Assembly (NCBI GenBank): GCA_035514295.1
Contig: DATKBB010000116.1
Coordinates: 8,496-72,495 of the forward strand
Origin: Candidatus Limnocylindria bacterium
Lineage (GTDB): Bacteria > Chloroflexota > Limnocylindria > Limnocylindrales > CSP1-4
DNA length: 64,000 nt
Direction of reading: 5' to 3'
The translations under genes and the position numbers were made by a program. Numbering within the stretch: the first letter of the stretch is position 1; each line of letters opens with the position of its first letter. The notes under the pieces are model-generated. The model saw only the letters and a list, made by a program, of their open reading frames with translations. It was not told the DNA's origin and made no database searches. Below are positions 1-64,000 of the stretch, in pieces.

Positions 1-341
1 CGGTGAATGCGCCACAGGAAGTCGTGTGAAAGCTCCTCCGGCGTGGGCACCTTGAAGCTCGACACGACGCAGCCCTGCGGGTTGAAGGCGCCGGCAACCT
101 TGCGGATCGTGCCGTCCTTGCCGCTCGTGTCGATGCCCTGGAGCACGACCAGCAGCGCCTGCCTGTCCTCCGCCCACAACCGGTCCTGTAAGTCGCTCAG
201 GCGGTCGAGCTCCGTGGCCGTCGCCTCTTCACCGTCGTCCTTCTCCCACCCGTGGCTGTCGTCCGGGTCCCGGGCGTCCAGCTCGACGGGCTGCCCGGGG
301 GCCACGCGCAGCCGGTCACGGAACTTGGCGAGTTTCTCCAT
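1..341 (-). CDS. ppk2: polyphosphate kinase 2 (PPK2) family protein, N-terminal part; gene runs off the window start
   Basis: Reverse-strand ATG at 341; absent from the ORF track because there is no stop in the window. My translation MEKLAKFRDRL...LLVVLQGIDTSGKDGTIRKV...HDFLWRIH carries the PPK2 GxDxxGKDG P-loop block. Confidence 0.8.
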   Translation of the reverse strand, partial: MEKLAKFRDRLRVAPGQPVELDARDPDDSHGWEKDDGEEATATELDRLSDLQDRLWAEDRQALLVVLQGIDTSGKDGTIRKVAGAFNPQGCVVSSFKVPTPEELSHDFLWRIH

Positions 342-411
342 GCCCCAACGTTAACCGCTGCGCCTTGGGCACGACGGGTCTTCCGGGTCGCGGGCGTAGA
401 ATCGGCCGGCC

Positions 412-1878
412 ATGACCATGACCGCGACGAAGCCCCACCCGATCTTCCTCGCCGGCCGCTGGGTCGAGTCGCCCGACCGGCTCGAGATCGCCAATCCGGC
501 CCGGCCCGACCAGCCCGCGGGCGCGACCTACAACGCCACCCCCGAGCAATACGAAGAGGCCTCTCAGGCAGCGGTGGAGGCCTTCGAGGTCACGCGCCAC
601 CTCCCCGCGTACGAGCGCGGCCGGATGCTGCGCGAGATCAGCGCAGGCATCCGCGAGCGGCGCGAGGAGCTGGGCCGGCTGCTCTGCCTCGAATCGGGCA
701 AGCCCATCAGGGATGCCCTGACCGAAGTGGACCGCGCGGTGCTGACCTTCCGCCTGGGCGCGGAGGAGGCCGAGCGGATGACCGGCGAGCTGATCCCGCT
801 CGACCTGATGGCGAGCTCGAAAGGACGCATCGGCATCACGCGCCGCTTCCCGATCGGGCCCATCGCCGCCATCAGTCCCTTCAACTTCCCGCTCAACCTG
901 GCCGCGCACAAGGTCGCCCCGGCGCTGGCCTCGGGCAACACGATCGTGCTGAAGCCGCCGTCGAAGGACCCGCTCACGATGCTGACCGTGGCCGAGATCA
1001 TCGAGAAGGCGGGCGTGCCGGAGGGCGCGGTGAGCATCCTGCCCATGAGCCGCACGCTGGGCGACCGCCTGGTGGCCGACGAGCGCTACCGCCTGCTGAC
1101 CTTCACCGGCAGCCCGAGCGTCGGCTGGCGCATGAAGGAGCGCGCCGGCAAGAAGAAGGTCGTGCTGGAGCTGGGCGGCAACGCCGGCGTCATCGTCGAC
1201 GGTTCGGCCGACATCGAATGGGCCGTCAAGCGCACGCTGGTCGGCGCCTTCACGTACGCCGGCCAGGTCTGCATCAGCGTCCAGCGCATGTACATCCACT
1301 CGTCCCTGTACGACGAGTTCATTGAGCGTCTCGTGGAGGGGGCGCGGGGCCTCAAGATCGGCGATCCGATCGACCCCGAGACGCAACTCGGGCCGATGGT
1401 CGACGAGCAGGCCGCCCAGCGCACGGAGCGCTGGGTGCGCGAGGCCGAGGAGCTGGGCGGCAAGGTGCTGCTCGGCGGCCGGGCGGAAGGAGCGCTCTTC
1501 CCGCCCACCGTGCTGGTCGACACGCCGCCTACCGCGCAGGTCTGCTCGAACGAGGCCTTCGCGCCCCTGGTGGTGGCCTTCCCCTTCGACGACTTCGGCG
1601 AGGCAATCCGAGGCGTCAACGACAGCTTCTACGGGCTCCAGACGGGCGTCTTCACGAACGACCTGGCCCACAGCTGGCAGGCCTTCAACGAGCTGGAGGT
1701 GGGCGGCGTGATCGTCAACGACATACCGACCTACCGCATCGATCACATGCCCTACGGCGGGGTGAAGGACTCCGGCCTGGGTCGCGAGGGCCTGCGCTGG
1801 GCCATCGAGGACATGACCGAGATCCGCCTGATGGTCGTGGCGCAGCCGGAGGCGGCGCAACCCAAGCCTGGTCAGTGA
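412..1878 (+). CDS. NAD(P)-dependent aldehyde dehydrogenase
   Basis: 488-aa ORF with ALDH hallmarks FPLNLAAHKVAPALASGNTIVLKP, ELGGNAG and the catalytic GQVCIS. Confidence 0.85.
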   Translation: MTMTATKPHPIFLAGRWVESPDRLEIANPARPDQPAGATYNATPEQYEEASQAAVEAFEVTRHLPAYERGRMLREISAGIRERREELGRLLCLESGKPIRDALTEVDRAVLTFRLGAEEAERMTGELIPLDLMASSKGRIGITRRFPIGPIAAISPFNFPLNLAAHKVAPALASGNTIVLKPPSKDPLTMLTVAEIIEKAGVPEGAVSILPMSRTLGDRLVADERYRLLTFTGSPSVGWRMKERAGKKKVVLELGGNAGVIVDGSADIEWAVKRTLVGAFTYAGQVCISVQRMYIHSSLYDEFIERLVEGARGLKIGDPIDPETQLGPMVDEQAAQRTERWVREAEELGGKVLLGGRAEGALFPPTVLVDTPPTAQVCSNEAFAPLVVAFPFDDFGEAIRGVNDSFYGLQTGVFTNDLAHSWQAFNELEVGGVIVNDIPTYRIDHMPYGGVKDSGLGREGLRWAIEDMTEIRLMVVAQPEAAQPKPGQ

Positions 1879-1938
1879 CGCCGCTGCCAGCAAGGCTCAC
1901 GAGCTGGTGATCGGAGGCAACACAATCCGCAACGTTTG

Positions 1939-1974
1939 CAGTACTTCGGTAAGAGTCCACCAGTACTGAAGTAC
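1939..1974. promoter_or_regulatory. imperfect inverted repeat (GTACTTCgGTA / TACtGAAGTAC, two AGTACT cores) in an AT-richer spacer upstream of the TadE-like genes
   Basis: Read directly: cagtacttcggtaagagtccaccagtactgaagtac. It lies in the only low-GC stretch between the ALDH stop and the TadE start. Confidence 0.25.
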
Positions 1975-2056
1975 CAGTTCGAATTTGTTGAGCGTATCAT
2001 TGCGCGGCCTTCACGCGACATCCCAGAGAGCGTGAAGCGATAGAGGTAATCGTCAC

Positions 2057-2485
2057 GTGCTCCGAGGGACCCGACGGGGAGGCGGCGGGGAGGCGGCCTG
2101 CCGGGGGGTCTGCGGGCCACGCTCAGAGCGTGGTCAGGCCCAGGCCGAGCTGGCGATCTTCCTTTTCGTCATCCTCGTCATGGCCCTGACAGTGTTCGAC
2201 GTGGGCCGTGCCTTCCACACGCAGCTGATCGTGACCCAGCTGGCCAGGGACGGAGCCCGAGTCGCCGTCGATTGCACGAAGACTGCCGAGGATGTGCGCG
2301 CCTCGGTGCTGACCGCTGCCGGAGGGCTGAGTCCGACTGTTACCGTCAGCCCTGATCCTCGTTCGTGCCCTGCCGATCCCACGCGGGTCACCGTCAGTGT
2401 CTTGTACCAGTGGCTCACGCCGCTGGGCAACATCCTCGGCTCGGGCGGCTCGGTCACGCTATCCAGCACGATGACCTCGCAGTAG
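2057..2485 (+). CDS. TadE-like Flp-pilus minor pilin / pilus assembly protein
   Basis: GTG start with an AGAGG 10 nt upstream. N-terminal SERGQAQAELAIFLFVILVMALTVFDVGRAF matches the TadE-type prepilin-like hydrophobic segment. Confidence 0.65.
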   Translation: MLRGTRRGGGGEAACRGVCGPRSERGQAQAELAIFLFVILVMALTVFDVGRAFHTQLIVTQLARDGARVAVDCTKTAEDVRASVLTAAGGLSPTVTVSPDPRSCPADPTRVTVSVLYQWLTPLGNILGSGGSVTLSSTMTSQ

Positions 2486-2490
2486 CCGTC

Positions 2491-2931
2491 ATGCTCGGTC
2501 GCAGCCTGCCATTCCGTCCACGCCGATCGGGCGGCCAGAGCCTGACCGAGTTCGCGCTGGCCGTGCCCGTCTTCCTGCTGGTCCTCCTGACGATCGTGGA
2601 GGCGGCTGCCTTTGCCTACACGTACACGAATCTTCAACGCGCCGTACAGGAGGGGGGGCGCGTCGCCGCGCTGCCCGGCACGTCCGAGATGACTCAGGTG
2701 CGGGATCGTGTCGTGGAGCGAGCGCGGCCTGTCGACGTGGATCCAGCGGACGTGGCCATCACCGTCAACGGCATAGAGTGCCTGATCGAGACCTGTTTCA
2801 CCGCCCGGGTGAGCGGCGACCGCGTGCTCGTCACGCTCAGCTTCTCGTACCAGCCAGTCGGCTCGGCGGTCTTCGGTGCCGGCGCGACCTTCAACCTCCC
2901 CGATCTCAGCGCGGAGTTCATGGTCGAATGA
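2491..2931 (+). CDS. TadE-like Flp-pilus minor pilin / pilus assembly protein (second copy)
   Basis: Internal ATG at 2491 of ORF 2365..2931. GGQSLTEFALAVPVFLLVLLTIVEAAAFAY is a TadE-like N-terminus. Confidence 0.7.
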   Translation: MLGRSLPFRPRRSGGQSLTEFALAVPVFLLVLLTIVEAAAFAYTYTNLQRAVQEGGRVAALPGTSEMTQVRDRVVERARPVDVDPADVAITVNGIECLIETCFTARVSGDRVLVTLSFSYQPVGSAVFGAGATFNLPDLSAEFMVE

Positions 2932-4133
2932 ACAAGTTGGACGACAAGAGACGCGGCAGTCGGGGCCAGATGCTGGTCCTCTTTGCCGTCGCCGTGCCCG
3001 GCCTGATGGTGGTCATGGCGCTCGGCGTCGATGCGGCCAACCTTTTCTCGCGGCACCAGAACATGCAAGGCGCGGCGGACCTCTCGGCGCTCGCGGGTGC
3101 GCGCCACATGCCCGCCGATCCGGCTACCGCGGAGTCGGCCGCCCTCGCCGTGGCCGGCGAGAACGGCTACTCCAGCGGAGTGGCGGTCATCGCGCCGTAT
3201 GTGGACCAGAACGGTGACTCGCAACCCGACATGGTCGAGGTCAGGATCGCTGCCGCAGTGCCGACCTTCTTCATGCCCATCCTGGGCGTGTCAACGGTCG
3301 ACGTGGGAGTGCGCGCCGTGGCGGGTAGCAGCTGGACCGCGACCGGCGGCACTTTCCCTGCCGTCTTTGCCGGCTGCGGGTACACGTCCGATCCATGCTC
3401 CGCTCCGAAGGACAAGGCAATCGACTGGAGCGGTAGCGACGGCAACATAATCGGGGGGATCCATTCCAACTGCGGCATCCTGGTCGGCGGCCAGAACAAC
3501 AGCGTTGAAGGGGATACCACCTACTCGACTGCCTCTGAATGCGGGTTTGACGGTGGTGGCAACACCTACGACCCCGCGGCAAGCCCCAGCGCGCCGGTGC
3601 CGTTTCCGGTGGATTACACGGCAGCCAGCTTTGCCTGTGACGTCACGGTCAACGGCAAACTGGAACTCAAGAACTACTACGAGAGTGGCACGAAGAACAT
3701 CAGAGATGGCGTGTACTGCGCCACTGGCTCCTCAGCCGAGATCCTGCTTGATGAGCAGGGCGTGAGTGGGAACGTGACGCTCGTGGCGGACCGCGGCACG
3801 GAAGACTGCTCCTCGGGCACCTCCGGCGGCAAGATCACCATCTCGGGCAGCGACTTCAGCCTCACGGCGTACGACCCCTCCAAGGTGCTCATGTACTCCA
3901 ACGGGGTCGAAACGCCGACGATCGTGATCTCCGGTAGCAACGGCACGTGGAACGGGCTGATAATCGCCCGCTGCGGCCAGGCGGAAATCTCGGGCCAGAG
4001 CGTGGGCACGTCCGGTGGCGGCAGCATCCTGGCCAACACGGTCAAGATCGGCGGCAGTGACGTGGTGATCGACTCGAACGGCCTGTCTGCGCTCGGGCCG
4101 CCTACGCTTGAGTGGCTGAAGCTGTTCGAGTGA
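2928..4133 (+). CDS. TadG-like pilus assembly protein with a repetitive Gly/Ser-rich C-terminal domain
   Basis: ATG at 2928 overlaps the upstream stop (ATGA). RGSRGQMLVLFAVAVPGLMVVMALGVDAANLF is a TadG N-terminal motif. The C-terminus has repeated xISGSx segments suggesting a beta-helix. Confidence 0.65.
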   Translation: MNKLDDKRRGSRGQMLVLFAVAVPGLMVVMALGVDAANLFSRHQNMQGAADLSALAGARHMPADPATAESAALAVAGENGYSSGVAVIAPYVDQNGDSQPDMVEVRIAAAVPTFFMPILGVSTVDVGVRAVAGSSWTATGGTFPAVFAGCGYTSDPCSAPKDKAIDWSGSDGNIIGGIHSNCGILVGGQNNSVEGDTTYSTASECGFDGGGNTYDPAASPSAPVPFPVDYTAASFACDVTVNGKLELKNYYESGTKNIRDGVYCATGSSAEILLDEQGVSGNVTLVADRGTEDCSSGTSGGKITISGSDFSLTAYDPSKVLMYSNGVETPTIVISGSNGTWNGLIIARCGQAEISGQSVGTSGGGSILANTVKIGGSDVVIDSNGLSALGPPTLEWLKLFE

Positions 4134-4165
4134 TCGGGGGTCCTTAGCCGGCCGTTCAGCAGCCT

Positions 4166-5851
4166 TCAGCCGCCCGCGCTGCGTCGGCGCAGGCCCTGTA
4201 CGATGGCTCCCGTCTCGGCCGCACTGACGCCCAGCCGGGCCAGCGTGTAGCGCGCCATCTCGAGGGCTGCCTCCGTCTCGGCCGTCACGATCTCCTGGAC
4301 TCCCTTCTCGCGCAGGAAGGCGCGGTCGGCCGCCGATCGCGCGCGGGCGACGATGGCCAGGCGCGGGTTGACGCGCCGCGCATGGTCGACCAGCTGGCGC
4401 AGGGCAAGTGAGTCTGAGACCGCTACGACGAGCACCTGCGCGTCGTCGATGCCGGCGCGGTCGAGGATGCGCGGGTTCTCAGCCGATCCCTGCATCACAG
4501 TCATCCCCCGGTCGCGCAGGCGGCGCGCCACACGAGGGTCCTCCTCGATCACGACGTAGGGGAAGCCGCGGCCCTCCAGCGCGGCGCCGATCAGCCGGCC
4601 CACGCGCCCAAAGCCGCAGATGATGATGTACCGCCCGCGGCGCCGGCCCGTGCTGATCACCGGCGGTTCGGCCATGGCCTCCTCGCCCGAGCGGCGCTGC
4701 AGCCACCTCAGGGCGCGTGGCGTCGCGCCATGCAGCCACGGTGCGGCCACGATGCTGATCGCCGCCGCCGACATCATCAGCCCGAACATGTCGGCGCCCA
4801 CGACGCCCAGGTCGACTCCCAGGCGGGCCAGCAGGAAGGAGAACTCGGCCGATTGGGCCAGCCCCACGCCGACCAGCACCGCCGTCCGCCTGGGCAACCG
4901 GAAGGCGGCCGCGATGAGCCCGCTGATCAGCCCCTTGATGGGCACGATGAGCGCCACACCCACGAGCACGAGCGGCAGCGAGGCGATGATGTACATCGGG
5001 TCGACGAGCATGCCCACCGACACGAAGAAGAGGCCCGCGAAGACGTCGCGCAAGGGCGCCAGCTCACCCAGCGCCTGGAAGCTGACGTCCGACTCGCCCA
5101 CCAGGATGCCGGCCACGAAGGCGCCCAGGGCCAGCGACAGGCCGAAGAGCTCGGCGGCCCAGGCGGTCCCCAAGGCCAGCGCCACCACGCTCAGCACGAA
5201 CACCTCGCGACTGCGCAGCAGCGCCACGTGCTCGAAGAACCAGGGCAGGATCTTCAGGCCGACGGGCAGCAGGATTGCCAGGAAGAGCGCGGCCCGGCCG
5301 CCGGCCAGCAGCAGGTCAGTGCCCAGGTCGCCGCCCGCCGACAGCGCGCTCAGCACGACCACCAGCACGATCGTCGAGAGGTCCTGCACGGACGACCAGG
5401 CGAAGGCGATCCGGCCGTGGTCGGCGTCCTGCTCGCCGTGGTCGCCCAGCACCTTGGCGATGACGGTGCTCGACGAGTTGGAGATGACCGCGCCCAGGAA
5501 GAGCGCCTCCAGCGGCCGGAAGCCCAGCGCCAGGCCGACGCCGGCGCCGATGGCGATCAATGCGATCACCTGCACTGAGCCGCCCACCAGTGCCACCCGG
5601 CCCACCCGCAGCAGGTCGCGCAGGGAGAGCTGCAGTCCGATGGCGAAGAGCAGGAAGATGACGCCGATGTCGGCCAGCGCAGCGACGGTGCCCGGCTCGC
5701 CCACGGGCCCTGGTGTATAAGGCCCAATGAGCACGCCCACGACGATGTAGCCCAGGATCGCCGACTGGCCCAGGCGCACGGCGATCGCGCCGCCGATGGC
5801 GGCCGCGATGAGGGCCAGCGCGAGATTGACCAGCAGACCGGTGTCGGGCAT
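4166..5851 (-). CDS. cation:proton antiporter (CPA2, Kef-type) with C-terminal RCK/TrkA-N domain
   Basis: 561 aa with about 12 hydrophobic helices, then IIICGFGRVGRLIGAAL (a Rossmann GxGxxG of TrkA-N). Confidence 0.85.
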   Translation of the reverse strand: MPDTGLLVNLALALIAAAIGGAIAVRLGQSAILGYIVVGVLIGPYTPGPVGEPGTVAALADIGVIFLLFAIGLQLSLRDLLRVGRVALVGGSVQVIALIAIGAGVGLALGFRPLEALFLGAVISNSSSTVIAKVLGDHGEQDADHGRIAFAWSSVQDLSTIVLVVVLSALSAGGDLGTDLLLAGGRAALFLAILLPVGLKILPWFFEHVALLRSREVFVLSVVALALGTAWAAELFGLSLALGAFVAGILVGESDVSFQALGELAPLRDVFAGLFFVSVGMLVDPMYIIASLPLVLVGVALIVPIKGLISGLIAAAFRLPRRTAVLVGVGLAQSAEFSFLLARLGVDLGVVGADMFGLMMSAAAISIVAAPWLHGATPRALRWLQRRSGEEAMAEPPVISTGRRRGRYIIICGFGRVGRLIGAALEGRGFPYVVIEEDPRVARRLRDRGMTVMQGSAENPRILDRAGIDDAQVLVVAVSDSLALRQLVDHARRVNPRLAIVARARSAADRAFLREKGVQEIVTAETEAALEMARYTLARLGVSAAETGAIVQGLRRRSAGG

Positions 5852-5913
5852 GGCACCTCCGTCTGGTCGGCTTCCTTGCGGGATCCAGATCGTAGCGGGG
5901 ACGAGCCGCGGGC

Positions 5914-5919
5914 TAGACT
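5914..5919 (+). promoter_or_regulatory. possible -10 box (TAGACT) 6 nt upstream of the AlsS-like ATG; candidate leaderless transcript
   Basis: Sequence gggcTAGACTgccagtATG with no Shine-Dalgarno motif between. Confidence 0.25.
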
Positions 5920-5925
5920 GCCAGT

Positions 5926-7608
5926 ATGACGGTGCACGAGCGGCGCACCCGCATCGCAGCAGATCTGCTCGTTGAGTGCCTCGAGGCCGAGAGTTGCGAG
6001 TACGTCTTCTCCGTGCCGGGCGAAGAGACGATGGACGTGCTCGAAGCGCTATCGCGCACTGAAACGGTGCGTCACATAACCACCCGCCACGAGCAGGGCG
6101 CGGCCTTCATGGCCGACGTCTACGGCCGCCTGACCGGCCGCTGCGCGGTGGCCATGGGCACGCTGGGGCCGGGCGCCACGAACCTCGTGACGGGCATCGC
6201 CGACGCTTTCCTGGACCGTGCCCCGATGGTCGCCCTGACCGGCCAGGTGGGCTCGGACAAGCTGCACAAGGAGGCTCACCAGTTCGTCGACATCGTGCAG
6301 ATGTTCCAGCCGGTGACCAAGTGGAACGGACGTGTGGAGCGCATCGACGCGATCCCCGAGATGGTGCGCAAGGCCTTCCGCGTGGCGCAGCTGGAGAAGC
6401 CCGGCCCGACGCACATCGAGCTGCCCGAGAACCGCGCCCAGATGCCGCCCGAGTCAGGCGACCGAACTCAGCCGCTGGAGCCCCGCCCCACCTACTTCCC
6501 CGAGCCCACGCAGGAGGCCATCGAGGCCGCAGCCCGGCTGGTCGAGTCGGCCGATCGTCCGCTCATCCTGGCCGGCAACGGCGTGTTGCGCCGCCTCGCC
6601 TCCGAGCAGTTGCGCGCATTCGCCCAGGCATTGCACGTGCCGGTGGCCGTGACGTTCATGGGCAAAGGCGCCATCGACGACCGCGACCACCTCTCGCTGA
6701 TGGCCGTTGGGCTGCAGGCGCGCGATCACGTGCTGACCGGTTTCGAGAGCGCGGACCTGATCATCAGCGTGGGCTACGACCCGGTCGAGTACGCCCCTTC
6801 ATCCTGGAACCCGGACGCCTCGAAGCGCATCCTGGCCATCGACACGCAGCCATCCGAGGTTGACAGCAGCTACCAGCCGCTGGTCGAGCTGGTGGGCGAC
6901 ATCGAGGGCAGCCTGGCCCGCCTGCTGGCGGCGGTGGAGCGGCGCGAGGATGGCCACGGCCTGGAGGGCCACCTCGAGCTACGCGAGAAGCTGCTCAACG
7001 ATTTGAACTCGAGTGCCGAAGACGAGGGCTGGCCGATCAAGCCGCAGAAGGCGATCTACGACCTGCGCCGGGCACTCGGACCGAAGGACATTGTGATCAG
7101 CGACGTGGGCGCGCACAAGGTCTGGACGGCGCGGCTCTACCAGGCCTACGAGCCCAACACGGTCATCATCAGCAACGGCTTCGCGGCGATGGGCATCAGC
7201 CTGCCCGGCGCGATAGCGGCCAAGCTGGTGTACCCGGAGCGAAAGGTCGTGGCCCTCTGCGGCGACGGCGCGTTTCTGATGAACTCGCAGGAGCTCGAGA
7301 CGGCCAAACGTATCGGCACGAACATCGTCGTGGTCGTCTGGCGCGACGACGGCTACGGGCTGATCGACTGGAAGCAGCGCAACGAGTTCGGCCGGCCCTA
7401 CGCCGTCGAGTTCGGCAATCCCGACCTGGTGGCCTACGCGGAGAGCTTCGGCATTGCCGGCTTCCGCGCCCAGTCGTCGGCCGATCTCTATCCAACGCTG
7501 ATGCGCGCGCTGGAGGTGGACGGCCCGGCGCTGGTCGACGTGCCGATCGACTACCGCGAGAACCTGCGCCTGACCGAGCAACTGGGCGCGCTGGCCGGGA
7601 CGATGTGA
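5926..7608 (+). CDS. thiamine-pyrophosphate enzyme, acetolactate synthase (catabolic AlsS-like) large subunit family
   Basis: 560 aa. TPP_enzyme N, M and C blocks are present: GATNLVTGIADAFLDRAPMVALTGQV and GDGAFLMNSQELETA. Confidence 0.85.
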   Translation: MTVHERRTRIAADLLVECLEAESCEYVFSVPGEETMDVLEALSRTETVRHITTRHEQGAAFMADVYGRLTGRCAVAMGTLGPGATNLVTGIADAFLDRAPMVALTGQVGSDKLHKEAHQFVDIVQMFQPVTKWNGRVERIDAIPEMVRKAFRVAQLEKPGPTHIELPENRAQMPPESGDRTQPLEPRPTYFPEPTQEAIEAAARLVESADRPLILAGNGVLRRLASEQLRAFAQALHVPVAVTFMGKGAIDDRDHLSLMAVGLQARDHVLTGFESADLIISVGYDPVEYAPSSWNPDASKRILAIDTQPSEVDSSYQPLVELVGDIEGSLARLLAAVERREDGHGLEGHLELREKLLNDLNSSAEDEGWPIKPQKAIYDLRRALGPKDIVISDVGAHKVWTARLYQAYEPNTVIISNGFAAMGISLPGAIAAKLVYPERKVVALCGDGAFLMNSQELETAKRIGTNIVVVVWRDDGYGLIDWKQRNEFGRPYAVEFGNPDLVAYAESFGIAGFRAQSSADLYPTLMRALEVDGPALVDVPIDYRENLRLTEQLGALAGTM

Positions 7609-7623
7609 GCCGGAGGGCGCGCC

Positions 7624-7646
7624 GCGCATGTGTGCCGCACATGTGC
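7624..7646 (+). terminator. hairpin (GCGCATGTG-tgccg-CACATGTGC) 16 nt after the AlsS-like stop
   Basis: Read directly. 9-bp stem with one G-U pair and no T-tract, as is usual in high-GC genomes. Confidence 0.3.
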
Positions 7647-7900
7647 CCCGGACCCCACTCGTTTGCACGATCAAGAGAAGGATGCGGTCAGCCTGCGGTT
7701 CCGGACGGCAGATCGTCGTGGCGCGCGCCCTCACCCAGTGCCCAGTCCTGCGTGCCCTTCGTCGTCTTGTGCGTGGCGAGTGGAAGTGGCAGCTCTCCTA
7801 CTGCCTCCAACACCCCGGAAGCTCGCTTTCGAGTTGCTGATCGTGCAAAACGGCCCGCGCGAGGGTCCCAGCCAGCCCGGTCGTCGTAGAGTGAGGCCAG

Positions 7901-8824
7901 ATGACCACGGCACGAGTGATGAAGGTCGGGGTGCAGCTACCCGAGGTCGAGCGCGTCGTCCGCTGGCCGGAGCTGCGGCTGATGGCCCAGCTCGCCGAGC
8001 AGGTCGGCTTCGACTCACTCTGGTTGGGTGACCACCTGCTCTACCGCTACCCGGACGGCACCAGCCGGGGCCCGTGGGAGGCCTGGTCGACGCTGGCCGC
8101 CCTGGCCGCAGTGACTTCACGGGTCGAGCTCGGGCCACTGGTCGCCAGCACGAGCTTCCACAACCCGGCCATGCTGGCCAAGAAGGCTGCCACGATCGAC
8201 GAGATCAGCGGCGGCCGGTTGATCCTGGGCCTGGGTGCGGGCTGGAACGAGACCGAGTACAAGGCCTTCGGCTTCCCCTACGACAGGCGCGTGGAGCGCT
8301 TCGCGGAAGCCTTCACGATCATCCGGACGCTATTGGCCGAGCGCAGGATCGACTTCGCCGGCCGCTACTACGAGGCCCGCGACTGCGAGCTGATCCCGGC
8401 CGGCCCGCGTGCCGGCGGGCCACCGCTGATGATCGGCTCGACCGGGCCACGGATGCTGCGCCTGGCGCTGCCGTACGTGAGCTACTGGAACGCCTGGTAC
8501 TCGTCCTTCGGCAACGACGTGTCACGGCTGCCGGCATTGCTCCGGGCGGTGGACGAGGCCTGCCGCGAGGTGGGCCGCGCGCCGGCTGACGTCGAGCGCA
8601 CGGTCGCGCTCTTGGTGGCACTGCCCGATGCGGTCGGTCGTCCGACCGTCTACGACGACGGCTCGGCGGTGCCCCCGCTGCGCGGCACGCCCGACGAGCT
8701 GGCGGATCAGCTACGCGCTTTCGCGCGGGCCGGCATCTCACATGTCCAGCTGGTCCTCGACCCGATCACCGCCCAGTCGATCGAGCGCTTGGCACCAGTC
8801 CTGGAGCTGCTCGACCAGGACTGA
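7901..8824 (+). CDS. LLM-class (luciferase-like) flavin/F420-dependent oxidoreductase
   Basis: 307 aa. Shows the DSLWLGDHL, GGRLILGLGAGWNETEY and C-terminal GTPDELADQLRAFARAGISHVQL pattern typical of LLM proteins. Confidence 0.8.
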   Translation: MTTARVMKVGVQLPEVERVVRWPELRLMAQLAEQVGFDSLWLGDHLLYRYPDGTSRGPWEAWSTLAALAAVTSRVELGPLVASTSFHNPAMLAKKAATIDEISGGRLILGLGAGWNETEYKAFGFPYDRRVERFAEAFTIIRTLLAERRIDFAGRYYEARDCELIPAGPRAGGPPLMIGSTGPRMLRLALPYVSYWNAWYSSFGNDVSRLPALLRAVDEACREVGRAPADVERTVALLVALPDAVGRPTVYDDGSAVPPLRGTPDELADQLRAFARAGISHVQLVLDPITAQSIERLAPVLELLDQD

Positions 8825-8964
8825 ACCGCTCCAGGTTGGTCGCCGCCGTTTTGCTGGATGAGCGAACAGAGTTGCCGCCTTGCCGCTGCTCACAGGCCTC
8901 CTGGAGGCCACACCGCGCTCCGGCCGGGCGCCAGCACGCTCACGAGCGCGGCGCCGCCGGGTGG

Positions 8965-9894
8965 TCACCCGTTACAACGCCCTCGTCGGGCTCCCTCTGT
9001 TCGCCGATCGCGCAAAGCTTCGTGCTTGGAGCGTAGACAGGCGGCGACCTCAGCGTAATCACGGTGACGGGGCTCGGCATGCAGCGCATCGTCGAGACCG
9101 ATGAACCGTCGCTGGCGGCCAGCAGCACAGGGATCGAGAACGATCAGAGTCGCGCTGGTGCCGGTAGCCGGCGGAGTGCCTGCCCACCAGCCGGCGAAGA
9201 CCGTCGGGAGGTCCGGGCACAGCGCCCGAAAGGTCGCCTGCCTCAGCCGCAAGCTACGTAGCACCTCGCTGGTCCACAACGCGACCATGACGTGGGTCAC
9301 GCTGGCCCAGCCGCGACCGAGCCTCAGGCGGGCCGCAAGCTCGTCCGCCAGGTAGCTGCGTTTCGTGTTCCAGGCACCGGCGGTGGCCTGCAGGTCGGGG
9401 AAACGCGTGCGATTCTCCAGGTGCAGGAGTGCGCGAATATCAAGGTCCCAGGCGACCAGGTCCGCTCGGCCGGCGAACTGGTAGTGCTGGTACGGCTCGT
9501 CCATGCCCACTGCAAACCCCCAGCTACTCAGTCGAGCGGCCTCCAGCTCGCCCATCGCGGCATGGACGGCGTCCGCATCGCGCCTAGGGGCGGCTGCCCT
9601 CCGGCTACGGTCTTCGAGAGCCACCTCTAGCGTCAGCCCCAGCGCCGCCGCGACTCTCAGGTACGTCTCGAGCGTGGCGCACCGGCCGACCTCCACGCCA
9701 TGCACGGCGGACACCGAAACCTGTGCCCGAACGGCTACGTCGCGTAGCGTCCACCGGCGTTCCAGCCGCCGATCGCGCACCTGCCCGCCTAGCGTGATGG
9801 TCAGCCGGGCGAGCGCGCTGGTCGTGCCCGTGGATGGTCGAGCACGGGGCCGGGACGGTGACATTGCAGGATCAGTGAACAGGAGGACGCTCAT
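8965..9894 (-). CDS. XRE-family helix-turn-helix protein with an uncharacterised ~200-aa C-terminal domain
   Basis: RRWTLRDVAVRAQVSVSAVHGVEVGRCATLETYLRVAAALG is an HTH_3-like motif. I could not assign the C-terminal part to a family. Start uncertain (9894 or 9864). Confidence 0.6.
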   Translation of the reverse strand: MSVLLFTDPAMSPSRPRARPSTGTTSALARLTITLGGQVRDRRLERRWTLRDVAVRAQVSVSAVHGVEVGRCATLETYLRVAAALGLTLEVALEDRSRRAAAPRRDADAVHAAMGELEAARLSSWGFAVGMDEPYQHYQFAGRADLVAWDLDIRALLHLENRTRFPDLQATAGAWNTKRSYLADELAARLRLGRGWASVTHVMVALWTSEVLRSLRLRQATFRALCPDLPTVFAGWWAGTPPATGTSATLIVLDPCAAGRQRRFIGLDDALHAEPRHRDYAEVAACLRSKHEALRDRRTEGARRGRCNG

Positions 9895-10140
9895 CGCCGA
9901 CTCACCGCGGGCTCATCGGCCAGTTCGCCCTGTGCCGGCACACGTCGCCCGCTCGACCCGCCTTCGCGCGCGTCGTCCGCGTTGTACAACCACCCGCTCA
10001 GCCGCATCCCGTGCGTTGACGGTGCAACGGCCCAGATTGAGGGTGTCCATGCCGCGGCTCGCGGCGGCGCAGCGGCGCCGTCCCGACTCCGGCCCACGCG
10101 CCTCCGGCTCAGGGCCCTACGCGCCCGTAGACTTCGCCTC

Positions 10141-10974
10141 GTGCCCGTCACTTCCCTTGCCCAGGCGCTGCCCTATGTCAACTGGATCCTGCTCGTAACG
10201 CTGGCCGTGGGCAGCTTCTCCTACGTCACCCTGGCCCGCCAGGCCGGCGGTGTGACCAACGGCTACGCCGGCTTCATGGCCTTCGCCGCCTCCGTGCTCG
10301 CCGCGCTGGCCCTGTGGGCCGACAGCGGGCTGCCGCTGCCGAGCAGCCTGGTGATCGTCGGCGCCTCTATGGAGATTGACCTGGCCCGGCGGGTAAGCCT
10401 GGCAGCGTTCGCGCTGCTGGCCTTCGCGCAGGTGTTTGCCATCCGGCGGAACAGTGGTGAGGGACTGGTCGCGGGCCTGGCTCTTGCTGCCGGCGCGCTG
10501 ACCTTGATAGCGGCGGCCGTGGGCTGGGCGCCCAGCCTGGCCGACAGCGTGCCGCTCCTGATCCAGCTGGCCGTCCTGTCGGCCGCCTCCGGCGGAGCGC
10601 TGGCGACGCTGGTGCTGGCCCACTGGTACCTCGTCACGCCGCGCCTGTCCGAGCGCCCGCTCGTCGTGCTGACGCGTCTGCTGACGCTGACCGTCTGTCT
10701 CCAGCTGGCGCTGTTCGTGGTCTGGGCGACGCTCGGCGGCGGTCCCGGCCAGGGCGCCTTCGACGCCTTCACCGGTGGCCAGCTTTTCCTCGTGATCCTG
10801 CGTTTCGTGGTCAGCCTGCTATTCGCGCTGGTGTTGTGCTGGATGGCCCTGCGCACGGCTCAGACGCGCTCGATGGAGTCGGCCACGGGGCTCCTCTACA
10901 TCGACCTGGCGGCGATCCTGGCCGGCACCATCGGCGCTGCGGCGCTGTACGTCTCGAGCGGTCTGCTGGTCTGA
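10141..10974 (+). CDS. hypothetical polytopic membrane protein
   Basis: High-GC3 frame with about 8 hydrophobic helices. The GTG at 10141 is chosen because the upstream part of ORF 9982..10974 is Arg-rich junk. Start uncertain. Confidence 0.5.
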   Translation: MPVTSLAQALPYVNWILLVTLAVGSFSYVTLARQAGGVTNGYAGFMAFAASVLAALALWADSGLPLPSSLVIVGASMEIDLARRVSLAAFALLAFAQVFAIRRNSGEGLVAGLALAAGALTLIAAAVGWAPSLADSVPLLIQLAVLSAASGGALATLVLAHWYLVTPRLSERPLVVLTRLLTLTVCLQLALFVVWATLGGGPGQGAFDAFTGGQLFLVILRFVVSLLFALVLCWMALRTAQTRSMESATGLLYIDLAAILAGTIGAAALYVSSGLLV

Positions 10975-11139
10975 GGCAAAGCTCACAAAACCCTTTACAA
11001 CCGCCCTGCCCAGCGACTAGTCTCGGCCGACCACCGGGAACCCAGAACCCGGCGGTGTGGGAGGGGCGCTCAGTCGCCGGGATCGTGCCGTCGTTCCGGC
11101 TCGGCAGCTGACCGCTTCTGGCGTTGGGAGGGCGCCTGG

Positions 11140-12909
11140 ATGACCGGATCGGGCCTGCGCAGGGCGGCTTCTTCGCTGCCTCTATCGGCGCTGTTCGCCC
11201 TGTTGCTGTGCCTGCTCGTGGCCGCACCCGCCGCCGCGACCGGCGCGCCGGCCGCCTCGAACCAGGCAGACCGGAACGGGGCAGACCGGGGTGAGGCACC
11301 CCCGCGGGCCGCCAAGGTGGTCATCATCGTCGGCCCCACCGGCTCGCTGACGGCCAGCTTCCTGCGCGAGGCTGAGGCGGCCGCCGCCATCGCGCGCAGG
11401 CACTCGACGGACGTAACCACGATCTACACGCCGCATGCCACCTGGGCGGCCGTCAAGCCGGCCCTGCAGGGCGCCGACATCGTGATCTACCTGGGCCACG
11501 GCAACGGCTGGCCCAGCATCTACCGCGACTCCCTCTACCTGGCCACGCAGAACGGGCTGGGCCTGAACCCGGTGGCCGGCGGCGGCGACGACGTCCACCG
11601 CTACTACGGCGAACGCTTCCTGGCCCGCGACGTGAAGCTGGCGCCGGGCGCCATCGTGCTGCTCCACCACCTCTGCTACGCGGCCGGCAACTCGGAGCCC
11701 GGTCTGCCCGAAGGCCCGCACGACGTGGCCAAGCAGCGAGTCGAGAACTACGCCGCCGGCTGGCTGGCGGCCGGCGCCGACGCGGTCGTGGCGGAGGCCT
11801 ACCTTGGCCCGGCCTACTACGTCCGGTCGCTATTCGAGACGAGGCGCAGCGTGGAGCGCATCTGGCGCTCGTCGCCCACCTTCAAGGGCAACGTCGAGGC
11901 CTGGCCCAGCAACCGCACGGCGGACGCCACAGCTCTCATCGATCCATACGTCGTCGCCAAGCGTTACGGCCGCTCGCTCGTGCTGCGCGGCGATCCGAGC
12001 GGGCCCGCGACGGCCGGCGAGGCACCTTCCGACGGCGTGCTTCCGCCCGAAGCCCTGCCACCGCCCCCGCCCCTCGCCGGAGCCGCCCTTGCTGCGCCGG
12101 TGCTCAGCGGCCCGATCGTCGAGGGCACGACCGTCGAGCTGAGCCTGCCCATCGAGCTGCCCGACGGCGCGAAGGTTCCCGAGGGCCTGCTCGTCGAAGC
12201 CAGCTGGTGGCCGCTCGAAGTGCCGGCCGCCGAGGAGGACGAGAGCGCCGAGCCGGAAGCCGGCAGCCAACCCTTCCTCAGCGAGACGGAGCCCGCGTCG
12301 GTCACGGTCACTGAGGCCGGCCTTGCAGCGACTCTCCAGACCCCGCCGCTGGCCGGTGCCTACGAGCTCCGCGTGGCGCTGCACTCGGCCGACGGCAGTC
12401 CGCTGACCGACGAGCCCGGCGGCCTCGAGATCATGACGACGGTGTCGGTGGCCCGCCCGCTATCGGCCGCCTTCTCAGTGCCGGAAGTCCTCCAGCTGGT
12501 CGCCGGCCAGGCTTTCAGCCTGCCCATCGGGCTGTCCAACAGCGGCAACGTCGGGTGGGCCCAGGACCCGGACGAGCTGCTCGACGAGCTGGGCCCGCAG
12601 CCCGTCGAAGTCGTGGCTGTGGAGGAGCCTCGGCTGGTGGGGCGCCTGGTCAGGCTCGGCATCGACGAGATTGCCAAGGACCTGCCCACCGAGCCCGTGC
12701 TCGTCGCGCCGGCCACCGTCGAGCCGGGCCAGACGCTGGAGCTGACGCTAAACCTGGTCGCACCCGAAACATCAGGCACCTACGTGCTCATGCTGGACGT
12801 CGAGACGCCCGCCCACGGACCGTTGGCCCTGCGCGGCAACCCGCTGACGGCCGTGATGCTGGAGGTGGCGCCGGCGCCCGCTCCGCTCGCGACCCCGGGC
12901 ACCGACTGA
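11140..12909 (+). CDS. secreted protein: putative clan-CD (clostripain/C11-like) cysteine peptidase domain plus C-terminal Ig-like domains
   Basis: Signal peptide LFALLLCLLVAAPAAATG. Candidate His/Cys dyad motifs IVIYLGHGNGW and AIVLLHHLCYAAG. C-terminal PGQTLELTLNLVAPETSGTYVLMLDV is an NBR1/CARDB-like Ig motif. Confidence 0.55.
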   Translation: MTGSGLRRAASSLPLSALFALLLCLLVAAPAAATGAPAASNQADRNGADRGEAPPRAAKVVIIVGPTGSLTASFLREAEAAAAIARRHSTDVTTIYTPHATWAAVKPALQGADIVIYLGHGNGWPSIYRDSLYLATQNGLGLNPVAGGGDDVHRYYGERFLARDVKLAPGAIVLLHHLCYAAGNSEPGLPEGPHDVAKQRVENYAAGWLAAGADAVVAEAYLGPAYYVRSLFETRRSVERIWRSSPTFKGNVEAWPSNRTADATALIDPYVVAKRYGRSLVLRGDPSGPATAGEAPSDGVLPPEALPPPPPLAGAALAAPVLSGPIVEGTTVELSLPIELPDGAKVPEGLLVEASWWPLEVPAAEEDESAEPEAGSQPFLSETEPASVTVTEAGLAATLQTPPLAGAYELRVALHSADGSPLTDEPGGLEIMTTVSVARPLSAAFSVPEVLQLVAGQAFSLPIGLSNSGNVGWAQDPDELLDELGPQPVEVVAVEEPRLVGRLVRLGIDEIAKDLPTEPVLVAPATVEPGQTLELTLNLVAPETSGTYVLMLDVETPAHGPLALRGNPLTAVMLEVAPAPAPLATPGTD

Positions 12910-12962
12910 CAACCGTCGCCAGGTCGGCGCGCACTACACTCGCCGGCGGGAGGCTTCTGCGA

Positions 12963-13712
12963 ATGCGCGTGACCGTCCGACTTTTCGCCATGCTCCGCCA
13001 GCAGGCCGGCTGGCGGGAACGCGAGCTGGAGCTGGCAGAGGAAGCCTCCGTGGCCGATGCCTGGCAGGCGCTAGTGGGCCTCGAGCCGGGCTTCGAGTCG
13101 GCCGGGGGCAGGGTCCGCTTCGCGCGAAATGGCAGCTACGCAGAGGCTGGCGAGGTGCTGCGCGACGGCGACCAGCTGGCCATCATCCCGCCCGTCGCCG
13201 GCGGCGCCGGCGAGCAGTCCCACCGTCGGCTGGAGCTGACCGACGAACCGATCGCCGACGAGCTGCTGGCCGAGCTGCGGCGCACGCTGCCCGATGCTGC
13301 CGACGGGGCGCTGGTGCTATTCGTCGGCCAGACGCGGGAGTCTGCCGGCACGCCGGCGCCAGGCCAGGAACGTGAGGCGCAGCGGCATGCCGGCAAGCAT
13401 GTCGAGGCGCTCGAATACGAGGCCTTCGAGGAGATGGCGCTGGCTACGCTGGAGGCCATCGCGACGGAGATCGAGGCCCGCTTCGGGGTGCGGCGGCTGG
13501 CCATCGTGCACCGCACCGGCCGCGTGCCACTCTCCCAGCCCAGCGTCGTCATCGCAGCCGCGGCACCTCACCGGGGAGCCGCCTTCGACGCCTGCCGCTA
13601 TGCCATCGAGGAGCTGAAGGCCCGCGCGCCGATCTGGAAGGCCGAGCACTACGAGGACGGCTCGGTGTGGGTGGGTGCACCGGCCCGCGTGTCCAGCTCG
13701 GACGACGACTGA
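12963..13712 (+). CDS. fused molybdopterin synthase sulfur-carrier (MoaD) and catalytic (MoaE) subunits, MoaX-like
   Basis: ATG at 12963 within ORF 12555..13712. The MoaD-like 81 aa end in IIPPVAGG. The MoaE-like part has LVLFVGQTRE...RLAIVHRTGRV...AAPHRGAAFDACRYAIEELKARAPIWK. Confidence 0.8.
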   Translation: MRVTVRLFAMLRQQAGWRERELELAEEASVADAWQALVGLEPGFESAGGRVRFARNGSYAEAGEVLRDGDQLAIIPPVAGGAGEQSHRRLELTDEPIADELLAELRRTLPDAADGALVLFVGQTRESAGTPAPGQEREAQRHAGKHVEALEYEAFEEMALATLEAIATEIEARFGVRRLAIVHRTGRVPLSQPSVVIAAAAPHRGAAFDACRYAIEELKARAPIWKAEHYEDGSVWVGAPARVSSSDDD

Positions 13713-13726
13713 GATACGCTGAGCGC

Positions 13727-14314
13727 ATGACAGAGCCGCGCAACGTGACGCCGCCCGAGGAGGGCGAATTCCGCACCCGCCACCAGCAGGAACGCCGCGA
13801 AGAGCCGGAATGGATGGCCTGGAAGTGGGCCAGCGGCGGTAAGGGATTTCCCTGGCTGGGCGTGCTGCTCGTGCTGGTCGGGGTCGCGCTGCTGATCCAG
13901 TACGTCATCCCCGGCGTGGGCGCCGGGACGCTGGTCCTGCTTGCCATCGGGCTGGCTTTCCTGGCCGGCTGGCTCTTCGGCGGCTCGTTCTTCTCGATGG
14001 TGCCCGGCGTGCTGCTTGTCGCCCTCGCCCTGGCCCGGCTGGTCGAAGCGTCCGGGCTGTTCTTCGCCCCTGGCGCGGACGTGCCGGGCCTGACCTCGCT
14101 CTCGCTGGCAGCCGGCTTCCTGGTCATTTACGGGATCGCCCTCTCAAGACAGAAGCGCTGGACGTGGGCGCTGTGGGCGGCCGGCCTATTCGGCCTGATC
14201 GGCGTGGTGCAGGCGTCGGGCTGGATCGCCGGCATCCCCGAGCTTGGGGTTGTCTGGCCCATCTTCATCATCGCTGCGGGCGTCGTGCTGCTGCTACTGG
14301 CCCGCCGTCGCTGA
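13727..14314 (+). CDS. hypothetical membrane protein
   Basis: ATG at 13727. A charged N-terminus is followed by about 6 hydrophobic helices. Confidence 0.55.
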   Translation: MTEPRNVTPPEEGEFRTRHQQERREEPEWMAWKWASGGKGFPWLGVLLVLVGVALLIQYVIPGVGAGTLVLLAIGLAFLAGWLFGGSFFSMVPGVLLVALALARLVEASGLFFAPGADVPGLTSLSLAAGFLVIYGIALSRQKRWTWALWAAGLFGLIGVVQASGWIAGIPELGVVWPIFIIAAGVVLLLLARRR

Positions 14315-14330
14315 GGCGAGTTACGCCCTC

Positions 14331-15053
14331 TCAGCCCGTATAGACCCCAGCCGGGTCCAGCTCCTCGCGGATAAGGCGCAACTCGGCCTCGCTGGGCGCG
14401 GGCGTAGAGGCCAACGTCTGCGCCACACGCGGCTCCCAGCCCATCGCCTGGCGCACCTGCTCGAGCGTCACGCCCGGATGGAGCGAGTCCAGCCGCAGCT
14501 CGCCGGCGTCGTCGCGATGGAAGATGCCCAGGTCCGTCACGACCACCGCCACGCGGTCGCCGACGGACGTTCGGAAGTCGAGCCGCTCCACGAAGGAGCG
14601 CGGACTCTGGCGCATGATCACGAAGACCTGCCCGGCGTGGATGGCGATCTCGCAGGCACCGCCCGAACCGGGCAGCCGCGTGCGCGGCGCGAGGTAATCG
14701 CCGATGACCGTGGTGTTGATGTTGCCCCAGCGGTCGATCTGCGCAGCGCCCAAAAAGCCCACGTCGATCAGCCCGCGCTGGAGGTAGAAGCCGAACAGCT
14801 CGAACATGCTGGTCACGGCCGTCGCGCCGGTGACGATGGTCGGGTCGCCGATGGACAGCGGCAGCCGGGCCGGCCGGGCACCGAACACGCCCGCCTCGTA
14901 GACCAGCTCGAGTTCCGGCGCGACCGTCCGCTTCGCGAGGTTCACCGCGATGTTGGGCAGCCCTACCCCCACGAAGCACACCCGCTGGCCGGCCAGCTCG
15001 CGAGCGGCCGCCACGATCATCATCTCGGACGCGCTGAATGCTGCCTCGCTCAC
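14331..15053 (-). CDS. CoA-transferase subunit B (3-oxoadipate/glutaconate CoA-transferase family)
   Basis: GTG at 15053 overlaps the subunit-A stop (GTGA). EMMIVAAARELAG...GAAQIDRWGNINTT...LPGSGGA are family I CoA-transferase beta motifs. Confidence 0.8.
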   Translation of the reverse strand: MSEAAFSASEMMIVAAARELAGQRVCFVGVGLPNIAVNLAKRTVAPELELVYEAGVFGARPARLPLSIGDPTIVTGATAVTSMFELFGFYLQRGLIDVGFLGAAQIDRWGNINTTVIGDYLAPRTRLPGSGGACEIAIHAGQVFVIMRQSPRSFVERLDFRTSVGDRVAVVVTDLGIFHRDDAGELRLDSLHPGVTLEQVRQAMGWEPRVAQTLASTPAPSEAELRLIREELDPAGVYTG

Positions 15054-15970
15054 CGGTACTCCCCGTAGTCGACCTCGCCCGACGGCGCTGGCGCTGGACG
15101 GAGCGCTTCGATCCGCTCGCGGCCGAGCTTCTCGACGTACTCCGCTCGGCCTGACGCGCCCAGCACCCACTCCTTGAGCCATGCCTGCAGCGCCTCCTCG
15201 TCGCGCGAAATTGCGTCCCACTCGAGGTAGAAGCGGTTGTCGCGGTCGTAGTAGCCCTGCGCGTAGGAGGGATGGGCGCCCCACGGCTCGTGGACGACGG
15301 CGTCCACCAGCAGGCCGGGGATGATCGTCCGGTTCGGGTCGGCGCGCACGACCGACTCGTCGACCACCTCCTCCACCACCACGATCACCCGCTCGGCGGC
15401 GAAAGCGGCCTCCTTCTGGCAGCCCAGCAGGCCCCACACCTGGGTGTTGCCAGAGGCATCGGCACGCTGAGCGTGGACGATCGTCACGTCGGGGCGCAGC
15501 GGCGGCACCGCGTAGACCTCGTCCTCGCCATAGGGGGAGGGGATTGGCCTGATGAGCGGGTTGGCGCGCGGCAGGTCGGTCTCGTAGTAGGAGCGCAGCG
15601 GAAAGAAGGGCAGGTTCATGGCTCCGGCGGTGTAGCGCCCGACCATCCCGAAGTGACTGTATTCCTCGAGCTCCAGCCGAGGCTCCGGCCCTTCCGTCCA
15701 GCGACGGACGGCGTGCAGGCTGCCCACGCCCGGGTTGCCCAGCCAGGAGAAGACCAGCTTGCTCGCGCAGCCGGCTCCGATGAGTTGGTCGTAGATGAGG
15801 TCGGGCGTCAGGCGGCACAGCGTCAGGTCACGCCTGCCCTGGCGGATGATCTCGTGGCCGGCGGCAAAGCAGATCAGGTGGGTGAAGCCCTCGATCGCGA
15901 CCGTATCGCCGTCGCGCACCAGCTCGGCGATCGCGTCGTGCATGCTGGCCAGCTTCGAGACGTTGGTCAT
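15050..15970 (-). CDS. CoA-transferase subunit A (3-oxoadipate/glutaconate CoA-transferase family)
   Basis: 306 aa. KLASMHDAIAELVRDGDTVAIEGFTHL is the typical alpha-subunit N-terminus. 1-nt overlap with the upstream gene. Confidence 0.8.
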   Translation of the reverse strand: MTNVSKLASMHDAIAELVRDGDTVAIEGFTHLICFAAGHEIIRQGRRDLTLCRLTPDLIYDQLIGAGCASKLVFSWLGNPGVGSLHAVRRWTEGPEPRLELEEYSHFGMVGRYTAGAMNLPFFPLRSYYETDLPRANPLIRPIPSPYGEDEVYAVPPLRPDVTIVHAQRADASGNTQVWGLLGCQKEAAFAAERVIVVVEEVVDESVVRADPNRTIIPGLLVDAVVHEPWGAHPSYAQGYYDRDNRFYLEWDAISRDEEALQAWLKEWVLGASGRAEYVEKLGRERIEALRPAPAPSGEVDYGEYR

Positions 15971-16713
15971 CAGCCCCGGCTGAGTGCAAGATCGAAGCGC
16001 AACCTACCCGCCTCGATTGGGACGACGAGTTCATCCTTCACGCCACCTATGGCGTCGTCGTCCAGGTAGGGGCCGCCGGCGACATAGACCTGTGTGACGA
16101 GGCGGCGATAACCCGGCGCTGAAACCAGGAAGTGGATGTGGGCTGGTCGCCACGGATGACGGCCAAGCGCAGCCAGTAGCCTGCCCACTGGACCATCGTG
16201 CTTGACGGTGTAGTGCTTGGGCTTGATCGTCTCCAGCTGATAGCTGCCGTCGTCCGCGATGAGTTGACGACCGCGCAGCGCCCACGGCGAACGCTCGGAG
16301 TCCTCATTCGAATACAGCCCGCGCGCATCTGCCTGCCAGAACTCGATCACCGCCCCGCCCAGCGGCGCGCCACTGGTACCGTCGCTGACTCGGCCCCACA
16401 GCTCCAATCGCTCGCCTTCCTCGTCGGGCGGCGCGATCGAGCCGGGGTTCTCTATCCATGGCGCATCGGGCCGGTAGAAAGGACCTAGGACGTTGCTTTG
16501 CGTGCCGTCCTGGCCGGCGTGGGTCAGGTCGTCCACCAGTCGTGACAGGCCCAGGACATCGGCGAGCAGGACCAGCTCGTCCGCTTCGGCTACCTCCTTG
16601 AGGAAGCCCAGCGTTGCAATCAGCTCCTCGTTGTTCAGCTCCAGATCCCGGGCCAACGCGTGCAGCGAGCCTACTGCTTGGGGCAGTGCCCCGTTCAATC
16701 GGTCAGTGTTCAT
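15970..16713 (-). CDS. intradiol ring-cleavage dioxygenase (catechol / hydroxyquinol 1,2-dioxygenase family)
   Basis: 247 aa. Candidate Fe(III) ligands in GPFY, GLY and RPAHIHF, plus IEFWQADARGLYS. Confidence 0.8.
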   Translation of the reverse strand: MNTDRLNGALPQAVGSLHALARDLELNNEELIATLGFLKEVAEADELVLLADVLGLSRLVDDLTHAGQDGTQSNVLGPFYRPDAPWIENPGSIAPPDEEGERLELWGRVSDGTSGAPLGGAVIEFWQADARGLYSNEDSERSPWALRGRQLIADDGSYQLETIKPKHYTVKHDGPVGRLLAALGRHPWRPAHIHFLVSAPGYRRLVTQVYVAGGPYLDDDAIGGVKDELVVPIEAGRLRFDLALSRG

Positions 16714-17639
16714 TCGGCGGTCCTCTGGGGGCTACGGAAAGAGTCGACGTGTGGCGCGCGGGCGGACTCCTGGAGCTGGGCCTGGCCGTGCAGCTGCCGG
16801 CGAGCCTTGTCGATGTCGGCTTCGTACTTGAGTAGGACATGAAGCGTTTCGGTTGCGCCCTGCGCGTCCACGTTCTCGGCGCCCAGGATGACCATGGTTC
16901 GCGCCCAGTCGATCGACTCGGAGATCGACGGTCGCTTCTTGAGGTCGAGTGCCCGGACGGAGCGGATCAGCGCTGCCAGCTGGTCGGCAAGTCCCACCGA
17001 CAACCCGTCGACCCGGGCGAGCAAGATGTCGCGCTCTCGTTCCAGGGGTGGATAGTCGATGTGCAGGAAGAGGCAGCGCCGCTTGAGCGCCTCCGAAAGA
17101 TCGCGCGTGTCGTTGGAGGTGAGGAAGACCATCGGTATGCGGTTGGCACTGATGGTGCCCAACTCGGGGATGGTGATCTGGAAGTCGGAGAGGACCTCGA
17201 GCATCAGCGCCTCCGCCTCCACTTCCACTCGATCAACCTCATCGATCAGCAGAACCACTGGCTCCTGCGCTCGGATTGCGGCCAGTAATGGACGGGCCAG
17301 CAGGAACGACTCGGAGAAGATGTCCTCCTCCAGCTCGGACCAGGACTCGTGCCGCTCGTCGGCCTGGATGCGCAGCAGCTGCTTCTTGTAATTCCACTCG
17401 TACAACGCTTTCGAGTCGTCCAGGCCCTCATAGCATTGGAGGCGTATCAGGCGGGCGCCGCTGATGGCGGCAACGGAACGGGCAAGCTCGGTCTTGCCGA
17501 CACCGGCCGGGCCTTCGAGCAGAACTGGTTTCTCCAGCCGATCTGCCAGGAAGACGGTCAAGCCGATCCGGTCATCGGCCAGGTAACGCTCGGAGCGCAG
17601 TCGTGAGACGACGTCTTCGGCCGAGGCAAAGCGGCTCAC
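16710..17639 (-). CDS. MoxR-class AAA+ ATPase (CoxD-like)
   Basis: GTG at 17639 with AGGAGG upstream and a GTGA overlap with the permease stop. Walker A LLEGPAGVGKTELA, Walker B VVLLIDEVDR. The upstream part of ORF 16710..18512 is not coding. Confidence 0.85.
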   Translation of the reverse strand: MSRFASAEDVVSRLRSERYLADDRIGLTVFLADRLEKPVLLEGPAGVGKTELARSVAAISGARLIRLQCYEGLDDSKALYEWNYKKQLLRIQADERHESWSELEEDIFSESFLLARPLLAAIRAQEPVVLLIDEVDRVEVEAEALMLEVLSDFQITIPELGTISANRIPMVFLTSNDTRDLSEALKRRCLFLHIDYPPLERERDILLARVDGLSVGLADQLAALIRSVRALDLKKRPSISESIDWARTMVILGAENVDAQGATETLHVLLKYEADIDKARRQLHGQAQLQESARAPHVDSFRSPQRTAE

Positions 17640-18673
17640 GGAGATCCTCCTGGATTGGCTGGGGTCGCTTCGATGGGCCGGGCCGGGCCGAGCAGGAGGC
17701 GACGCTGGATTCCGAAGAGTGCCACCGGGTAGCGAGACGTGATCAAACCCCACAGCCCGCCGGGGGCAAGGAGGGTAACAAAGATTGCCACGCCGCCCAG
17801 TATCACCAGGTATAGCGTGCCCAGCTCGGCCAGCGTCTGCTGGAGCAGGAAGAATGCGGCCACGCCAACGATGGGGCCCTCGATGCGGCCCACCCCGCCA
17901 ATGATCACGACGAACATCATTCGAGCTGTCCAATCGATGCCAAAGGCGGCGTTGGGCTGAATGCGCAATAGCTGCATGTAGATGACCGCACCGGCGACGG
18001 CGCAACCCACGCCGGCAATGAGGAAGATGAACAGCTTGGCCCGAAAGATGTCCACGCCCAGGCTGCGTGCCGCGACCTCGCTGTCGCGCAGGCCCGAGAG
18101 GGCGAGGCCGAGCCGAGAGCGCATGATCAGCGCGACTACGACAATGGAGCCGATGCCCACCATCAGGGCCAGCCAGTACGTCAGGGCCTGACGCTCGGCG
18201 GCCGGCATGGCAACCAGCGCCTGGACGGTGACGCCGGTTCCGCCGCCCACCTGTGGCGTATTTAACACGACAAGGCGGATGACCTCCGCGACAACCCAGG
18301 TGCCGATGGCAAAGTACCCACCGGCCAGCCGGAAGACCAGCGGCGACACGGCCAGCGACACGGCCGCCCCCAGGAGTCCCACGCCGACGACGGGCAGGAC
18401 GGCCGGTAAGAGGGCCAGGTCGGTGAGCACGAAGAGTCCATACGCGCCCAGGCCGATGAAAGCCTGCTGGCCAATGGAAACGAGCCCGGCATAGCCCGCG
18501 AGTAGGTTCCACATCTGCGCCAGGGCGAGCAGCGTCAGAACCTCGACCAGGAAGCGCATCATGCCCGCCGAGCCCCAGGCCGGCACGGTCGCCAGCAGGG
18601 CCACGCTGGCCAGGCCGAGGATGGCTGCCCGGCGGCTGGCCCTGGTGCCCATGACGACCGTCGGCCCGCTCAC
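17636..18673 (-). CDS. branched-chain-amino-acid-type ABC transporter permease (LivM-like)
   Basis: GTG at 18673 overlaps the LivH-like stop (GTGA). Polytopic, with the GLVSIGQQAFIGLGAY motif. Confidence 0.8.
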   Translation of the reverse strand: MSGPTVVMGTRASRRAAILGLASVALLATVPAWGSAGMMRFLVEVLTLLALAQMWNLLAGYAGLVSIGQQAFIGLGAYGLFVLTDLALLPAVLPVVGVGLLGAAVSLAVSPLVFRLAGGYFAIGTWVVAEVIRLVVLNTPQVGGGTGVTVQALVAMPAAERQALTYWLALMVGIGSIVVVALIMRSRLGLALSGLRDSEVAARSLGVDIFRAKLFIFLIAGVGCAVAGAVIYMQLLRIQPNAAFGIDWTARMMFVVIIGGVGRIEGPIVGVAAFFLLQQTLAELGTLYLVILGGVAIFVTLLAPGGLWGLITSRYPVALFGIQRRLLLGPARPIEATPANPGGSP

Positions 18674-19545
18674 GACTGCCGCTCCTGGCGCCGGGCGAAC
18701 AGTCCCTGCGGCCTGAAGGCGAGGACCAGCAGGAAGAGCAGGTGCCCTGCCAGTACCGGGTAGGCCGGCCCCAGTTGGTTTCCTATGCCCTGTGCCACGC
18801 CCAGCATGATGCCGCCGATCAGGGTGCCCCACAGCGAGCCCAATCCCCCGATGATCACGGCCTCGAAGGCGAAGATCAGACGGGCCGGTCCGTCGACCGG
18901 CCCAAAGCTGGTGCGTATGCCCAGGAAGACGCCGGCCACGGCGACTGTTCCCAGCGCGATGGCCATCGCAATCGCGAACATCCGTCGATCGTCGATGCCC
19001 ATGAGCGTGGCGGTTTGGGCGTCGTCCGACGTTGCCCGCAGTGCCCTGCCAAGCCCGGTCCGGCTCAGCAGCAGCTGCAGGCCAACCAGGATCGCAACTG
19101 CCACGATGAGGGTAAGCAGCGGTAGAACACCGATCGCAATCTCGGGACTGAGCCGGATGCTATCCGTCTCTATGGCCCCGGCGTTCAGGCCGCGCGTGTC
19201 GGCCGTGTAGATCGAGAGCAGCAAGTTTTGGATCACGATGGCGAGGCCGAAGGTGACCAGCACCGGCGGCAGGACGCCTCGCCCCAGCGAGTGGTCGAGC
19301 AGCCCGCGTTGCAGGACATAGCCCAAGCCCATCATCAGCGGAACGACCAGGGCCAGCGCTTCGATTGGCCCGAGGCCGGTCAGCTGGACAACGCTGACAG
19401 CCACGAAGGCGGCCAGGATGGTGAGGTCGCCCTGGGCCAGGTTGACGATGCGCATGACGCCGAAAACGAGTGAGAGGCCGGTGGCCAGCAGGGCGTAGAC
19501 GCCGCCCAGCAAGGCTCCCTGCAGGACTGCGTTGACCCACTCCAT
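18670..19545 (-). CDS. branched-chain-amino-acid-type ABC transporter permease (LivH-like)
   Basis: 291 aa. MEWVNAVLQGALLGGVYALLATGLSLVFGVMRIVNLAQGD is the canonical LivH N-terminus. Confidence 0.85.
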   Translation of the reverse strand: MEWVNAVLQGALLGGVYALLATGLSLVFGVMRIVNLAQGDLTILAAFVAVSVVQLTGLGPIEALALVVPLMMGLGYVLQRGLLDHSLGRGVLPPVLVTFGLAIVIQNLLLSIYTADTRGLNAGAIETDSIRLSPEIAIGVLPLLTLIVAVAILVGLQLLLSRTGLGRALRATSDDAQTATLMGIDDRRMFAIAMAIALGTVAVAGVFLGIRTSFGPVDGPARLIFAFEAVIIGGLGSLWGTLIGGIMLGVAQGIGNQLGPAYPVLAGHLLFLLVLAFRPQGLFARRQERQS

Positions 19546-20243
19546 CAGATGCCGAAATAGACCGACGTGATGTGCTGGCGGGTCAGGTCCTGTGGGCGGC
19601 CGGCGAGCACGATGCGGCCCTTCAGCAGGCAGTACACGCGATCCGAGGCGGCCAGTGCCCTGTCAATGTTCTGCTCGACCAAGAGCACTGTCGCGCCGGC
19701 CTCCGAGATCCGCGGCAGGGCCCGGTAAAGCTGGCTTACCACAACAGGTGCCAGGCCCAGCGAGACCTCGTCGAGCAGGAGCAGTCTGGGCTGAGCCATC
19801 AGCGCGCGGCCGATGGCGAGCGCCTGCTGCTCTCCGCCCGACAGTACGGCCGCGCTGCGCCGAGCGAGCTGGCCAAGGATGGGGAAGAGCTCCGTGACGG
19901 CCTCCAGATCCCAAGTTCCGCGCCGCTTGCTGTGACTGCCAACGAGAAGGTTTTCCTCGACCGTCAGGCTGGGAAATACGCGCCGGCCTTCGGGCACGAG
20001 TGACACGCCCAGCCGAACGCGTTCGTGGCTGGCTAGGTTATCGATCCGCCGGCCGTCGAAAGTGACCGCGCCGCTGCGCGCCCGAACCAGCCCGGCGATC
20101 ATGCCCAGCAAGGTGGACTTGCCCGCGCCATTCGCGCCGATGATCGCTACGGTTTCGCCCTCGGGCACCTCGATTGAGACCTGGTGCAGCGCCTGCAGAT
20201 CTCCGTAATAGCTGCTCACCTGCTCGACAGCGAGCAGCGTCAC
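19545..20243 (-). CDS. ABC transporter ATP-binding protein (LivF-like)
   Basis: Walker A GANGAGKST, signature LSGGEQQ, Walker B LLLLDE. Confidence 0.85.
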   Translation of the reverse strand: MTLLAVEQVSSYYGDLQALHQVSIEVPEGETVAIIGANGAGKSTLLGMIAGLVRARSGAVTFDGRRIDNLASHERVRLGVSLVPEGRRVFPSLTVEENLLVGSHSKRRGTWDLEAVTELFPILGQLARRSAAVLSGGEQQALAIGRALMAQPRLLLLDEVSLGLAPVVVSQLYRALPRISEAGATVLLVEQNIDRALAASDRVYCLLKGRIVLAGRPQDLTRQHITSVYFGI

Positions 20244-21028
20244 AGCTCGACCATTTCCATTTCCTGGCCCATGTACACAGCCTGCACCTCGGGGCTGGCC
20301 ATCACGGCCCGCGGCTCGCCGTCGGCGAGCACACGCCCGAAATCCATGGCCATCAGCCGGCTGACGCCCGCAATAAGGGCCTGCACCACGTGCTCTATCC
20401 AGAGCACCGCGATCCCATCCTCGGGCAACGCCCGGATCAGGCCGACCAGCTCGTGGACCTCCGGTTCACTCAGCCCGCCGGCGATCTCGTCGAGCAGCAG
20501 CACGCGCGGCTGGGTGGCTAATGCGCGCGCCAGTTCCAGGCGCTTGCGGTCCAGCAGGGGCAGCGAACTGGCCGGCGTGTTGGCCCGCTCGAGCAGGCCG
20601 GTCCGCTCGAGCGAGCTGACGCTCGACGCGACCGGATCGCCAGCGCGGCTCCTGGTGGCGCCGGCAAATGTGGCCCCTACGAGCACGTTCTCGAAGACCG
20701 TCATGCCGGCGAACGGGCGCGGCACCTGGTGTGTCCGGGCGATTCCCTGCTGTGCCCGGGTATGGGCGGCGACAGACGTGATGTCGCGTCCTTCGAAGAA
20801 GACCTGACCGTCGTCGAGGGCGACGTTGCCGGTTATCAGGTTGAGCATGCTCGTCTTGCCGGCGCCGTTGGGGCCCACAACGCCGAGCGATTCGGCCTCG
20901 CCCAGCGCGAAAGTGAGGTCATCTGCCACTGTGACGCTTCCGAACGCCTTGCGGACGTTGCGCAGCTCCAGCAGGGCGGGCAAAGGGAGTGCTCTAGGAA
21001 CTGCCCGGAATTGGTCGCAGGTCGCCAA
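20240..21028 (-). CDS. ABC transporter ATP-binding protein (LivG-like)
   Basis: Walker A GPNGAGKTS, Walker B LLLLDE. An ATG at 21028 would overlap the binding-protein gene by 35 nt, so the true start may be further downstream. Confidence 0.8.
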   Translation of the reverse strand: MATCDQFRAVPRALPLPALLELRNVRKAFGSVTVADDLTFALGEAESLGVVGPNGAGKTSMLNLITGNVALDDGQVFFEGRDITSVAAHTRAQQGIARTHQVPRPFAGMTVFENVLVGATFAGATRSRAGDPVASSVSSLERTGLLERANTPASSLPLLDRKRLELARALATQPRVLLLDEIAGGLSEPEVHELVGLIRALPEDGIAVLWIEHVVQALIAGVSRLMAMDFGRVLADGEPRAVMASPEVQAVYMGQEMEMVEL

Positions 21029-22376
21029 CCTTGGGAATGTCGGGCTGGCCTTCGTTGCTGACGATCGTCAGGTCGTACGGGAAGTCCTCACCGGGGCCCC
21101 ATTGCCCGCCAACCAGGGGCGTCTTGGCCACGTTGGGGAAGGGGCCGCTGGACCAGTCGATGCGGCCCACAATCGTGTTCAGGTTGGTCGTCCGAATTGC
21201 GTCTCGGATGGATGCCTTGTCATCGATGTCAGAAGCGCGCCGGAGTGCGTCCGCCGCGACCTCGAAGAGCGCGTGGGCGAAGCCGATCGGTTGTGTCCAC
21301 TGGCGCTGGGTTGACTCGGTGTAGCCGTCTGCGAGGTCGCGTGCGGACTGCTGCGTCAGTGACGACGAGAAGGGGTGACTCGGGCTCCACCAGACCTCGG
21401 TCGAGAGCCCGTCGCCGTTCGTCTCACCCAGCGCTTCGACCGAGGCCGGGAAGAGCAGTGCCTTACCGATCGAAGCCACTCGCGGGCGGAACCCCTGCTG
21501 CAGTGCCTGGGTCCAGAATGTAGTGAAGTCCGGTGGAATCGGCACGCCGGTCACGATCTGGGCATTGCCGTTCCTAAAGGCGGCGATCTGGGCTGAGAAG
21601 TCGTCTGTCAGGTTCTCGTAACGGCCCGGATCGACGAGCGAGTAACCGTTTGCGCTGAAGGCCGGCGGGAAACCGACCTCCGGGCTGCTCCAGGCATTGC
21701 CGTCGCCGTCATTGGGCCAGATGGCGCCCACCACGGCGTTTGTCTCCAGCTGACTCCACATGTTCAGGAAGACGGCGATGATGTCCTCGAGGCCCCAGAA
21801 AAAGTGGTAGGTCCACTGGAAGGGCTGTGCCTCCGGCGGTGGCACGTTGGGCTGGCGCCCAAAGACATAGGGTTGCCAGGGCGCCACCGACGAGATGCAC
21901 GGGATGCCGTTCGCCTCGCACTGGTCGGCCACCGGATTGGTCGTCTCGGGCGTAGATGCGACGAGCATCAAATCGATGCCATCGCTGCTGATCAGCTCGC
22001 CGGCGACACTGGCGGCGCGGTTGGGATCCGACTGGCTGTCACGGGTCAGGATCTCGACCGGGAAAGTGCTGTTGCCTATGGCGAGGCCCGACCCGAATGC
22101 CTCGCGCACGCCATTCAGGACGTAGTCGTCCGCTTCGCCAAAGCCAGCCAGTGGGCCTGTTCTGGGGCTCACCCAGCCGATGCGAATCGTCCGCCCGGAA
22201 CCCGCGCCCGGAACAAGGTTGCAGGCGGCCAGTGCGCCGCCCAGCATGACCATGCCCGCTCCGGCAGCACTCAGGCGCAGGAAGCTCCTGCGGTCCATGT
22301 GCCTGCTGAGCGCCTGGCTCGAGACGTCCACCTCCACCTGCTCGGGCCTGGCCTCCGTCAGCCGATCCTCTTCCAT
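20994..22376 (-). CDS. ABC transporter substrate-binding lipoprotein (Leu/Ile/Val-binding-protein superfamily), Tat signal
   Basis: ATG at 22376 with AGGAGG upstream. RRSFLRLSAAGAGMVMLGGALAAC gives a twin-arginine motif plus a lipobox. The first 68 aa of ORF 20994..22580 are rejected. Confidence 0.75.
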   Translation of the reverse strand: MEEDRLTEARPEQVEVDVSSQALSRHMDRRSFLRLSAAGAGMVMLGGALAACNLVPGAGSGRTIRIGWVSPRTGPLAGFGEADDYVLNGVREAFGSGLAIGNSTFPVEILTRDSQSDPNRAASVAGELISSDGIDLMLVASTPETTNPVADQCEANGIPCISSVAPWQPYVFGRQPNVPPPEAQPFQWTYHFFWGLEDIIAVFLNMWSQLETNAVVGAIWPNDGDGNAWSSPEVGFPPAFSANGYSLVDPGRYENLTDDFSAQIAAFRNGNAQIVTGVPIPPDFTTFWTQALQQGFRPRVASIGKALLFPASVEALGETNGDGLSTEVWWSPSHPFSSSLTQQSARDLADGYTESTQRQWTQPIGFAHALFEVAADALRRASDIDDKASIRDAIRTTNLNTIVGRIDWSSGPFPNVAKTPLVGGQWGPGEDFPYDLTIVSNEGQPDIPKVGDLRPIPGSS

Positions 22377-22713
22377 CGATTGCCTCCTCTTGGCCGCGGA
22401 CTGGGGCTCAACGGGTGGCCGGAGTGAGTGTCCCGGAGCGGACCGGGCAGATGGCTCTCGCTGGGGAGCGCAAGGTGAGCCGCGGTGCATGACGTGCGTT
22501 GCCGGCGCGGGTTGAGGACCACGACATCCCCTCGACGGTGGGCTCTTGGTAACTCGCCGATGTTCGCTACGCGCACGCATGGCCGTTATGCGAACTGGTC
22601 GACGAAGTATCGAGCGGCTCGCAAATGATTGTCAAGCCGGCCTGACGTTGCCTGCGAGTGTCCCGAAATGGGACGGCTCAGAGCAGGCTGAGCCCGGCTA
22701 GAGTCCGCCGAAC

Positions 22714-23838
22714 ATGCGAGCTGCGGTCTACCTTGATCGGGAGGATATCCGTCTGTTGGATGTTGCGCTGCCCCGTCCCGCCCCTGACGAGGTCCTCCTT
22801 CGCGTGCACAGTACCGGCATATGTGGCACGGACGCCAGTGAGTTTGCTCGCGGGCCCTTCCTCTATTCGATCCGCGGGCGGCATCCCGTGTCGGGGCACT
22901 CCGGTCCGCTCATCCCGGGCCACGAGATCACGGGCTCGGTTGTAGAGCTTGGGCGCGACGTTGTTGGCCTTTCAACCGATGACCTGGTGGCCAGTGGGGG
23001 AGGTGTCTCCTGTGGGCTATGCGCGGCCTGCTGTGGTGGCCGCAGTAACCTCTGCCCCAGTTACTGGACCGTGGGCCTGCAGCGCAACGGCGGGCTGGCC
23101 GAGTACTGCGCGCTGCCGGCCGACACGTGCGTGCCACTCGCGCCCTATGAGCTGACTCTCGATGCCGCCACGCTGGCCCAGCCAATGGCCATCGCGGCGC
23201 ACGCGGTAAGGCGCGGGCGCGTAGAGGCGACGGAAGTTGTTGCGGTGGTGGGAGTGGGCGGCATAGGCGCCTTTGTCACCTATGCCGCCGCGGCAGCGGG
23301 AGCGCTGGTCGTCGCCTCAGACCTCGATCGTGGGCGGCGCGAGCTGGCCATATCGCTCGGCGCGACGTTCGTGGCTGATCCCAGCGGCGACGATCTCCAA
23401 GTGGTGCTGGCCGGCGCTGGCCTCAAGGCCTCCGTCGTGTTCGAGGTGTCGGGCACTCCGCAGGGCTTGCGCGCCGCCGTCAAGGCGCTCCAACCCGGCG
23501 CTCGCTTGGTGATCGTTGGTCTGCAGGATGAGCCCAGCCCGATCGACCTGCGTGAGGTGGCTCTGGCCGAGTGCGAGTTGATCGGCACGGTCGCCCACGT
23601 GTGCGCCGTGGACCTGCCCGAAGCCCTGAGGCTACTTGCTCGCCGGCGCGCTGGTTGGGCCGACGTGTGCCCGCTCGCGCTTCCGCTCGAGCGATTGGTA
23701 GAGGAGGGCCTGCGCCCGCTAGTCGACGGCAGGAGCAGCCGCGTGAAGACCATCATCGACCCGCATGTGCGCCAGACGCGCCAGACCATCATGGCCCTGG
23801 CCAGCATCGGCAGCGGTTCTCTGGGGAACACCCATTGA
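22714..23838 (+). CDS. zinc-dependent medium-chain alcohol/polyol dehydrogenase
   Basis: GICGTDASE, GHEITG, a structural-Zn Cys cluster CGLCAACCGGRSNLC and the Rossmann motif VVGVGGIG. Confidence 0.85.
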   Translation: MRAAVYLDREDIRLLDVALPRPAPDEVLLRVHSTGICGTDASEFARGPFLYSIRGRHPVSGHSGPLIPGHEITGSVVELGRDVVGLSTDDLVASGGGVSCGLCAACCGGRSNLCPSYWTVGLQRNGGLAEYCALPADTCVPLAPYELTLDAATLAQPMAIAAHAVRRGRVEATEVVAVVGVGGIGAFVTYAAAAAGALVVASDLDRGRRELAISLGATFVADPSGDDLQVVLAGAGLKASVVFEVSGTPQGLRAAVKALQPGARLVIVGLQDEPSPIDLREVALAECELIGTVAHVCAVDLPEALRLLARRRAGWADVCPLALPLERLVEEGLRPLVDGRSSRVKTIIDPHVRQTRQTIMALASIGSGSLGNTH

Positions 23839-23843
23839 ATGCC

Positions 23844-25229
23844 ATGACCACCCCAAAGACCGTTATCCGCGGCGCGCATGTCATCAGCATCGATCCCCAG
23901 ATCGGCGAGATAGCCGGTGGCGATGTGCTCATCGAGGGCCGCCACATCGCGGCTGTCGGCCGATCGATCGAGGCCGCCGATGCCCAGGTAGTCGACGCCA
24001 GCGCGATGATTGCGTTGCCCGGCTTCGTGGATACTCACCGCCACACCTGGCAGGCGCTGATCCGCAACATCGCCTCGGACTGGACGCTGGCCCAGTACTT
24101 CGCTGGCGTGCGGGGCGTGCTGGGTCGTACCTTCCGCCCGCAGGACAACTACGCCGGGACACTCGTGGGAGTGCTCGAGTCACTCGACAGCGGCATCACC
24201 ACGCTGCTCGATTGGTCGCACAACATGAACACTCCCGAGCATGCCGACGAGACCATCCGGGCGCATCAAGAATCGGGCTCGCGCGTCGTCCTGGCCTACG
24301 GCAATGCCAATGACGAGTGGCTGCCGGTCAGCAGCATCCCTCACTCCCGGGACTGTGTACGGCTAAGGGCGCAGTACTTCAATTCCGACGACCAGCTGAT
24401 CACCCTGGCGATGGCCCTCCGCGGGCCGCAGTTCGCAACGATGGACGTGACCGAGCATGACTGGAAGCTGGCGCGCGAAATTGGCGCGCGTATCTCGGTC
24501 CACGTTGGTGACGGGCTATGGGGCCTGGACAAGCCGCTGGTGCAGCTTGACCAGCGTGGGCTGCTGGGGTCCGACACCACCTACGTCCACTGCAACTCGC
24601 TTCACGATGACGACCTGCGCCTGATGGCCGACAGTGGCGGCAGCGCATCGGTCGCCCCGGAACTCGAGATGCACATGGGTCACGGGGACGTGGCTACCGG
24701 GCGGCTGCTGGCCCACGGTATCCGGCCCAGCCTGTCGATCGACGTAGTCACCTCGATCGGCGGCGACATGTTCGGTGCCATGCGCGCCTGCCTTGCTGCG
24801 GAGCTCGCCCTCCAGAACAAGCGGGCCCTCGACGCGCGGCGCGTGCTCGATCCGCTGCCGCTGATGACCAGCGATGCGCTCGAGTTCGCCACCATCGAGG
24901 GCGCGCGTGCCTGCGGCCTGGCAGACAAGGTGGGCTCCCTGACGCCGGGTAAGGAAGCGGACCTGATCCTGATCGACACCGACCAGCTCAACCTGATGCC
25001 CATGAATAACGCGCGCGGCGGCGTGGTCATGTCGGCACATCCGGGCAACGTCGACTCCGTCTGGGTGGCCGGCCGCAGGGTCAAGCAGGACGGCCGCCTG
25101 GTGGGCGTGGATCTGGCCGCCCTGCGGCGCACGGTAGAGGACTCGCGCGACCACGTCTTTGCGGCTGCCGGGGCTGCCATCGGCGGTGACTGGCTGCCCC
25201 GACCGTACGATGGAACACCGGCCGCATGA
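23844..25229 (+). CDS. amidohydrolase-superfamily protein (deaminase/chlorohydrolase-like)
   Basis: ATG at 23844 within ORF 23571..25229. The PGFVDTHRHTWQ metal-binding HxH motif is present. Substrate unknown. Confidence 0.75.
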   Translation: MTTPKTVIRGAHVISIDPQIGEIAGGDVLIEGRHIAAVGRSIEAADAQVVDASAMIALPGFVDTHRHTWQALIRNIASDWTLAQYFAGVRGVLGRTFRPQDNYAGTLVGVLESLDSGITTLLDWSHNMNTPEHADETIRAHQESGSRVVLAYGNANDEWLPVSSIPHSRDCVRLRAQYFNSDDQLITLAMALRGPQFATMDVTEHDWKLAREIGARISVHVGDGLWGLDKPLVQLDQRGLLGSDTTYVHCNSLHDDDLRLMADSGGSASVAPELEMHMGHGDVATGRLLAHGIRPSLSIDVVTSIGGDMFGAMRACLAAELALQNKRALDARRVLDPLPLMTSDALEFATIEGARACGLADKVGSLTPGKEADLILIDTDQLNLMPMNNARGGVVMSAHPGNVDSVWVAGRRVKQDGRLVGVDLAALRRTVEDSRDHVFAAAGAAIGGDWLPRPYDGTPAA

Positions 25230-25248
25230 GCGAGCAGGGACGAGGGGC

Positions 25249-25716
25249 ATGAGCACACCGATCACCGGTATTCATCATGCGGCGGTGAACGTCAGCGACT
25301 GGGACCGCTCAGTCGCCTTCTACCGCGACGTGCTTGGATTCGAGCTGATCTTCCAGGATGGGTCCGCCAGTGGACGTGAGCTGGACCAGAACACGAAGCT
25401 GGCCAACGTTCAGCTGCGCTTCGGTATGGTCCGCGCGGGCGAAACCCTGTTCGAGCTGATCCAGTACGAGCACCCTTCGCCCGGGCCCAACGACGGCTCG
25501 ATCAACGACACCGGCCGCACCCACCTCTGCTTTCGCGTCGCTGACATCGAGGCGGCCTATGCCGAGCTGAGCGAGCGTGGCGTCCGCTTCAACGGCCGCC
25601 CGCTGCACATCGATTCGGGGCCGCTGGCCGGTTGCGCCTTTGCCTACTTTCCCGACCCGGACGGCGTTCTCCTGGAAATCTTCGAGGACAACCGACAACG
25701 AGCCGGCGCGTCATGA
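25249..25716 (+). CDS. VOC (glyoxalase/bleomycin-resistance/dioxygenase) family protein
   Basis: ATG at 25249. ITGIHHAAVNVSDWDRSVAFYRDVLGFEL and DPDGVLLEIFE. Confidence 0.8.
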   Translation: MSTPITGIHHAAVNVSDWDRSVAFYRDVLGFELIFQDGSASGRELDQNTKLANVQLRFGMVRAGETLFELIQYEHPSPGPNDGSINDTGRTHLCFRVADIEAAYAELSERGVRFNGRPLHIDSGPLAGCAFAYFPDPDGVLLEIFEDNRQRAGAS

Positions 25717-25795
25717 AGCGACGACGCCACATCAGACAGTGCGCGGGCAGCCGGCGCGTTGGCGCCGCTACTGCCACGCAGAGAGGAGGCAGGGC

Positions 25796-27487
25796 ATGGG
25801 CAACGGCATAGCACCGCGCGAGTCGGCGGCACCCGCGCAGGCGACCTCGGTCGACCGCGAGGTCGATGTCGTCGTGGTTGGGGCGGGGGGCGGCGGGTTT
25901 CCTGCTGCGCTCTATTCCCGCTGGCTGGGCAACGAGGTGGTCGTGCTCGAGAAGGCGGCCGAGGTTGGGGGCACCGCCAAGAAGGCCGCTTTCTGGTACT
26001 GGGTGCCCAACAACGAGGCCATGAAGTCAGCCGGCATGGCCGACACGAAGGAGGACTTCCTGCGCTACGTAGCACGGTTGTCGCGCCCGCAGGCATACGA
26101 CGCGAACGATCCCAAGCTGGGCTTGTCCGACTGGGACTACGACCTGTGCGAGGCAATCTACGACAACGCCTCGGAGGCCACCCAGCAGCTCAGCCAGAAG
26201 AACGTGCTGCCCTATATCCACTGTGCCGCCGTCCCTGACTACTGGTCGGAGATCCCCGAGGACAAGGCGCCCTACGGGCGTGTGCTCCTGCCCGACGGCG
26301 CCCGCCCAACGATGTCCGACGGCGGTGAAGTTGCCGTCCGACGTTTCGCCGAGGCCGCTCAGCGCGATGGAGTGGACGTCCTTGCGTCTCATCGGGTCCA
26401 GCGTGCGCTGACCGATCCATCGGGCCGAGTGGTGGGCGTCGAGGCAACCCGCGCGGACGGCAGCCGGGCTGCCTTCCGAGCCCGCAAGGGCGTCATTTTC
26501 GCCACCGGCGGCTTCACCCACAACGTAGAGCTCCGGCGCAACTTCCTCAACGTTCCGGTCTACGGCGGCTGTGCCGCCCCGACCAACGAAGGCGACTTCG
26601 TCTATATCGCCTCGGCGCTTGGCGCACAGCTGCGCAACATGAACTACGCCTGGATGTGCCCGGTGTCACTGGAGAAGGCGGTCAAGCAAGACCCGTCGCT
26701 GATCGGCATGTTCTCTGTCGCCGGCGACTCGATGATCTGGGTCAACAAGACCGGCCGCCGGATGGTCAACGAGAAGCTCCAGTACAACGAACTGGCACAA
26801 ACATTCTTCAGCTGGGACGGGATCAACTGCGAGTACCCCAATTTGGTCCAGATCCAGGTCTGGGACCAGCGCAGTCAGGACCACTCGGCGAGTGACGAGT
26901 ATGGCCGGCTGATAGTGCCGCCGGGCGAGGACGACTCGCACGTCATCAAGGGCGAGACGCTCGACGAGCTGGCCACGAACATTGGTCGCCGCCTCGAGCG
27001 GTACGAGTCGGTCACCGGCGGCCTGCGGCTGAGCGATGACTTCGCCGATAACCTCAGGCAATCGATCGAGCGCTTCAACGGTTACGCCCGCACCGGCGTC
27101 GACGAAGAGCATCATCGGGGCGAGCGGCCGGTGCAGTTTCTTTTCAACGGCAACGTGAAGGAGGAGCCCGACAGTCCGAACGTGACCATGTATCCCATCT
27201 CGGAGTCAGGCCCCTACTACGCCGCGCTTGTGGCCGGCGGCACGCTCGACACGAAGGGCGGGCCCAAGACGAACCGGCATGGCCAGGTCGTCAACGATCA
27301 GGACGAGCCCATCCCCGGCCTGTATGGCGTTGGCAACTGCGTCGCATCTGCTTCGGCGCAGGCCTACTGGGCCGGTGGCGCGACCTTGGGTCCCATCCTG
27401 GCCTTTGCCTACCTCGCGGCGCAGGCCATCGATAAGGAGTCGGAGTCCCGGGCGCCTGCCACGCAGCAGGCGGCGGTAGCAGGCTGA
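25796..27487 (+). CDS. FAD-dependent oxidoreductase (3-ketosteroid dehydrogenase / fumarate-reductase flavoprotein-like)
   Basis: ATG at 25796 with GAGGAGG upstream. The dinucleotide fold DVVVVGAGGGGFPAAL...VVLEKAAEVGGT is present. Confidence 0.75.
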   Translation: MGNGIAPRESAAPAQATSVDREVDVVVVGAGGGGFPAALYSRWLGNEVVVLEKAAEVGGTAKKAAFWYWVPNNEAMKSAGMADTKEDFLRYVARLSRPQAYDANDPKLGLSDWDYDLCEAIYDNASEATQQLSQKNVLPYIHCAAVPDYWSEIPEDKAPYGRVLLPDGARPTMSDGGEVAVRRFAEAAQRDGVDVLASHRVQRALTDPSGRVVGVEATRADGSRAAFRARKGVIFATGGFTHNVELRRNFLNVPVYGGCAAPTNEGDFVYIASALGAQLRNMNYAWMCPVSLEKAVKQDPSLIGMFSVAGDSMIWVNKTGRRMVNEKLQYNELAQTFFSWDGINCEYPNLVQIQVWDQRSQDHSASDEYGRLIVPPGEDDSHVIKGETLDELATNIGRRLERYESVTGGLRLSDDFADNLRQSIERFNGYARTGVDEEHHRGERPVQFLFNGNVKEEPDSPNVTMYPISESGPYYAALVAGGTLDTKGGPKTNRHGQVVNDQDEPIPGLYGVGNCVASASAQAYWAGGATLGPILAFAYLAAQAIDKESESRAPATQQAAVAG

Positions 27488-28221
27488 TGGGCGGCGCAAG
27501 CCGCGTGGCCGGCAAGGTCGCCATCGTCACGGGTGGAACGCGGGGCATTGGTCGTGCCTGCGCTGAGCGCTTGGCGGAGGACGGCGCCCTGGTCGTCGTG
27601 GGCGACATCGTCGACCCGGTTTCGCCCTTCTCGGACCCCAATATCACCTTCCGCAAGCTCGACGTGTCCAGCGAGAGCTCGTGGACGGAGATCGTGGCTC
27701 ACACGGTCGAAACTCACGGCCGCCTCGACATCCTGGTCAACAACGCCGGCGTCATCAAGTACGCCGCCGTCGACAGCTGCAGCGTGGAGGACTGGCACGC
27801 GTCTATTGCGGTGAACGAAACAGGAGTCTTCCTGGGCATGCGCGCGGTAATACCGGAGATGCGCAAGCAAGGCGGCGGCTCCATCGTCAACGTCTCGTCC
27901 ATCTGGGGCTCGGTCGCGGTCGCGGGTGCCATTGGCTATCACGCAAGCAAAGGTGCCGTGACGGTCATGACCCGCAGCGCGGCGCTCTCGCTCATTCCCG
28001 ACAACATCCGGGTCAACTCAGTTCACCCCGGATTCATCGATACACCTCTGACCCAGGCACAGGACCCGGACATCAACACCTTCGTCATTGGTTTGACGCC
28101 CATGGGTCGTGCCGGCAAGCCGCGGGAGATCGCCAACGGGGTGCTCTTCCTGGCCAGCGACGAAGCCAGCTTCGTCACCGGCACGGGCTTGTTCATCGAC
28201 GGCGGTTACACCGCGCAGTAA
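27487..28221 (+). CDS. short-chain dehydrogenase/reductase (SDR)
   Basis: GKVAIVTGGTRGIG, NNAG, catalytic YHASKGAV. ATGA-type overlap with the upstream stop. Confidence 0.9.
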   Translation: MGGASRVAGKVAIVTGGTRGIGRACAERLAEDGALVVVGDIVDPVSPFSDPNITFRKLDVSSESSWTEIVAHTVETHGRLDILVNNAGVIKYAAVDSCSVEDWHASIAVNETGVFLGMRAVIPEMRKQGGGSIVNVSSIWGSVAVAGAIGYHASKGAVTVMTRSAALSLIPDNIRVNSVHPGFIDTPLTQAQDPDINTFVIGLTPMGRAGKPREIANGVLFLASDEASFVTGTGLFIDGGYTAQ

Positions 28222-28306
28222 CGAGCGCGGCGCCCACGTCTCACGGGACGCGGGACACCGAACGGCGGCCTCTCGGCCGTCGAATGCATCGTGAGGAGGA
28301 GATAGA

Positions 28307-29527
28307 GTGTCAGCTAGACAACGAGGGAGCACGCGCTGGCTACCCATCGCGACAGCCGGCTTGTTCGTGCTCGCGGCGTGCACCGGTGGTCCGCCAGCCA
28401 CCACTGACCCGCCCGCGCAGCCCACGCCGGCGCCGGCCGACACGCCGGCGCCGGCCGACACGCCAGTCGGCACGGATTACAACCAAACCTACAACCGCTC
28501 GGGCACCACCGCTGACCTGCTCGACATCACCGAGTTCTGCGGCGACAAGCCGATGAAGGTCGCGATGGCCGACGGCTTCGGCGGCAACTCATGGCGGAAG
28601 ATCACGCGGGCCGAGTTTGAGGATGAGGCGGCCAAGTGCCCCAACATCACCGAAGTCGCCTACACAGACGGGCAGAACGATCCGCAAAAGGCAATCTCGG
28701 ATCTCAACGGCTTGGTCGCCCAGGGCTTCGATGTGATCATCGGCTTTGCCGATGCGGGCGAGGCAATGGCACCGTCGTACAAGGACGCCTTCGACGCAGG
28801 TATCTCGATCGTGCCCTACATCGCGCCGCCTGGTGCGGCCGAGCCGGGTGTCGCGGTGACTGACGTCGTTCGCGAGGACGTGGCCGAATATGGACGCGTG
28901 CTGGCCGAGTGGACAATCGAAGCAATGGGCGGCGAGGGCAACCTGGTCATGCTCGGCGGCACGCCGGGCAACGGCTACAGCGCCGCTGTCTACGAGGCCG
29001 TCAAAGCGGCGGCAGCGAATCACCCCAACGTGAACCTGCTCAACATCGACCAGGGTGACACCTACATCATCACCAACTGGGAGCCGGGCAGGACCCAGGA
29101 GGTCGTCGCCGGGCTGCTGACTCAGTTCCCCTCCATCGACGGCATCGTCTCCGACTACGGCGGCGGCTCGGTGGGTGGCATCCGCGCCTTCCAGGCGGCC
29201 AACCGGCCCATCCCGCCCTGGTCAGCGAACGACTCCAACGAGTTCGCCTGCCTGTGGGTCAACCGCGATCCAAGCGAGGAGAGGTATCAGATCGCCACCA
29301 TCTCTTCGCGCAACTGGATCTCGCGCGTGGCCCTGCGCCGCGCAGTCGCCAACTTCCAGGGGATCCAGAACCCGGAGCCGCAGATCATCGTGCTGCCCCT
29401 CTCGGAGGACTCACTGTCCGACGACCCGGCCCTCGCACCGCAGTGCGACGAGGATCTGCCACCCGACGCGATCCTGTCCTCGCAGCTCAGCACAGACCAA
29501 CTCAAGGAGCTCTTCGCCGGCCAGTAG
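28307..29527 (+). CDS. sugar-type (CUT2-like) ABC transporter substrate-binding lipoprotein
   Basis: Lipobox LFVLAAC followed by a Pro/Thr/Ala linker. The body resembles periplasmic-binding-protein type I. Confidence 0.7.
   Translation: MSARQRGSTRWLPIATAGLFVLAACTGGPPATTDPPAQPTPAPADTPAPADTPVGTDYNQTYNRSGTTADLLDITEFCGDKPMKVAMADGFGGNSWRKITRAEFEDEAAKCPNITEVAYTDGQNDPQKAISDLNGLVAQGFDVIIGFADAGEAMAPSYKDAFDAGISIVPYIAPPGAAEPGVAVTDVVREDVAEYGRVLAEWTIEAMGGEGNLVMLGGTPGNGYSAAVYEAVKAAAANHPNVNLLNIDQGDTYIITNWEPGRTQEVVAGLLTQFPSIDGIVSDYGGGSVGGIRAFQAANRPIPPWSANDSNEFACLWVNRDPSEERYQIATISSRNWISRVALRRAVANFQGIQNPEPQIIVLPLSEDSLSDDPALAPQCDEDLPPDAILSSQLSTDQLKELFAGQ
28423..28464 (+). repeat. perfect 18-bp tandem duplication (cacgccggcgccggccga x2, plus a partial third copy) encoding PAPADT PAPADT in the lipoprotein linker
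   Basis: Read directly from the sequence. Confidence 0.9.
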
Positions 29528-29533
29528 GCACGC

Positions 29534-32092
29534 ATGGAGCACCCAGTCAACCAATCCGCAGAGGTATGGATGGATCCTGCTCGGATCGCCTTGTCGCTCA
29601 CCGGCGTTTCCAAGACCTTTCCCGGAGTGGTCGCCTTGCGCGACGTTTCCTTCGAGGTCGAGGCGGGTGAGATCCACGCCCTGGTTGGCGGAAACGGAGC
29701 GGGTAAGTCCACCCTGATGGGAATCGCCGCCGGCTCCACCTCGCCCGATTCGGGCCGGGTGGAGATCGGCGGCGAAGTCATGCTTTCGGCCAGTCCTGTC
29801 CGAGCACGTCAGCTGGGACTGGCCATCGTTCGCCAAAATCCAGCGCTGCTGCCCGATCTCTCGGTGGCCGAGAACATGTGGCTCGGAGTTCGGCCCCAGC
29901 TGCGCGGCGGCATCGGTGCCGCAGGCGAGTGGGCGCGCCGGCAACTGCAACCGTGGGGCATTCCCATCGATCCGGGCACGCGCATCGTCGACCTATCGCT
30001 GCATCGCCAGTTCATCGTCGAGATCGCCAAGGCCATTGCCATTGAGCCCAGCATCCTCGTGCTCGATGAGCCCACGGAACACCTGACTGCGCCCGAGATC
30101 GACCAGCTCTTCGAGCGAGTGCGCGCCGTCCGCGAGCGAGGCGGATCGGTGGTCTACATCAGTCATCGCATACCCGAGGTCAAGCGCATCGCGGATCGCA
30201 TCACCGTCCTGCGCGACGGCGAGACCCGCGGCACCTACGAGAATGCGGCGGTCAGCGAGGACGACATCGTTCGCCTGATCGTTGGCCGGGCTGTTGAGAC
30301 GGTCTTCCCGCCCAAGCGCGCGGATGCGGCGGAGGCTGAGGAAACCGCGCCGCTGATGATCGTCGATGAACTCAGCGGCGACGGGTTCTCGGGCGTCTCG
30401 ATGAGCCTGCAACCAGGCGAGATAGTGGGCCTGGCCGGAGTCGAGGGCAACGGCCAACGCGAGTTCCTGAGGTCGCTGGCCGGGCTAGAGCCGGCGCGGG
30501 GCAGCGTCCTGCTCGCAGATCGCTCGCTGAAGCTCAACGATCCAACGGCTATGCGCAACGCTGGCGTCTCCTACTTGCCCCAGGATCGGCAGGCAGAGGC
30601 CCTGCTGCTCAACATGCCCGTTCGCGACAATATGTCGCTTGGCTCGCTTGCCATCTTCGCCCGGCTGGGCGTCGTACAGCGCAGGGCCGAAGCACATGCC
30701 GTCGCCGGCCAGATCGGCAGCCTGGACATCAAGACGCCCAGTCAAGAGACAGAGATCAGGGCTCTGTCGGGCGGCAACCAGCAGAAGGTGATGCTGGCAC
30801 GCAATGCCCTGGGCGAGCCGCGAGTGCTGCTGGCGGAAGAGCCAACGCAGGGCGTCGACGCCGGCGCTCGCGTGGAGATCTACCGCATTCTGCGCGGCAG
30901 CGCCGATGGTGGCGCCGGTGTCGTCGTGTTGAGCAGCGACGAGATCGAGCTGGAGGGCCTGTGCGACCGCGTGCTCATCTTCTCGCGTGGCCGCGTCGTG
31001 CGCGAGTTGGTGGGCCCGGCGGTGACCGAGCACAAGATCCAGGAGGCGGCCCTGCGCGCGACGCAACTTCGCGAGCGACAGGACGCCGCCATGGAACGCA
31101 CCGGCAGGACGCGCCTGCGCGACTTCGTGAGGGGGGATTACGGGCCGTCGGTCATCCTTGCGCTGGCCATCGTCCTGCTGGGCATCTATGCCACCTGGGT
31201 GAACCCGTCGTACCTCACCGAGCGCAACTTCGGCGGAGTGCTACAGCTGCTCGCCGCGCTGACATTTGTCTCTGTCGGGCAGCTGATCGTCATGCTCACC
31301 GGGGGCATCGACCTGTCGGTGGGCGCGCTGACCGGCTTCATTGCCGTGGTGGCTTCGTTCATCATCGTCGACCAACCTGATCGGGTCATCGGGCTGGCCG
31401 GGACGGCCGGGCTGGTAGCCGGACTGGTCCTGATCATCGGCATCGCGCTGGGCACCGGTCTGCTCAACGGCCTGCTGGTCCGCAAGGCGCTGATCACGCC
31501 GGTCGTGGCCACGCTCGCCGTGTCCATAGCGGTGGGCGGCCTGGCGCTTTGGCTGCGGCCCACACCGGGCGGCCTAATACAGTCGGGCGTAACGGAGCTG
31601 GTGCGTACTCGCGTCGGCTTCATTCCAATAGCCGTCATCCTGGCCATCGGGCTCGTACTGCTGCTGGAGTTCCTCCTCCGGCGGCGCGCATGGGGCCTCG
31701 AACTCCGCGCCTCGGGCTCCAGTGCGGAGGTGGCTGGTCGGCTGGGCATTCCGGTGAACCGGCGCGTCATTGGAGCGTACATGCTGTGCTCGCTCATCAT
31801 GGTCCTGGCAGCTTTCATGCTGATGGGCCAGATAGGCGTGGGTGATGCCAGCTCGGGCGTCAGCTACACCCTGGCCAGCATCGGCGCCGTGGTATTGGGC
31901 GGGGCCAGCATCTTCGGCGGCCGTGGCTCATTTATCGGGGCCCTGTTGGGCGCGGCGACGCTTCAGCAGGCGACCACCGTAACCTCGTTCCTGCGCCTGG
32001 ATTCGTCGGCGACCTTTCTACTGCTGGGCCTGCTCACATTGGGCGCGGCCGCGATCTACTCGACGGCTCGCCATACGCGGGTGCGAGCATGA
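29534..32092 (+). CDS. fused ABC transporter: tandem-NBD ATPase (RbsA/MglA-like) joined in frame to a permease domain (RbsC-like)
   Basis: A single 852-aa ORF. It has GGNGAGKST, then a second NBD (GLAGVEGNGQRE, LSGGNQQK), then a hydrophobic domain with LTGGIDLSVGAL. No stop codon separates the ATPase and permease parts. Confidence 0.8.
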   Translation: MEHPVNQSAEVWMDPARIALSLTGVSKTFPGVVALRDVSFEVEAGEIHALVGGNGAGKSTLMGIAAGSTSPDSGRVEIGGEVMLSASPVRARQLGLAIVRQNPALLPDLSVAENMWLGVRPQLRGGIGAAGEWARRQLQPWGIPIDPGTRIVDLSLHRQFIVEIAKAIAIEPSILVLDEPTEHLTAPEIDQLFERVRAVRERGGSVVYISHRIPEVKRIADRITVLRDGETRGTYENAAVSEDDIVRLIVGRAVETVFPPKRADAAEAEETAPLMIVDELSGDGFSGVSMSLQPGEIVGLAGVEGNGQREFLRSLAGLEPARGSVLLADRSLKLNDPTAMRNAGVSYLPQDRQAEALLLNMPVRDNMSLGSLAIFARLGVVQRRAEAHAVAGQIGSLDIKTPSQETEIRALSGGNQQKVMLARNALGEPRVLLAEEPTQGVDAGARVEIYRILRGSADGGAGVVVLSSDEIELEGLCDRVLIFSRGRVVRELVGPAVTEHKIQEAALRATQLRERQDAAMERTGRTRLRDFVRGDYGPSVILALAIVLLGIYATWVNPSYLTERNFGGVLQLLAALTFVSVGQLIVMLTGGIDLSVGALTGFIAVVASFIIVDQPDRVIGLAGTAGLVAGLVLIIGIALGTGLLNGLLVRKALITPVVATLAVSIAVGGLALWLRPTPGGLIQSGVTELVRTRVGFIPIAVILAIGLVLLLEFLLRRRAWGLELRASGSSAEVAGRLGIPVNRRVIGAYMLCSLIMVLAAFMLMGQIGVGDASSGVSYTLASIGAVVLGGASIFGGRGSFIGALLGAATLQQATTVTSFLRLDSSATFLLLGLLTLGAAAIYSTARHTRVRA

Positions 32093-33126
32093 GGAGCTGG
32101 CGCCTGCCGCGCTTCAGCGGTATCTGGCTGGGCACGGCGGCCATCTTCCTGATCGGCTTCTTGATCAACCCCAGGACAGTCTCAGAAAGCACGGTCTACT
32201 CGATGCTGCCCTTCTTCGCCATCCTGGCCATCGCCGCCATCGGCCAGACGCTGGTCGTGATGCAGCGCGGGCTGGACCTCTCAGTTGCGGGCGCCATTGC
32301 CGCGGGCGCAGTGGCCTTTACCAAGACAGCCAACGTCAACGACGAAGGTATCGTCGCGGGCATCGTGGTGGCGCTGGCCGTGGTGGCGCTGGCCGGGCTC
32401 ATCACCGGCATCGCGGTAACTCGCTTCCACGTCACACCGCTGGTGGCCACGTTGGCCATCAACGCCCTCCTGCTGGCTTTCGTCAACTGGTATTCGCGCG
32501 GCTTTCCAACAGGTGCCCCGGACGCAATCAATCAGTTCGCTCTGGGCAGGGCCCTGGGATTGGTGCCGAACCTCGTCGTTATCGCGATCGTCCTGGTCCT
32601 GATCAGCCACTTTTTGCTGCGCTCCACGGTCATCGGCCGTCGCTTCACTGCGTCGGGCGAAAACCCGCGCGCCGCTCGAGCGGCCGGCATCCCGGTGATC
32701 CGCTACCAGGTTGCGACTTACGTCATAGCGAGCCTCTTCTACGGGGTCGCGGGCATCCTGCTGGCCGCCTTCATCAAGACGCCGCCCATCTTCAGCGGCA
32801 CGACCTACCTGTTGGGTACGGTCGCCGCGGTGGTGCTGGGTGGTACGGCCCTGACGGGCGGCATCGGCAGCATCATCGCCACCACCGGCGGCGCGCTGTT
32901 CATGTCGCAGCTGGGCGCTATCGTCCTGGGCATAGGCCTGCCAACGTCAGCCCAGCAGGTGCTCCAGGCGTCGGCGATCATTCTGGTCGTGGGGCTGCGC
33001 GGCGTGTACTGGACCGGGGCGCGCGATCGGCTGCGATCAATGTTCGGTGGCACCAACGTCCAGGCCGAGACAGCCGCTGCCGCGCCGCCGCCAAGGACTG
33101 CTCCCCCGCCCTCAGATAGCAGCTGA
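32089..33126 (+). CDS. ABC transporter permease (RbsC-like, second membrane subunit)
   Basis: 345 aa, polytopic, with QRGLDLSVAGAIA. 4-nt overlap with the upstream gene. Confidence 0.8.
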   Translation: MRSWRLPRFSGIWLGTAAIFLIGFLINPRTVSESTVYSMLPFFAILAIAAIGQTLVVMQRGLDLSVAGAIAAGAVAFTKTANVNDEGIVAGIVVALAVVALAGLITGIAVTRFHVTPLVATLAINALLLAFVNWYSRGFPTGAPDAINQFALGRALGLVPNLVVIAIVLVLISHFLLRSTVIGRRFTASGENPRAARAAGIPVIRYQVATYVIASLFYGVAGILLAAFIKTPPIFSGTTYLLGTVAAVVLGGTALTGGIGSIIATTGGALFMSQLGAIVLGIGLPTSAQQVLQASAIILVVGLRGVYWTGARDRLRSMFGGTNVQAETAAAAPPPRTAPPPSDSS

Positions 33127-33145
33127 GGCCCGGCACGGCGCTTCG

Positions 33146-33994
33146 ATGATCGCCCTCGCTGGTGGCCTCGGGTCCGCGCTGGCCTGGGGCCTGGCCACGC
33201 TGTTCTCGGCACGTTCGAGCCGGCGCATAGGCGCCGCGCCAACGCTGGCCTGGGTCTCGATCGTAGGTTTCGTGGCCTGCTTGCCACTCGTGGCAACTTC
33301 CCAGCCGCCTGCGTCCCTTGCCACTTTCGACGCAATGCTGCTGGTGCTGGTTGGCTTGGGCTACATAGGCGGCCTGCTCGCCCTATATGCTGCCATGGCT
33401 CGCGGACCGGTTGGCATAGCGGCACCGGTCGCCTCGACCGAAGGCGGCATCGCCGCGCTCATCGCCGTAGCAGGTGGGGAGCCGGCAGAGATGCTCCTGC
33501 TGCTGGCGCTGGCGGTGGTGGTCGCCGGTGTCGTGGTTGCCACGATACAACCCGGCGCCGGCGGCTGGGGTCGCATAGAGGGTGGCCCTGCCTTCCTGCT
33601 GCTGGCAGTGGCGGCCGCGGTGATGCTCGGCGTGAGCCTCTATGCCGCCGGTCACCTAAGTGGTTCAGTCCCGCCCGCCTGGATTGCGATTGCCGGCCGG
33701 GCGGCCGGGGTTCTGCTGATCGCGGCGCCGTTGCTCCTGTTCAGGCGCCTTCGCGTTGACCGCCGTGTCGCGCCGTTTGTCATCGCGGCCGGCCTGCTGG
33801 AGCCCATTGGCTACCTCTCCTTCGTTGCGGCAGCCAGTCAGTCGATCAGCGTTGCGGCGGTGCTGGCCTCGCAATTCGCAGTCGTGGCCGTCATTGGGGC
33901 CTTCTTCCTGGGCGAACGACTGGACCTGCGTCAGCGAGCGGGGGTGATCACTGTCGCCCTGGGCGTTGCCGCCGTGGCGTTCTTGAGCAGCTGA
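33146..33994 (+). CDS. EamA/DMT-family transporter
   Basis: ATG at 33146. About 10 hydrophobic helices in two halves. Confidence 0.65.
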   Translation: MIALAGGLGSALAWGLATLFSARSSRRIGAAPTLAWVSIVGFVACLPLVATSQPPASLATFDAMLLVLVGLGYIGGLLALYAAMARGPVGIAAPVASTEGGIAALIAVAGGEPAEMLLLLALAVVVAGVVVATIQPGAGGWGRIEGGPAFLLLAVAAAVMLGVSLYAAGHLSGSVPPAWIAIAGRAAGVLLIAAPLLLFRRLRVDRRVAPFVIAAGLLEPIGYLSFVAAASQSISVAAVLASQFAVVAVIGAFFLGERLDLRQRAGVITVALGVAAVAFLSS

Positions 33995-33996
33995 GC

Positions 33997-35829
33997 TCAG
34001 GCAAGGTCGGGTCCGAACGACTCCAGCTTGCGGTACAGCGTCGAGCGAGAAATGCCGAGCGCCCGGGCGGAACGCTGCTTGTTGCCGCCGTGCTCTGCGA
34101 GCGCCGAGCGAATGGCCTGGATCTCGGCCTGCTCCAGCTCGGCGCGGCCGGGCTGCCGAACACGGTGGCGCAGGCGGTTGGGCAGGTCGGCCAGCCGGAT
34201 CTCGCCGCCCTTCGCTGCGCCCACCAGTTCGCGCACCACACTCTCGAGCTCACGAACGTTGCCCGGCCATTGAGCATTCATCAGCGCGTGCATCGCGTCG
34301 CTGTTCCAACGCGGCGTCAGCGGGCCGCCGCCTGCATGGCGGCGGGCCAGCATAGCGACGATGTCGGGGATGTCCTCGCGCCGGCTGCGCAGTGCCGGGA
34401 CCTCGAGGGTTGAGCCCAGTCGCTCTATCAGGGCCATAACCGCTCCAGAAGGCCGGGCGTCCGAGATACTGCACGTCGCCAGCATCCGCGATCCGCCGAT
34501 CCCCCTGTCGTCCAGGATGGCGCAGACGGCCGCACAGGCCTGCTCGCCGAGCAGGTTCACGTGGCGGATGATGGCCCCACCGTCGTGGGCGAGCACCTCG
34601 TGCAGCGAGCGAACCCAGGCCGCCGCCCCGAGCACGGGCTCCATCGCCGCATCCACCACGATCATGCTCTTGCCGGAAACGCTCAGGGCGGCCATCAGCA
34701 GGGCCACCTTGCCCGTTCCCCGCTCGCCCGAGATGACCATCGGCCGGCCCTCCCGCACGTTACGCAGGGCAGTCGAGCAGAGTGACTGCCAGGCTGCCGA
34801 GTTGCCGGCCATGCCGGGCAGGCTGGGCAGCGCCGAAGCTGCCTGCCGGCTCGTCGCCGGAAGGGGAGGATCGATCTCGATTACTGCTCCAAAGGCCACC
34901 AGGCCGTCGTCGACTGGCCGGACGCGAGCGGAAACGACCTCGCCGCCCGAGAGTGGCAGCTCAGTGCGGCGCGAGCCGGCCGCAGCGGAGCCGTTGGCCG
35001 CGATTTCCCACAGCAGCGCATGGTCCACGCCATCGAGCAGGCGGGCGGCAGCTGGATTGGTGATGACCAGTTGATCGGTCACCGCAACGACGGGACGGGT
35101 CGAGCGACGAGCTACGGAGAGGAAGGTGTCGAGCAGCATGCGTTCGCGAGCGGTCGCCTGCAGCAGCATGCGTTGCTGGATGTCCTCGGCCACCTGCACG
35201 GCCAGGGGCAGGAGCAGCTCATTGCTGTCCTCGTAGCGCACCGCCAGGGTCACCACGCCCTCGATCTGGCCAGAGAGAGGGTGGCGCACGGGAGCTCCAA
35301 CGCAGCTGAATCCCTGGAATGCGTCGATGTAGTGCTCCGGCCCCTTCACCTCCACCGGTATGCCCTCGACGAGCACCGAACCAAGGCCGTTGGTGCCGGC
35401 CACCTCTTCGTGGAGTGACGCCCCGTCCACGGAGTTGGCCCGGTCCAGGCGACGCCGCAGCCCGTGATCCGAGACCCAGCGGGTGATGACCCGCGCATTC
35501 CGGTCGGCCAGCATGACGCTCGTCGACGTATCCCCGAGTCGCTCGCCGAGGTCCTGCAGGACGGGCTTGGCGGCAACATAGAGCCGGCCGTTGAGCTCGA
35601 CCAGGTCCACGTCGGGCAACTGACGGAGCTCCGGGCGCACGCCACTGACCGACGACCGCCGCCACGATGCTTCGATCTGCTGGCGGACGCGTGATGGCGC
35701 ACGACCCGTAGTCAGGAAGATCTCTCGTGCGGCACGGCCAGTGCGCACGAACTCGTCTGCCCGAGCGGCCATCTCTGCGCCCCTCCGCGTGTCCCCCGAT
35801 GCGACCCCAAGACAAGAGTCACTCGACAC
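33997..35829 (-). CDS. AcoR-like transcriptional regulator: N-terminal sensory (GAF-like) region, degenerate sigma54-interaction AAA+ domain and Fis-type HTH
   Basis: ISGERGTGKV Walker A-like motif, WPGNVRELES, and C-terminal GGNKQRSARALGISRSTLYRKL. No GAFTGA loop or DE Walker B was found. The start could be 35772. Confidence 0.75.
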   Translation of the reverse strand: MSSDSCLGVASGDTRRGAEMAARADEFVRTGRAAREIFLTTGRAPSRVRQQIEASWRRSSVSGVRPELRQLPDVDLVELNGRLYVAAKPVLQDLGERLGDTSTSVMLADRNARVITRWVSDHGLRRRLDRANSVDGASLHEEVAGTNGLGSVLVEGIPVEVKGPEHYIDAFQGFSCVGAPVRHPLSGQIEGVVTLAVRYEDSNELLLPLAVQVAEDIQQRMLLQATARERMLLDTFLSVARRSTRPVVAVTDQLVITNPAAARLLDGVDHALLWEIAANGSAAAGSRRTELPLSGGEVVSARVRPVDDGLVAFGAVIEIDPPLPATSRQAASALPSLPGMAGNSAAWQSLCSTALRNVREGRPMVISGERGTGKVALLMAALSVSGKSMIVVDAAMEPVLGAAAWVRSLHEVLAHDGGAIIRHVNLLGEQACAAVCAILDDRGIGGSRMLATCSISDARPSGAVMALIERLGSTLEVPALRSRREDIPDIVAMLARRHAGGGPLTPRWNSDAMHALMNAQWPGNVRELESVVRELVGAAKGGEIRLADLPNRLRHRVRQPGRAELEQAEIQAIRSALAEHGGNKQRSARALGISRSTLYRKLESFGPDLA

Positions 35830-35936
35830 CTGTCTCGTGGCAGCGACGTCCAGGCCAACAGCCCTCCGGCTGGGCCTCAGGATACTGCTATGTGCTCCAG
35901 GTTATGTACTCCTGTCGATATGCGTACAGCTGGTGG

Positions 35937-36635
35937 TCACTGCGCCCGGTAGGCAGCGGCGATCGTAGGCGCCGAGAAATCGGCGGGCGAGCCGGCCAGG
36001 GTGACGCGCCCCTTCAGCAGGCAGTACAGCCGGTCGGCGAAAGTCAATGCCCGATCCAGGTTCTGCTCGACGAAGAGCACGGCGGTGCCGGCGCTGGTGA
36101 TCGCCCGTATGGCTTCGCCCAGCTGTCGCGCCAGGGCAGGTGAAGGGCCAAGGGACAACTCGTCGAGCATCAGCAGGCGTGGATTGGTCATCAGCGCCCG
36201 GCCAATGGCAAGTAGCTGCTGTTCCGGCCCGGGCAGCATCGCTGCGCTTCGCTTGCCGTACGCGCCCAGGGCGGGGAAGACACGGGTGACCGTGCGCAGA
36301 TCCCATGGGCCCGGGCGGCCTCGGTAGGCTCCCACGAGCAGGTTTTCCTCGACGCTCAAGCTGGGGAACACCCGACGTTCCTGGGGCACCAGGCCAATGC
36401 CCTGGCGCACCCGCTCGTGCGCGCGGGCACGGTTGATGTTCCGTCCGTCGAAGCGCACTCGGCCCTCGATCACGGGAACGAGCCCGGCAACCATTTTCAG
36501 GAAAGTGGATTTCCCGGCCCGGCTGGGCCCGATGAGGGCCACCGCTTCACCCTCATCGACGCGTAGATCCACTTCGGCGAGCGGCGCCCCGGCAGCAACG
36601 TTGCAGCTCACGCGCTCCACCGAAAGCAGGCTCAT
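35937..36635 (-). CDS. orphan LivF-like ABC ATPase with a degenerate signature motif
   Basis: ATG at 36635. Walker A GPSRAGKST and Walker B LLMLDE are present, but LPGPEQQ replaces LSGGEQQ. Confidence 0.75.
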   Translation of the reverse strand: MSLLSVERVSCNVAAGAPLAEVDLRVDEGEAVALIGPSRAGKSTFLKMVAGLVPVIEGRVRFDGRNINRARAHERVRQGIGLVPQERRVFPSLSVEENLLVGAYRGRPGPWDLRTVTRVFPALGAYGKRSAAMLPGPEQQLLAIGRALMTNPRLLMLDELSLGPSPALARQLGEAIRAITSAGTAVLFVEQNLDRALTFADRLYCLLKGRVTLAGSPADFSAPTIAAAYRAQ

Positions 36636-36639
36636 GCCG

Positions 36640-37755
36640 TCACCTGGCCAGGCGTGAGACATGGCCATCAGCCACGCCCGCCTCTGCGTTCGAAATCGCA
36701 ACCGGCCGGTTCCCATCGAAGGCGTCCTGGAGCAGGGCCCGGATAGCCGGCCGGGTCACGGGTCGGGGATTGGTCGGCGCCGCAGCGACGATGAGGTCGG
36801 CGGCCTCGTCCAGGTCCTCGTACGCCATTCCGATCGCAGCCAGCGACGTCGGTGCGCCGATGGCGTGGGCCAGCTCGTAGACGGCGCCGGGGACATCGGG
36901 GTCGCCCAGCGCCCCGGCCAGGCGAGCCAACGCGTGGGGCACCGCGGGCGCGTTGAAGGCAAGCGCGTGTGCGAGTACGACGGTGTGCATCTCGGCATGA
37001 GGCAGGTCATACGCACCGCCCAGAACGTGACAGATCTTGTGGTGGATACCGGTACCGGCCACGGCAAACGATGCCGCTGCCAGGTATGCCCCGGCCAGCA
37101 CGTCGCTGCGCGCCTCCAGGTCATGCGGTGCGACCACGACACGAGGCAGGCTGCGAGCCAGAATTCGTGCGCCTTCCTCAGCCATCAGCGAGCTGATGGG
37201 GCAAGCGCCGTCGGCGTAGAGTGCCTCGGCACAGTGAGCCAGTGCGTTCATGCCCGACGGCCCCGCGATGGAGGGGGGCAGGGAGAGGGTCAGGACGGGG
37301 TCGTAGATCACCACCGCAGGCTGCGTCCGGGCGGCCCGGCCGGTCTCCTTGCGCGAGCCGCTCGTCACTCCCCAGATTGGCGTCATCTCCGATCCGGCAT
37401 AGGTCGTTGGGATGGCCAGCAGGCGGACGGGCAACTCCAGGGCAATCGCCTTGCCCAGGCCGGTGGCCGAGCCGCCGCCCAGGGTTACCACGACATCCAC
37501 GTCTGCTTCTCGTGCCTGGCGGCGTGCCTCCTCGGCTCGCTCGACCGGCACATGCGGCAGGACGTCGTCGATGAATCCGACCAGGCGATCAGCCATCTTC
37601 GAGCGCAGCTCATCCGCCGAGGCTCGGCCTGACCGATCGGCGATCAACAGCACCCGCTGCGCGCCGATGCGCTCCAGCTCGTCGACCGTTCGGCCAAACG
37701 CATGCACTCCGAACACGACCCTCCCAGGCAGGGCGTCGTAGGTGAAGGCACGCAT
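36640..37755 (-). CDS. maleylacetate reductase (iron-containing alcohol dehydrogenase family)
   Basis: 371 aa. MRAFTYDALPGRVVFG...VVTLGGGSATGLGKAIA is the typical maleylacetate reductase N-terminus. Gene context supports the call. Confidence 0.75.
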   Translation of the reverse strand: MRAFTYDALPGRVVFGVHAFGRTVDELERIGAQRVLLIADRSGRASADELRSKMADRLVGFIDDVLPHVPVERAEEARRQAREADVDVVVTLGGGSATGLGKAIALELPVRLLAIPTTYAGSEMTPIWGVTSGSRKETGRAARTQPAVVIYDPVLTLSLPPSIAGPSGMNALAHCAEALYADGACPISSLMAEEGARILARSLPRVVVAPHDLEARSDVLAGAYLAAASFAVAGTGIHHKICHVLGGAYDLPHAEMHTVVLAHALAFNAPAVPHALARLAGALGDPDVPGAVYELAHAIGAPTSLAAIGMAYEDLDEAADLIVAAAPTNPRPVTRPAIRALLQDAFDGNRPVAISNAEAGVADGHVSRLAR

Positions 37756-37759
37756 CCCG

Positions 37760-39262
37760 TCAGGAGCGCGGATAGAAGGGCGGAATGTCCGCCTCGACGT
37801 TCACCCAGACCGACTTGGGTTCGGTGTACTCGTGCATCGCCTCGAAGCCCATCTCGCGACCGTAGCCCGACTGTCCCGTGCCTCCAAAGGGAGAGCCGGG
37901 GTTGACGCGCTTGTACGAGTTGATCCAAACCATGCCGGTACGCAGGCGGGCCGCGACGGCGTGAGCTCGCGATAGGTCATTCGTCCAGAGCCCGCCACCC
38001 AGCCCATAGTCCACATCGTTGGCCAGGGCAATTGCTTCCTCGTCCGAGCGAAAGGTGCCCACCGTGACGAACGGACCGAAAACTTCTTCGCGGCAGACGG
38101 TAGCGCTCGCTTCTGCGCGAACCACCGTTGGACGAACGTAATAGCCTGCGGCGAGCGCCGGGTCGTTGGGTACGTCGCCGCCGGTCAGCACTTCGCCGCC
38201 CTCATCCAGGGCCGTCTGGACGTAACCCAGCACGCGCTCGCGATGACGCGGAGAGGTCAGCGGACCCATCTCGGTCTGGGGATCCAGTGGATCACCCAAA
38301 CGTATGCTCTGGGCCAGCGACACGAAGCGCTCCAGGAACTCATCGGCGATCGACTCGTGAAGCAGGAGGCGTGAGCCGGCGATACACGCCTGACCTTGAT
38401 TGTGGAAGATGGCGAAGGCCGAGCCGCCAATGGCGGCCGGCAGATTGGCGTCGGCGAAGACGATGTTTGCGCCCTTGCCGCCAAGCTCCAGCTGGACGCG
38501 CTTCACGTTGGCTGCCGATAGTGCCACGATGCGCTTGCCGGTCATCGTCGAGCCGGTGAAGGCGATCTTGCGGACGTCAGGATGGCTGGCCAGGTGCTCG
38601 CCGGCCACGCTGCCCTGGCCCGGCACGATGTTGACCACACCGGCCGGAAAGCCCACCTCGGCCATCAACTCGGCGATACGCAGCGACGATAGTGGAGTCA
38701 GCTCGGCCGGTTTCAGGACAACGGTGTTGCCCGCGGCCAGGGCGGGCCCCATCTTCCAGCTGCAGAACATCAGTGGGAAGTTCCAGGGCACGATCATGCC
38801 TACCACGCCGAGCGGCTGGCGTACGACATAGTTGAGGAAGCCCACCTCGACCGGGATAACGTCGCCCTGCAGCTTGTCCGCCATTCCTCCGAAGTAGCGG
38901 AACGTGGCTGCTGTGCGCGCAACGTCCAGCCGCCGGCTGTCACGGATGGGGTGGCCCGTATCGAGGCTCTCCAGCACGGCCAACTCTTCGGCGGCCTCCT
39001 CGATGCGGTCGGCCAGGCGCAACAGCAACCGTCCACGCTCCGAGCTCTGCATCGCAGCCCAGGCCGGAAAAGCCTCGGCCGCGGCCTTCACGGCCCGGTC
39101 AATGTCCGCCGGGCCAGCCCGCGCCACGCGGGCCAGTATCGATCCGTCATGCGGGTTGAGAGTCTCGAAGGTCGCTCCGTCGACTGCGTCGACGAACTCT
39201 CCACCAATGAACAGGCGATCCTGCAAACGGCGTGTCGCAGCGGGCGGCTTCAGGACGGCCAT
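37760..39262 (-). CDS. NAD-dependent aldehyde dehydrogenase, candidate 4-hydroxymuconic semialdehyde dehydrogenase
   Basis: ALDH motifs VPWNFPL, ELGGKGA and GQACIAGS. The specific role is inferred from its position between the dioxygenase and maleylacetate reductase genes. Confidence 0.75.
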   Translation of the reverse strand: MAVLKPPAATRRLQDRLFIGGEFVDAVDGATFETLNPHDGSILARVARAGPADIDRAVKAAAEAFPAWAAMQSSERGRLLLRLADRIEEAAEELAVLESLDTGHPIRDSRRLDVARTAATFRYFGGMADKLQGDVIPVEVGFLNYVVRQPLGVVGMIVPWNFPLMFCSWKMGPALAAGNTVVLKPAELTPLSSLRIAELMAEVGFPAGVVNIVPGQGSVAGEHLASHPDVRKIAFTGSTMTGKRIVALSAANVKRVQLELGGKGANIVFADANLPAAIGGSAFAIFHNQGQACIAGSRLLLHESIADEFLERFVSLAQSIRLGDPLDPQTEMGPLTSPRHRERVLGYVQTALDEGGEVLTGGDVPNDPALAAGYYVRPTVVRAEASATVCREEVFGPFVTVGTFRSDEEAIALANDVDYGLGGGLWTNDLSRAHAVAARLRTGMVWINSYKRVNPGSPFGGTGQSGYGREMGFEAMHEYTEPKSVWVNVEADIPPFYPRS

Positions 39263-39287
39263 CCGACAGCTGGTCCGGCCGCCGTGG

Positions 39288-40274
39288 CTACAGCTCGACT
39301 GGAACTGACGGCAGTTGCCCGCTCGAGATCAGGGCCGGCAAATCAGGGTCGGCGTTCTCCCACACGAGCAACATCGCTCGTTTGGGCGCGTAGCCCTGGT
39401 GGCGAATATCCGCCGGCATGGCGGCCACGTCGCCGGGCCGCATCACCACCTTCGCCCTTGCCGCACCTGTATCGCGATCCTCCACGTTCCAGATCAACTC
39501 GTCGGAGAGCTGAATGAACCACTCCACCCGATCGTTGCCGTGGATGATGGGCAGAATGTACTCCTCGGTGGTCGGGCAATACAGGCTGTCGCCGCAGACC
39601 GAGACGACGGATGGATTCCACGTCACCGGCGAGCGGGACAGATAGGCGAACAGGTTGAAGCTGGCCAGCTCGGCTTCAAAGCCCGGCTCCGCATGCACCT
39701 CCGGCTCGTCCTGGCCGACATCGGCGAACTGGCGGTTGACCGGGTGGCCATTGTCGTCATTGCGCACTTCTTCGTCGCCGGCCACGCCAACCATGCGCTG
39801 GGCGGTCACCCGGTGGCGGGTGATCGCCGCCCGGTTCTCGCCGTTCTTCACGCCAAAGGCGGAACCAGTCTCGGTGGGGCTGGCAAATGGGTCAAAGCCG
39901 GCGTTGGTCCAATTGTCGAGGATCTCTTCAAAGGTGGCCTTGATGAGCGGCGTCTCGAAGTTCTCCAGGTGGTCCAGTTCCGCCTTGCGGTAGGCGTCGT
40001 TGTAACGACCGGCGAAGAGATCAACTGTGCCGTAGTGATTGACTGTGCCGATGACACCGTCGAAGTTGACGATGCCGTAGAAGAACTGCCAGGCCACGTC
40101 GCGCTGCAGGGCGCGCAGGAAGGCATCGGCCGACATGACATGGCGGCCGGTGGGCCAGTCGATGTAGACGAAGTACTCATCACGGCTGAAGCGGAACTCG
40201 CCCAGGCTGTAGTCGCGGTAGCCATACATGTTGGGCTCGCTTGCCTGGGTGCGGATCGGCGCGCTGATGCTCAT
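39288..40274 (-). CDS. candidate hydroquinone 1,2-dioxygenase large subunit (HapD/PnpD-like)
   Basis: 328 aa, close to my recollection of about 338 aa for HapD. It sits in the small-large-ALDH-MAR gene order of hapCDEF/pnpCDEF. No search was run. Confidence 0.55.
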   Translation of the reverse strand: MSISAPIRTQASEPNMYGYRDYSLGEFRFSRDEYFVYIDWPTGRHVMSADAFLRALQRDVAWQFFYGIVNFDGVIGTVNHYGTVDLFAGRYNDAYRKAELDHLENFETPLIKATFEEILDNWTNAGFDPFASPTETGSAFGVKNGENRAAITRHRVTAQRMVGVAGDEEVRNDDNGHPVNRQFADVGQDEPEVHAEPGFEAELASFNLFAYLSRSPVTWNPSVVSVCGDSLYCPTTEEYILPIIHGNDRVEWFIQLSDELIWNVEDRDTGAARAKVVMRPGDVAAMPADIRHQGYAPKRAMLLVWENADPDLPALISSGQLPSVPVEL

Positions 40275-40301
40275 GCTGAGCTCCTTACTGTCCGAATCGG
40301 G

Positions 40302-40814
40302 CTAGGGCACGGTCTGGATGATGTCTGCCCAGCGATAGATGGTGTCTGGGCCCTCCTGGGTCTGGAGCAGGATTACGGCCGTCTTGTCTGCGCTGAGGCG
40401 GTAGGCTGCTCCAACGGGCAGCAGCGTCATGTGTCCGCGCCGAGCGACGACACGACCCATGGCCTGGCCGCTTGGCTGGCCCTCCAGCGCGTTGGAGCCG
40501 CGCTCGGCCGTTGGGCCAATGTCGTCTGGTCCCAGCTTTCGAAGTTCGATCTGGACCACGCCATCCATCACCAGGGCGAACTCGTCGTGCGGCGCCGTGC
40601 GCCACTCGGACGTCCCCTCGGCGCGAATGACCTCGAGCACGTACTGCCGGTTCCTGCCCACCGCCACCTTCTCCCAGGGGCGCGACTGTGAGGCGACCTC
40701 GAACATGTTGGAGAAGGCGTAGCGTGTCGGATCATCGTCGATGATGTCGATTTCGCCCTTCTGGTAGGCGTCCAGCGAGCCGAACTGCGTGGTATAAGTC
40801 TCTAGACCAGGCAT
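40302..40814 (-). CDS. candidate hydroquinone 1,2-dioxygenase small subunit (HapC/PnpC-like)
   Basis: ATG at 40814 with GAAGGAG upstream. 170 aa, about 18 kDa, close to my recollection of the HapC size. The call rests on context. Confidence 0.5.
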   Translation of the reverse strand: MPGLETYTTQFGSLDAYQKGEIDIIDDDPTRYAFSNMFEVASQSRPWEKVAVGRNRQYVLEVIRAEGTSEWRTAPHDEFALVMDGVVQIELRKLGPDDIGPTAERGSNALEGQPSGQAMGRVVARRGHMTLLPVGAAYRLSADKTAVILLQTQEGPDTIYRWADIIQTVP

Positions 40815-40886
40815 TGCGTCCGCTACTCCTTCTCTGGGCCGTGACAGTCGGTTCTGGAGGTAGCCCACTCAGCGCGAGTGCCTCTT

Positions 40887-40901
40887 GTTCGCTGAGCGAA
40901 C
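40887..40901. promoter_or_regulatory. perfect palindrome GTTCGCT-g-AGCGAAC in the divergent spacer between the dioxygenase operon and the IclR gene; candidate operator
   Basis: Read directly. A second palindrome, CACTC-agcgc-GAGTG, lies at 40866-40880. Confidence 0.35.
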
Positions 40902-40945
40902 GGGTGTACGCTGGGCGCACACAGTATCGGGCCGGAGATCAACGC

Positions 40946-41737
40946 ATGTCAAGACAGACTGAGGAGCCACCGGCGACCACGCGCTCCGAACGCGTGCAGT
41001 CCCTGGAGCGGGGGCTGAGTGTCCTCAAGGCATTCACCGCAAGGGATGGTGGCCTGACCATCAGCGAGGTAGCGGAGCGCACGCGGCTAACCCGCGCGAC
41101 GGCGCGTCGCCTGCTGCTCACACTCGCAGAATTGGGCTACGTTGAAGCGGATCGACGCGAGTTCAGGCTGAAGGAGCAGGTCCTCGATCTGGCCAAACCC
41201 TTCACCGGCCCGGACGACCCATGGGCCTTCGCGGAACCGTATCTGCAGTCCCTCACGGACCGGCTGGGGGAGTCGGCCTCCATCGCCGTGCTCGACGGAA
41301 CGGACATCCTCTATGTCGCGCGAACTCCAACCCGGCGCTTGATGACCCTCAACGTGAGTGTCGGTTCGCGCCTGCCTTCGCACGCCACTTCGAAGGGCAG
41401 GGTTCTGCTCTCCTTTCTACCCAGCAACGAGCTGGACAGCTACCTGAAGCGCAGTGCCATTGCCCGCTACACCAATCGGACGGTGGCCGACGCAGAGCAG
41501 CTTCGCGCAGTCTTGGCGGAGGTGCGTGAGCAGGGTTGGGCGATAGTCGACCAGCAGCTCGAGGAGGGCCTCTGCTCAGTTGCCGCTCCGCTCGTCGGGC
41601 CGGACGGGCGGGTTAGCGCCGCCATCAGCGTCTGTGCTCACGCGGGGCGGATCGACCCAGCGACTCTGGCTACTGAGTTCTTGCCCCTCGTGCTCGAAAC
41701 TGCGCGGCGCATCAGCGCCGTCTGGAACCGCCGCTGA
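40946..41737 (+). CDS. IclR-family transcriptional regulator (PcaR/PobR-like)
   Basis: ATG at 40946. SLERGLSVLKAFTARDGGLTISEVAERTRLTRATARRLLLTLAELGYV is an IclR winged HTH. An effector domain follows. Confidence 0.85.
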   Translation: MSRQTEEPPATTRSERVQSLERGLSVLKAFTARDGGLTISEVAERTRLTRATARRLLLTLAELGYVEADRREFRLKEQVLDLAKPFTGPDDPWAFAEPYLQSLTDRLGESASIAVLDGTDILYVARTPTRRLMTLNVSVGSRLPSHATSKGRVLLSFLPSNELDSYLKRSAIARYTNRTVADAEQLRAVLAEVREQGWAIVDQQLEEGLCSVAAPLVGPDGRVSAAISVCAHAGRIDPATLATEFLPLVLETARRISAVWNRR

Positions 41738-42647
41738 CCCTTGACGTTGGTGGCCGGTCTGGCCGTCCGCCCCAGCCCGCCGGAGGCGGCGGCGCAGGTG
41801 AGCGCAACGAACCGGGGACCAGCACGTCGATCGTGCCTACGGTCATCGCCGTCAGCTGGGCGATCACATCATGGACGTCGATCGAGCTGGGCAGGATTGC
41901 TCGCAGGTCCGTCACCCCGGCATGGGCCAGGGCAATGACCCGGTCCTGGCAGTCCTCCAGGGTTCCAAAGATGCCGATGTCACGCGGGTGGCCCAGCCGC
42001 GCGAAGACGGCGTCCCGGTCGGCGCGGGCGCTCGCTTCCGCCTCGGTACGACCTATCGAGACAGGCAGCGTGACCGCAACGCCCAGCGTATCCGCGGAAC
42101 GGCCCAGCTCGAGTGCCTCAGCGCGCGCCTCGTCGGCGGCCGACTCCAGGTCTGAGAAGTTCCATGCCCGCAGGACGATGTCGTCCACCAGCTGCAGCAA
42201 CGGCGGAAGGTCGGCCAGCTCAGCCGCAGTGGCGGAGACCCTCGGGCGCCGATTCTCCGCGCTGGAGGCGAAGCTCGCGCGAACCGCGCGTACCAGGTCG
42301 GGGTCAGCTCCCGCGAGAGATAACTCGAAGCGACCGACGAGGCGATCAGCAAGTTGCAGCGCCATCGTCGTCACCTGTGCCAGATCAATCTCAGTGCTCC
42401 GGAGTGTCACGCCCAGCGAAGCACGCTGCAGCTCGCCGGCCAGCGCCACCGCCGCCGGCCATAGGCCAGCGCTCTCTCGATTGGGATCGCCATCGGCGAG
42501 ATCGTCAAGCCAAACAGCACCGAGGCCTGCCCGATCGCACAGGCGGGCCATTGCTTCACGTCCCGGATCACGCGCATCGATGACCACCCCCAGGCGGGTG
42601 AGCCGGCCGGCCGGCGGGCGCGTGTGGGCGAACTGGGTCACTGCCAC
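41712..42647 (-). CDS. LLM-class (luciferase-like) oxidoreductase, divergent member
   Basis: GLGAVWLDD and C-terminal FGTLEDCQDRVIALAHAGVTDL fit the LLM pattern. Its Pro/Arg-rich tail overlaps the IclR 3' end by 26 nt. Confidence 0.55.
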   Translation of the reverse strand: MAVTQFAHTRPPAGRLTRLGVVIDARDPGREAMARLCDRAGLGAVWLDDLADGDPNRESAGLWPAAVALAGELQRASLGVTLRSTEIDLAQVTTMALQLADRLVGRFELSLAGADPDLVRAVRASFASSAENRRPRVSATAAELADLPPLLQLVDDIVLRAWNFSDLESAADEARAEALELGRSADTLGVAVTLPVSIGRTEAEASARADRDAVFARLGHPRDIGIFGTLEDCQDRVIALAHAGVTDLRAILPSSIDVHDVIAQLTAMTVGTIDVLVPGSLRSPAPPPPAGWGGRPDRPPTSRVSGGSRRR

Positions 42648-42748
42648 CTCCGGTGTTGAGAGAATATGAAGTCGCCGAAGTCTTGCATGCCCCGCAATAG
42701 CGGGGGTGTGTCGCAGCGCTGCCCACTGCTCCGGGCCACGGACCGGGC

Positions 42749-44203
42749 ATGACGTCGGCCACGTCCGAAGCGGCTCCCTTGCTGCTCACCGCCCTGCTTC
42801 GATTGACTCACCAATTGCGCTCGGCCGGTGTGCCCGTCTCGTCCTCGGAAGTGATCGACGCTAGTACTGCTCTAGCTCAGATTGATCTTCTCGATCGGCA
42901 GCAGGTCAAGTCCAGCCTGGCGGCGACGCTCATCAAGGAGCCTGAGGACACGCGCATATTCGACACTCTCTTCGAGCTGCACTTTGCCAATCGGCCCCGT
43001 CCAGCCACGCCGGCGGGTCCGCTGCTGGGCGGCGGCGAGACCGAGGGCTCAGAGCGAGTGATCGAGACAAGTCTCGACCGCATGACGTCCGAAGAGGAGC
43101 CAGGCGCCGACGCATCGGCAGAGTTGCTCGACTTGATCATGGAGGCACTGCAACGCGGTGACATGGAGGCCCTGCGCGCGCTGGCAGACATGGCCGTGGG
43201 CAGGGTCGCGGGCATCAGCAGTCAGCCGCAGGCGACCGAGCGCTACTTCTTGTATCGCGTCCTGCGCGCACTGGAGCTCTCCAAGCTGATGGCACGCGCT
43301 CTGGCGGCTGAGCGCGAGGCGGCGGGCGGCGAGATCGACGGGCGGCGTCTGCGCGCCGAGATGGCTGAGCGCATTGAGGCCTTCAAGCAACTGCTGGCCA
43401 AGGCCATCAAGGGTGGACTGGCTGAGGAACGTGGTACCGACGATCCCGGCCGGACGATGGAGCTGTTGGGGACCGAGGACATCGAGTTCCTGGGCGCCTC
43501 TCCCCGCCAGCTGGCAGCCATGAGGGAACAGATCCGGCCATTGGCCAGGGCACTCGCCACGAAGATGGTTCGCCGGCGCCGGCGAAGGGACCGCGGACGG
43601 CTGGACGTCCGGCGCACAGTACGTCGCTCGCTGTCGTCCGGTGGCGTGCCTCTCGAGCCGGCCTTCCGCAGGCCGAAGATAGCCCGTCCCGACCTGTATC
43701 TACTGTGCGACGTATCGGGCTCCGTGGCGGAGTTTGCGTCCTTCACGCTGACGCTGCTCCAGGCGATGACCGCGGAGTTCGCCCGCATGCGCTCGTTCGC
43801 CTTCGTCGATGAGGTCGACGAGGTAACGGACCACCTGAAGGACGTCGCGTCGTTCCTCGAGGTGCGACACGTGCTGTACCGCGCAGATGTCGTTGGAGAC
43901 GACGGGCACTCCGACTACGGAGCTGTCCTGCAGCGCTTCTGGGAACGCCACGGCAGCGGCATTGATTCTCGTTCCACGGTCATCATTACCGGCGACGCCA
44001 GGTCCAACTATCGCCCGCCACGCGTGGAGGCGCTACGCTCGATCCACGATCGCGCTCGCAAGGTCTACCTGCTCAACCCCGAACCCGAAGACGACTGGAA
44101 CACGACCGACTCGATCGTGTCCGTCTACGAGTCGGTGCTCGACGGTATCTTCGAGGTGCGCAACCTGCGCCAGCTCGGCGAAGCGGTCTACCGAATCACC
44201 TGA
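42749..44203 (+). CDS. VWA-domain protein, CoxE-like
   Basis: 484 aa. LYLLCDVSGSV (the MIDAS DxSxS motif) and VIITGDARSN in the C-terminal VWA domain. The N-terminal helical region resembles CoxE family proteins. Confidence 0.75.
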   Translation: MTSATSEAAPLLLTALLRLTHQLRSAGVPVSSSEVIDASTALAQIDLLDRQQVKSSLAATLIKEPEDTRIFDTLFELHFANRPRPATPAGPLLGGGETEGSERVIETSLDRMTSEEEPGADASAELLDLIMEALQRGDMEALRALADMAVGRVAGISSQPQATERYFLYRVLRALELSKLMARALAAEREAAGGEIDGRRLRAEMAERIEAFKQLLAKAIKGGLAEERGTDDPGRTMELLGTEDIEFLGASPRQLAAMREQIRPLARALATKMVRRRRRRDRGRLDVRRTVRRSLSSGGVPLEPAFRRPKIARPDLYLLCDVSGSVAEFASFTLTLLQAMTAEFARMRSFAFVDEVDEVTDHLKDVASFLEVRHVLYRADVVGDDGHSDYGAVLQRFWERHGSGIDSRSTVIITGDARSNYRPPRVEALRSIHDRARKVYLLNPEPEDDWNTTDSIVSVYESVLDGIFEVRNLRQLGEAVYRIT

Positions 44204-44248
44204 CCTCGATCGCGGCTCCCACCGCGGTTGACTCCCCGGATATCATCG

Positions 44249-44269
44249 GTGCGCGTTCGCAACGCGCAC
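44249..44269 (+). terminator. perfect hairpin GTGCGCGTT-cgc-AACGCGCAC downstream of the VWA gene
   Basis: Read directly. 9-bp GC-rich stem 46 nt after the stop, followed by tgtcgttcgcattcc. Confidence 0.45.
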
Positions 44270-44341
44270 TGTCGTTCGCATTCCGAACATCGCCTGCAGA
44301 GTCGGTGCCGGCGGCGGTGCCAGAGGGATAGGAGGCTGCGA

Positions 44342-44938
44342 GTGAGGACGATGGTCGAGCGTTGGCGCGCCTACGTGGCACGCCACCCAATGCGCGTCGC
44401 GCTGGTCGGTGGCTTCGTTGCCACCCACGTGGCGACCAACACCGGCATGTGGTACCACGGCATCGGCCTGCCGGACCTGAACTTCAACTTGCTCAACGGC
44501 TACCTCGTGTTTGGCAACGCGGCCAACGTGTTCGGCACCGAGGGCATGCAGGACCAGACGATCCTGACCTTGTTCGGGATGGTCGTCCACTATGCGATGG
44601 GGATCAGCTTCGCGCTGATCTTCGCCTTCGGTATCCACGCCATGATCCCTATCGCCAACACGCTCGTCGGCAACTTCACCAAGGCGATCATCTGGAGCCT
44701 GATCCTGGCCACGCTGAGCGTCACCTGGTGGATCAACCTGTTCACCTTCCACTTCGGTGATGTGCAGGTCACGGCCGGCCTGTTCATGAGCAACTTCGGC
44801 ATCGAATGGGTGATCGCCGTGTACCTGTGGCACCTGGTCTACGGCCTCCACCTCGGCGCCTTCTTCAACCCGGCGCCGGTAGCCGACACCGATGTCGAGG
44901 CCGAGCTGGATCCACAACCGGCGACGGCCGGCATGTGA
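44342..44938 (+). CDS. hypothetical membrane protein (about 4-5 helices)
   Basis: AGGAGG lies 6 nt upstream of the GTG at 44342; an alternative ATG is at 44351. Hydrophobic segments are rich in aromatic residues. Confidence 0.55.
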   Translation: MRTMVERWRAYVARHPMRVALVGGFVATHVATNTGMWYHGIGLPDLNFNLLNGYLVFGNAANVFGTEGMQDQTILTLFGMVVHYAMGISFALIFAFGIHAMIPIANTLVGNFTKAIIWSLILATLSVTWWINLFTFHFGDVQVTAGLFMSNFGIEWVIAVYLWHLVYGLHLGAFFNPAPVADTDVEAELDPQPATAGM

Positions 44939-45002
44939 TCGACGCTATCTAGCCCCGCTGTACAGAGGGTCGCCGTGGCGGCGGCCCTCGTTCGTTAGCG
45001 AC

Positions 45003-46376
45003 TCAGCCGCCGACGTGCACGTCGTCGATGGCTCCCCACCTGCGCGCGTCGTGAAGTGCCAGTGACGGGTCGCGCGCAACGTCTGCCACGGCCTCGCCCA
45101 AGAGGCGCACGGCGGTGTCGACTTCGTCCTGCGTGACGACCAGCGGTGGCGACAGGCGCACCACGTCCTCACCGGCCTCCAGCACCAGCAGGCCATGCTG
45201 GAACGCCTGCCACTGGACGGCCTCGGCGATCTCGCCCGAGACGAACTGCACGCCGATCATCAGGCCCTTGCCACGCACGTCGCGCACCAGCTCCGGCTGG
45301 TCGGCCAACAGGCCGCGCAGGCCGCTCATGGCCTGCTCACCGCGAGCCGTCGCGTTGTCCAGCAGTCCCTCCTCGAGCAACTTGATGGTCTCGAGCGCGG
45401 CTGCGATGCTGACCGGGTTGCCCCCGAACGTCGAGCCGTGGTGGCCGGCCTCCCAGCTCATCAGCGGCGAGCGGGCAACTAGTGCCCCCAGCGGCATGCC
45501 CGAGGCGAGGCCCTTGGCCGTCAGCAGCATGTCCGGCTGGACGCCCCAATGTTCGATGGCCCACATCCGGCCGGTGCGTCCCGCACCCGACTGGATCTCG
45601 TCGGCCACCAGCAGGATGCCATGCTCGTCGCAGATCCGGCGCAGTCGGGGCAGGAAGTCTGCGTCAGGTACGAGGTAGCCGCCCTCGCCCTGGATCGGCT
45701 CGACGAAGATCGCGGCCACCTCGTCGGCGGGGACCAGGCGCTTGAAGACGCGCTGCTCCAGCTCGTCGAGTCCCGCGCTGCCGAAGGGCACGTGGAAGAC
45801 ACCGGGCAGGAACGGCCCGAAGCCGGCGTGGTACTTCGACTTCGAGGCGGTCAGCGAGACGGAGCCGTAGCTGCGTCCGTGGAATGCGCCCAGGAAGGAG
45901 ACCAGGTATTGCCGCCGCGTGGCGAAGCGGGCCAGCTTGATGGCCGCCTCGACCGCTTCGGTGCCCGAGTTGGTCAGGAAGCTGCGCGTGGGCCCGTCCA
46001 TCGGCGCGATCCGATCGAGCTCGGCGGCCAGCTCGGCGTAGGCCGGCAGGTAGAAGTCGGAGGCTGAGAAGTGGAGCAGCTCGCGCGCCTGCTTCTCGAT
46101 TGCCGCGGTGACGCGCGGATGGGCATAGCCGGTGGCCGAGACCGCGATGCCTGCCGTGAAGTCGAGGAACAGGTTGCCGTCCACGTCCTCCACGGTGCAG
46201 CCTTGGCCGCGTAGCGGGGCGAAGGGGTACGCGCGGGGCAGGCTGGGCGAGGTGAAGCGGTGGTCGAAGTCCACCAGTTCGCGCGTCCGCGGGCCGGGCA
46301 AGGGCGTGCGGATGTGGGGGACTGTGCGGGCCTGGGCCGGTCGCTCGGCGAGCTCGGTCACGTGCTCTTCCTGCAT
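45003..46376 (-). CDS. class-III PLP-dependent aminotransferase (4-aminobutyrate/ornithine aminotransferase family)
   Basis: 457 aa. LTNSGTEAVEAAIKLAR, VADEIQSGAGRTG and LTAKGLASG (the PLP lysine). Confidence 0.85.
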   Translation of the reverse strand: MQEEHVTELAERPAQARTVPHIRTPLPGPRTRELVDFDHRFTSPSLPRAYPFAPLRGQGCTVEDVDGNLFLDFTAGIAVSATGYAHPRVTAAIEKQARELLHFSASDFYLPAYAELAAELDRIAPMDGPTRSFLTNSGTEAVEAAIKLARFATRRQYLVSFLGAFHGRSYGSVSLTASKSKYHAGFGPFLPGVFHVPFGSAGLDELEQRVFKRLVPADEVAAIFVEPIQGEGGYLVPDADFLPRLRRICDEHGILLVADEIQSGAGRTGRMWAIEHWGVQPDMLLTAKGLASGMPLGALVARSPLMSWEAGHHGSTFGGNPVSIAAALETIKLLEEGLLDNATARGEQAMSGLRGLLADQPELVRDVRGKGLMIGVQFVSGEIAEAVQWQAFQHGLLVLEAGEDVVRLSPPLVVTQDEVDTAVRLLGEAVADVARDPSLALHDARRWGAIDDVHVGG

Positions 46377-46879
46377 AGAAATGATGCACTCTGCATCAAC
46401 TTCGCGGCAGTGTAGCAGGGGCCCTACTTGACGCGGAACCAGTGGAGCCGTACGGCTCGAGGTCCAGTTGGTGCCGCTGCTCCGCGACGGGCTCCCGCTC
46501 CGAATGATCGATCAGGTCGATCAGCCGCCGGCCCTGGTAGTCGGACATTTCGAGCGCCGCCTTGGCCGAGCGCGGGCCGTATGCTCCCCATTCTTATCCC
46601 TTGGGCGTGCCCAGCGAGAGCGGTGGTGTGAAAGCCGGCCGATCGGGGCATCGGACCGCCTCAGGCTGCTACTGATCCGAAGTCGTGCGTGGCCCCCGCC
46701 GTCGGGAGCCCGCCGGCCGCGCCATCCCGCGCGCCCTGACACGAGGGTGCCCCGTAACGCGTCGGGTTGCGCGGCTGATAGGAATGCCAGGCATAGCCCG
46801 CTGGCTATGGACCGCGCGCGCCGGTCAGGCGCGCCGACCGGCCCGCCCGCTGCACTGGGCGCGGGCGAGTGGGCGGGTG

Positions 46880-48463
46880 TCAGTCGACGATGGTCTGACT
46901 CTGCTCGCGCATGAACTGCTGGACGTAGTACAGGCCGCCGCCAGCCTTGCCCGTGGAGCCGGAGGCCTTCCAGCCGCCGAAGGGCTGGATGCCCGGCCAA
47001 GCACCGGTCGTCGCTCCGGCACGCCGGTTGACGTAAACCACCCCGGCGTGGATGGTCGAGAGGAACCTGTCGACCTCGGCCTTGTCCTCGCTGAAGAAGC
47101 CGCCCGTCAATGCGTAGTCAGAGGCGTTGGCCAGCTCGAGCGCCTCGTCGAGCGAATCGACCGGCGCCACGGCGACGAAGGGCACGAACAGCTCGTCGCG
47201 GAACAGCCGGTGGTCCGACGGCAGGCCGGTGACGATGGTCGGTTGCACGAACCAGCCCTTGTCCAGCCCATCGTCAGTCAGCCGCTCGCCGCCGACCTCG
47301 ACCCGACCCTCGCGCTGCGCCTCCGAGACGGCTGTCTGATAGCGGGCCACGGCGCGCTGGTTGATCACGGGGCCCAGCCAGTTGGCGCGGTCGAGCGGGT
47401 CGCCGATGGTGATCTCGCGCGTCTTCTCTGCCAGCAGGCGCACGAACTCGTCGTGCACCGGCCGCTCGACGTAGACCCGGCTGCAGGCCGAGCACTTCTG
47501 GCCGCCGAAGCCGAAGGCCGCCCGCATGACTCCCTCGGCCGCCTCCTCCAGGTCCGCTTTGCGGCTGACGATGGCCGGGTTCTTGCCGCCCATCTCGACG
47601 ATGACCGGCTTGGGGTAGCGCTTGGCGAAGCCCTTGTACACCTCGAAGCCGACCTCGAACGAGCCGGTGAAGACGATCCCGTCGATGTCCTCGTTCTCCT
47701 GCAGCTCCGCGCCGACCGTCTCGCCCGGCCCCGCCACGTAGTTGAAAGCGCCCTCCGGCAGCCCCGCGTCGCGCAGCACCTCGTGCAGCTTCAGACCCAG
47801 CAGCGGCGCATCGGACGACGGTTTGAAGACCACGGTATTGCCGGCTACCAGCGCGCCGCCGGCGGGACCGCCGCACAGCGCGAAGGGGAAGTTGAACGGA
47901 CTGATCACCGCGAAGACGCCGTGCGGCTTGAGCACGGAGCGCGTGTGCACGGACGAGTCGCCAAGATTGCCCATGGGCACGTCGAAGCCGTCGTGCTGCT
48001 CCAGCATGTCGCAGTAGTAACGGATCAGGTCGGCCGTCTCCTCGACGTCGCCCAGCGCCTCGAGCCTGTTCTTGCCCACCTCCAGGCACATCAGCGCGGC
48101 GTACTCCATCTGCCGCTCGCTGATCAGGTCGGCGGCGCGCCGCAACAGGGCAACCCGCTCCTGCCAGGGTGTGGCGGCCCAGGCGGGCGCGGCCCTTCTC
48201 GCGGCCGCGATGGCGTCCTTCACGTCCTGCCGCGTGCCCTTGGCGAACCAGCCCAGGACGAGCTCGTCGTCAATGGGGGAGCGGTCCTCGAACTCGCCTT
48301 CACCCGAGCGCGGCCGGCCGTCGACGTGGTTCTGATGGTGCTGCCCCAGTTGGGCACGGGCCTTCTGCGCGCCACGCTCGAACTGCTCGTGCAGCTCCTC
48401 GTTGTCCGCACTGAGGGTGGCGTAGGTGATCTTGAGTTGCGGCCGTTCGATGGTATCGGTCAT
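46880..48463 (-). CDS. aldehyde dehydrogenase, 1-pyrroline-5-carboxylate / glutamate-semialdehyde dehydrogenase-like
   Basis: 527 aa. SPFNFPFAL, EMGGKNP and GQKCSACSR. The N-terminus resembles P5CDH-type ALDHs. Confidence 0.75.
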   Translation of the reverse strand: MTDTIERPQLKITYATLSADNEELHEQFERGAQKARAQLGQHHQNHVDGRPRSGEGEFEDRSPIDDELVLGWFAKGTRQDVKDAIAAARRAAPAWAATPWQERVALLRRAADLISERQMEYAALMCLEVGKNRLEALGDVEETADLIRYYCDMLEQHDGFDVPMGNLGDSSVHTRSVLKPHGVFAVISPFNFPFALCGGPAGGALVAGNTVVFKPSSDAPLLGLKLHEVLRDAGLPEGAFNYVAGPGETVGAELQENEDIDGIVFTGSFEVGFEVYKGFAKRYPKPVIVEMGGKNPAIVSRKADLEEAAEGVMRAAFGFGGQKCSACSRVYVERPVHDEFVRLLAEKTREITIGDPLDRANWLGPVINQRAVARYQTAVSEAQREGRVEVGGERLTDDGLDKGWFVQPTIVTGLPSDHRLFRDELFVPFVAVAPVDSLDEALELANASDYALTGGFFSEDKAEVDRFLSTIHAGVVYVNRRAGATTGAWPGIQPFGGWKASGSTGKAGGGLYYVQQFMREQSQTIVD

Positions 48464-48503
48464 GGGTGTCGTCGTCTCCTTCTCCGCACCGCCCTCATCC
48501 TGA

Positions 48504-49448
48504 TCAGAAGTCTACCGCGACACCCGTGGCGGCCCACGTCGACCGGCCGACCTGCTGGTGCCCGACCATCTTCGCCACCGGGGGCTGGCGGTTAGAGGCT
48601 GAGCTCAATGAGTCCTCGCTCGATGCGCAGGCGCTGTTCCTCGTCAAAGAGCCGGTGGTACTTCTCCAGACCGTAGAAGAAGACTTCTTGCGTCGCCTCC
48701 GACTCCACGTCTCGTGAGGCAGCACGAATTCGACGCTGCCGTTGACCTGCGCCTTGCCGTCGGGACCGTAGGGAACGCCGATCTCCCGGCAGAGCCCGGC
48801 AACCACCACCGCCGGTTGATCGGCCAGCTCCTCGTAGCGAACCAGGTGGTGGTTGGGCGAAGCGAGCCAGCGGCGCGCCCCGCCCACCGCCGCGTTCCAC
48901 CGTTCCAGGCAGTAGTCGATGGAGCGGAAGCGTCGCCAGTACCGTTCGGGCCGGCTCAGGGACAGCTCGTACAGTGAGGCGATCGTCGCCCCACCATCAC
49001 GGACCACGTGCACGAACTGGGCCTCGGGAGTGCTTTGCTGTATCTCGTGGATGTAGAAGAGATGCTCCGGCGTCTTCTCGACCCAGCCTCGGTTGCCCTC
49101 CCGGCGCGCCAGGCTGTCCAGCGTCTCCACGAACGCGCCGACGTTGGCGGCACTCGTCAGGCGCCAGCTCGGGCCGGGGACCGGAACACGACAACGTTCC
49201 GCCAGCCGACGCAGCGCGCGCCTGCCCTGGACCACTTCTTTCAGCCGGCCCCGCTTGCGGAAGTCGACAACGAAGAAGCGGGTTTCGGGCACCGTCGTAA
49301 GCGGCGCATGACGCTTCAGCAGGGACTGGAGCAGCGTAGTCCCGCTGCGGGGGCAACCGACGATGAAGGCGCGGACCAGACGCGAGTCATCCTTGGCCTG
49401 GCCGCCGGCGCTGGGCACCCGACGTGATCGCTCTGTCGCGGCCGTCAT
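48504..49448 (-). CDS. sulfotransferase (group B); the 3' end appears frameshifted, with the likely true stop at 48592
   Basis: 5'-PSB-like motif FIVGCPRSGTTLL. After ...VEFVLPHETW the high-GC3 coding signal moves to the frame of ORF 48592..48900 (ATQEVFFYGLEKYHRLFDEEQRLRIERG). Confidence 0.65.
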   Translation of the reverse strand: MTAATERSRRVPSAGGQAKDDSRLVRAFIVGCPRSGTTLLQSLLKRHAPLTTVPETRFFVVDFRKRGRLKEVVQGRRALRRLAERCRVPVPGPSWRLTSAANVGAFVETLDSLARREGNRGWVEKTPEHLFYIHEIQQSTPEAQFVHVVRDGGATIASLYELSLSRPERYWRRFRSIDYCLERWNAAVGGARRWLASPNHHLVRYEELADQPAVVVAGLCREIGVPYGPDGKAQVNGSVEFVLPHETWSRRRRKKSSSTVWRSTTGSLTRNSACASSEDSLSSASNRQPPVAKMVGHQQVGRSTWAATGVAVDF

Positions 49449-50260
49449 CGACCCGCGCGCTGCGCCGGCGGATCGTCCGTCCGGCGCGCGTCAACGGGCT
49501 TGCGCCTGCGGGCAAAGCGCGAGCGCACCATCCACCAGAAGAAGGGCGGGTCGTCGACAAAGACGCGGCGCCCGATACGCCGCGGGTCCTTGAGCAGGCG
49601 GAACGACCACTCCAGGCCTACGCTGGTCATCCACGCCGGCGCAGCCGGTACAAGTCCACCCAGGACATCGATCGCGTAGCCGACGCCGACCATGACCGTT
49701 TTCGGCAACTCCGCCTGGTGGCGTTCCATCCACTGTTCCTGCTTGGGCGAGCCCAGGCCCACGTAGAGGATGCGCGGTTCCGCCCGGCGCAATTGCTCGA
49801 CGGTTTCAGCATCCTCCGGGCCGCCGATGCGGAAACCCATCGGAGGGCCGATTGAGGCGATGACTTGAGCGCCAGCTGCATCCAGCACGCGTGCCGCCGT
49901 GGCCGGTGCGTCATCGCGCCCGCCCAGCAGAGCGGTCGGGAGCGGGTCGTCGGCGCTCGCCCGGGCCACCGCCTCGGGCAGCAGGCGGCCCGTAACCGGG
50001 CCGAGCAGCGGTGTGCCGGCGAGCCGCGAACCGTAGATGATTCCCATGCCGTCGGGCACACGGAGGCGCGCGCCGAGCGCCAACGCGCGGAATTCTTCGT
50101 GGCGACGGGCGCGGACAACATGGTCGACGTTCGGCGTGTTGATGTAGCCGCCCGAGCCGGCGCGCGCCCACTCGATGATCAAGGCCACCGCCTCATCGAA
50201 AGCGATGTTGTCGATCGGGAGGGTGTCGATCTGCACGACGCGCGGCGGCCGCTTGCTCAC
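49445..50260 (-). CDS. WecG/TagA/CpsF-family (GT26) glycosyltransferase
   Basis: 271 aa. GGYINTPNVDHVV...VPDGMGIIYGSRL...LYVGLGSPKQEQWM. Confidence 0.8.
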   Translation of the reverse strand: MSKRPPRVVQIDTLPIDNIAFDEAVALIIEWARAGSGGYINTPNVDHVVRARRHEEFRALALGARLRVPDGMGIIYGSRLAGTPLLGPVTGRLLPEAVARASADDPLPTALLGGRDDAPATAARVLDAAGAQVIASIGPPMGFRIGGPEDAETVEQLRRAEPRILYVGLGSPKQEQWMERHQAELPKTVMVGVGYAIDVLGGLVPAAPAWMTSVGLEWSFRLLKDPRRIGRRVFVDDPPFFWWMVRSRFARRRKPVDARRTDDPPAQRAGR

Positions 50261-51153
50261 GGGCGGCTCCAGGCCGTCAGATCGCGGCCGATCAGTCGCC
50301 CGAGTTCGGCGACCTCGGGGGCGAGCTCCGCCGTCAGCCGGCGGCGGAGGTCCGGATCAAGTGGAGCACGTGCCGCGCGGCGGCTGTTGAGCGCGACGAG
50401 CCGGTCGCGCACGCTGTGAGCGAGGGCAGACCGGCGCAGCCGCCCGTAGCAATTCCGGAGCGGTCCCGGGGGCGCAAATACGAGCCGCTGCAGCAAGCGT
50501 GAACGGGGCTGCTGGCTGGGGTTGTGTACCACGAAGTCGAGCTCGACGAGGGCGTCGACGTTCATGAACTCGAGCACTTGCCGATAGGCGCTACTCGGGT
50601 CCAGTGCGAAGTCGTCGAAGACGATGAAATGAACGCGCTCCCGTCCGAAAACGCCGAGGTAGCGCGCAACCTGCTCGGCGAAACGGACTGAGTGGCGGTA
50701 GTACAAAGCCTCGGGCCGGATCGCGTCCGGCGAGATCTGCTCTCCGCGCCGGCGCGCCGGCTCAGCTGCGAGGGCGTCGGCGAAGTCGGTGATGTCCTCA
50801 CGCCGGTTGAAGACCAGTTGGCCGTGCTGGGCATGCATGACATCTACCGGATTGCGCAGCATGACGATGATCTGTGCTTCCGGCGAAAAGTCCCTGATCT
50901 CCCGCGCGGCAGTGAGCGAGTACAGGTACCACGGCGATGCTTCGCCGGCGCGCTGGTCCGGGCGCGCGCCTGCAAATAGGGCGAGGTACTCGTCCTCGGT
51001 CATGCGCCGGTAGCGTGGCGTGAGGTCCTGGCCGAAGTACATCGGCTCCTTGGGCACCGACATGAACACCTGCGGGTGGGCGCGCAGGTACTCGTAGAGA
51101 GCCGTGGTGCCCGACTTGAAGGCCCCTACCACGAACAGGTCGGGTCGCTTCAC
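50257..51153 (-). CDS. sulfotransferase (group A paralog 1)
   Basis: 5'-PSB FVVGAFKSGTTAL and 3'-PB MLRNPVDVMHAQH. 4-nt overlaps on both sides. Confidence 0.8.
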   Translation of the reverse strand: MKRPDLFVVGAFKSGTTALYEYLRAHPQVFMSVPKEPMYFGQDLTPRYRRMTEDEYLALFAGARPDQRAGEASPWYLYSLTAAREIRDFSPEAQIIVMLRNPVDVMHAQHGQLVFNRREDITDFADALAAEPARRRGEQISPDAIRPEALYYRHSVRFAEQVARYLGVFGRERVHFIVFDDFALDPSSAYRQVLEFMNVDALVELDFVVHNPSQQPRSRLLQRLVFAPPGPLRNCYGRLRRSALAHSVRDRLVALNSRRAARAPLDPDLRRRLTAELAPEVAELGRLIGRDLTAWSRP

Positions 51154-52082
51154 GCACCGCTCCCGGCGGTCTCCAGTGGGGCGCGCTGCCGGGTCTCCAG
51201 CCAGCCCGACAGGTCACGCTCGATCAGCCGTCCGAGTCGCTCGATTTCTGGGGCCATCTCGTCGGTCAGGCGGCCGCGCAGCACCGGATCCATCGCCCGG
51301 CGTTGTCGGATCTCGCTGTTGAGCTCGAGCAGCCGCGTACGAACTGCCCGCACGAAAGGGAAGCGGCGCAGCAATGGGGCGAGCGGCAGCAGCAGCTTGG
51401 GCGCGAAAATCAGCCGCTGGATGAGCGGCGAGCGGACGCGGCGGTTCTCGTTCGCCTTGGGCGGCGCGGCGGCGAGGGACGGATCTACGCCCAGGAACTC
51501 GAGACAGCGCTGTACGACGGCAGCGCCGTCGCGCAGCAGGTCGTCGTGCAGCATCACGTGGACCCGCTCGCGGCCGAAGACCTCGAAGTAGCGTTCGAGC
51601 TGCTCGGCGAAGCGGACGCTGTGGCGGTAAAAGAGGTTCTCGATGTTGATCGGGCCGGCCGGCAGGCGCCGGCCTGCGCGGCGCTCGGGCTCGGCTGCCA
51701 GCGCCTCCTCGAAGTCGGGGATGTCCTCGATCACATTGAAGATCAGCTGGTTGTGCTGGGCGTACATGACGTCGACCGGGTGACGGAGCACGACGAGGAT
51801 CTGGGCGTCGGGCGAGAACGCCTTGATCTCGCGCGCGGCTGACGTCGAGTAGAGGTACCAGGTGGAGGCCTCGCCCACCCGCTGGCCCGGCCGGGCGTCC
51901 CTGAAGAGGCGCCGGTAGTCGGCTTCACTCATGCGCCCGTAGCGGCGGGTCAGGTCATCGCCGAAGTAGAGCGGCTCCTTGTGGAAGGGCATGAAGATCT
52001 GTGGGTGCCGGCGGAGGCCCTCGTAGAGGGCGGTGCTGCCGCTCTTGAAGGCACCGACGAGGAAGAAGTCAGGTCGGGCCAT
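51150..52082 (-). CDS. sulfotransferase (group A paralog 2)
   Basis: ATG at 52082. FLVGAFKSGSTAL and VLRHPVDVMYAQH. Collinear similarity to 50257..51153. Confidence 0.8.
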   Translation of the reverse strand: MARPDFFLVGAFKSGSTALYEGLRRHPQIFMPFHKEPLYFGDDLTRRYGRMSEADYRRLFRDARPGQRVGEASTWYLYSTSAAREIKAFSPDAQILVVLRHPVDVMYAQHNQLIFNVIEDIPDFEEALAAEPERRAGRRLPAGPINIENLFYRHSVRFAEQLERYFEVFGRERVHVMLHDDLLRDGAAVVQRCLEFLGVDPSLAAAPPKANENRRVRSPLIQRLIFAPKLLLPLAPLLRRFPFVRAVRTRLLELNSEIRQRRAMDPVLRGRLTDEMAPEIERLGRLIERDLSGWLETRQRAPLETAGSGA

Positions 52083-52243
52083 GCACGGGGAGGATAGCGG
52101 AGGCCCGACGTCGGCGGCTATCGGTCGCCGCACGCCGCACGCCATGTCGCTCCGTCCGTGTGGCCTTGTCGCGATGACCGCACAGACGTGCCGGCGGGGC
52201 ATATTGCGATCAAGCTTCCTCCAGTCCCCCCGGACCGGCTGCG

Positions 52244-53071
52244 CTAGGCCAGTCGTCCAGCAGGTAAAGCGACATCGTTCGAACCCGCCAGCTTGAGCTC
52301 GATGACACGAGCGATTTCCTGAACCTGGTCCGGCGTGAGCTCTTCACGCCATCTGCCGAGCGAACGGCGGTTGACCGTCGGTTCGGGAATCGGTGTCTGG
52401 AGTTCCAAGATCTCTTCAACGGCCCTCAACGACTCGGCTGGTGCGCGGTGCAGCTCCTCGTATGAAATCTCCACCAGCCGCGAACCGAGCAATGGCCGCA
52501 GCTCGGCGAACCTCTGCTCATGGGCGACCCACCGCAGGGCGCCCCTGCCCGCAAGGCTGAGCGACTCGTACCAGTCCGTGTCGGCAGCGCCAATTCCTAG
52601 GAAACGGTTGGGCAGCGGGTACTGCCGCCACTCTTCGAGCCAACGGCGTACCCCCTGATGCTTGAGCATGCTTGCAACGGTGCCGTAAACGCTCCGCCGG
52701 ACGCCAACGAAGAGGGCGTCGGGAAACTCCTCCGCCAGCAGCTCTGCGAACCAGATGTTGGGGTGGCTCTTGTCGGCAAAGTGACGTGGGGCGACACGTG
52801 CTGCCTCGTAGCGGTAAAGGCGCACGAGCCGTTTGAACAGCCGTTCGCGGGAGCGTGGATCGACGGCCATCGCTACCGAAAGCCTGAAGAAACGAGGCCG
52901 TTCGATTGACGCGCCTATCTCGGGGTGGGCGCCCAACACATTGCCGACCCAGTTCGTACCGGAGCGGCCCGTACCAATGACGAAGATCGGACTCGCCGAG
53001 AGCGGCCTGCGCAGTCGATAGGCGACATAGCCGGCGGCCAGCTCGAGCAGGTCGGAGCTATGGCGGCGCAT
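52244..53071 (-). CDS. sulfotransferase (group B)
   Basis: ATG at 53071 within ORF 52244..53227. FVIGTGRSGTNWV is the 5'-PSB-like motif and VGVRRSVYGTVAS the 3'-PB-like motif. Confidence 0.7.
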   Translation of the reverse strand: MRRHSSDLLELAAGYVAYRLRRPLSASPIFVIGTGRSGTNWVGNVLGAHPEIGASIERPRFFRLSVAMAVDPRSRERLFKRLVRLYRYEAARVAPRHFADKSHPNIWFAELLAEEFPDALFVGVRRSVYGTVASMLKHQGVRRWLEEWRQYPLPNRFLGIGAADTDWYESLSLAGRGALRWVAHEQRFAELRPLLGSRLVEISYEELHRAPAESLRAVEEILELQTPIPEPTVNRRSLGRWREELTPDQVQEIARVIELKLAGSNDVALPAGRLA

Positions 53072-53238
53072 GCCGGCTACTATACGGGCCTGAAGTCCTG
53101 TGACAGATGAGAGGCGCAGGTCGTCGCCGAAGATTACAATTCGCGCGCCAGAATGGGCCGGCCCTCCACCAGCCTGTCGGGCAGCGGCATGTCGGATCGC
53201 CCGCGTCCGTGTGTGGCGCGCCAGCACCTCAGTTTTGG

Positions 53239-54144
53239 GTGACCGAGATTGGTTCCTTGACGGACTCAGGCGCGCGCCCGGCCAGCAACTCAGCGCAGGT
53301 TCTGGACGTCACCGTAGTCGTGCCGGTCCACAACAGCGCAGGCACGCTCGGCCGGGCACTAGCGTCGATTCGTGCGCAAACACGCCAGCCGGCGGCGGTC
53401 ATCGTCGTGGACGATGCGTCCAGCGACAACTCGGCGGAGCTCGCACGGGACCTCGGACTGGCCAACCTGCGAGTGATCCGACACGCGGTCAACCGCGGAC
53501 CGGGTGCGGCACGCAACACCGGCACGACCGAAGCAACGACCGAGTGGGTGGCCTTCCTTGACAGCGATGACGAGTGGGAGCCGACGTTCTTGGAGGAGGT
53601 CTCGGATGTGCTCGAGAGCACCTGCACTGACTTTGCCGCCAGTGGCGGGGTTCGACACTTCGCCGGCGGGCGCAGTGAGCGTCTGATCGGCGACGAGCCG
53701 GCTCTGGGCAGTGACCGGACCGATGAGCTCTGGAGACTATGGTTGCGCTTCAATCGCTCACCGATCAACTCATCATCTGCCATTCTTCGACGTTCGCTCT
53801 TGCAGCGCGTAGGTGGCTATCCCGAAGACCTTCGCCGCGGCGAGGACCTCGTAACGTACGCGCGACTGTGGCTGGAGGGGCGCTTCGCCTTCCTCAACCG
53901 ACCCCTGTGGCACGTCCATCAAACTCAAGGCAGCCTGACCACCCTTGGGCCGTCGTTCTACGAGGCGCGCCAGCAGCTCGCCCGCCTCGGGAGATCCCTT
54001 TTGACTGCTGCCATACGGCGACGACCGGGAGCCACGTCATTCCTGCTCGTCTACCTCCAGCTCGTCGCCCGCAGGCTTGTGTGGGTGCCCGGCTGGATTC
54101 GCTCGCGTGGCGAGCCCGTTGGCCGGCGGCGCGTCCGCGGCTAA
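53239..54144 (+). CDS. family-2 glycosyltransferase (GT2)
   Basis: VVVPVHNSAGTL...VVDDASSDNS...NRGPGAARNTG...FLDSDDEW. Start uncertain: GTG at 53239, while the ORF opens at 53107. Confidence 0.8.
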   Translation: MTEIGSLTDSGARPASNSAQVLDVTVVVPVHNSAGTLGRALASIRAQTRQPAAVIVVDDASSDNSAELARDLGLANLRVIRHAVNRGPGAARNTGTTEATTEWVAFLDSDDEWEPTFLEEVSDVLESTCTDFAASGGVRHFAGGRSERLIGDEPALGSDRTDELWRLWLRFNRSPINSSSAILRRSLLQRVGGYPEDLRRGEDLVTYARLWLEGRFAFLNRPLWHVHQTQGSLTTLGPSFYEARQQLARLGRSLLTAAIRRRPGATSFLLVYLQLVARRLVWVPGWIRSRGEPVGRRRVRG

Positions 54145-54155
54145 CATCCGGCTCG

Positions 54156-54983
54156 ATGTCGCATCTCCTGCCCGCGAGCCGTGACGATTACAGGCCGGTT
54201 CTTAGCCCGTCACGCATATTCTGGTTCCGGCACCGTTCCAATTTCGGGGACCGCATGGCCGTACCGCTGGTGCGGCACTTCGCCGGCCTTGATGCGCGCT
54301 GGGCGCCGCCGGAGAAGTCGGATGCGGCGATCATCGGCTCGATCGCCGGCCAGCTGCCCCGCGGCTATGGTGGCGTCATCGTGGGTATCGGCAAGATCCG
54401 GCCGGACGTCGACATCGACCTCTCCGCGGCGACCGTGCTTGGCCTGCGCGGCGAGCTGACGCTGCGCGGTGCTGGCGTGCGGGGCGACATCGCGCTTGGC
54501 GACACTGGGCTGCTGGCCATCGACCTGTTGGGAGAACGGCCGGCAGTGGCGCACGCGCTCGGTGTGGTGCCTCACTACCTGGATCAGAGCCTTGCCGGTC
54601 GTTATCCCAGCGCGTTTCGCATCGACGTCGGTGGAGACCCGCTCGTGGTCATTCGCCAGATCGCCTCATGTCAGCGGATCGTCTCGAGCTCGCTGCACGG
54701 TCTCGTCACCGCTGACTCACTCGGCATCGCTCGGATGTGGGAGCCCTACGCCGAGCTGAAGGGCGGACGCTTCAAGTTCGACGACTATGCGAGCGCGCTC
54801 GGCATCAAGTTGGAGCCGGGCGGCTGGGATACGGCCCCCCAATCGGCCGTCGCCAGAGCTCGCTCAGCGCTGCGTGACGCGATGAAGGAGCTGTCTGCTG
54901 CCCTGTCGGCTCCCCCCAAGCCGGCCGGCCGCGGCCGCATCTCGCACTTGCTGCGTCGTCGGCCGCGGGCAGGAGCGCGATAG
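54156..54983 (+). CDS. polysaccharide pyruvyl transferase family protein
   Basis: ATG at 54156 within ORF 53739..54983. FRHRSNFGDRMAVPLV and RIVSSSLHGLVTADSLGI resemble PS_pyruv_trans motifs. Confidence 0.7.
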   Translation: MSHLLPASRDDYRPVLSPSRIFWFRHRSNFGDRMAVPLVRHFAGLDARWAPPEKSDAAIIGSIAGQLPRGYGGVIVGIGKIRPDVDIDLSAATVLGLRGELTLRGAGVRGDIALGDTGLLAIDLLGERPAVAHALGVVPHYLDQSLAGRYPSAFRIDVGGDPLVVIRQIASCQRIVSSSLHGLVTADSLGIARMWEPYAELKGGRFKFDDYASALGIKLEPGGWDTAPQSAVARARSALRDAMKELSAALSAPPKPAGRGRISHLLRRRPRAGAR

Positions 54984-55041
54984 TCGGCTGTCAGTGGGCC
55001 GCTCGTCGCTTCAGAAGTCCGAGGACGCCATCGGGGTAGCC

Positions 55042-56634
55042 CTACAGCCCGATGGGATCGTCGCGCTCCTCCGCCGTAAGTGTTGCCTCTACCGATCGTC
55101 GCCCCCGGCGCGCAGCCACCTGCTCGAACCGTTGTTGTGCGCGCTCGCCGCCCGGCAGCGCCTGGGTCACGAACTCGATCAACTGATGCAACAGCGCGCG
55201 GTCGAGCACATACAACGCTCCAACGTACGCCGCGGCGCCCACCCCGAATTCCACCAAGAGCAGGACGACGTTGTCGACGCGTGGATGCATCAGCCACTTG
55301 GCGGCTAGGACGGCGCCCGCCATCAGCACCGTGGCCGCGACGGTGCCCCGAAGGCGGGAGAGGTAGGCGCGGGTGGGGATACCAGCGTAGCGGCGCTGGA
55401 AGAACAGCTGGAGAGGCACCATCAGGTAACCGCGAACGACGAAGGCGGCGGCGACGGCAACGATGCCGAACGAGACTGCGAGTGCGAAGCCGGTCACCGC
55501 CGTGATGGTGTTGACGAGGCGCAACCGAAGGGCTATGTCGGGCCTCCCCACCACCGACAACAACGTGACGCCGAATCCCTGAACCGCGAGCGCCGGACCG
55601 ACCAGGAAGAGCACCGCCGCCACCGGAACGGCCTCGTCCCATTTGCCGCCGAAGACAGCCCGGATCAGCTCCGGTGCGACGAGCGCCATGCCGACGTAGG
55701 CGGGCAGCACCACCCCTGCCGTGACGCGGGTGATCCGAAAGTAGGCTGCCTGCAGCCGTGTCGGTTCGTGCTGTAGGCGCGAGAGTGCTGGAAAGGCGAC
55801 CTTACGCGCGATGCCGTGAAGCAGGTGGTTGCCGGCATCCAGGATGCGGTAGGCGATCGCGTAGTGGCCGAGAGCGGGCGTGCCCAGCACCGCACCGATG
55901 AGCAAATTGTCTGAGTACCGTGTGAAGTATCCAAGAAGGTCGCCGCCCACGATGTTCGCGCCGTAGCCGAACAGGTCGCGGAAGTGGCGCCTGCTGAAGT
56001 TCGGCCGTGGCCGCCACGGACTGGCGACCATGAGTGCCACCGCCGACAAGACGGCAGTGAGCAGCTGCTGCACGACCAACGCCCACACGCCGTACCCCGC
56101 CAGTGCCAGGAAGACACCGGCTGCTCCGCCGCCGACGATTGAGAACATCGTGCGCAGGGCGAGGCTGCGGAAGCGCATCTCGCGCCGCAGAATGCCCATT
56201 GGCACCGCGGACACGGCGGTCAGGAGGAACGCGAGCGAGAGCGCCTGCAGGACGGGCTGCAGACGAGGCTCGCCCAGCAGCGTGGCGATCGGTATCGCAA
56301 GAACAACGCCGCCGGCGGTCAGGACGGCGCCCATCGACAGCGCTGCCCAGAAGGCGCTGTCCAGGTGTTCCCGCTCCAGCACGCGGCGCTGGATGATGGC
56401 GTCGCCCATGCCCTGGTCGACGAACAGCGAGGCGAGCATGACGAAGACCATCGCCAGGGCCACCAGGCCGAAGTCCTGCGGCGGGAGGAGGCGGGCGAGG
56501 ATAACGAAGACGAGCAACTGAAGCAGCTGCCGGCCCCAGTTGTCGATCAACGCCCAGCGTGTGGCGCGTGCCGTGCGGCGCCGGAGGTTGGCGCTATCCG
56601 AGCCGTGGTCGGCAGGCTCCCATGGTTTGCTCAT
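55042..56634 (-). CDS. MOP-superfamily polysaccharide flippase (Wzx-like)
   Basis: ATG at 56634. About 14 hydrophobic helices. The N-terminus RATRWALIDNWGRQLLQLLVFVILARLLPPQDFGLVA is typical of Polysacc_synt proteins. Confidence 0.8.
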   Translation of the reverse strand: MSKPWEPADHGSDSANLRRRTARATRWALIDNWGRQLLQLLVFVILARLLPPQDFGLVALAMVFVMLASLFVDQGMGDAIIQRRVLEREHLDSAFWAALSMGAVLTAGGVVLAIPIATLLGEPRLQPVLQALSLAFLLTAVSAVPMGILRREMRFRSLALRTMFSIVGGGAAGVFLALAGYGVWALVVQQLLTAVLSAVALMVASPWRPRPNFSRRHFRDLFGYGANIVGGDLLGYFTRYSDNLLIGAVLGTPALGHYAIAYRILDAGNHLLHGIARKVAFPALSRLQHEPTRLQAAYFRITRVTAGVVLPAYVGMALVAPELIRAVFGGKWDEAVPVAAVLFLVGPALAVQGFGVTLLSVVGRPDIALRLRLVNTITAVTGFALAVSFGIVAVAAAFVVRGYLMVPLQLFFQRRYAGIPTRAYLSRLRGTVAATVLMAGAVLAAKWLMHPRVDNVVLLLVEFGVGAAAYVGALYVLDRALLHQLIEFVTQALPGGERAQQRFEQVAARRGRRSVEATLTAEERDDPIGL

Positions 56635-56732
56635 CGGGATCGCTTCGCATTGACCACGCGAGGAAAGTGTACCGGCGCACGCTCGATCGCTGAGTTCGAC
56701 CGCGCGCGGTCGAACCACTTAACATCGGCGTA

Positions 56733-58031
56733 GTGTCACCCTCTCGGCGTCCTGCGACCTTGCCTCGAAAGGGGGTCCGCGTACTCATTGTCGCGCCAGC
56801 GCCGCTGGGGGATGCGCGCATTGGAGGCATCGTGAACTTCATTCGCGGCTTTGTCCGCTACATGCCTTCTGACTTCGAGGCGGAGATCGTGGGCATCGCA
56901 GTTGGCGAAGACCATTCGGGCAGCGGCTGGCGGGAGATCACTCTCGCGGGCCGGGGCGTCCGATTCCTTCCAGTTGCCCGCATGCCGCAGGCACGCCGAT
57001 CCGGCCGACTCCCGACCAAGGCACGTATCGTCGCCGGGATGTTGCGCCACCGCGCGCGGATTGCGACTGCTGGCCGCGTCGCTCAGATCCACGCGCCCGC
57101 GATGGACCTGAGCCTGCTCGGGCGCCAGGTGCCGACGGTACGGGTAGTCCACAACGCGCCAAGGGACCTGGCGACGAATCGCGGCGAAAGCGCCTGGCGC
57201 CGGTTCGCCGTAGGGCTCTACCTCGCCGAACGGCTCACGTTCCGCCGCTCGAGCCTCGTCTACTTCGTGAACCAGAAAACGTACGACGAGTATGCAGAAG
57301 CGATGACGGCCAGTGCCAGCTCGATGCGGTACCTGCCCAATTTCGTAGACACGTCTAGCTTCCTGCCACGCTTTGGCGAAGAGCGAAGTGCGCTGCGGAA
57401 GGAGCTGGGCAACGTTGTCGGCGTTGACCCAGGCGCACCCTGGCTCCTCTTTGCCGGCCGGCTCGATCCGCAGAAGGACCCGCTGCTCGCCTTACGGTCG
57501 TTCGTCGCGGCTATCCAATCGGATCCGACTTCCCAAGCTCGACTGCTGATCGCCGGCGACGGCACTCTCCGCGTAGTTTCCGAGCGAGCTGTGACCGAGG
57601 CGGGGATCGTCGATCGCGTCGCCTTCACGGGCACCTTGCCGCAGGAGACGCTGGCGAAGCTGATGAGTGTTGCAGACGCGTTCCTGCTGACGTCGTCGTT
57701 TGAGGCTGGACCGACCGTCGCGTACGAAGCGCTGGCATCGGGCTTGCCCGTCGTTTCCACGGCCGTAGGCGAAGTGCCTCGACTGGTCCGCCACGGCGAG
57801 ACCGGGTGGCTGGTTGGGAGCGCCGATCCGGCCCAGCTGGGAGCCGGCATCCTATGGGCTCTCAGCAGGGACCGCGCGGTGGCGGCCGAGGCGTGCGCGC
57901 GATCGATGGCGCCGTACCACCTCGAGACGGTGCTGAAGGCTTTCTACGACGAGCATCGCCGGCTCGCCCTCGGTGAGCTGGAGGCCATGTATGATGGCGA
58001 CCGCCCTGACCGCTCCACGGAGTCGCCGTGA
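56733..58031 (+). CDS. family-4 (GT-B, group 1) glycosyltransferase
   Basis: LLFAGRLDPQKDPL and the E-x7-E motif SSFEAGPTVAYEALASGLPVV. Confidence 0.8.
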   Translation: MSPSRRPATLPRKGVRVLIVAPAPLGDARIGGIVNFIRGFVRYMPSDFEAEIVGIAVGEDHSGSGWREITLAGRGVRFLPVARMPQARRSGRLPTKARIVAGMLRHRARIATAGRVAQIHAPAMDLSLLGRQVPTVRVVHNAPRDLATNRGESAWRRFAVGLYLAERLTFRRSSLVYFVNQKTYDEYAEAMTASASSMRYLPNFVDTSSFLPRFGEERSALRKELGNVVGVDPGAPWLLFAGRLDPQKDPLLALRSFVAAIQSDPTSQARLLIAGDGTLRVVSERAVTEAGIVDRVAFTGTLPQETLAKLMSVADAFLLTSSFEAGPTVAYEALASGLPVVSTAVGEVPRLVRHGETGWLVGSADPAQLGAGILWALSRDRAVAAEACARSMAPYHLETVLKAFYDEHRRLALGELEAMYDGDRPDRSTESP

Positions 58032-58975
58032 CACGCCGTCCCAACCTGTTCATCGTTGGCGCGCCCAAGAGCGGCACGACCTCGCTCTACGACTACCTGC
58101 ACGGCCACTCCGACGTCTTCATGTCGCCGATCAAGGAGCCGATTTACTTCGCGCCCGACATGCAGGCTGGCTTCAAGCACCGCTTCCGCCACGGCGAAGA
58201 CGAGAAGGAGTACTTGGCGCTGTTCGATGGCGCGCACGACGAGCGCTACGTGGGCGAGGCTTCGACGCGCTACCTAGCTTCCCCGATGGCGCCGGCACTG
58301 ATCCGCGAGTTCGCGCCCGACGCGCGGATCGTGGCGATGCTGCGCAATCCGGTCGACATGGTCTACGCGCTGCACAACGAGCGCGTCTCGCAGCAGGCAG
58401 AGGATGTGACCGACTTCGAGGCAGCGATTGCCCTCGACCATGAACGACGCGAGGGCCGCCGGCTGCCCCGCGGCTCCAATGCGCTGGGAGCCGTGTATCG
58501 TGACAACGCGATGTTTGGCGCGCAGCTGATGCGCTGGCTGGATACCCTCGGCCGAGATCACGTATACGTCATCATCTTCGACGACTTCGCGCGCGACACC
58601 GCCGCCGAGTTCCGTCGGCTGCTCGACTACCTGGGCATCGATCCTTCGTACCGCCCGCCCCAGTTCGCAGTCGTAAACAAGAGTCACCGCAGCCGCGGCG
58701 GGCTGGCGCGAGCGCTGTTCGCCAGCCCCGTCGCACATGTCGTCCGCCACAGCGTCATGCCGGCCGTCATCGGAGAAGACAACGCCGCCCGCGCGGCGCG
58801 ACGCCTGCGCCACAGCCGGATCAACCGTCGGGCCAACCCGCGACCGCCGCTAGATCGCGAGTTCCGGCGCCGGCTGGAGCGCGAGTTCGAGGCCGATGTC
58901 GCCGTCCTGAGCCGGCTGGTCGACCGCGACCTCAGCAGCGAGTGGCTGGGCAAGCCAGTCGCGGCGCCCGCCTAG
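58028..58975 (+). CDS. sulfotransferase (group A paralog 3)
   Basis: FIVGAPKSGTTSL and MLRNPVDMVYALH. 4-nt overlap with the GT4 gene. Confidence 0.8.
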   Translation: MTRRPNLFIVGAPKSGTTSLYDYLHGHSDVFMSPIKEPIYFAPDMQAGFKHRFRHGEDEKEYLALFDGAHDERYVGEASTRYLASPMAPALIREFAPDARIVAMLRNPVDMVYALHNERVSQQAEDVTDFEAAIALDHERREGRRLPRGSNALGAVYRDNAMFGAQLMRWLDTLGRDHVYVIIFDDFARDTAAEFRRLLDYLGIDPSYRPPQFAVVNKSHRSRGGLARALFASPVAHVVRHSVMPAVIGEDNAARAARRLRHSRINRRANPRPPLDREFRRRLEREFEADVAVLSRLVDRDLSSEWLGKPVAAPA

Positions 58976-58979
58976 CGGT

Positions 58980-60014
58980 GTGACTGCTGGACCGCTCGGC
59001 GGCAGCCGCACGGCTCGCTCATCTGCAGCAAATCGGCCCGTGACCCAGACCGCACCTGAGTCCGACGGGCCCACCGCCAGCCACGCGCAGCCCGCGCCCG
59101 CCGAGCCCGAGGCGATCTTCGTCGTGGGTGTCCACCGTAGCGGGACGACGTTGATGCGCGACATCCTCGAGCGTTCCGAGCACGTCGCCATCGCGCGTGA
59201 GAACCACTTCCTCGGCCACCTGCGCGAGAAGGAGGGGGCGCGCTACTACTTCCGACAGGCGGGCGACCTGGCCGATGACGCCACCATCCGGCGCATCGCC
59301 GACATGATCTACGGCGGCGAGTTCCGGCGTCGCTCACGCTGGCGGGACGTGAGCACCTTCTGGCGCTGGCTGGTCGAGAACGTCCCCCAGGACGAGATAG
59401 TCCACCGGTTGGTGGTCGAGGAGAGATCGGAGCGCGGGCTGATGCGCGGCTTCATGCGCGCCTACGCCGATGCGCGCGGCCGGCCGGTGATGGGCGAGAA
59501 GACGCCCGCCCACCTGGCTTACGTGGATACCCTGCTCGAGTGGTTTCCCAACGCCAGGGTGATCCACATGCTCCGCGACCCGCGCGCCGTCTACGTTTCC
59601 GATTTGCGCCGGCGAAGCACGCGCCCGCCGCACCGTACGTCGTGGCTGCTCAAGATCCCGCGGCCTCTCCTGCCGCCGATCATCCTCGTCCAGACGGTTT
59701 TGCTCTGGCGGGCGGCCGTCCGCCGCCACGCCGCCTACGCGGCGCGCTACCCGGACCGGTACCGCCTGGTCCGCTTCGAGGACGTCGTCCGCCGGCCGGA
59801 CGAAACGCTGGGCGCGCTGTTTGACTTCCTTCGCGTGCCGATGCCGGTCGACCCTACGGAAGTCAAGGTCGTCTCGCGTGGCTTCCGCCTGGGCGAGCAG
59901 GGCCTGGATGCGGCGGCGGCCGATCGCTGGCGTGAGCACATTGGCCCGCTCGCGAGGCGGTTTCTCGGGCTCACCCTGCGCGGCCCGATGCGCCGCCACG
60001 GGTACAACGACTAA
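58980..60014 (+). CDS. sulfotransferase (group B)
   Basis: FVVGVHRSGTTLM and MLRDPRAVYVSDL. The first ~45 aa are low complexity, so the true start may lie further in. Confidence 0.7.
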   Translation: MTAGPLGGSRTARSSAANRPVTQTAPESDGPTASHAQPAPAEPEAIFVVGVHRSGTTLMRDILERSEHVAIARENHFLGHLREKEGARYYFRQAGDLADDATIRRIADMIYGGEFRRRSRWRDVSTFWRWLVENVPQDEIVHRLVVEERSERGLMRGFMRAYADARGRPVMGEKTPAHLAYVDTLLEWFPNARVIHMLRDPRAVYVSDLRRRSTRPPHRTSWLLKIPRPLLPPIILVQTVLLWRAAVRRHAAYAARYPDRYRLVRFEDVVRRPDETLGALFDFLRVPMPVDPTEVKVVSRGFRLGEQGLDAAAADRWREHIGPLARRFLGLTLRGPMRRHGYND

Positions 60015-60038
60015 AGCGAAGCCGGGCTCGAATCGCAA

Positions 60039-60063
60039 GCGCCGCTCCCGAAGGGGCCGGCGC
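60039..60063. terminator. GC-rich hairpin (GCGCCG-ctccc-gaa-ggggc-CGGCGC) between convergent genes
   Basis: Read directly. Lies between the stops at 60014 (+) and 60091 (-). Confidence 0.4.
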
Positions 60064-60090
60064 CTCGATGACGTGTAGGCCGATCGTCCG

Positions 60091-60432
60091 TCAGCTGGCC
60101 TGCACCTCGCGGAAGCAGTCGGAGCAGTAGACCGGCCGGTCCATGCGCGGCTTGAAGGGCACCTGTGCGGCGTTGCCGCACTTGGAACATATGACTGCGA
60201 AGTACTCGCGTTGCGGGCGGTACTCGCCGCGCTCATAGCCGCGCGGACCACCGATCTCACGCACGTCGTAGTCGCTCGACTCGCGCATCGTGCGTCGCGC
60301 GGCGCGGCAGCCCGGGCAGCGCTTGGGATCCGATGCGAACCCCTTCTGAGCGTAGAACTCCTGGTCCGCCGCTGAGTGGACGAACTCCACGCCGCAGTCG
60401 GCGCAGGTCAGCGTTCGATCTGTGTAGGACAC
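60091..60432 (-). CDS. small protein with two CxxC...CxxC zinc-ribbon modules
   Basis: GTG at 60432 with GGAGGAGG upstream. CADCG...CPGC and CSKCG...CSDC. The rest of ORF 60091..61038 is not coding. Confidence 0.65.
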   Translation of the reverse strand: MSYTDRTLTCADCGVEFVHSAADQEFYAQKGFASDPKRCPGCRAARRTMRESSDYDVREIGGPRGYERGEYRPQREYFAVICSKCGNAAQVPFKPRMDRPVYCSDCFREVQAS

Positions 60433-60772
60433 CGACGTCGGACCTCCTCCCCATGGAACCGGTTTCAGCCTGTGCAACTGGCCCGGCCCGCTGGGACGTA
60501 GGCAACTAGGCCGTGGCGACTGTATCGAGCCGGGCGCCGCGCTACCCAGGTGTCTGCCGAGGTCCCTGACTGGGGCGCACCGGTTACGAGCGAAGGTTAC
60601 CACGGACCGACCGCCGAACTGCCTCCGCAGCGTCGAGGGCACGGCCTCAAGTAGTCCATCCTTCCCATTTCGCGGTGCTCGCGGGATGTCAGAATGGTTG
60701 CCAGCCGTCAACACCCGAGCGCCGAGACCGGCGCCGCCAGAGGCAATTCCTGCGGAGGGGCCGATCGCCGAC

Positions 60773-61939
60773 ATGCTCCGTCTCATGCACATGGCCGACG
60801 TGCACCTGGGTGCCCGCCACCACGACCTGGGAGCGGCCGCCGCCGCCCAGCGCGAGCGCCAGTTCGCCGCGTTCCGGCGCGCCGTCGAGCTGGCCATCGC
60901 CGAGAAGGTGCAGCTGGTGCTCATCTGCGGCGACCTGTTCGACTCCAACAACCAGCCGCGCCGGTCGGTCGAGCGGGCGGCGGCCGAGCTGGCCCGCCTG
61001 GCCGAGCGCGGCATTCCGGTGGTGATCATCCCGGGCACGCACGACGTCTACGACTCGAGCTCCATCTACCGCGCCTTCGACCTGGCTGCGCTGGCCGGGC
61101 TGCCAGCGGACGGCGACCAGTTGGTGGTGCTGACCGACACGCGCAGCGAGGTGCGCTTCGCCGACCTGGGCCTGACCGTCCACGGACGTGTCTCGCGTGT
61201 CAAGCGCGCCGCGGCCAGCCCGCTGGCCGGCTTCCATGCGCCCGCCGACGACGGCTGGCAGATCGGCATGATCCACGGCTCGCTGGCCGTGCCGGGCAAG
61301 GTGGAACAGGACGACGTGCTGTTCAGCGAGGCGGAAGTCGAGGGCAGCGGCCTGGACTACCTGGCCCTTGGCCATTGGCACTCTCGTTTGGACGGTCGAG
61401 CAGGCGGCACCACCTGGGCCTACTCCGGCGCGCTGGAGCCGCTGGCCCTCGACCAGGACGGCGCCGGCCAGGTGCTGCTGGTCACTCTCAGCCAGAAGGG
61501 CGGGCAGCGCGAGGTGCGCCTGGAGGCCCGGCCGGTGGGTCAGAGCAAGGTGCGCCGCATCGAGCTCGATGCGGGCGACTTCGCCTCCCAGCCCGCGCTG
61601 GCCGCCAGCCTCACCCAACTGGCCGATGCGGACCTGGTGGCCGACGTGCGGCTGGTTGGCCTGCGCCGGCCGGAGCTGGACCTGCACCTCGACGAGCTCG
61701 AGCAACAACTGGCGCCCTCCTTCCTGCGGCTGCGCCTGCGCGACGATTCGCTGGCGCCGCTGCCCGAAGGGCCGCTGCCGCCGGCCGACACGATCATGGG
61801 CGCCTTCGTGCGTGACCTGACGGCCCGCATCGAGGAGGGCGAACGGGAGGCTGACGAGGCGCGCGTGAGCGAGCTGCGCGAGGCGCTGCACATCGGCCGG
61901 CTGCTGCTCGACGACCCCGAGCGGGTGGGGCTCGCCTGA
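60773..61939 (+). CDS. Mre11/SbcD-type metallophosphoesterase (YhaO/SbcF-like DNA repair exonuclease)
   Basis: ATG at 60773. Phosphoesterase motifs HMADVHLG, CGDLFD and IIPGTHD, then GHWH. Confidence 0.8.
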   Translation: MLRLMHMADVHLGARHHDLGAAAAAQRERQFAAFRRAVELAIAEKVQLVLICGDLFDSNNQPRRSVERAAAELARLAERGIPVVIIPGTHDVYDSSSIYRAFDLAALAGLPADGDQLVVLTDTRSEVRFADLGLTVHGRVSRVKRAAASPLAGFHAPADDGWQIGMIHGSLAVPGKVEQDDVLFSEAEVEGSGLDYLALGHWHSRLDGRAGGTTWAYSGALEPLALDQDGAGQVLLVTLSQKGGQREVRLEARPVGQSKVRRIELDAGDFASQPALAASLTQLADADLVADVRLVGLRRPELDLHLDELEQQLAPSFLRLRLRDDSLAPLPEGPLPPADTIMGAFVRDLTARIEEGEREADEARVSELREALHIGRLLLDDPERVGLA

Positions 61940-61941
61940 CG

Positions 61942-64000
61942 ATGCGCATCAGCCGCCTGCGCCTGCACAACGTCAAACGCCACGCCGATCTCACGCTGGA
62001 GTTCGCGCCGGGCCTGACCGTCGTGCGCGGCCCCAACGAAGCGGGCAAGAGCACGCTCCAGCGAGCGATCGAGATCTGCCTCTTCCGCAAGCCCACCTCG
62101 ACCGCGCAGGAGCTCGATGGCGTGCGCCGCTGGGGAGCAGCTAGCGATCCGCGTATCGAGCTGGACTTCGAGGAGGAGGGTGCCGAGGGCGAGCTGGTGA
62201 AGGTCTTCGCGGGCGCTCGAGGCACCGTCGAGCTGCGCTACGAGGACGCCGTGCTGACCGACCCGGGCGCCGTCGAGGAGGTCATCACGCGCCTGACCGG
62301 CCTGCCCTCTGAGCGCTTCTACCGTGCCACGGCGAGCATCCACCACCATGAGCTGGCCGGCCTGGACCACGACGAGCAGACCCTGCGCGACCGGCTCCAG
62401 CAATCGATGAGCGGCGCCGACCGGGGCACGCGCGCGGCGCGGCGCAAGCTCGAGGACGCCGCCAGGCGTTACCGCAGCGAGGGCCATAAGAACCCCGGCT
62501 ACCTGAAGGTCGCCCGCGCCGAGGTGGAGCGGCTGACGCAGGCTGTCGCCGAGGGCGACGCCGCGCTGGCCCAGCTCGAGCGCGACCGCCAGGCGCTGGC
62601 CGACGCGCGCGACAAGCGCGCCCTGGCCGAGGACCAGCTGGCCCAGTACCGCCAGGCCCTCGAGGCCAGCGAGCGGGCACTCAAGCTGGCTCGCCGGGCA
62701 GAAGAGGCCGCCCAGCGTTACGAGATCTACAAGCGGGCCGAGGAACTGCGCACGGAGGTGGTCGCCCTCGACGCTGCCCACCCGTCGGCCATGCCCCTGC
62801 CCGAGCTCAAGGCGGCAGTCGAGCGCATCCGCAACCAGGAGTACCGCCTGTCCGAGATTCGCGCGGAGCTAGCCGCCGAACCTGACCCCTCGACCTGGGA
62901 GGCAAGCCACGCGCAACCTCGCTGGCGGCTGGCGCTGGCCGCCGCCGGCATGCTGGCCGTGCTGTCCGTCGTCGGCTTGCTGGGCGGCGTGCTGGCCGGC
63001 GAGGCGTTGATCGGTGGCGTGCTGGCGGCCGTGCTTGCCGCCGGTGCGTTGGTGGCCGGGCTGGTCGCCCGCCGCATGCGCCGGGGGAACGCCACGACCA
63101 CACAGCAGCAGGAGCTGCGCGACATCGACATCGCCCGCCGGTTGCGCGGGCGCTCGGATCTCTTCGAGCAGGTGCGCGAGGTGGAGCGCGCCCGAGACGA
63201 GGCCGTGGCGGCGCTGGGCCTGCCCGACTTGGCCGCAGCCGAGGCACTGCTCGAAAAGGAGAGCGAACACGTCGCGCGCATCGACAACCTGCGTGCCGAG
63301 ATGCGCGGACTGCTGGGCGAGGAGCCCTCGGCCGATTCGTACGCGGAGTTCCGCGACGCGGCCGCCAACGAGGTCGACGAGTGCCGCCACGCGCTGGGCG
63401 GCATGGGCAAGATCGGCAGCGAGCCGGAGAAGAGCAACCAGGCCCTCAAGGGCGCCGTCGAGCGCGCCGGCCGAGAGCGCGAGGACGCCTTCAACGCCGA
63501 GGCCCAGGCGGATGCGCGGCTGGCCGCCAACGGCATCGACGCGGAGGAGGTGGCCGCCCTCGCCGAATCACTGAGCGCTCAGGAGGAGCGCCTGGCCGGC
63601 CTGGAGCGCCGGCTGCGCATCTACGAAACCATCCTGGCGGCGCTCGACGAGGCTGAGCGCTCGACGATGAAGAAGGCCGCCCGTTTCCTCGAGCAGCGCA
63701 TGGCGACCGACGTCGAGCGCATCACGGACGGCCGTTACCGGCGCCTGCGTGTGGACGAAGCCAAGCTGGCCTTCAGCGTGTACTCGGCCGAATCGGGCGA
63801 TTGGGTGGACGCCCTCGCTCTCTCGCGCGGCACCATCGACCAGCTCTACCTGTGTGCCAGGCTGGGCATCGTGCGCCAGGTAACGCAGCCGGCCAGCCCG
63901 CCCCTGGTCCTGGACGATCCGTTCGTGACCTTCGACGACGATCGCGCCCGGCGTGCGGTCGAGCTGCTGCGCTCGGCGGCCGGCGAGTACCAGATCATCC
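61942..64000 (+). CDS. Rad50/SbcC-like AAA ATPase of the YhaN type (partial, runs off the window end) with a central transmembrane hairpin
   Basis: Not in the ORF track because there is no stop in the window. My translation from the ATG at 61942 reads MRISRLRLHNVKRHADLTLEFAPGLTVVRGPNEAGKST, long coiled-coil regions, a hydrophobic hairpin at about 62920-63085, then LSRGTIDQLYL and PLVLDDPF (signature and Walker B). Confidence 0.8.
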   Translation, partial: MRISRLRLHNVKRHADLTLEFAPGLTVVRGPNEAGKSTLQRAIEICLFRKPTSTAQELDGVRRWGAASDPRIELDFEEEGAEGELVKVFAGARGTVELRYEDAVLTDPGAVEEVITRLTGLPSERFYRATASIHHHELAGLDHDEQTLRDRLQQSMSGADRGTRAARRKLEDAARRYRSEGHKNPGYLKVARAEVERLTQAVAEGDAALAQLERDRQALADARDKRALAEDQLAQYRQALEASERALKLARRAEEAAQRYEIYKRAEELRTEVVALDAAHPSAMPLPELKAAVERIRNQEYRLSEIRAELAAEPDPSTWEASHAQPRWRLALAAAGMLAVLSVVGLLGGVLAGEALIGGVLAAVLAAGALVAGLVARRMRRGNATTTQQQELRDIDIARRLRGRSDLFEQVREVERARDEAVAALGLPDLAAAEALLEKESEHVARIDNLRAEMRGLLGEEPSADSYAEFRDAAANEVDECRHALGGMGKIGSEPEKSNQALKGAVERAGREREDAFNAEAQADARLAANGIDAEEVAALAESLSAQEERLAGLERRLRIYETILAALDEAERSTMKKAARFLEQRMATDVERITDGRYRRLRVDEAKLAFSVYSAESGDWVDALALSRGTIDQLYLCARLGIVRQVTQPASPPLVLDDPFVTFDDDRARRAVELLRSAAGEYQII

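Follow-up and report, generated by a model that had tools for sequence, protein, structure and literature searches.

A six-sulfotransferase gene cluster in a Limnocylindria genome and a candidate pathway for a sulfated surface glycan

Introduction

Six sulfotransferase ORFs (ST1-ST6), interleaved with genes for a GT26 (WecG/TagA) enzyme, a GT2 and a GT4 glycosyltransferase, a Wzx flippase and a member of the pyruvyl transferase family, form a cluster in the window, the 64,000-nucleotide stretch of DNA analysed here, and the product of this cluster is probably a sulfated surface glycan. The fuller reading, towards which we lean, is of PAPS-dependent multi-site sulfation and pyruvylation of an undecaprenyl-linked oligosaccharide that would be flipped outward by Wzx to give a wall-anchored anionic polymer; taken by itself, anchoring of the product to the wall is a slightly less than even prospect. 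Family memberships, conserved catalytic motifs, conserved synteny and homology to the synechan toolkit are established here. Heavily sulfated cell-surface sugar polymers have few bacterial records outside the cyanobacteria.

The host is an uncultured soil bacterium of the Chloroflexota, class Limnocylindria, and the cluster spans 11.5 kb (48.5-60.0 kb of the window). The source genome is absent from the species-representative genome set, where its nearest relatives are Limnocylindria MAGs.

Two classes of sulfotransferase

All six ORFs that a preliminary description had called sulfotransferases, between positions 48504 and 60014, score above the curated Pfam cut-offs of both Sulfotransfer_3 (PF13469; E 4.9e-30 to 2.9e-12, 47.8-105.9 bits, cut-off 27 bits) and Sulfotransfer_1 (PF00685; 34-37 bits, cut-off 22 bits). 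Each of the six P-loop (5'-PSB) motifs quoted there was found, one per ORF: GCPRSGTT in ST1, GAFKSGTT in ST2, GAFKSGST in ST3, GTGRSGTN in ST4, GAPKSGTT in ST5 and GVHRSGTT in ST6. The downstream 3'-PB-like motifs were also recovered, as RNPVD (ST2 and ST5), RHPVD (ST3) and RDPRA (ST6), with VRDGGATIAS in the corresponding region of ST1 and VRRSVYGTVAS in that of ST4. The enzymes fall into two classes, an XssA-like type A (ST2, ST3 and ST5) and an XssE-like type B (ST1, ST4 and ST6).

The type-A genes are ST2 (50257-51153, minus strand) and ST3 (51150-52082, minus strand), which belong to the conserved core, and ST5 (58028-58975, plus strand; Pfam E 4.1e-17), a third conserved orthogroup. Their products match the PDB profile of 3RNL (4e-66), as well as those of the heparan-sulfate sulfotransferases 3-OST-3A1, 3-OST-1 and 3-OST-5 and the N-sulfotransferase domain of NDST1 (5e-13 to 1e-6). 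Key residues are kept across 173 relatives, namely G11, K14, G16, T17 and T18 of the 5'-PSB and R106 and P108 of the 3'-PB, together with a K36-E37 pair that lines up with the catalytic Glu of 3-OST. In place of the 3'-PB serine, ST2, ST3 and ST5 have alanine, at a position where the family overall is about half Ser and half Ala. ST3 shows the strongest conservation in the cluster, with homologues 75-89% identical in all of the best 120 clusters listed (90% level); orthologues in relatives are 65-79% identical for ST2 and 41-66% for ST5, and a gene identical to ST5 lies on Logan contig SRR8556377_72547.

Matches of the type-B enzymes to tyrosylprotein sulfotransferases, the CurM sulfotransferase and a mycobacterial Stf are weak (E 3e-6 to 6e-3), the likeness to tyrosylprotein and polyketide sulfotransferases being about as weak as that to XssE. 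ST6 (58980-60014, plus strand, with an alternative start at 59040; Pfam E 2.8e-28) is conserved in relatives, where its orthologues are 54-64% identical and hold their position in the cluster. ST4 (52244-53071, minus strand; Pfam E 9.8e-20), with weak similarity to TPST and XssE, is accessory; across the loci examined it occurs in this organism alone, its sole match (L001) being the same sequence.

ST1 (48592-49448, minus strand; Pfam E 4.9e-30) qualifies the earlier count of six sulfotransferase genes: six are present, but five are intact as sequenced, because ST1 carries a 1-nt deletion. The missing base falls right after a TGG codon at about 48704, leaving the final 66 codons of the uncorrected ORF, which reaches 48504, out of frame. 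The true C-terminus was found in another reading frame and ends at a TAA at 48594-48592; once the frame is corrected, P0064 and other homologues align with the protein over its full length. L039 and L078, two syntenic relatives, lack ST1, which by comparison with them is a 1-kb insertion between the GT26 and Aldh genes. ST1 looks horizontally acquired because its homologues are mostly cyanobacterial.

Partner genes

The GT26 gene (49445-50260, minus strand) encodes a WecG/TagA/CpsF-family glycosyltransferase (PF03808, 1.5e-40; TIGR00696, 111 bits, cut-off 69) that also matches TarA and EpsA models below threshold, is 33% identical to XssN (E 3e-38) and has orthologues of 60-71% identity in relatives. 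By family analogy it would catalyze the second step on GlcNAc-PP-undecaprenol; ManNAc as its donor is a matter of family analogy only, since a UDP-GlcNAc 2-epimerase was not seen. The GT2 gene (53107-54144, plus strand; PF00535, 2.3e-32) has an uncertain start, with the catalytic domain beginning at about 53311, and the same gene call is given by an independent Logan contig. The GT4 gene (56760-58031, plus strand, longest ORF from 56733; PF00534, 1.2e-28) has orthologues of 50-57% identity in relatives that likewise adjoin ST5. The flippase gene (55042-56634, minus strand, longest ORF to 56718) encodes a polytopic Wzx-type MOP protein with nine strongly hydrophobic segments (PF13440, 1.3e-88), NCBIfam MOP-flippase and TuaB-like matches and 26% identity to XssH. 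These profile matches bear out the earlier calls for all four genes.

The call of a polysaccharide pyruvyl transferase (54156-54983, plus strand) needed more than its own profile score: at 21.6 bits this short, 275-aa form falls below the PF04230 cut-off of 25.3, but 61 of 61 homologues carry the domain, and the predicted fold also supports the assignment (AlphaFold model with pLDDT 91.6; best PDB fold match Pvg1p, 5AX7, at E 1.8e-4 and a low TM score of 0.41). None of the sulfotransferases, nor the GT2, GT4 or pyruvyl transferase proteins, has a transmembrane segment or signal peptide. The 4-nt start/stop overlaps described previously are real at ST1/GT26, GT26/ST2, ST2/ST3 and GT4/ST5, and ST6 follows ST5 on the same strand after a 4-nt gap.

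None of the window ORFs scanned is a priming transferase, Wzy, chain-length regulator or PAPS gene, as had been noted before, and in agreement with this, phmmer searches with the APS kinase, LCP and Bac_transf sequences of relatives returned no counterpart in the window. The APS kinase gene that relatives carry between ST5 and ST6 is likewise absent here.

Conservation in related genomes

The synteny search that had been proposed showed that the GT26-ST2-ST3 core recurs in Limnocylindria MAGs, being conserved in 28 of 76 related Chloroflexota loci. LCP genes occur in the same locus in 15 of the 28 core-bearing loci and, where examined, are immediate neighbours of GT26, in many cases as two genes in tandem. 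APS kinase genes are found in 28 of the 76 related loci, and in all five of the loci L079-L083 (four independent contexts). In L039, L078 and L082 the cluster also encloses a gene for a secreted formylglycine-type sulfatase bearing the CCP[AG]R motif; the window has no such gene. Wzy_C genes and a Bac_transf priming enzyme are also found in relatives, with Wzy_C-domain proteins adjoining GT26 in nine loci, and large FG-GAP surface proteins are encoded downstream of the cluster in several. Neither LCP nor APS kinase lies near the cluster in L039 and L078, which are the closest of the syntenic relatives.

Among 82 related loci, 19 have four or five sulfotransferases per 12 kb and one has six, so that multiplicity is a trait of the lineage and not of this genome alone. 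Six sulfotransferases are thus the upper end of a lineage-wide range rather than a singularity.

A candidate pathway and its alternatives

From these families and from the relatives we infer which reactions take place, which sugars act as acceptors and where the glycan finally goes. A lipid-linked oligosaccharide would be built and decorated on the cytoplasmic face of the membrane by the cluster enzymes, beginning with GlcNAc-PP-undecaprenol supplied by a TagO/WecA-type enzyme encoded elsewhere. The TagA-like GT26 would add the second sugar, GT4 and GT2 would extend the chain, and the pyruvyl transferase would introduce a pyruvate ketal from PEP, all as predicted from family. Up to six soluble sulfotransferases lacking signal peptides, three heparan-sulfate-3-OST/XssA-like and three XssE-like, would then each sulfate a different position from PAPS, and the finished anionic unit would be flipped outward by Wzx. 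Outside, relatives suggest that LytR-CpsA-Psr enzymes probably ligate the unit to peptidoglycan, whether or not it is polymerised by Wzy. GT26 and the LCP genes beside its orthologues suggest that the polymer is anchored to the wall and that its priming falls to an unlinked TagO/WecA, which would explain the absence of the priming enzyme from the window. The outcome would be a secondary cell-wall polymer charged by sulfate, a functional analogue of teichoic, teichuronic or pyruvylated wall polymers. A precedent is the tagO-tagA-csaB pathway, in which a lipid-linked disaccharide modified in the cytoplasm gives rise to the sole anionic wall polymer (PMC6801904).

The product could instead be a released or loosely bound exopolysaccharide or capsule like synechan, made with unlinked Wzy and PCP and with no attachment to peptidoglycan. 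Cluster parts are homologous to the xss exopolysaccharide cluster, no LCP gene lies near the cluster either in the window or in L039 and L078, and sulfated glycosaminoglycan-like exopolysaccharides are common in environmental biofilms (PMC10483923, PMC7356697). We nevertheless consider this outcome rather unlikely, given the LCP genes of the core-bearing loci, the classical role of GT26/TagA enzymes in beginning wall-linkage units, and the related loci annotated, in none of which a PCP or OPX export gene was seen.

The Wzy_C-domain family takes in O-oligosaccharyltransferases, and the sulfated oligosaccharide might accordingly be transferred, with neither polymerisation nor wall ligation, to an S-layer or other surface protein as an O-glycan. 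The Wzy_C proteins beside GT26 in relatives, the FG-GAP proteins downstream and the lack of Wzy in the window would fit this scheme, as would a sub-threshold match of Wzx to an O-glycosylation flippase model, a match that is non-discriminating because TuaB and generic MOP models score similarly. It is improbable in our view, as the window has no Wzy_C gene and the LCP adjacency in relatives favours wall ligation. We give similarly little credence to the idea that some sulfotransferases, especially type-B ST1, ST4 and ST6, are merely co-located and act on protein tyrosine, lipid or a small metabolite; their weak matches to enzymes of that kind, and the accessory status of ST1 and ST4, with ST1 apparently acquired horizontally, are set against the interleaving of type-B genes with glycan genes (the ST1/GT26 overlap and the placement of ST6 just after ST5), the membership of synechan XssE in the same class and the constant position of ST6 orthologues.

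Comparison with known systems

The type-A enzymes share fold-defining motifs with animal heparan-sulfate 3-O-sulfotransferases, the NDST N-sulfotransferase domain and the uncharacterised bacterial structure 3RNL, in an alignment of about 200 residues that takes in the lysine of the PSB, the position of the catalytic Glu and the arginine of the 3'-PB; they differ from the animal enzymes in their low identity and in the alanine that replaces the 3'-PB serine. Rhizobial NodH and LpsS and mycobacterial Stf also carry out PAPS-dependent sulfation of bacterial glycoconjugates, and distant type-A homologues (30% identity) are held on the megaplasmids of S. meliloti, but NodH, LpsS and Stf are stand-alone enzymes with lipo-oligosaccharide, LPS or trehalose glycolipids as substrates rather than parts of multi-sulfotransferase polymer clusters.

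The pyruvylated secondary cell-wall polymer of Paenibacillus alvei and Bacillus anthracis (TagO-TagA-CsaB; PMC6801904) likewise depends on a TagA-family GT26 and on anionic modification of a lipid-PP-linked precursor by a cytoplasmic enzyme. The window cluster also has a pyruvyl-transferase-family gene, its polymer is proposed to be, like that one, the source of the wall's fixed negative charge, and LCP-type attachment is suggested for it by relatives. Unlike that pathway, the charge here would come for the most part from sulfate esters, the member of the pyruvyl transferase family is of the short form, and the window has no tagO, SLH-protein or LCP gene.

The statement that no such polymer was described for high-GC Gram-positives now needs qualification, since a sulfated polysaccharide has been predicted, although not demonstrated, for the wps-1 cluster of the actinomycete Actinoplanes missouriensis (PMC13390465). 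That Wzx/Wzy-type cluster of a monoderm high-GC bacterium has one heparan-sulfate-type sulfotransferase, a likeness drawn from its published description. It differs in having two sulfotransferases rather than six and in having Wzy and Wzz, and a GT26/LCP link is not reported for it.

To our knowledge, the synechan cluster is the only genetically validated bacterial sulfated-exopolysaccharide locus. This xss cluster, on plasmid pSYSM of Synechocystis sp. PCC 6803 (PMC8205485), encodes counterparts of much of the window cluster: XssA matches ST2, ST3 and ST5 (23-30% identity, E 1e-17 to 3e-23, with ST3 at 30% and 3e-23), XssE matches ST1, ST4 and ST6, the GT26 enzyme XssN matches that of the window, and the Wzx protein XssH, the GT4 enzymes XssI/G and the GT2 enzymes also have window matches. 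There, too, cytoplasmic sulfation of the repeat unit precedes Wzx flipping. The homology lends support to the earlier proposal of an anionic surface glycan that depends on Wzx and is both pyruvylated and multiply sulfated, as do the relatives that embed APS kinase and a secreted sulfatase in the cluster. The xss cluster differs in its two sulfotransferases as against six, in having its own Wzy, PCP and priming transferase, all absent from the window, in lacking a pyruvyl transferase, and in serving a diderm cyanobacterium whose product is released, whereas in relatives of the window the core comes together with genes for LCP wall ligases, for APS kinase and for a secreted sulfatase.

Organization of the cluster

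The G+C content of the window is 64-72% throughout, and coding frames were chosen by GC3. Eleven genes lie back to back between 48.5 and 60.0 kb. The minus strand carries, in this order, the sulfotransferase genes ST4 (52244-53071), ST3 (51150-52082) and ST2 (50257-51153), the GT26 glycosyltransferase gene (49445-50260) and a fourth sulfotransferase gene, ST1 (48592-49448). GT2 (53107-54144) and Pyr, a putative pyruvyl transferase gene (54156-54983), are on the plus strand, the Wzx flippase gene (55042-56634) is on the minus strand, and GT4 (56760-58031) is followed on the plus strand by two further sulfotransferase genes, ST5 (58028-58975) and ST6 (58980-60014). The 4-nt start/stop overlaps between neighbours are real, and an independent Logan assembly contig (SRR8556377, 7.5 kb) is 100% identical to positions 51966-59506, a span outside of which ST1 lies.

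The preliminary description had read six of these ORFs as sulfotransferases, and Pfam agrees, with Sulfotransfer_3 and Sulfotransfer_1 found in all six above curated cut-offs (PF13469, 47.8-105.9 bits against a cut-off of 27, E 4.9e-30 to 2.9e-12; PF00685, 34-37 bits against a cut-off of 22). The P-loop and 3'-PB-like motifs quoted for them are found in all six translations, and the 5'-PSB loop (G-x-x-K/R-S/C-G-T-T) and the 3'-PB arginine are both present in 6 of 6. None of the six sulfotransferases could be named from NCBIfam equivalog models.

The calls made for the partner genes hold for GT26 (PF03808, 1.5e-40, 139 bits against a cut-off of 27.4; TIGR00696, 111 bits against a cut-off of 69), for GT2 and GT4 (Pfam, 2.3e-32 and 1.2e-28), and for the MOP/Wzx flippase (PF13440, 1.3e-88, with nine hydrophobic segments). 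The equivalog models TarA, WecG and EpsA all score below their own cut-offs and so assign GT26 no donor sugar. Pyr by itself reaches 21.6 bits, below the PF04230 cut-off of 25.3, but PF04230 is found in 61 of 61 homologues (28-64% identity). The best fold match in the PDB to the confident predicted model of Pyr (pLDDT 91.6) is the yeast pyruvyltransferase Pvg1p, with a probability of 1.00 and a low TM of 0.41; by sequence, neither Pyr nor a 42-sequence profile found a match in the PDB.

The ORF scan covered practically every other credible ORF of the window, and the remaining genes are catabolic or transport genes, namely aldehyde dehydrogenases, a hydroquinone-dioxygenase cluster, ABC transporters and Tad pilus genes. 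As the preliminary description had stated, no priming transferase, Wzy, chain-length regulator or PAPS-synthesis gene is found in the 64-kb window, nor is there an LCP (LytR-CpsA-Psr) wall ligase, APS kinase, ATP sulfurylase or TagO gene in it; phmmer searches of the window also gave no match when the queries were the APS kinase, LCP and Bac_transf sequences of related loci.

The aromatic-catabolism cluster (35937-41737) is not related to the glycan cluster. One of its genes has the N-terminal domain of a hydroquinone 1,2-dioxygenase large subunit (PnpCD type) and adjoins a 188-aa ORF without a family match; the others encode a maleylacetate-reductase-like member of the Fe-alcohol-dehydrogenase family, an aldehyde dehydrogenase, an ABC ATPase and a divergent IclR regulator. 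The start of the window (2057-4133) carries genes for Flp-pilus assembly, of TadE-like and TadG-like type. Past the glycan cluster, at 60091-64000, are long minus-strand ORFs (60091-61038, 61540-62781 and 62727-63536) that are probably in part spurious. Relatives have at this site a 113-aa treble-clef zinc-finger gene, then an SbcD-like Metallophos gene and a 735-aa SbcC-like AAA_23 gene, the last of which would extend past the window end.

Two classes of sulfotransferase

The sulfotransferases fall into two classes, type A (ST2, ST3 and ST5, 39-57% identical to one another) and type B (ST1, ST4 and ST6). The best match of a type-A profile is 3RNL, an uncharacterised bacterial structure (4e-66), followed by the heparan-sulfate 3-O-sulfotransferases 3A1, 1 and 5 and the N-sulfotransferase domain of NDST1 (5e-13 to 1e-6, with 3-OST-3A1 at 5e-13 and NDST1 at about 1e-7). 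Among 173 type-A relatives K14, G16, T17, T18, R106 and P108 are conserved, and a K36-E37 pair aligns with the catalytic Glu of 3-OST ('EPHFF'), E37 being present in 168 of the 173; the 3'-PB position is Ser in 89 and Ala in 84. Judged by these alignments, ST2, ST3 and ST5 are related to heparan-sulfate 3-OST/NST-like carbohydrate sulfotransferases and keep the putative catalytic Glu. The type-A family is large, with 7,145 representatives (50% identity) at E ≤ 1e-30. Matches of type B are weak, and are to the CurM sulfotransferase, tyrosylprotein sulfotransferases and one mycobacterial Stf.

ST2, ST3, ST5 and ST6 are distinct orthogroups, which appear to have diverged anciently and hence argue for differing regiospecificities. 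No transmembrane segments or signal peptides were found in the soluble enzymes of the cluster, which fits with action on a cytoplasmic lipid-linked intermediate, where PAPS would be available.

Related loci in other genomes

When GTDB species representatives were scanned with the type-A alignment, 309 relatives came up. The source species is itself absent from these representatives, since the best match is only 66% identical. The top relatives are soil-survey Chloroflexota MAGs labelled Candidatus Limnocylindria, Limnocylindrales or generic 'Chloroflexia'. ST3 is highly conserved, with 75-89% identity in all of the best 120 clusters listed for it. Synteny with the window extends past both ends of the cluster in two loci, the Ca. 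Limnocylindrales locus L039 and L078, a JGI contig. Metallophos and zf_Tbcl genes flank one end and Aldh and Aminotran_3 genes the other, and the proteins are 57-88% identical to those of the window. Both have smaller clusters, consisting of ST6, a sulfatase, ST3, ST2 and GT26 in L039, and of ST6, a sulfatase, an extra sulfotransferase, ST3, ST2, GT26 and a polysaccharide deacetylase in L078; the sulfatase occupies the site of the 7-kb ST4-to-ST5 block of the window. In a further locus, L071, the order Wzx-GT4-ST5 is as in the window, and a methyltransferase stands in place of ST4, GT2 and Pyr. The stretch from ST3 to Wzx is thus a variable cassette like those of serotype loci.

Of 76 loci, 28 have a core of ST3, ST2 and GT26, and all belong to Chloroflexota. 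LCP genes share the locus with the GT26 orthologue in 15 of these 28, directly beside GT26 where examined and often as a tandem pair. APS kinase genes are embedded in the orthologous cluster in 28 of the 76 related loci, usually between ST5 and ST6 (L002, 10950-11526; L081, 8318-8848; L079, 9334-9891), and in 5 of 5 loci of the set L079-L083, which represents four independent contexts. At the corresponding site of the window (58975-59040) a gap of just 4 nt separates ST5 from ST6, with no intervening APS kinase, and the N-terminus of ST6 is instead extended by 45 residues of low complexity; the kinase gene has been lost from this site or was never there.

A secreted formylglycine-type sulfatase lies inside the cluster, on the minus strand, in L039 (6681-8717), L078 (6483-8516) and a third locus, L082 (1682-3610). 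An LtaS/EptA-type phosphotransferase was considered as the source of the 'Sulfatase' Pfam hit in these relatives and was rejected on account of the signal peptide, the CCP[AG]R formylglycine motif and the SGSH_C domain. The enzyme may serve in extracellular remodelling or recycling of a sulfated polymer. Also found around the core in relatives are Wzy_C proteins, UDP-sugar dehydrogenases and epimerases, LicD, methyltransferases, a Sulfotransfer_2 enzyme and, in L083, a Bac_transf priming enzyme.

The window has six sulfotransferases within 12 kb, and the 82 other loci have one (28 loci), two (17), three (17), four (15), five (4) or six (1, L035), counted as HMM matches on stop-to-stop ORFs and given as totals undivided between types A and B, the type labels of relatives having been set aside when the type-B HMM drifted into type A upon iteration. 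Gene calls based on GC3 do not enter these counts, because a few were wrong, with a shadow ORF taken in place of Pyr and opposite-strand ORFs called over ST5 in L002.

Several further features of these loci were observed. Between GT26 and the aldehyde dehydrogenase of L078 (12584-14062, plus strand) is a 492-aa polysaccharide deacetylase (PF01522). In combination with NDST-like sulfotransferases, this deacetylase is a hint that N-sulfation takes place in that strain after N-deacetylation, and N-sulfation would be possible in some relatives. Large FG-GAP-repeat proteins (~800 aa), which may be polymer-associated surface proteins, repeatedly follow the cluster (L071, 11584-16433; L008, 13534-16050; L083, 2470-5031; also L002 and L003). 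Anammox genomes (Candidatus Brocadia; L040, L049) and those of Nitrospirota (L047, L048, L061, L074) likewise contain type-A sulfotransferases, in many cases as tandem pairs. Anammox granules are reported to contain a sulfated glycosaminoglycan-like EPS, the producers of which are not known.

A frameshift in ST1

ST2 to ST6 have intact reading frames and ST1 does not. A single A is missing after a TGG codon at ~48704, and this 1-nt deletion destroys the frame, such that the last 66 codons of the ORF as sequenced are serine- and arginine-rich, out-of-frame sequence that replaces the true C-terminus of about 37 residues. Homologues of ST1 have lengths of 275-300 aa, and their alignments reach no further than the first 64-75% of the uncorrected ORF. 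The alternative frame at the 3' end encodes ...SEATQEVFFYGLEKYHRLFDEEQRLRIERGLIELSL* with strong codon bias, and insertion of one A after TGG gives a protein that aligns end to end with the homologues (HETWK...) and stops at TAA (48594-48592), with a corrected C-terminus (…HETWKSEATQEVFFYGLEKYHRLFDEEQRLRIERGLIELSL; 48592-48710) that agrees with theirs. As sequenced, five sulfotransferases are thus intact and one is frameshifted. Programmed frameshifting was considered and rejected, as there is no slippery run, just one missing A after TGG. The deletion may be a sequencing or assembly error or may mark a genuine pseudogene.

R150 and S158 are invariant in the ST1 family. The relatives of ST1 are mostly cyanobacterial, the best at 47% identity, and the gene is a 1-kb insertion relative to the syntenic L039 and L078, both of which lack it. 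This, together with the frameshift, suggests a horizontally acquired, possibly decaying gene.

What the cluster may produce

PAPS-dependent sulfation of an exported glycan is the well-supported, and in our view very probable, function of the cluster, because relatives carry an in-cluster APS kinase and a secreted sulfatase, the cluster is homologous to the synechan (xss) cluster, and the catalytic residues are conserved. A TagA-family GT26 would act on GlcNAc-PP-undecaprenol made by an unlinked TagO/WecA, which would account for the lack of a priming enzyme in the window.

Where the polymer ends up is less certain. In Paenibacillus alvei the tagO-tagA-csaB pathway builds a lipid-linked disaccharide that is pyruvylated in the cytoplasm, and the wall has no anionic polymer other than the one made in this way (PMC6801904). 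The pairing of TagA with LCP in relatives of the window parallels this pathway and suggests a wall-anchored sulfated polymer, a reading with slightly less than even odds, since LCP genes are missing from the vicinity of the cluster both in the window and in its two closest relatives. Release of the product as EPS is somewhat unlikely, and its attachment to protein as a protein-linked glycan is improbable.

Wall anchoring can be extended to a fuller proposal, possible though less likely than not, of a peptidoglycan-anchored 'sulfo-teichoic' polymer throughout Limnocylindria, in which the fixed negative charge of the wall would come from sulfate esters and not from phosphate or uronate. The ancient tandem pair ST3 and ST2 would sulfate the TagA-type linkage unit while it is lipid-linked, with PAPS supplied by a dedicated in-cluster APS kinase, and extracellular remodelling of the polymer would be the task of the secreted sulfatase encoded in the cluster. 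The hypervariable cassette, which here consists of ST4, GT2 and Pyr, with ST1 as an extra, would diversify the polymer between strains.

Predicted sulfated glycans in uncultured Chloroflexota

Within the Chloroflexota, Limnocylindria form an uncultured class that is abundant in soil and freshwater. All components of the cluster are of known kinds; what is new, as far as the predicted functions go, is the lineage, the multiplicity of sulfotransferases, and the conserved linkage of these to TagA, LCP, an APS kinase and a sulfatase. No literature was found linking Limnocylindria or LCP ligases to sulfotransferases. Bacterial sulfated polysaccharides are still described as essentially confined to cyanobacteria (PMC8205485; PMC13390465, 2026). 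A sulfated polysaccharide with two sulfotransferases is only predicted in Actinoplanes (PMC13390465), three putative glycosaminoglycan sulfotransferases are found in the whole genome of Pontiella (PMC7356697), and, in a study of a mat metagenome, neither of the two Chloroflexi MAGs was found to have a sulfotransferase (PMC9723792). Sulfated glycosaminoglycan-like polymers have been found repeatedly in sludge and biofilm matrices, their producers not being known (PMC7356697, PMC10483923).

The window and about 80 related loci show a major uncultured soil Chloroflexota lineage to have conserved clusters of three to six sulfotransferases, in which ST3, ST2 and GT26 form the core and the variable partners in relatives include APS kinase, sulfatase and LCP wall ligases. 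These organisms are candidate producers of environmental sulfated glycans, and their clusters raise the hypothesis that sulfate is able to replace phosphate as the anionic wall charge in a monoderm. Furthermore, the large and uncharacterised family of heparan-sulfate-like carbohydrate sulfotransferases could find use in enzymatic glycan sulfation.

Comparison with synechan

The single genetically dissected sulfated-polysaccharide locus, xss, has by its authors' account two sulfotransferases and a product with two sulfates in each eight-sugar repeat (PMC8205485). The xss proteins of the Synechocystis plasmid pSYSM were compared one by one with those of the window by BLASTP, and XssA- and XssE-class sulfotransferases, GT26, Wzx and glycosyltransferases were all matched. 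The regulatory genes XssQ/R/S and the Wzy, PCP and priming genes of xss have no counterpart in the window. XssA is the type-A counterpart (30% identical to ST3, 3e-23) and XssE the type-B counterpart (29% identical to ST6, 8e-10), while XssN corresponds to GT26 (33% identical, 3e-38), XssH to Wzx, and XssI and XssG to GT4. With six sulfotransferases against two, the window thus holds the xss toolkit with three times the sulfotransferases.
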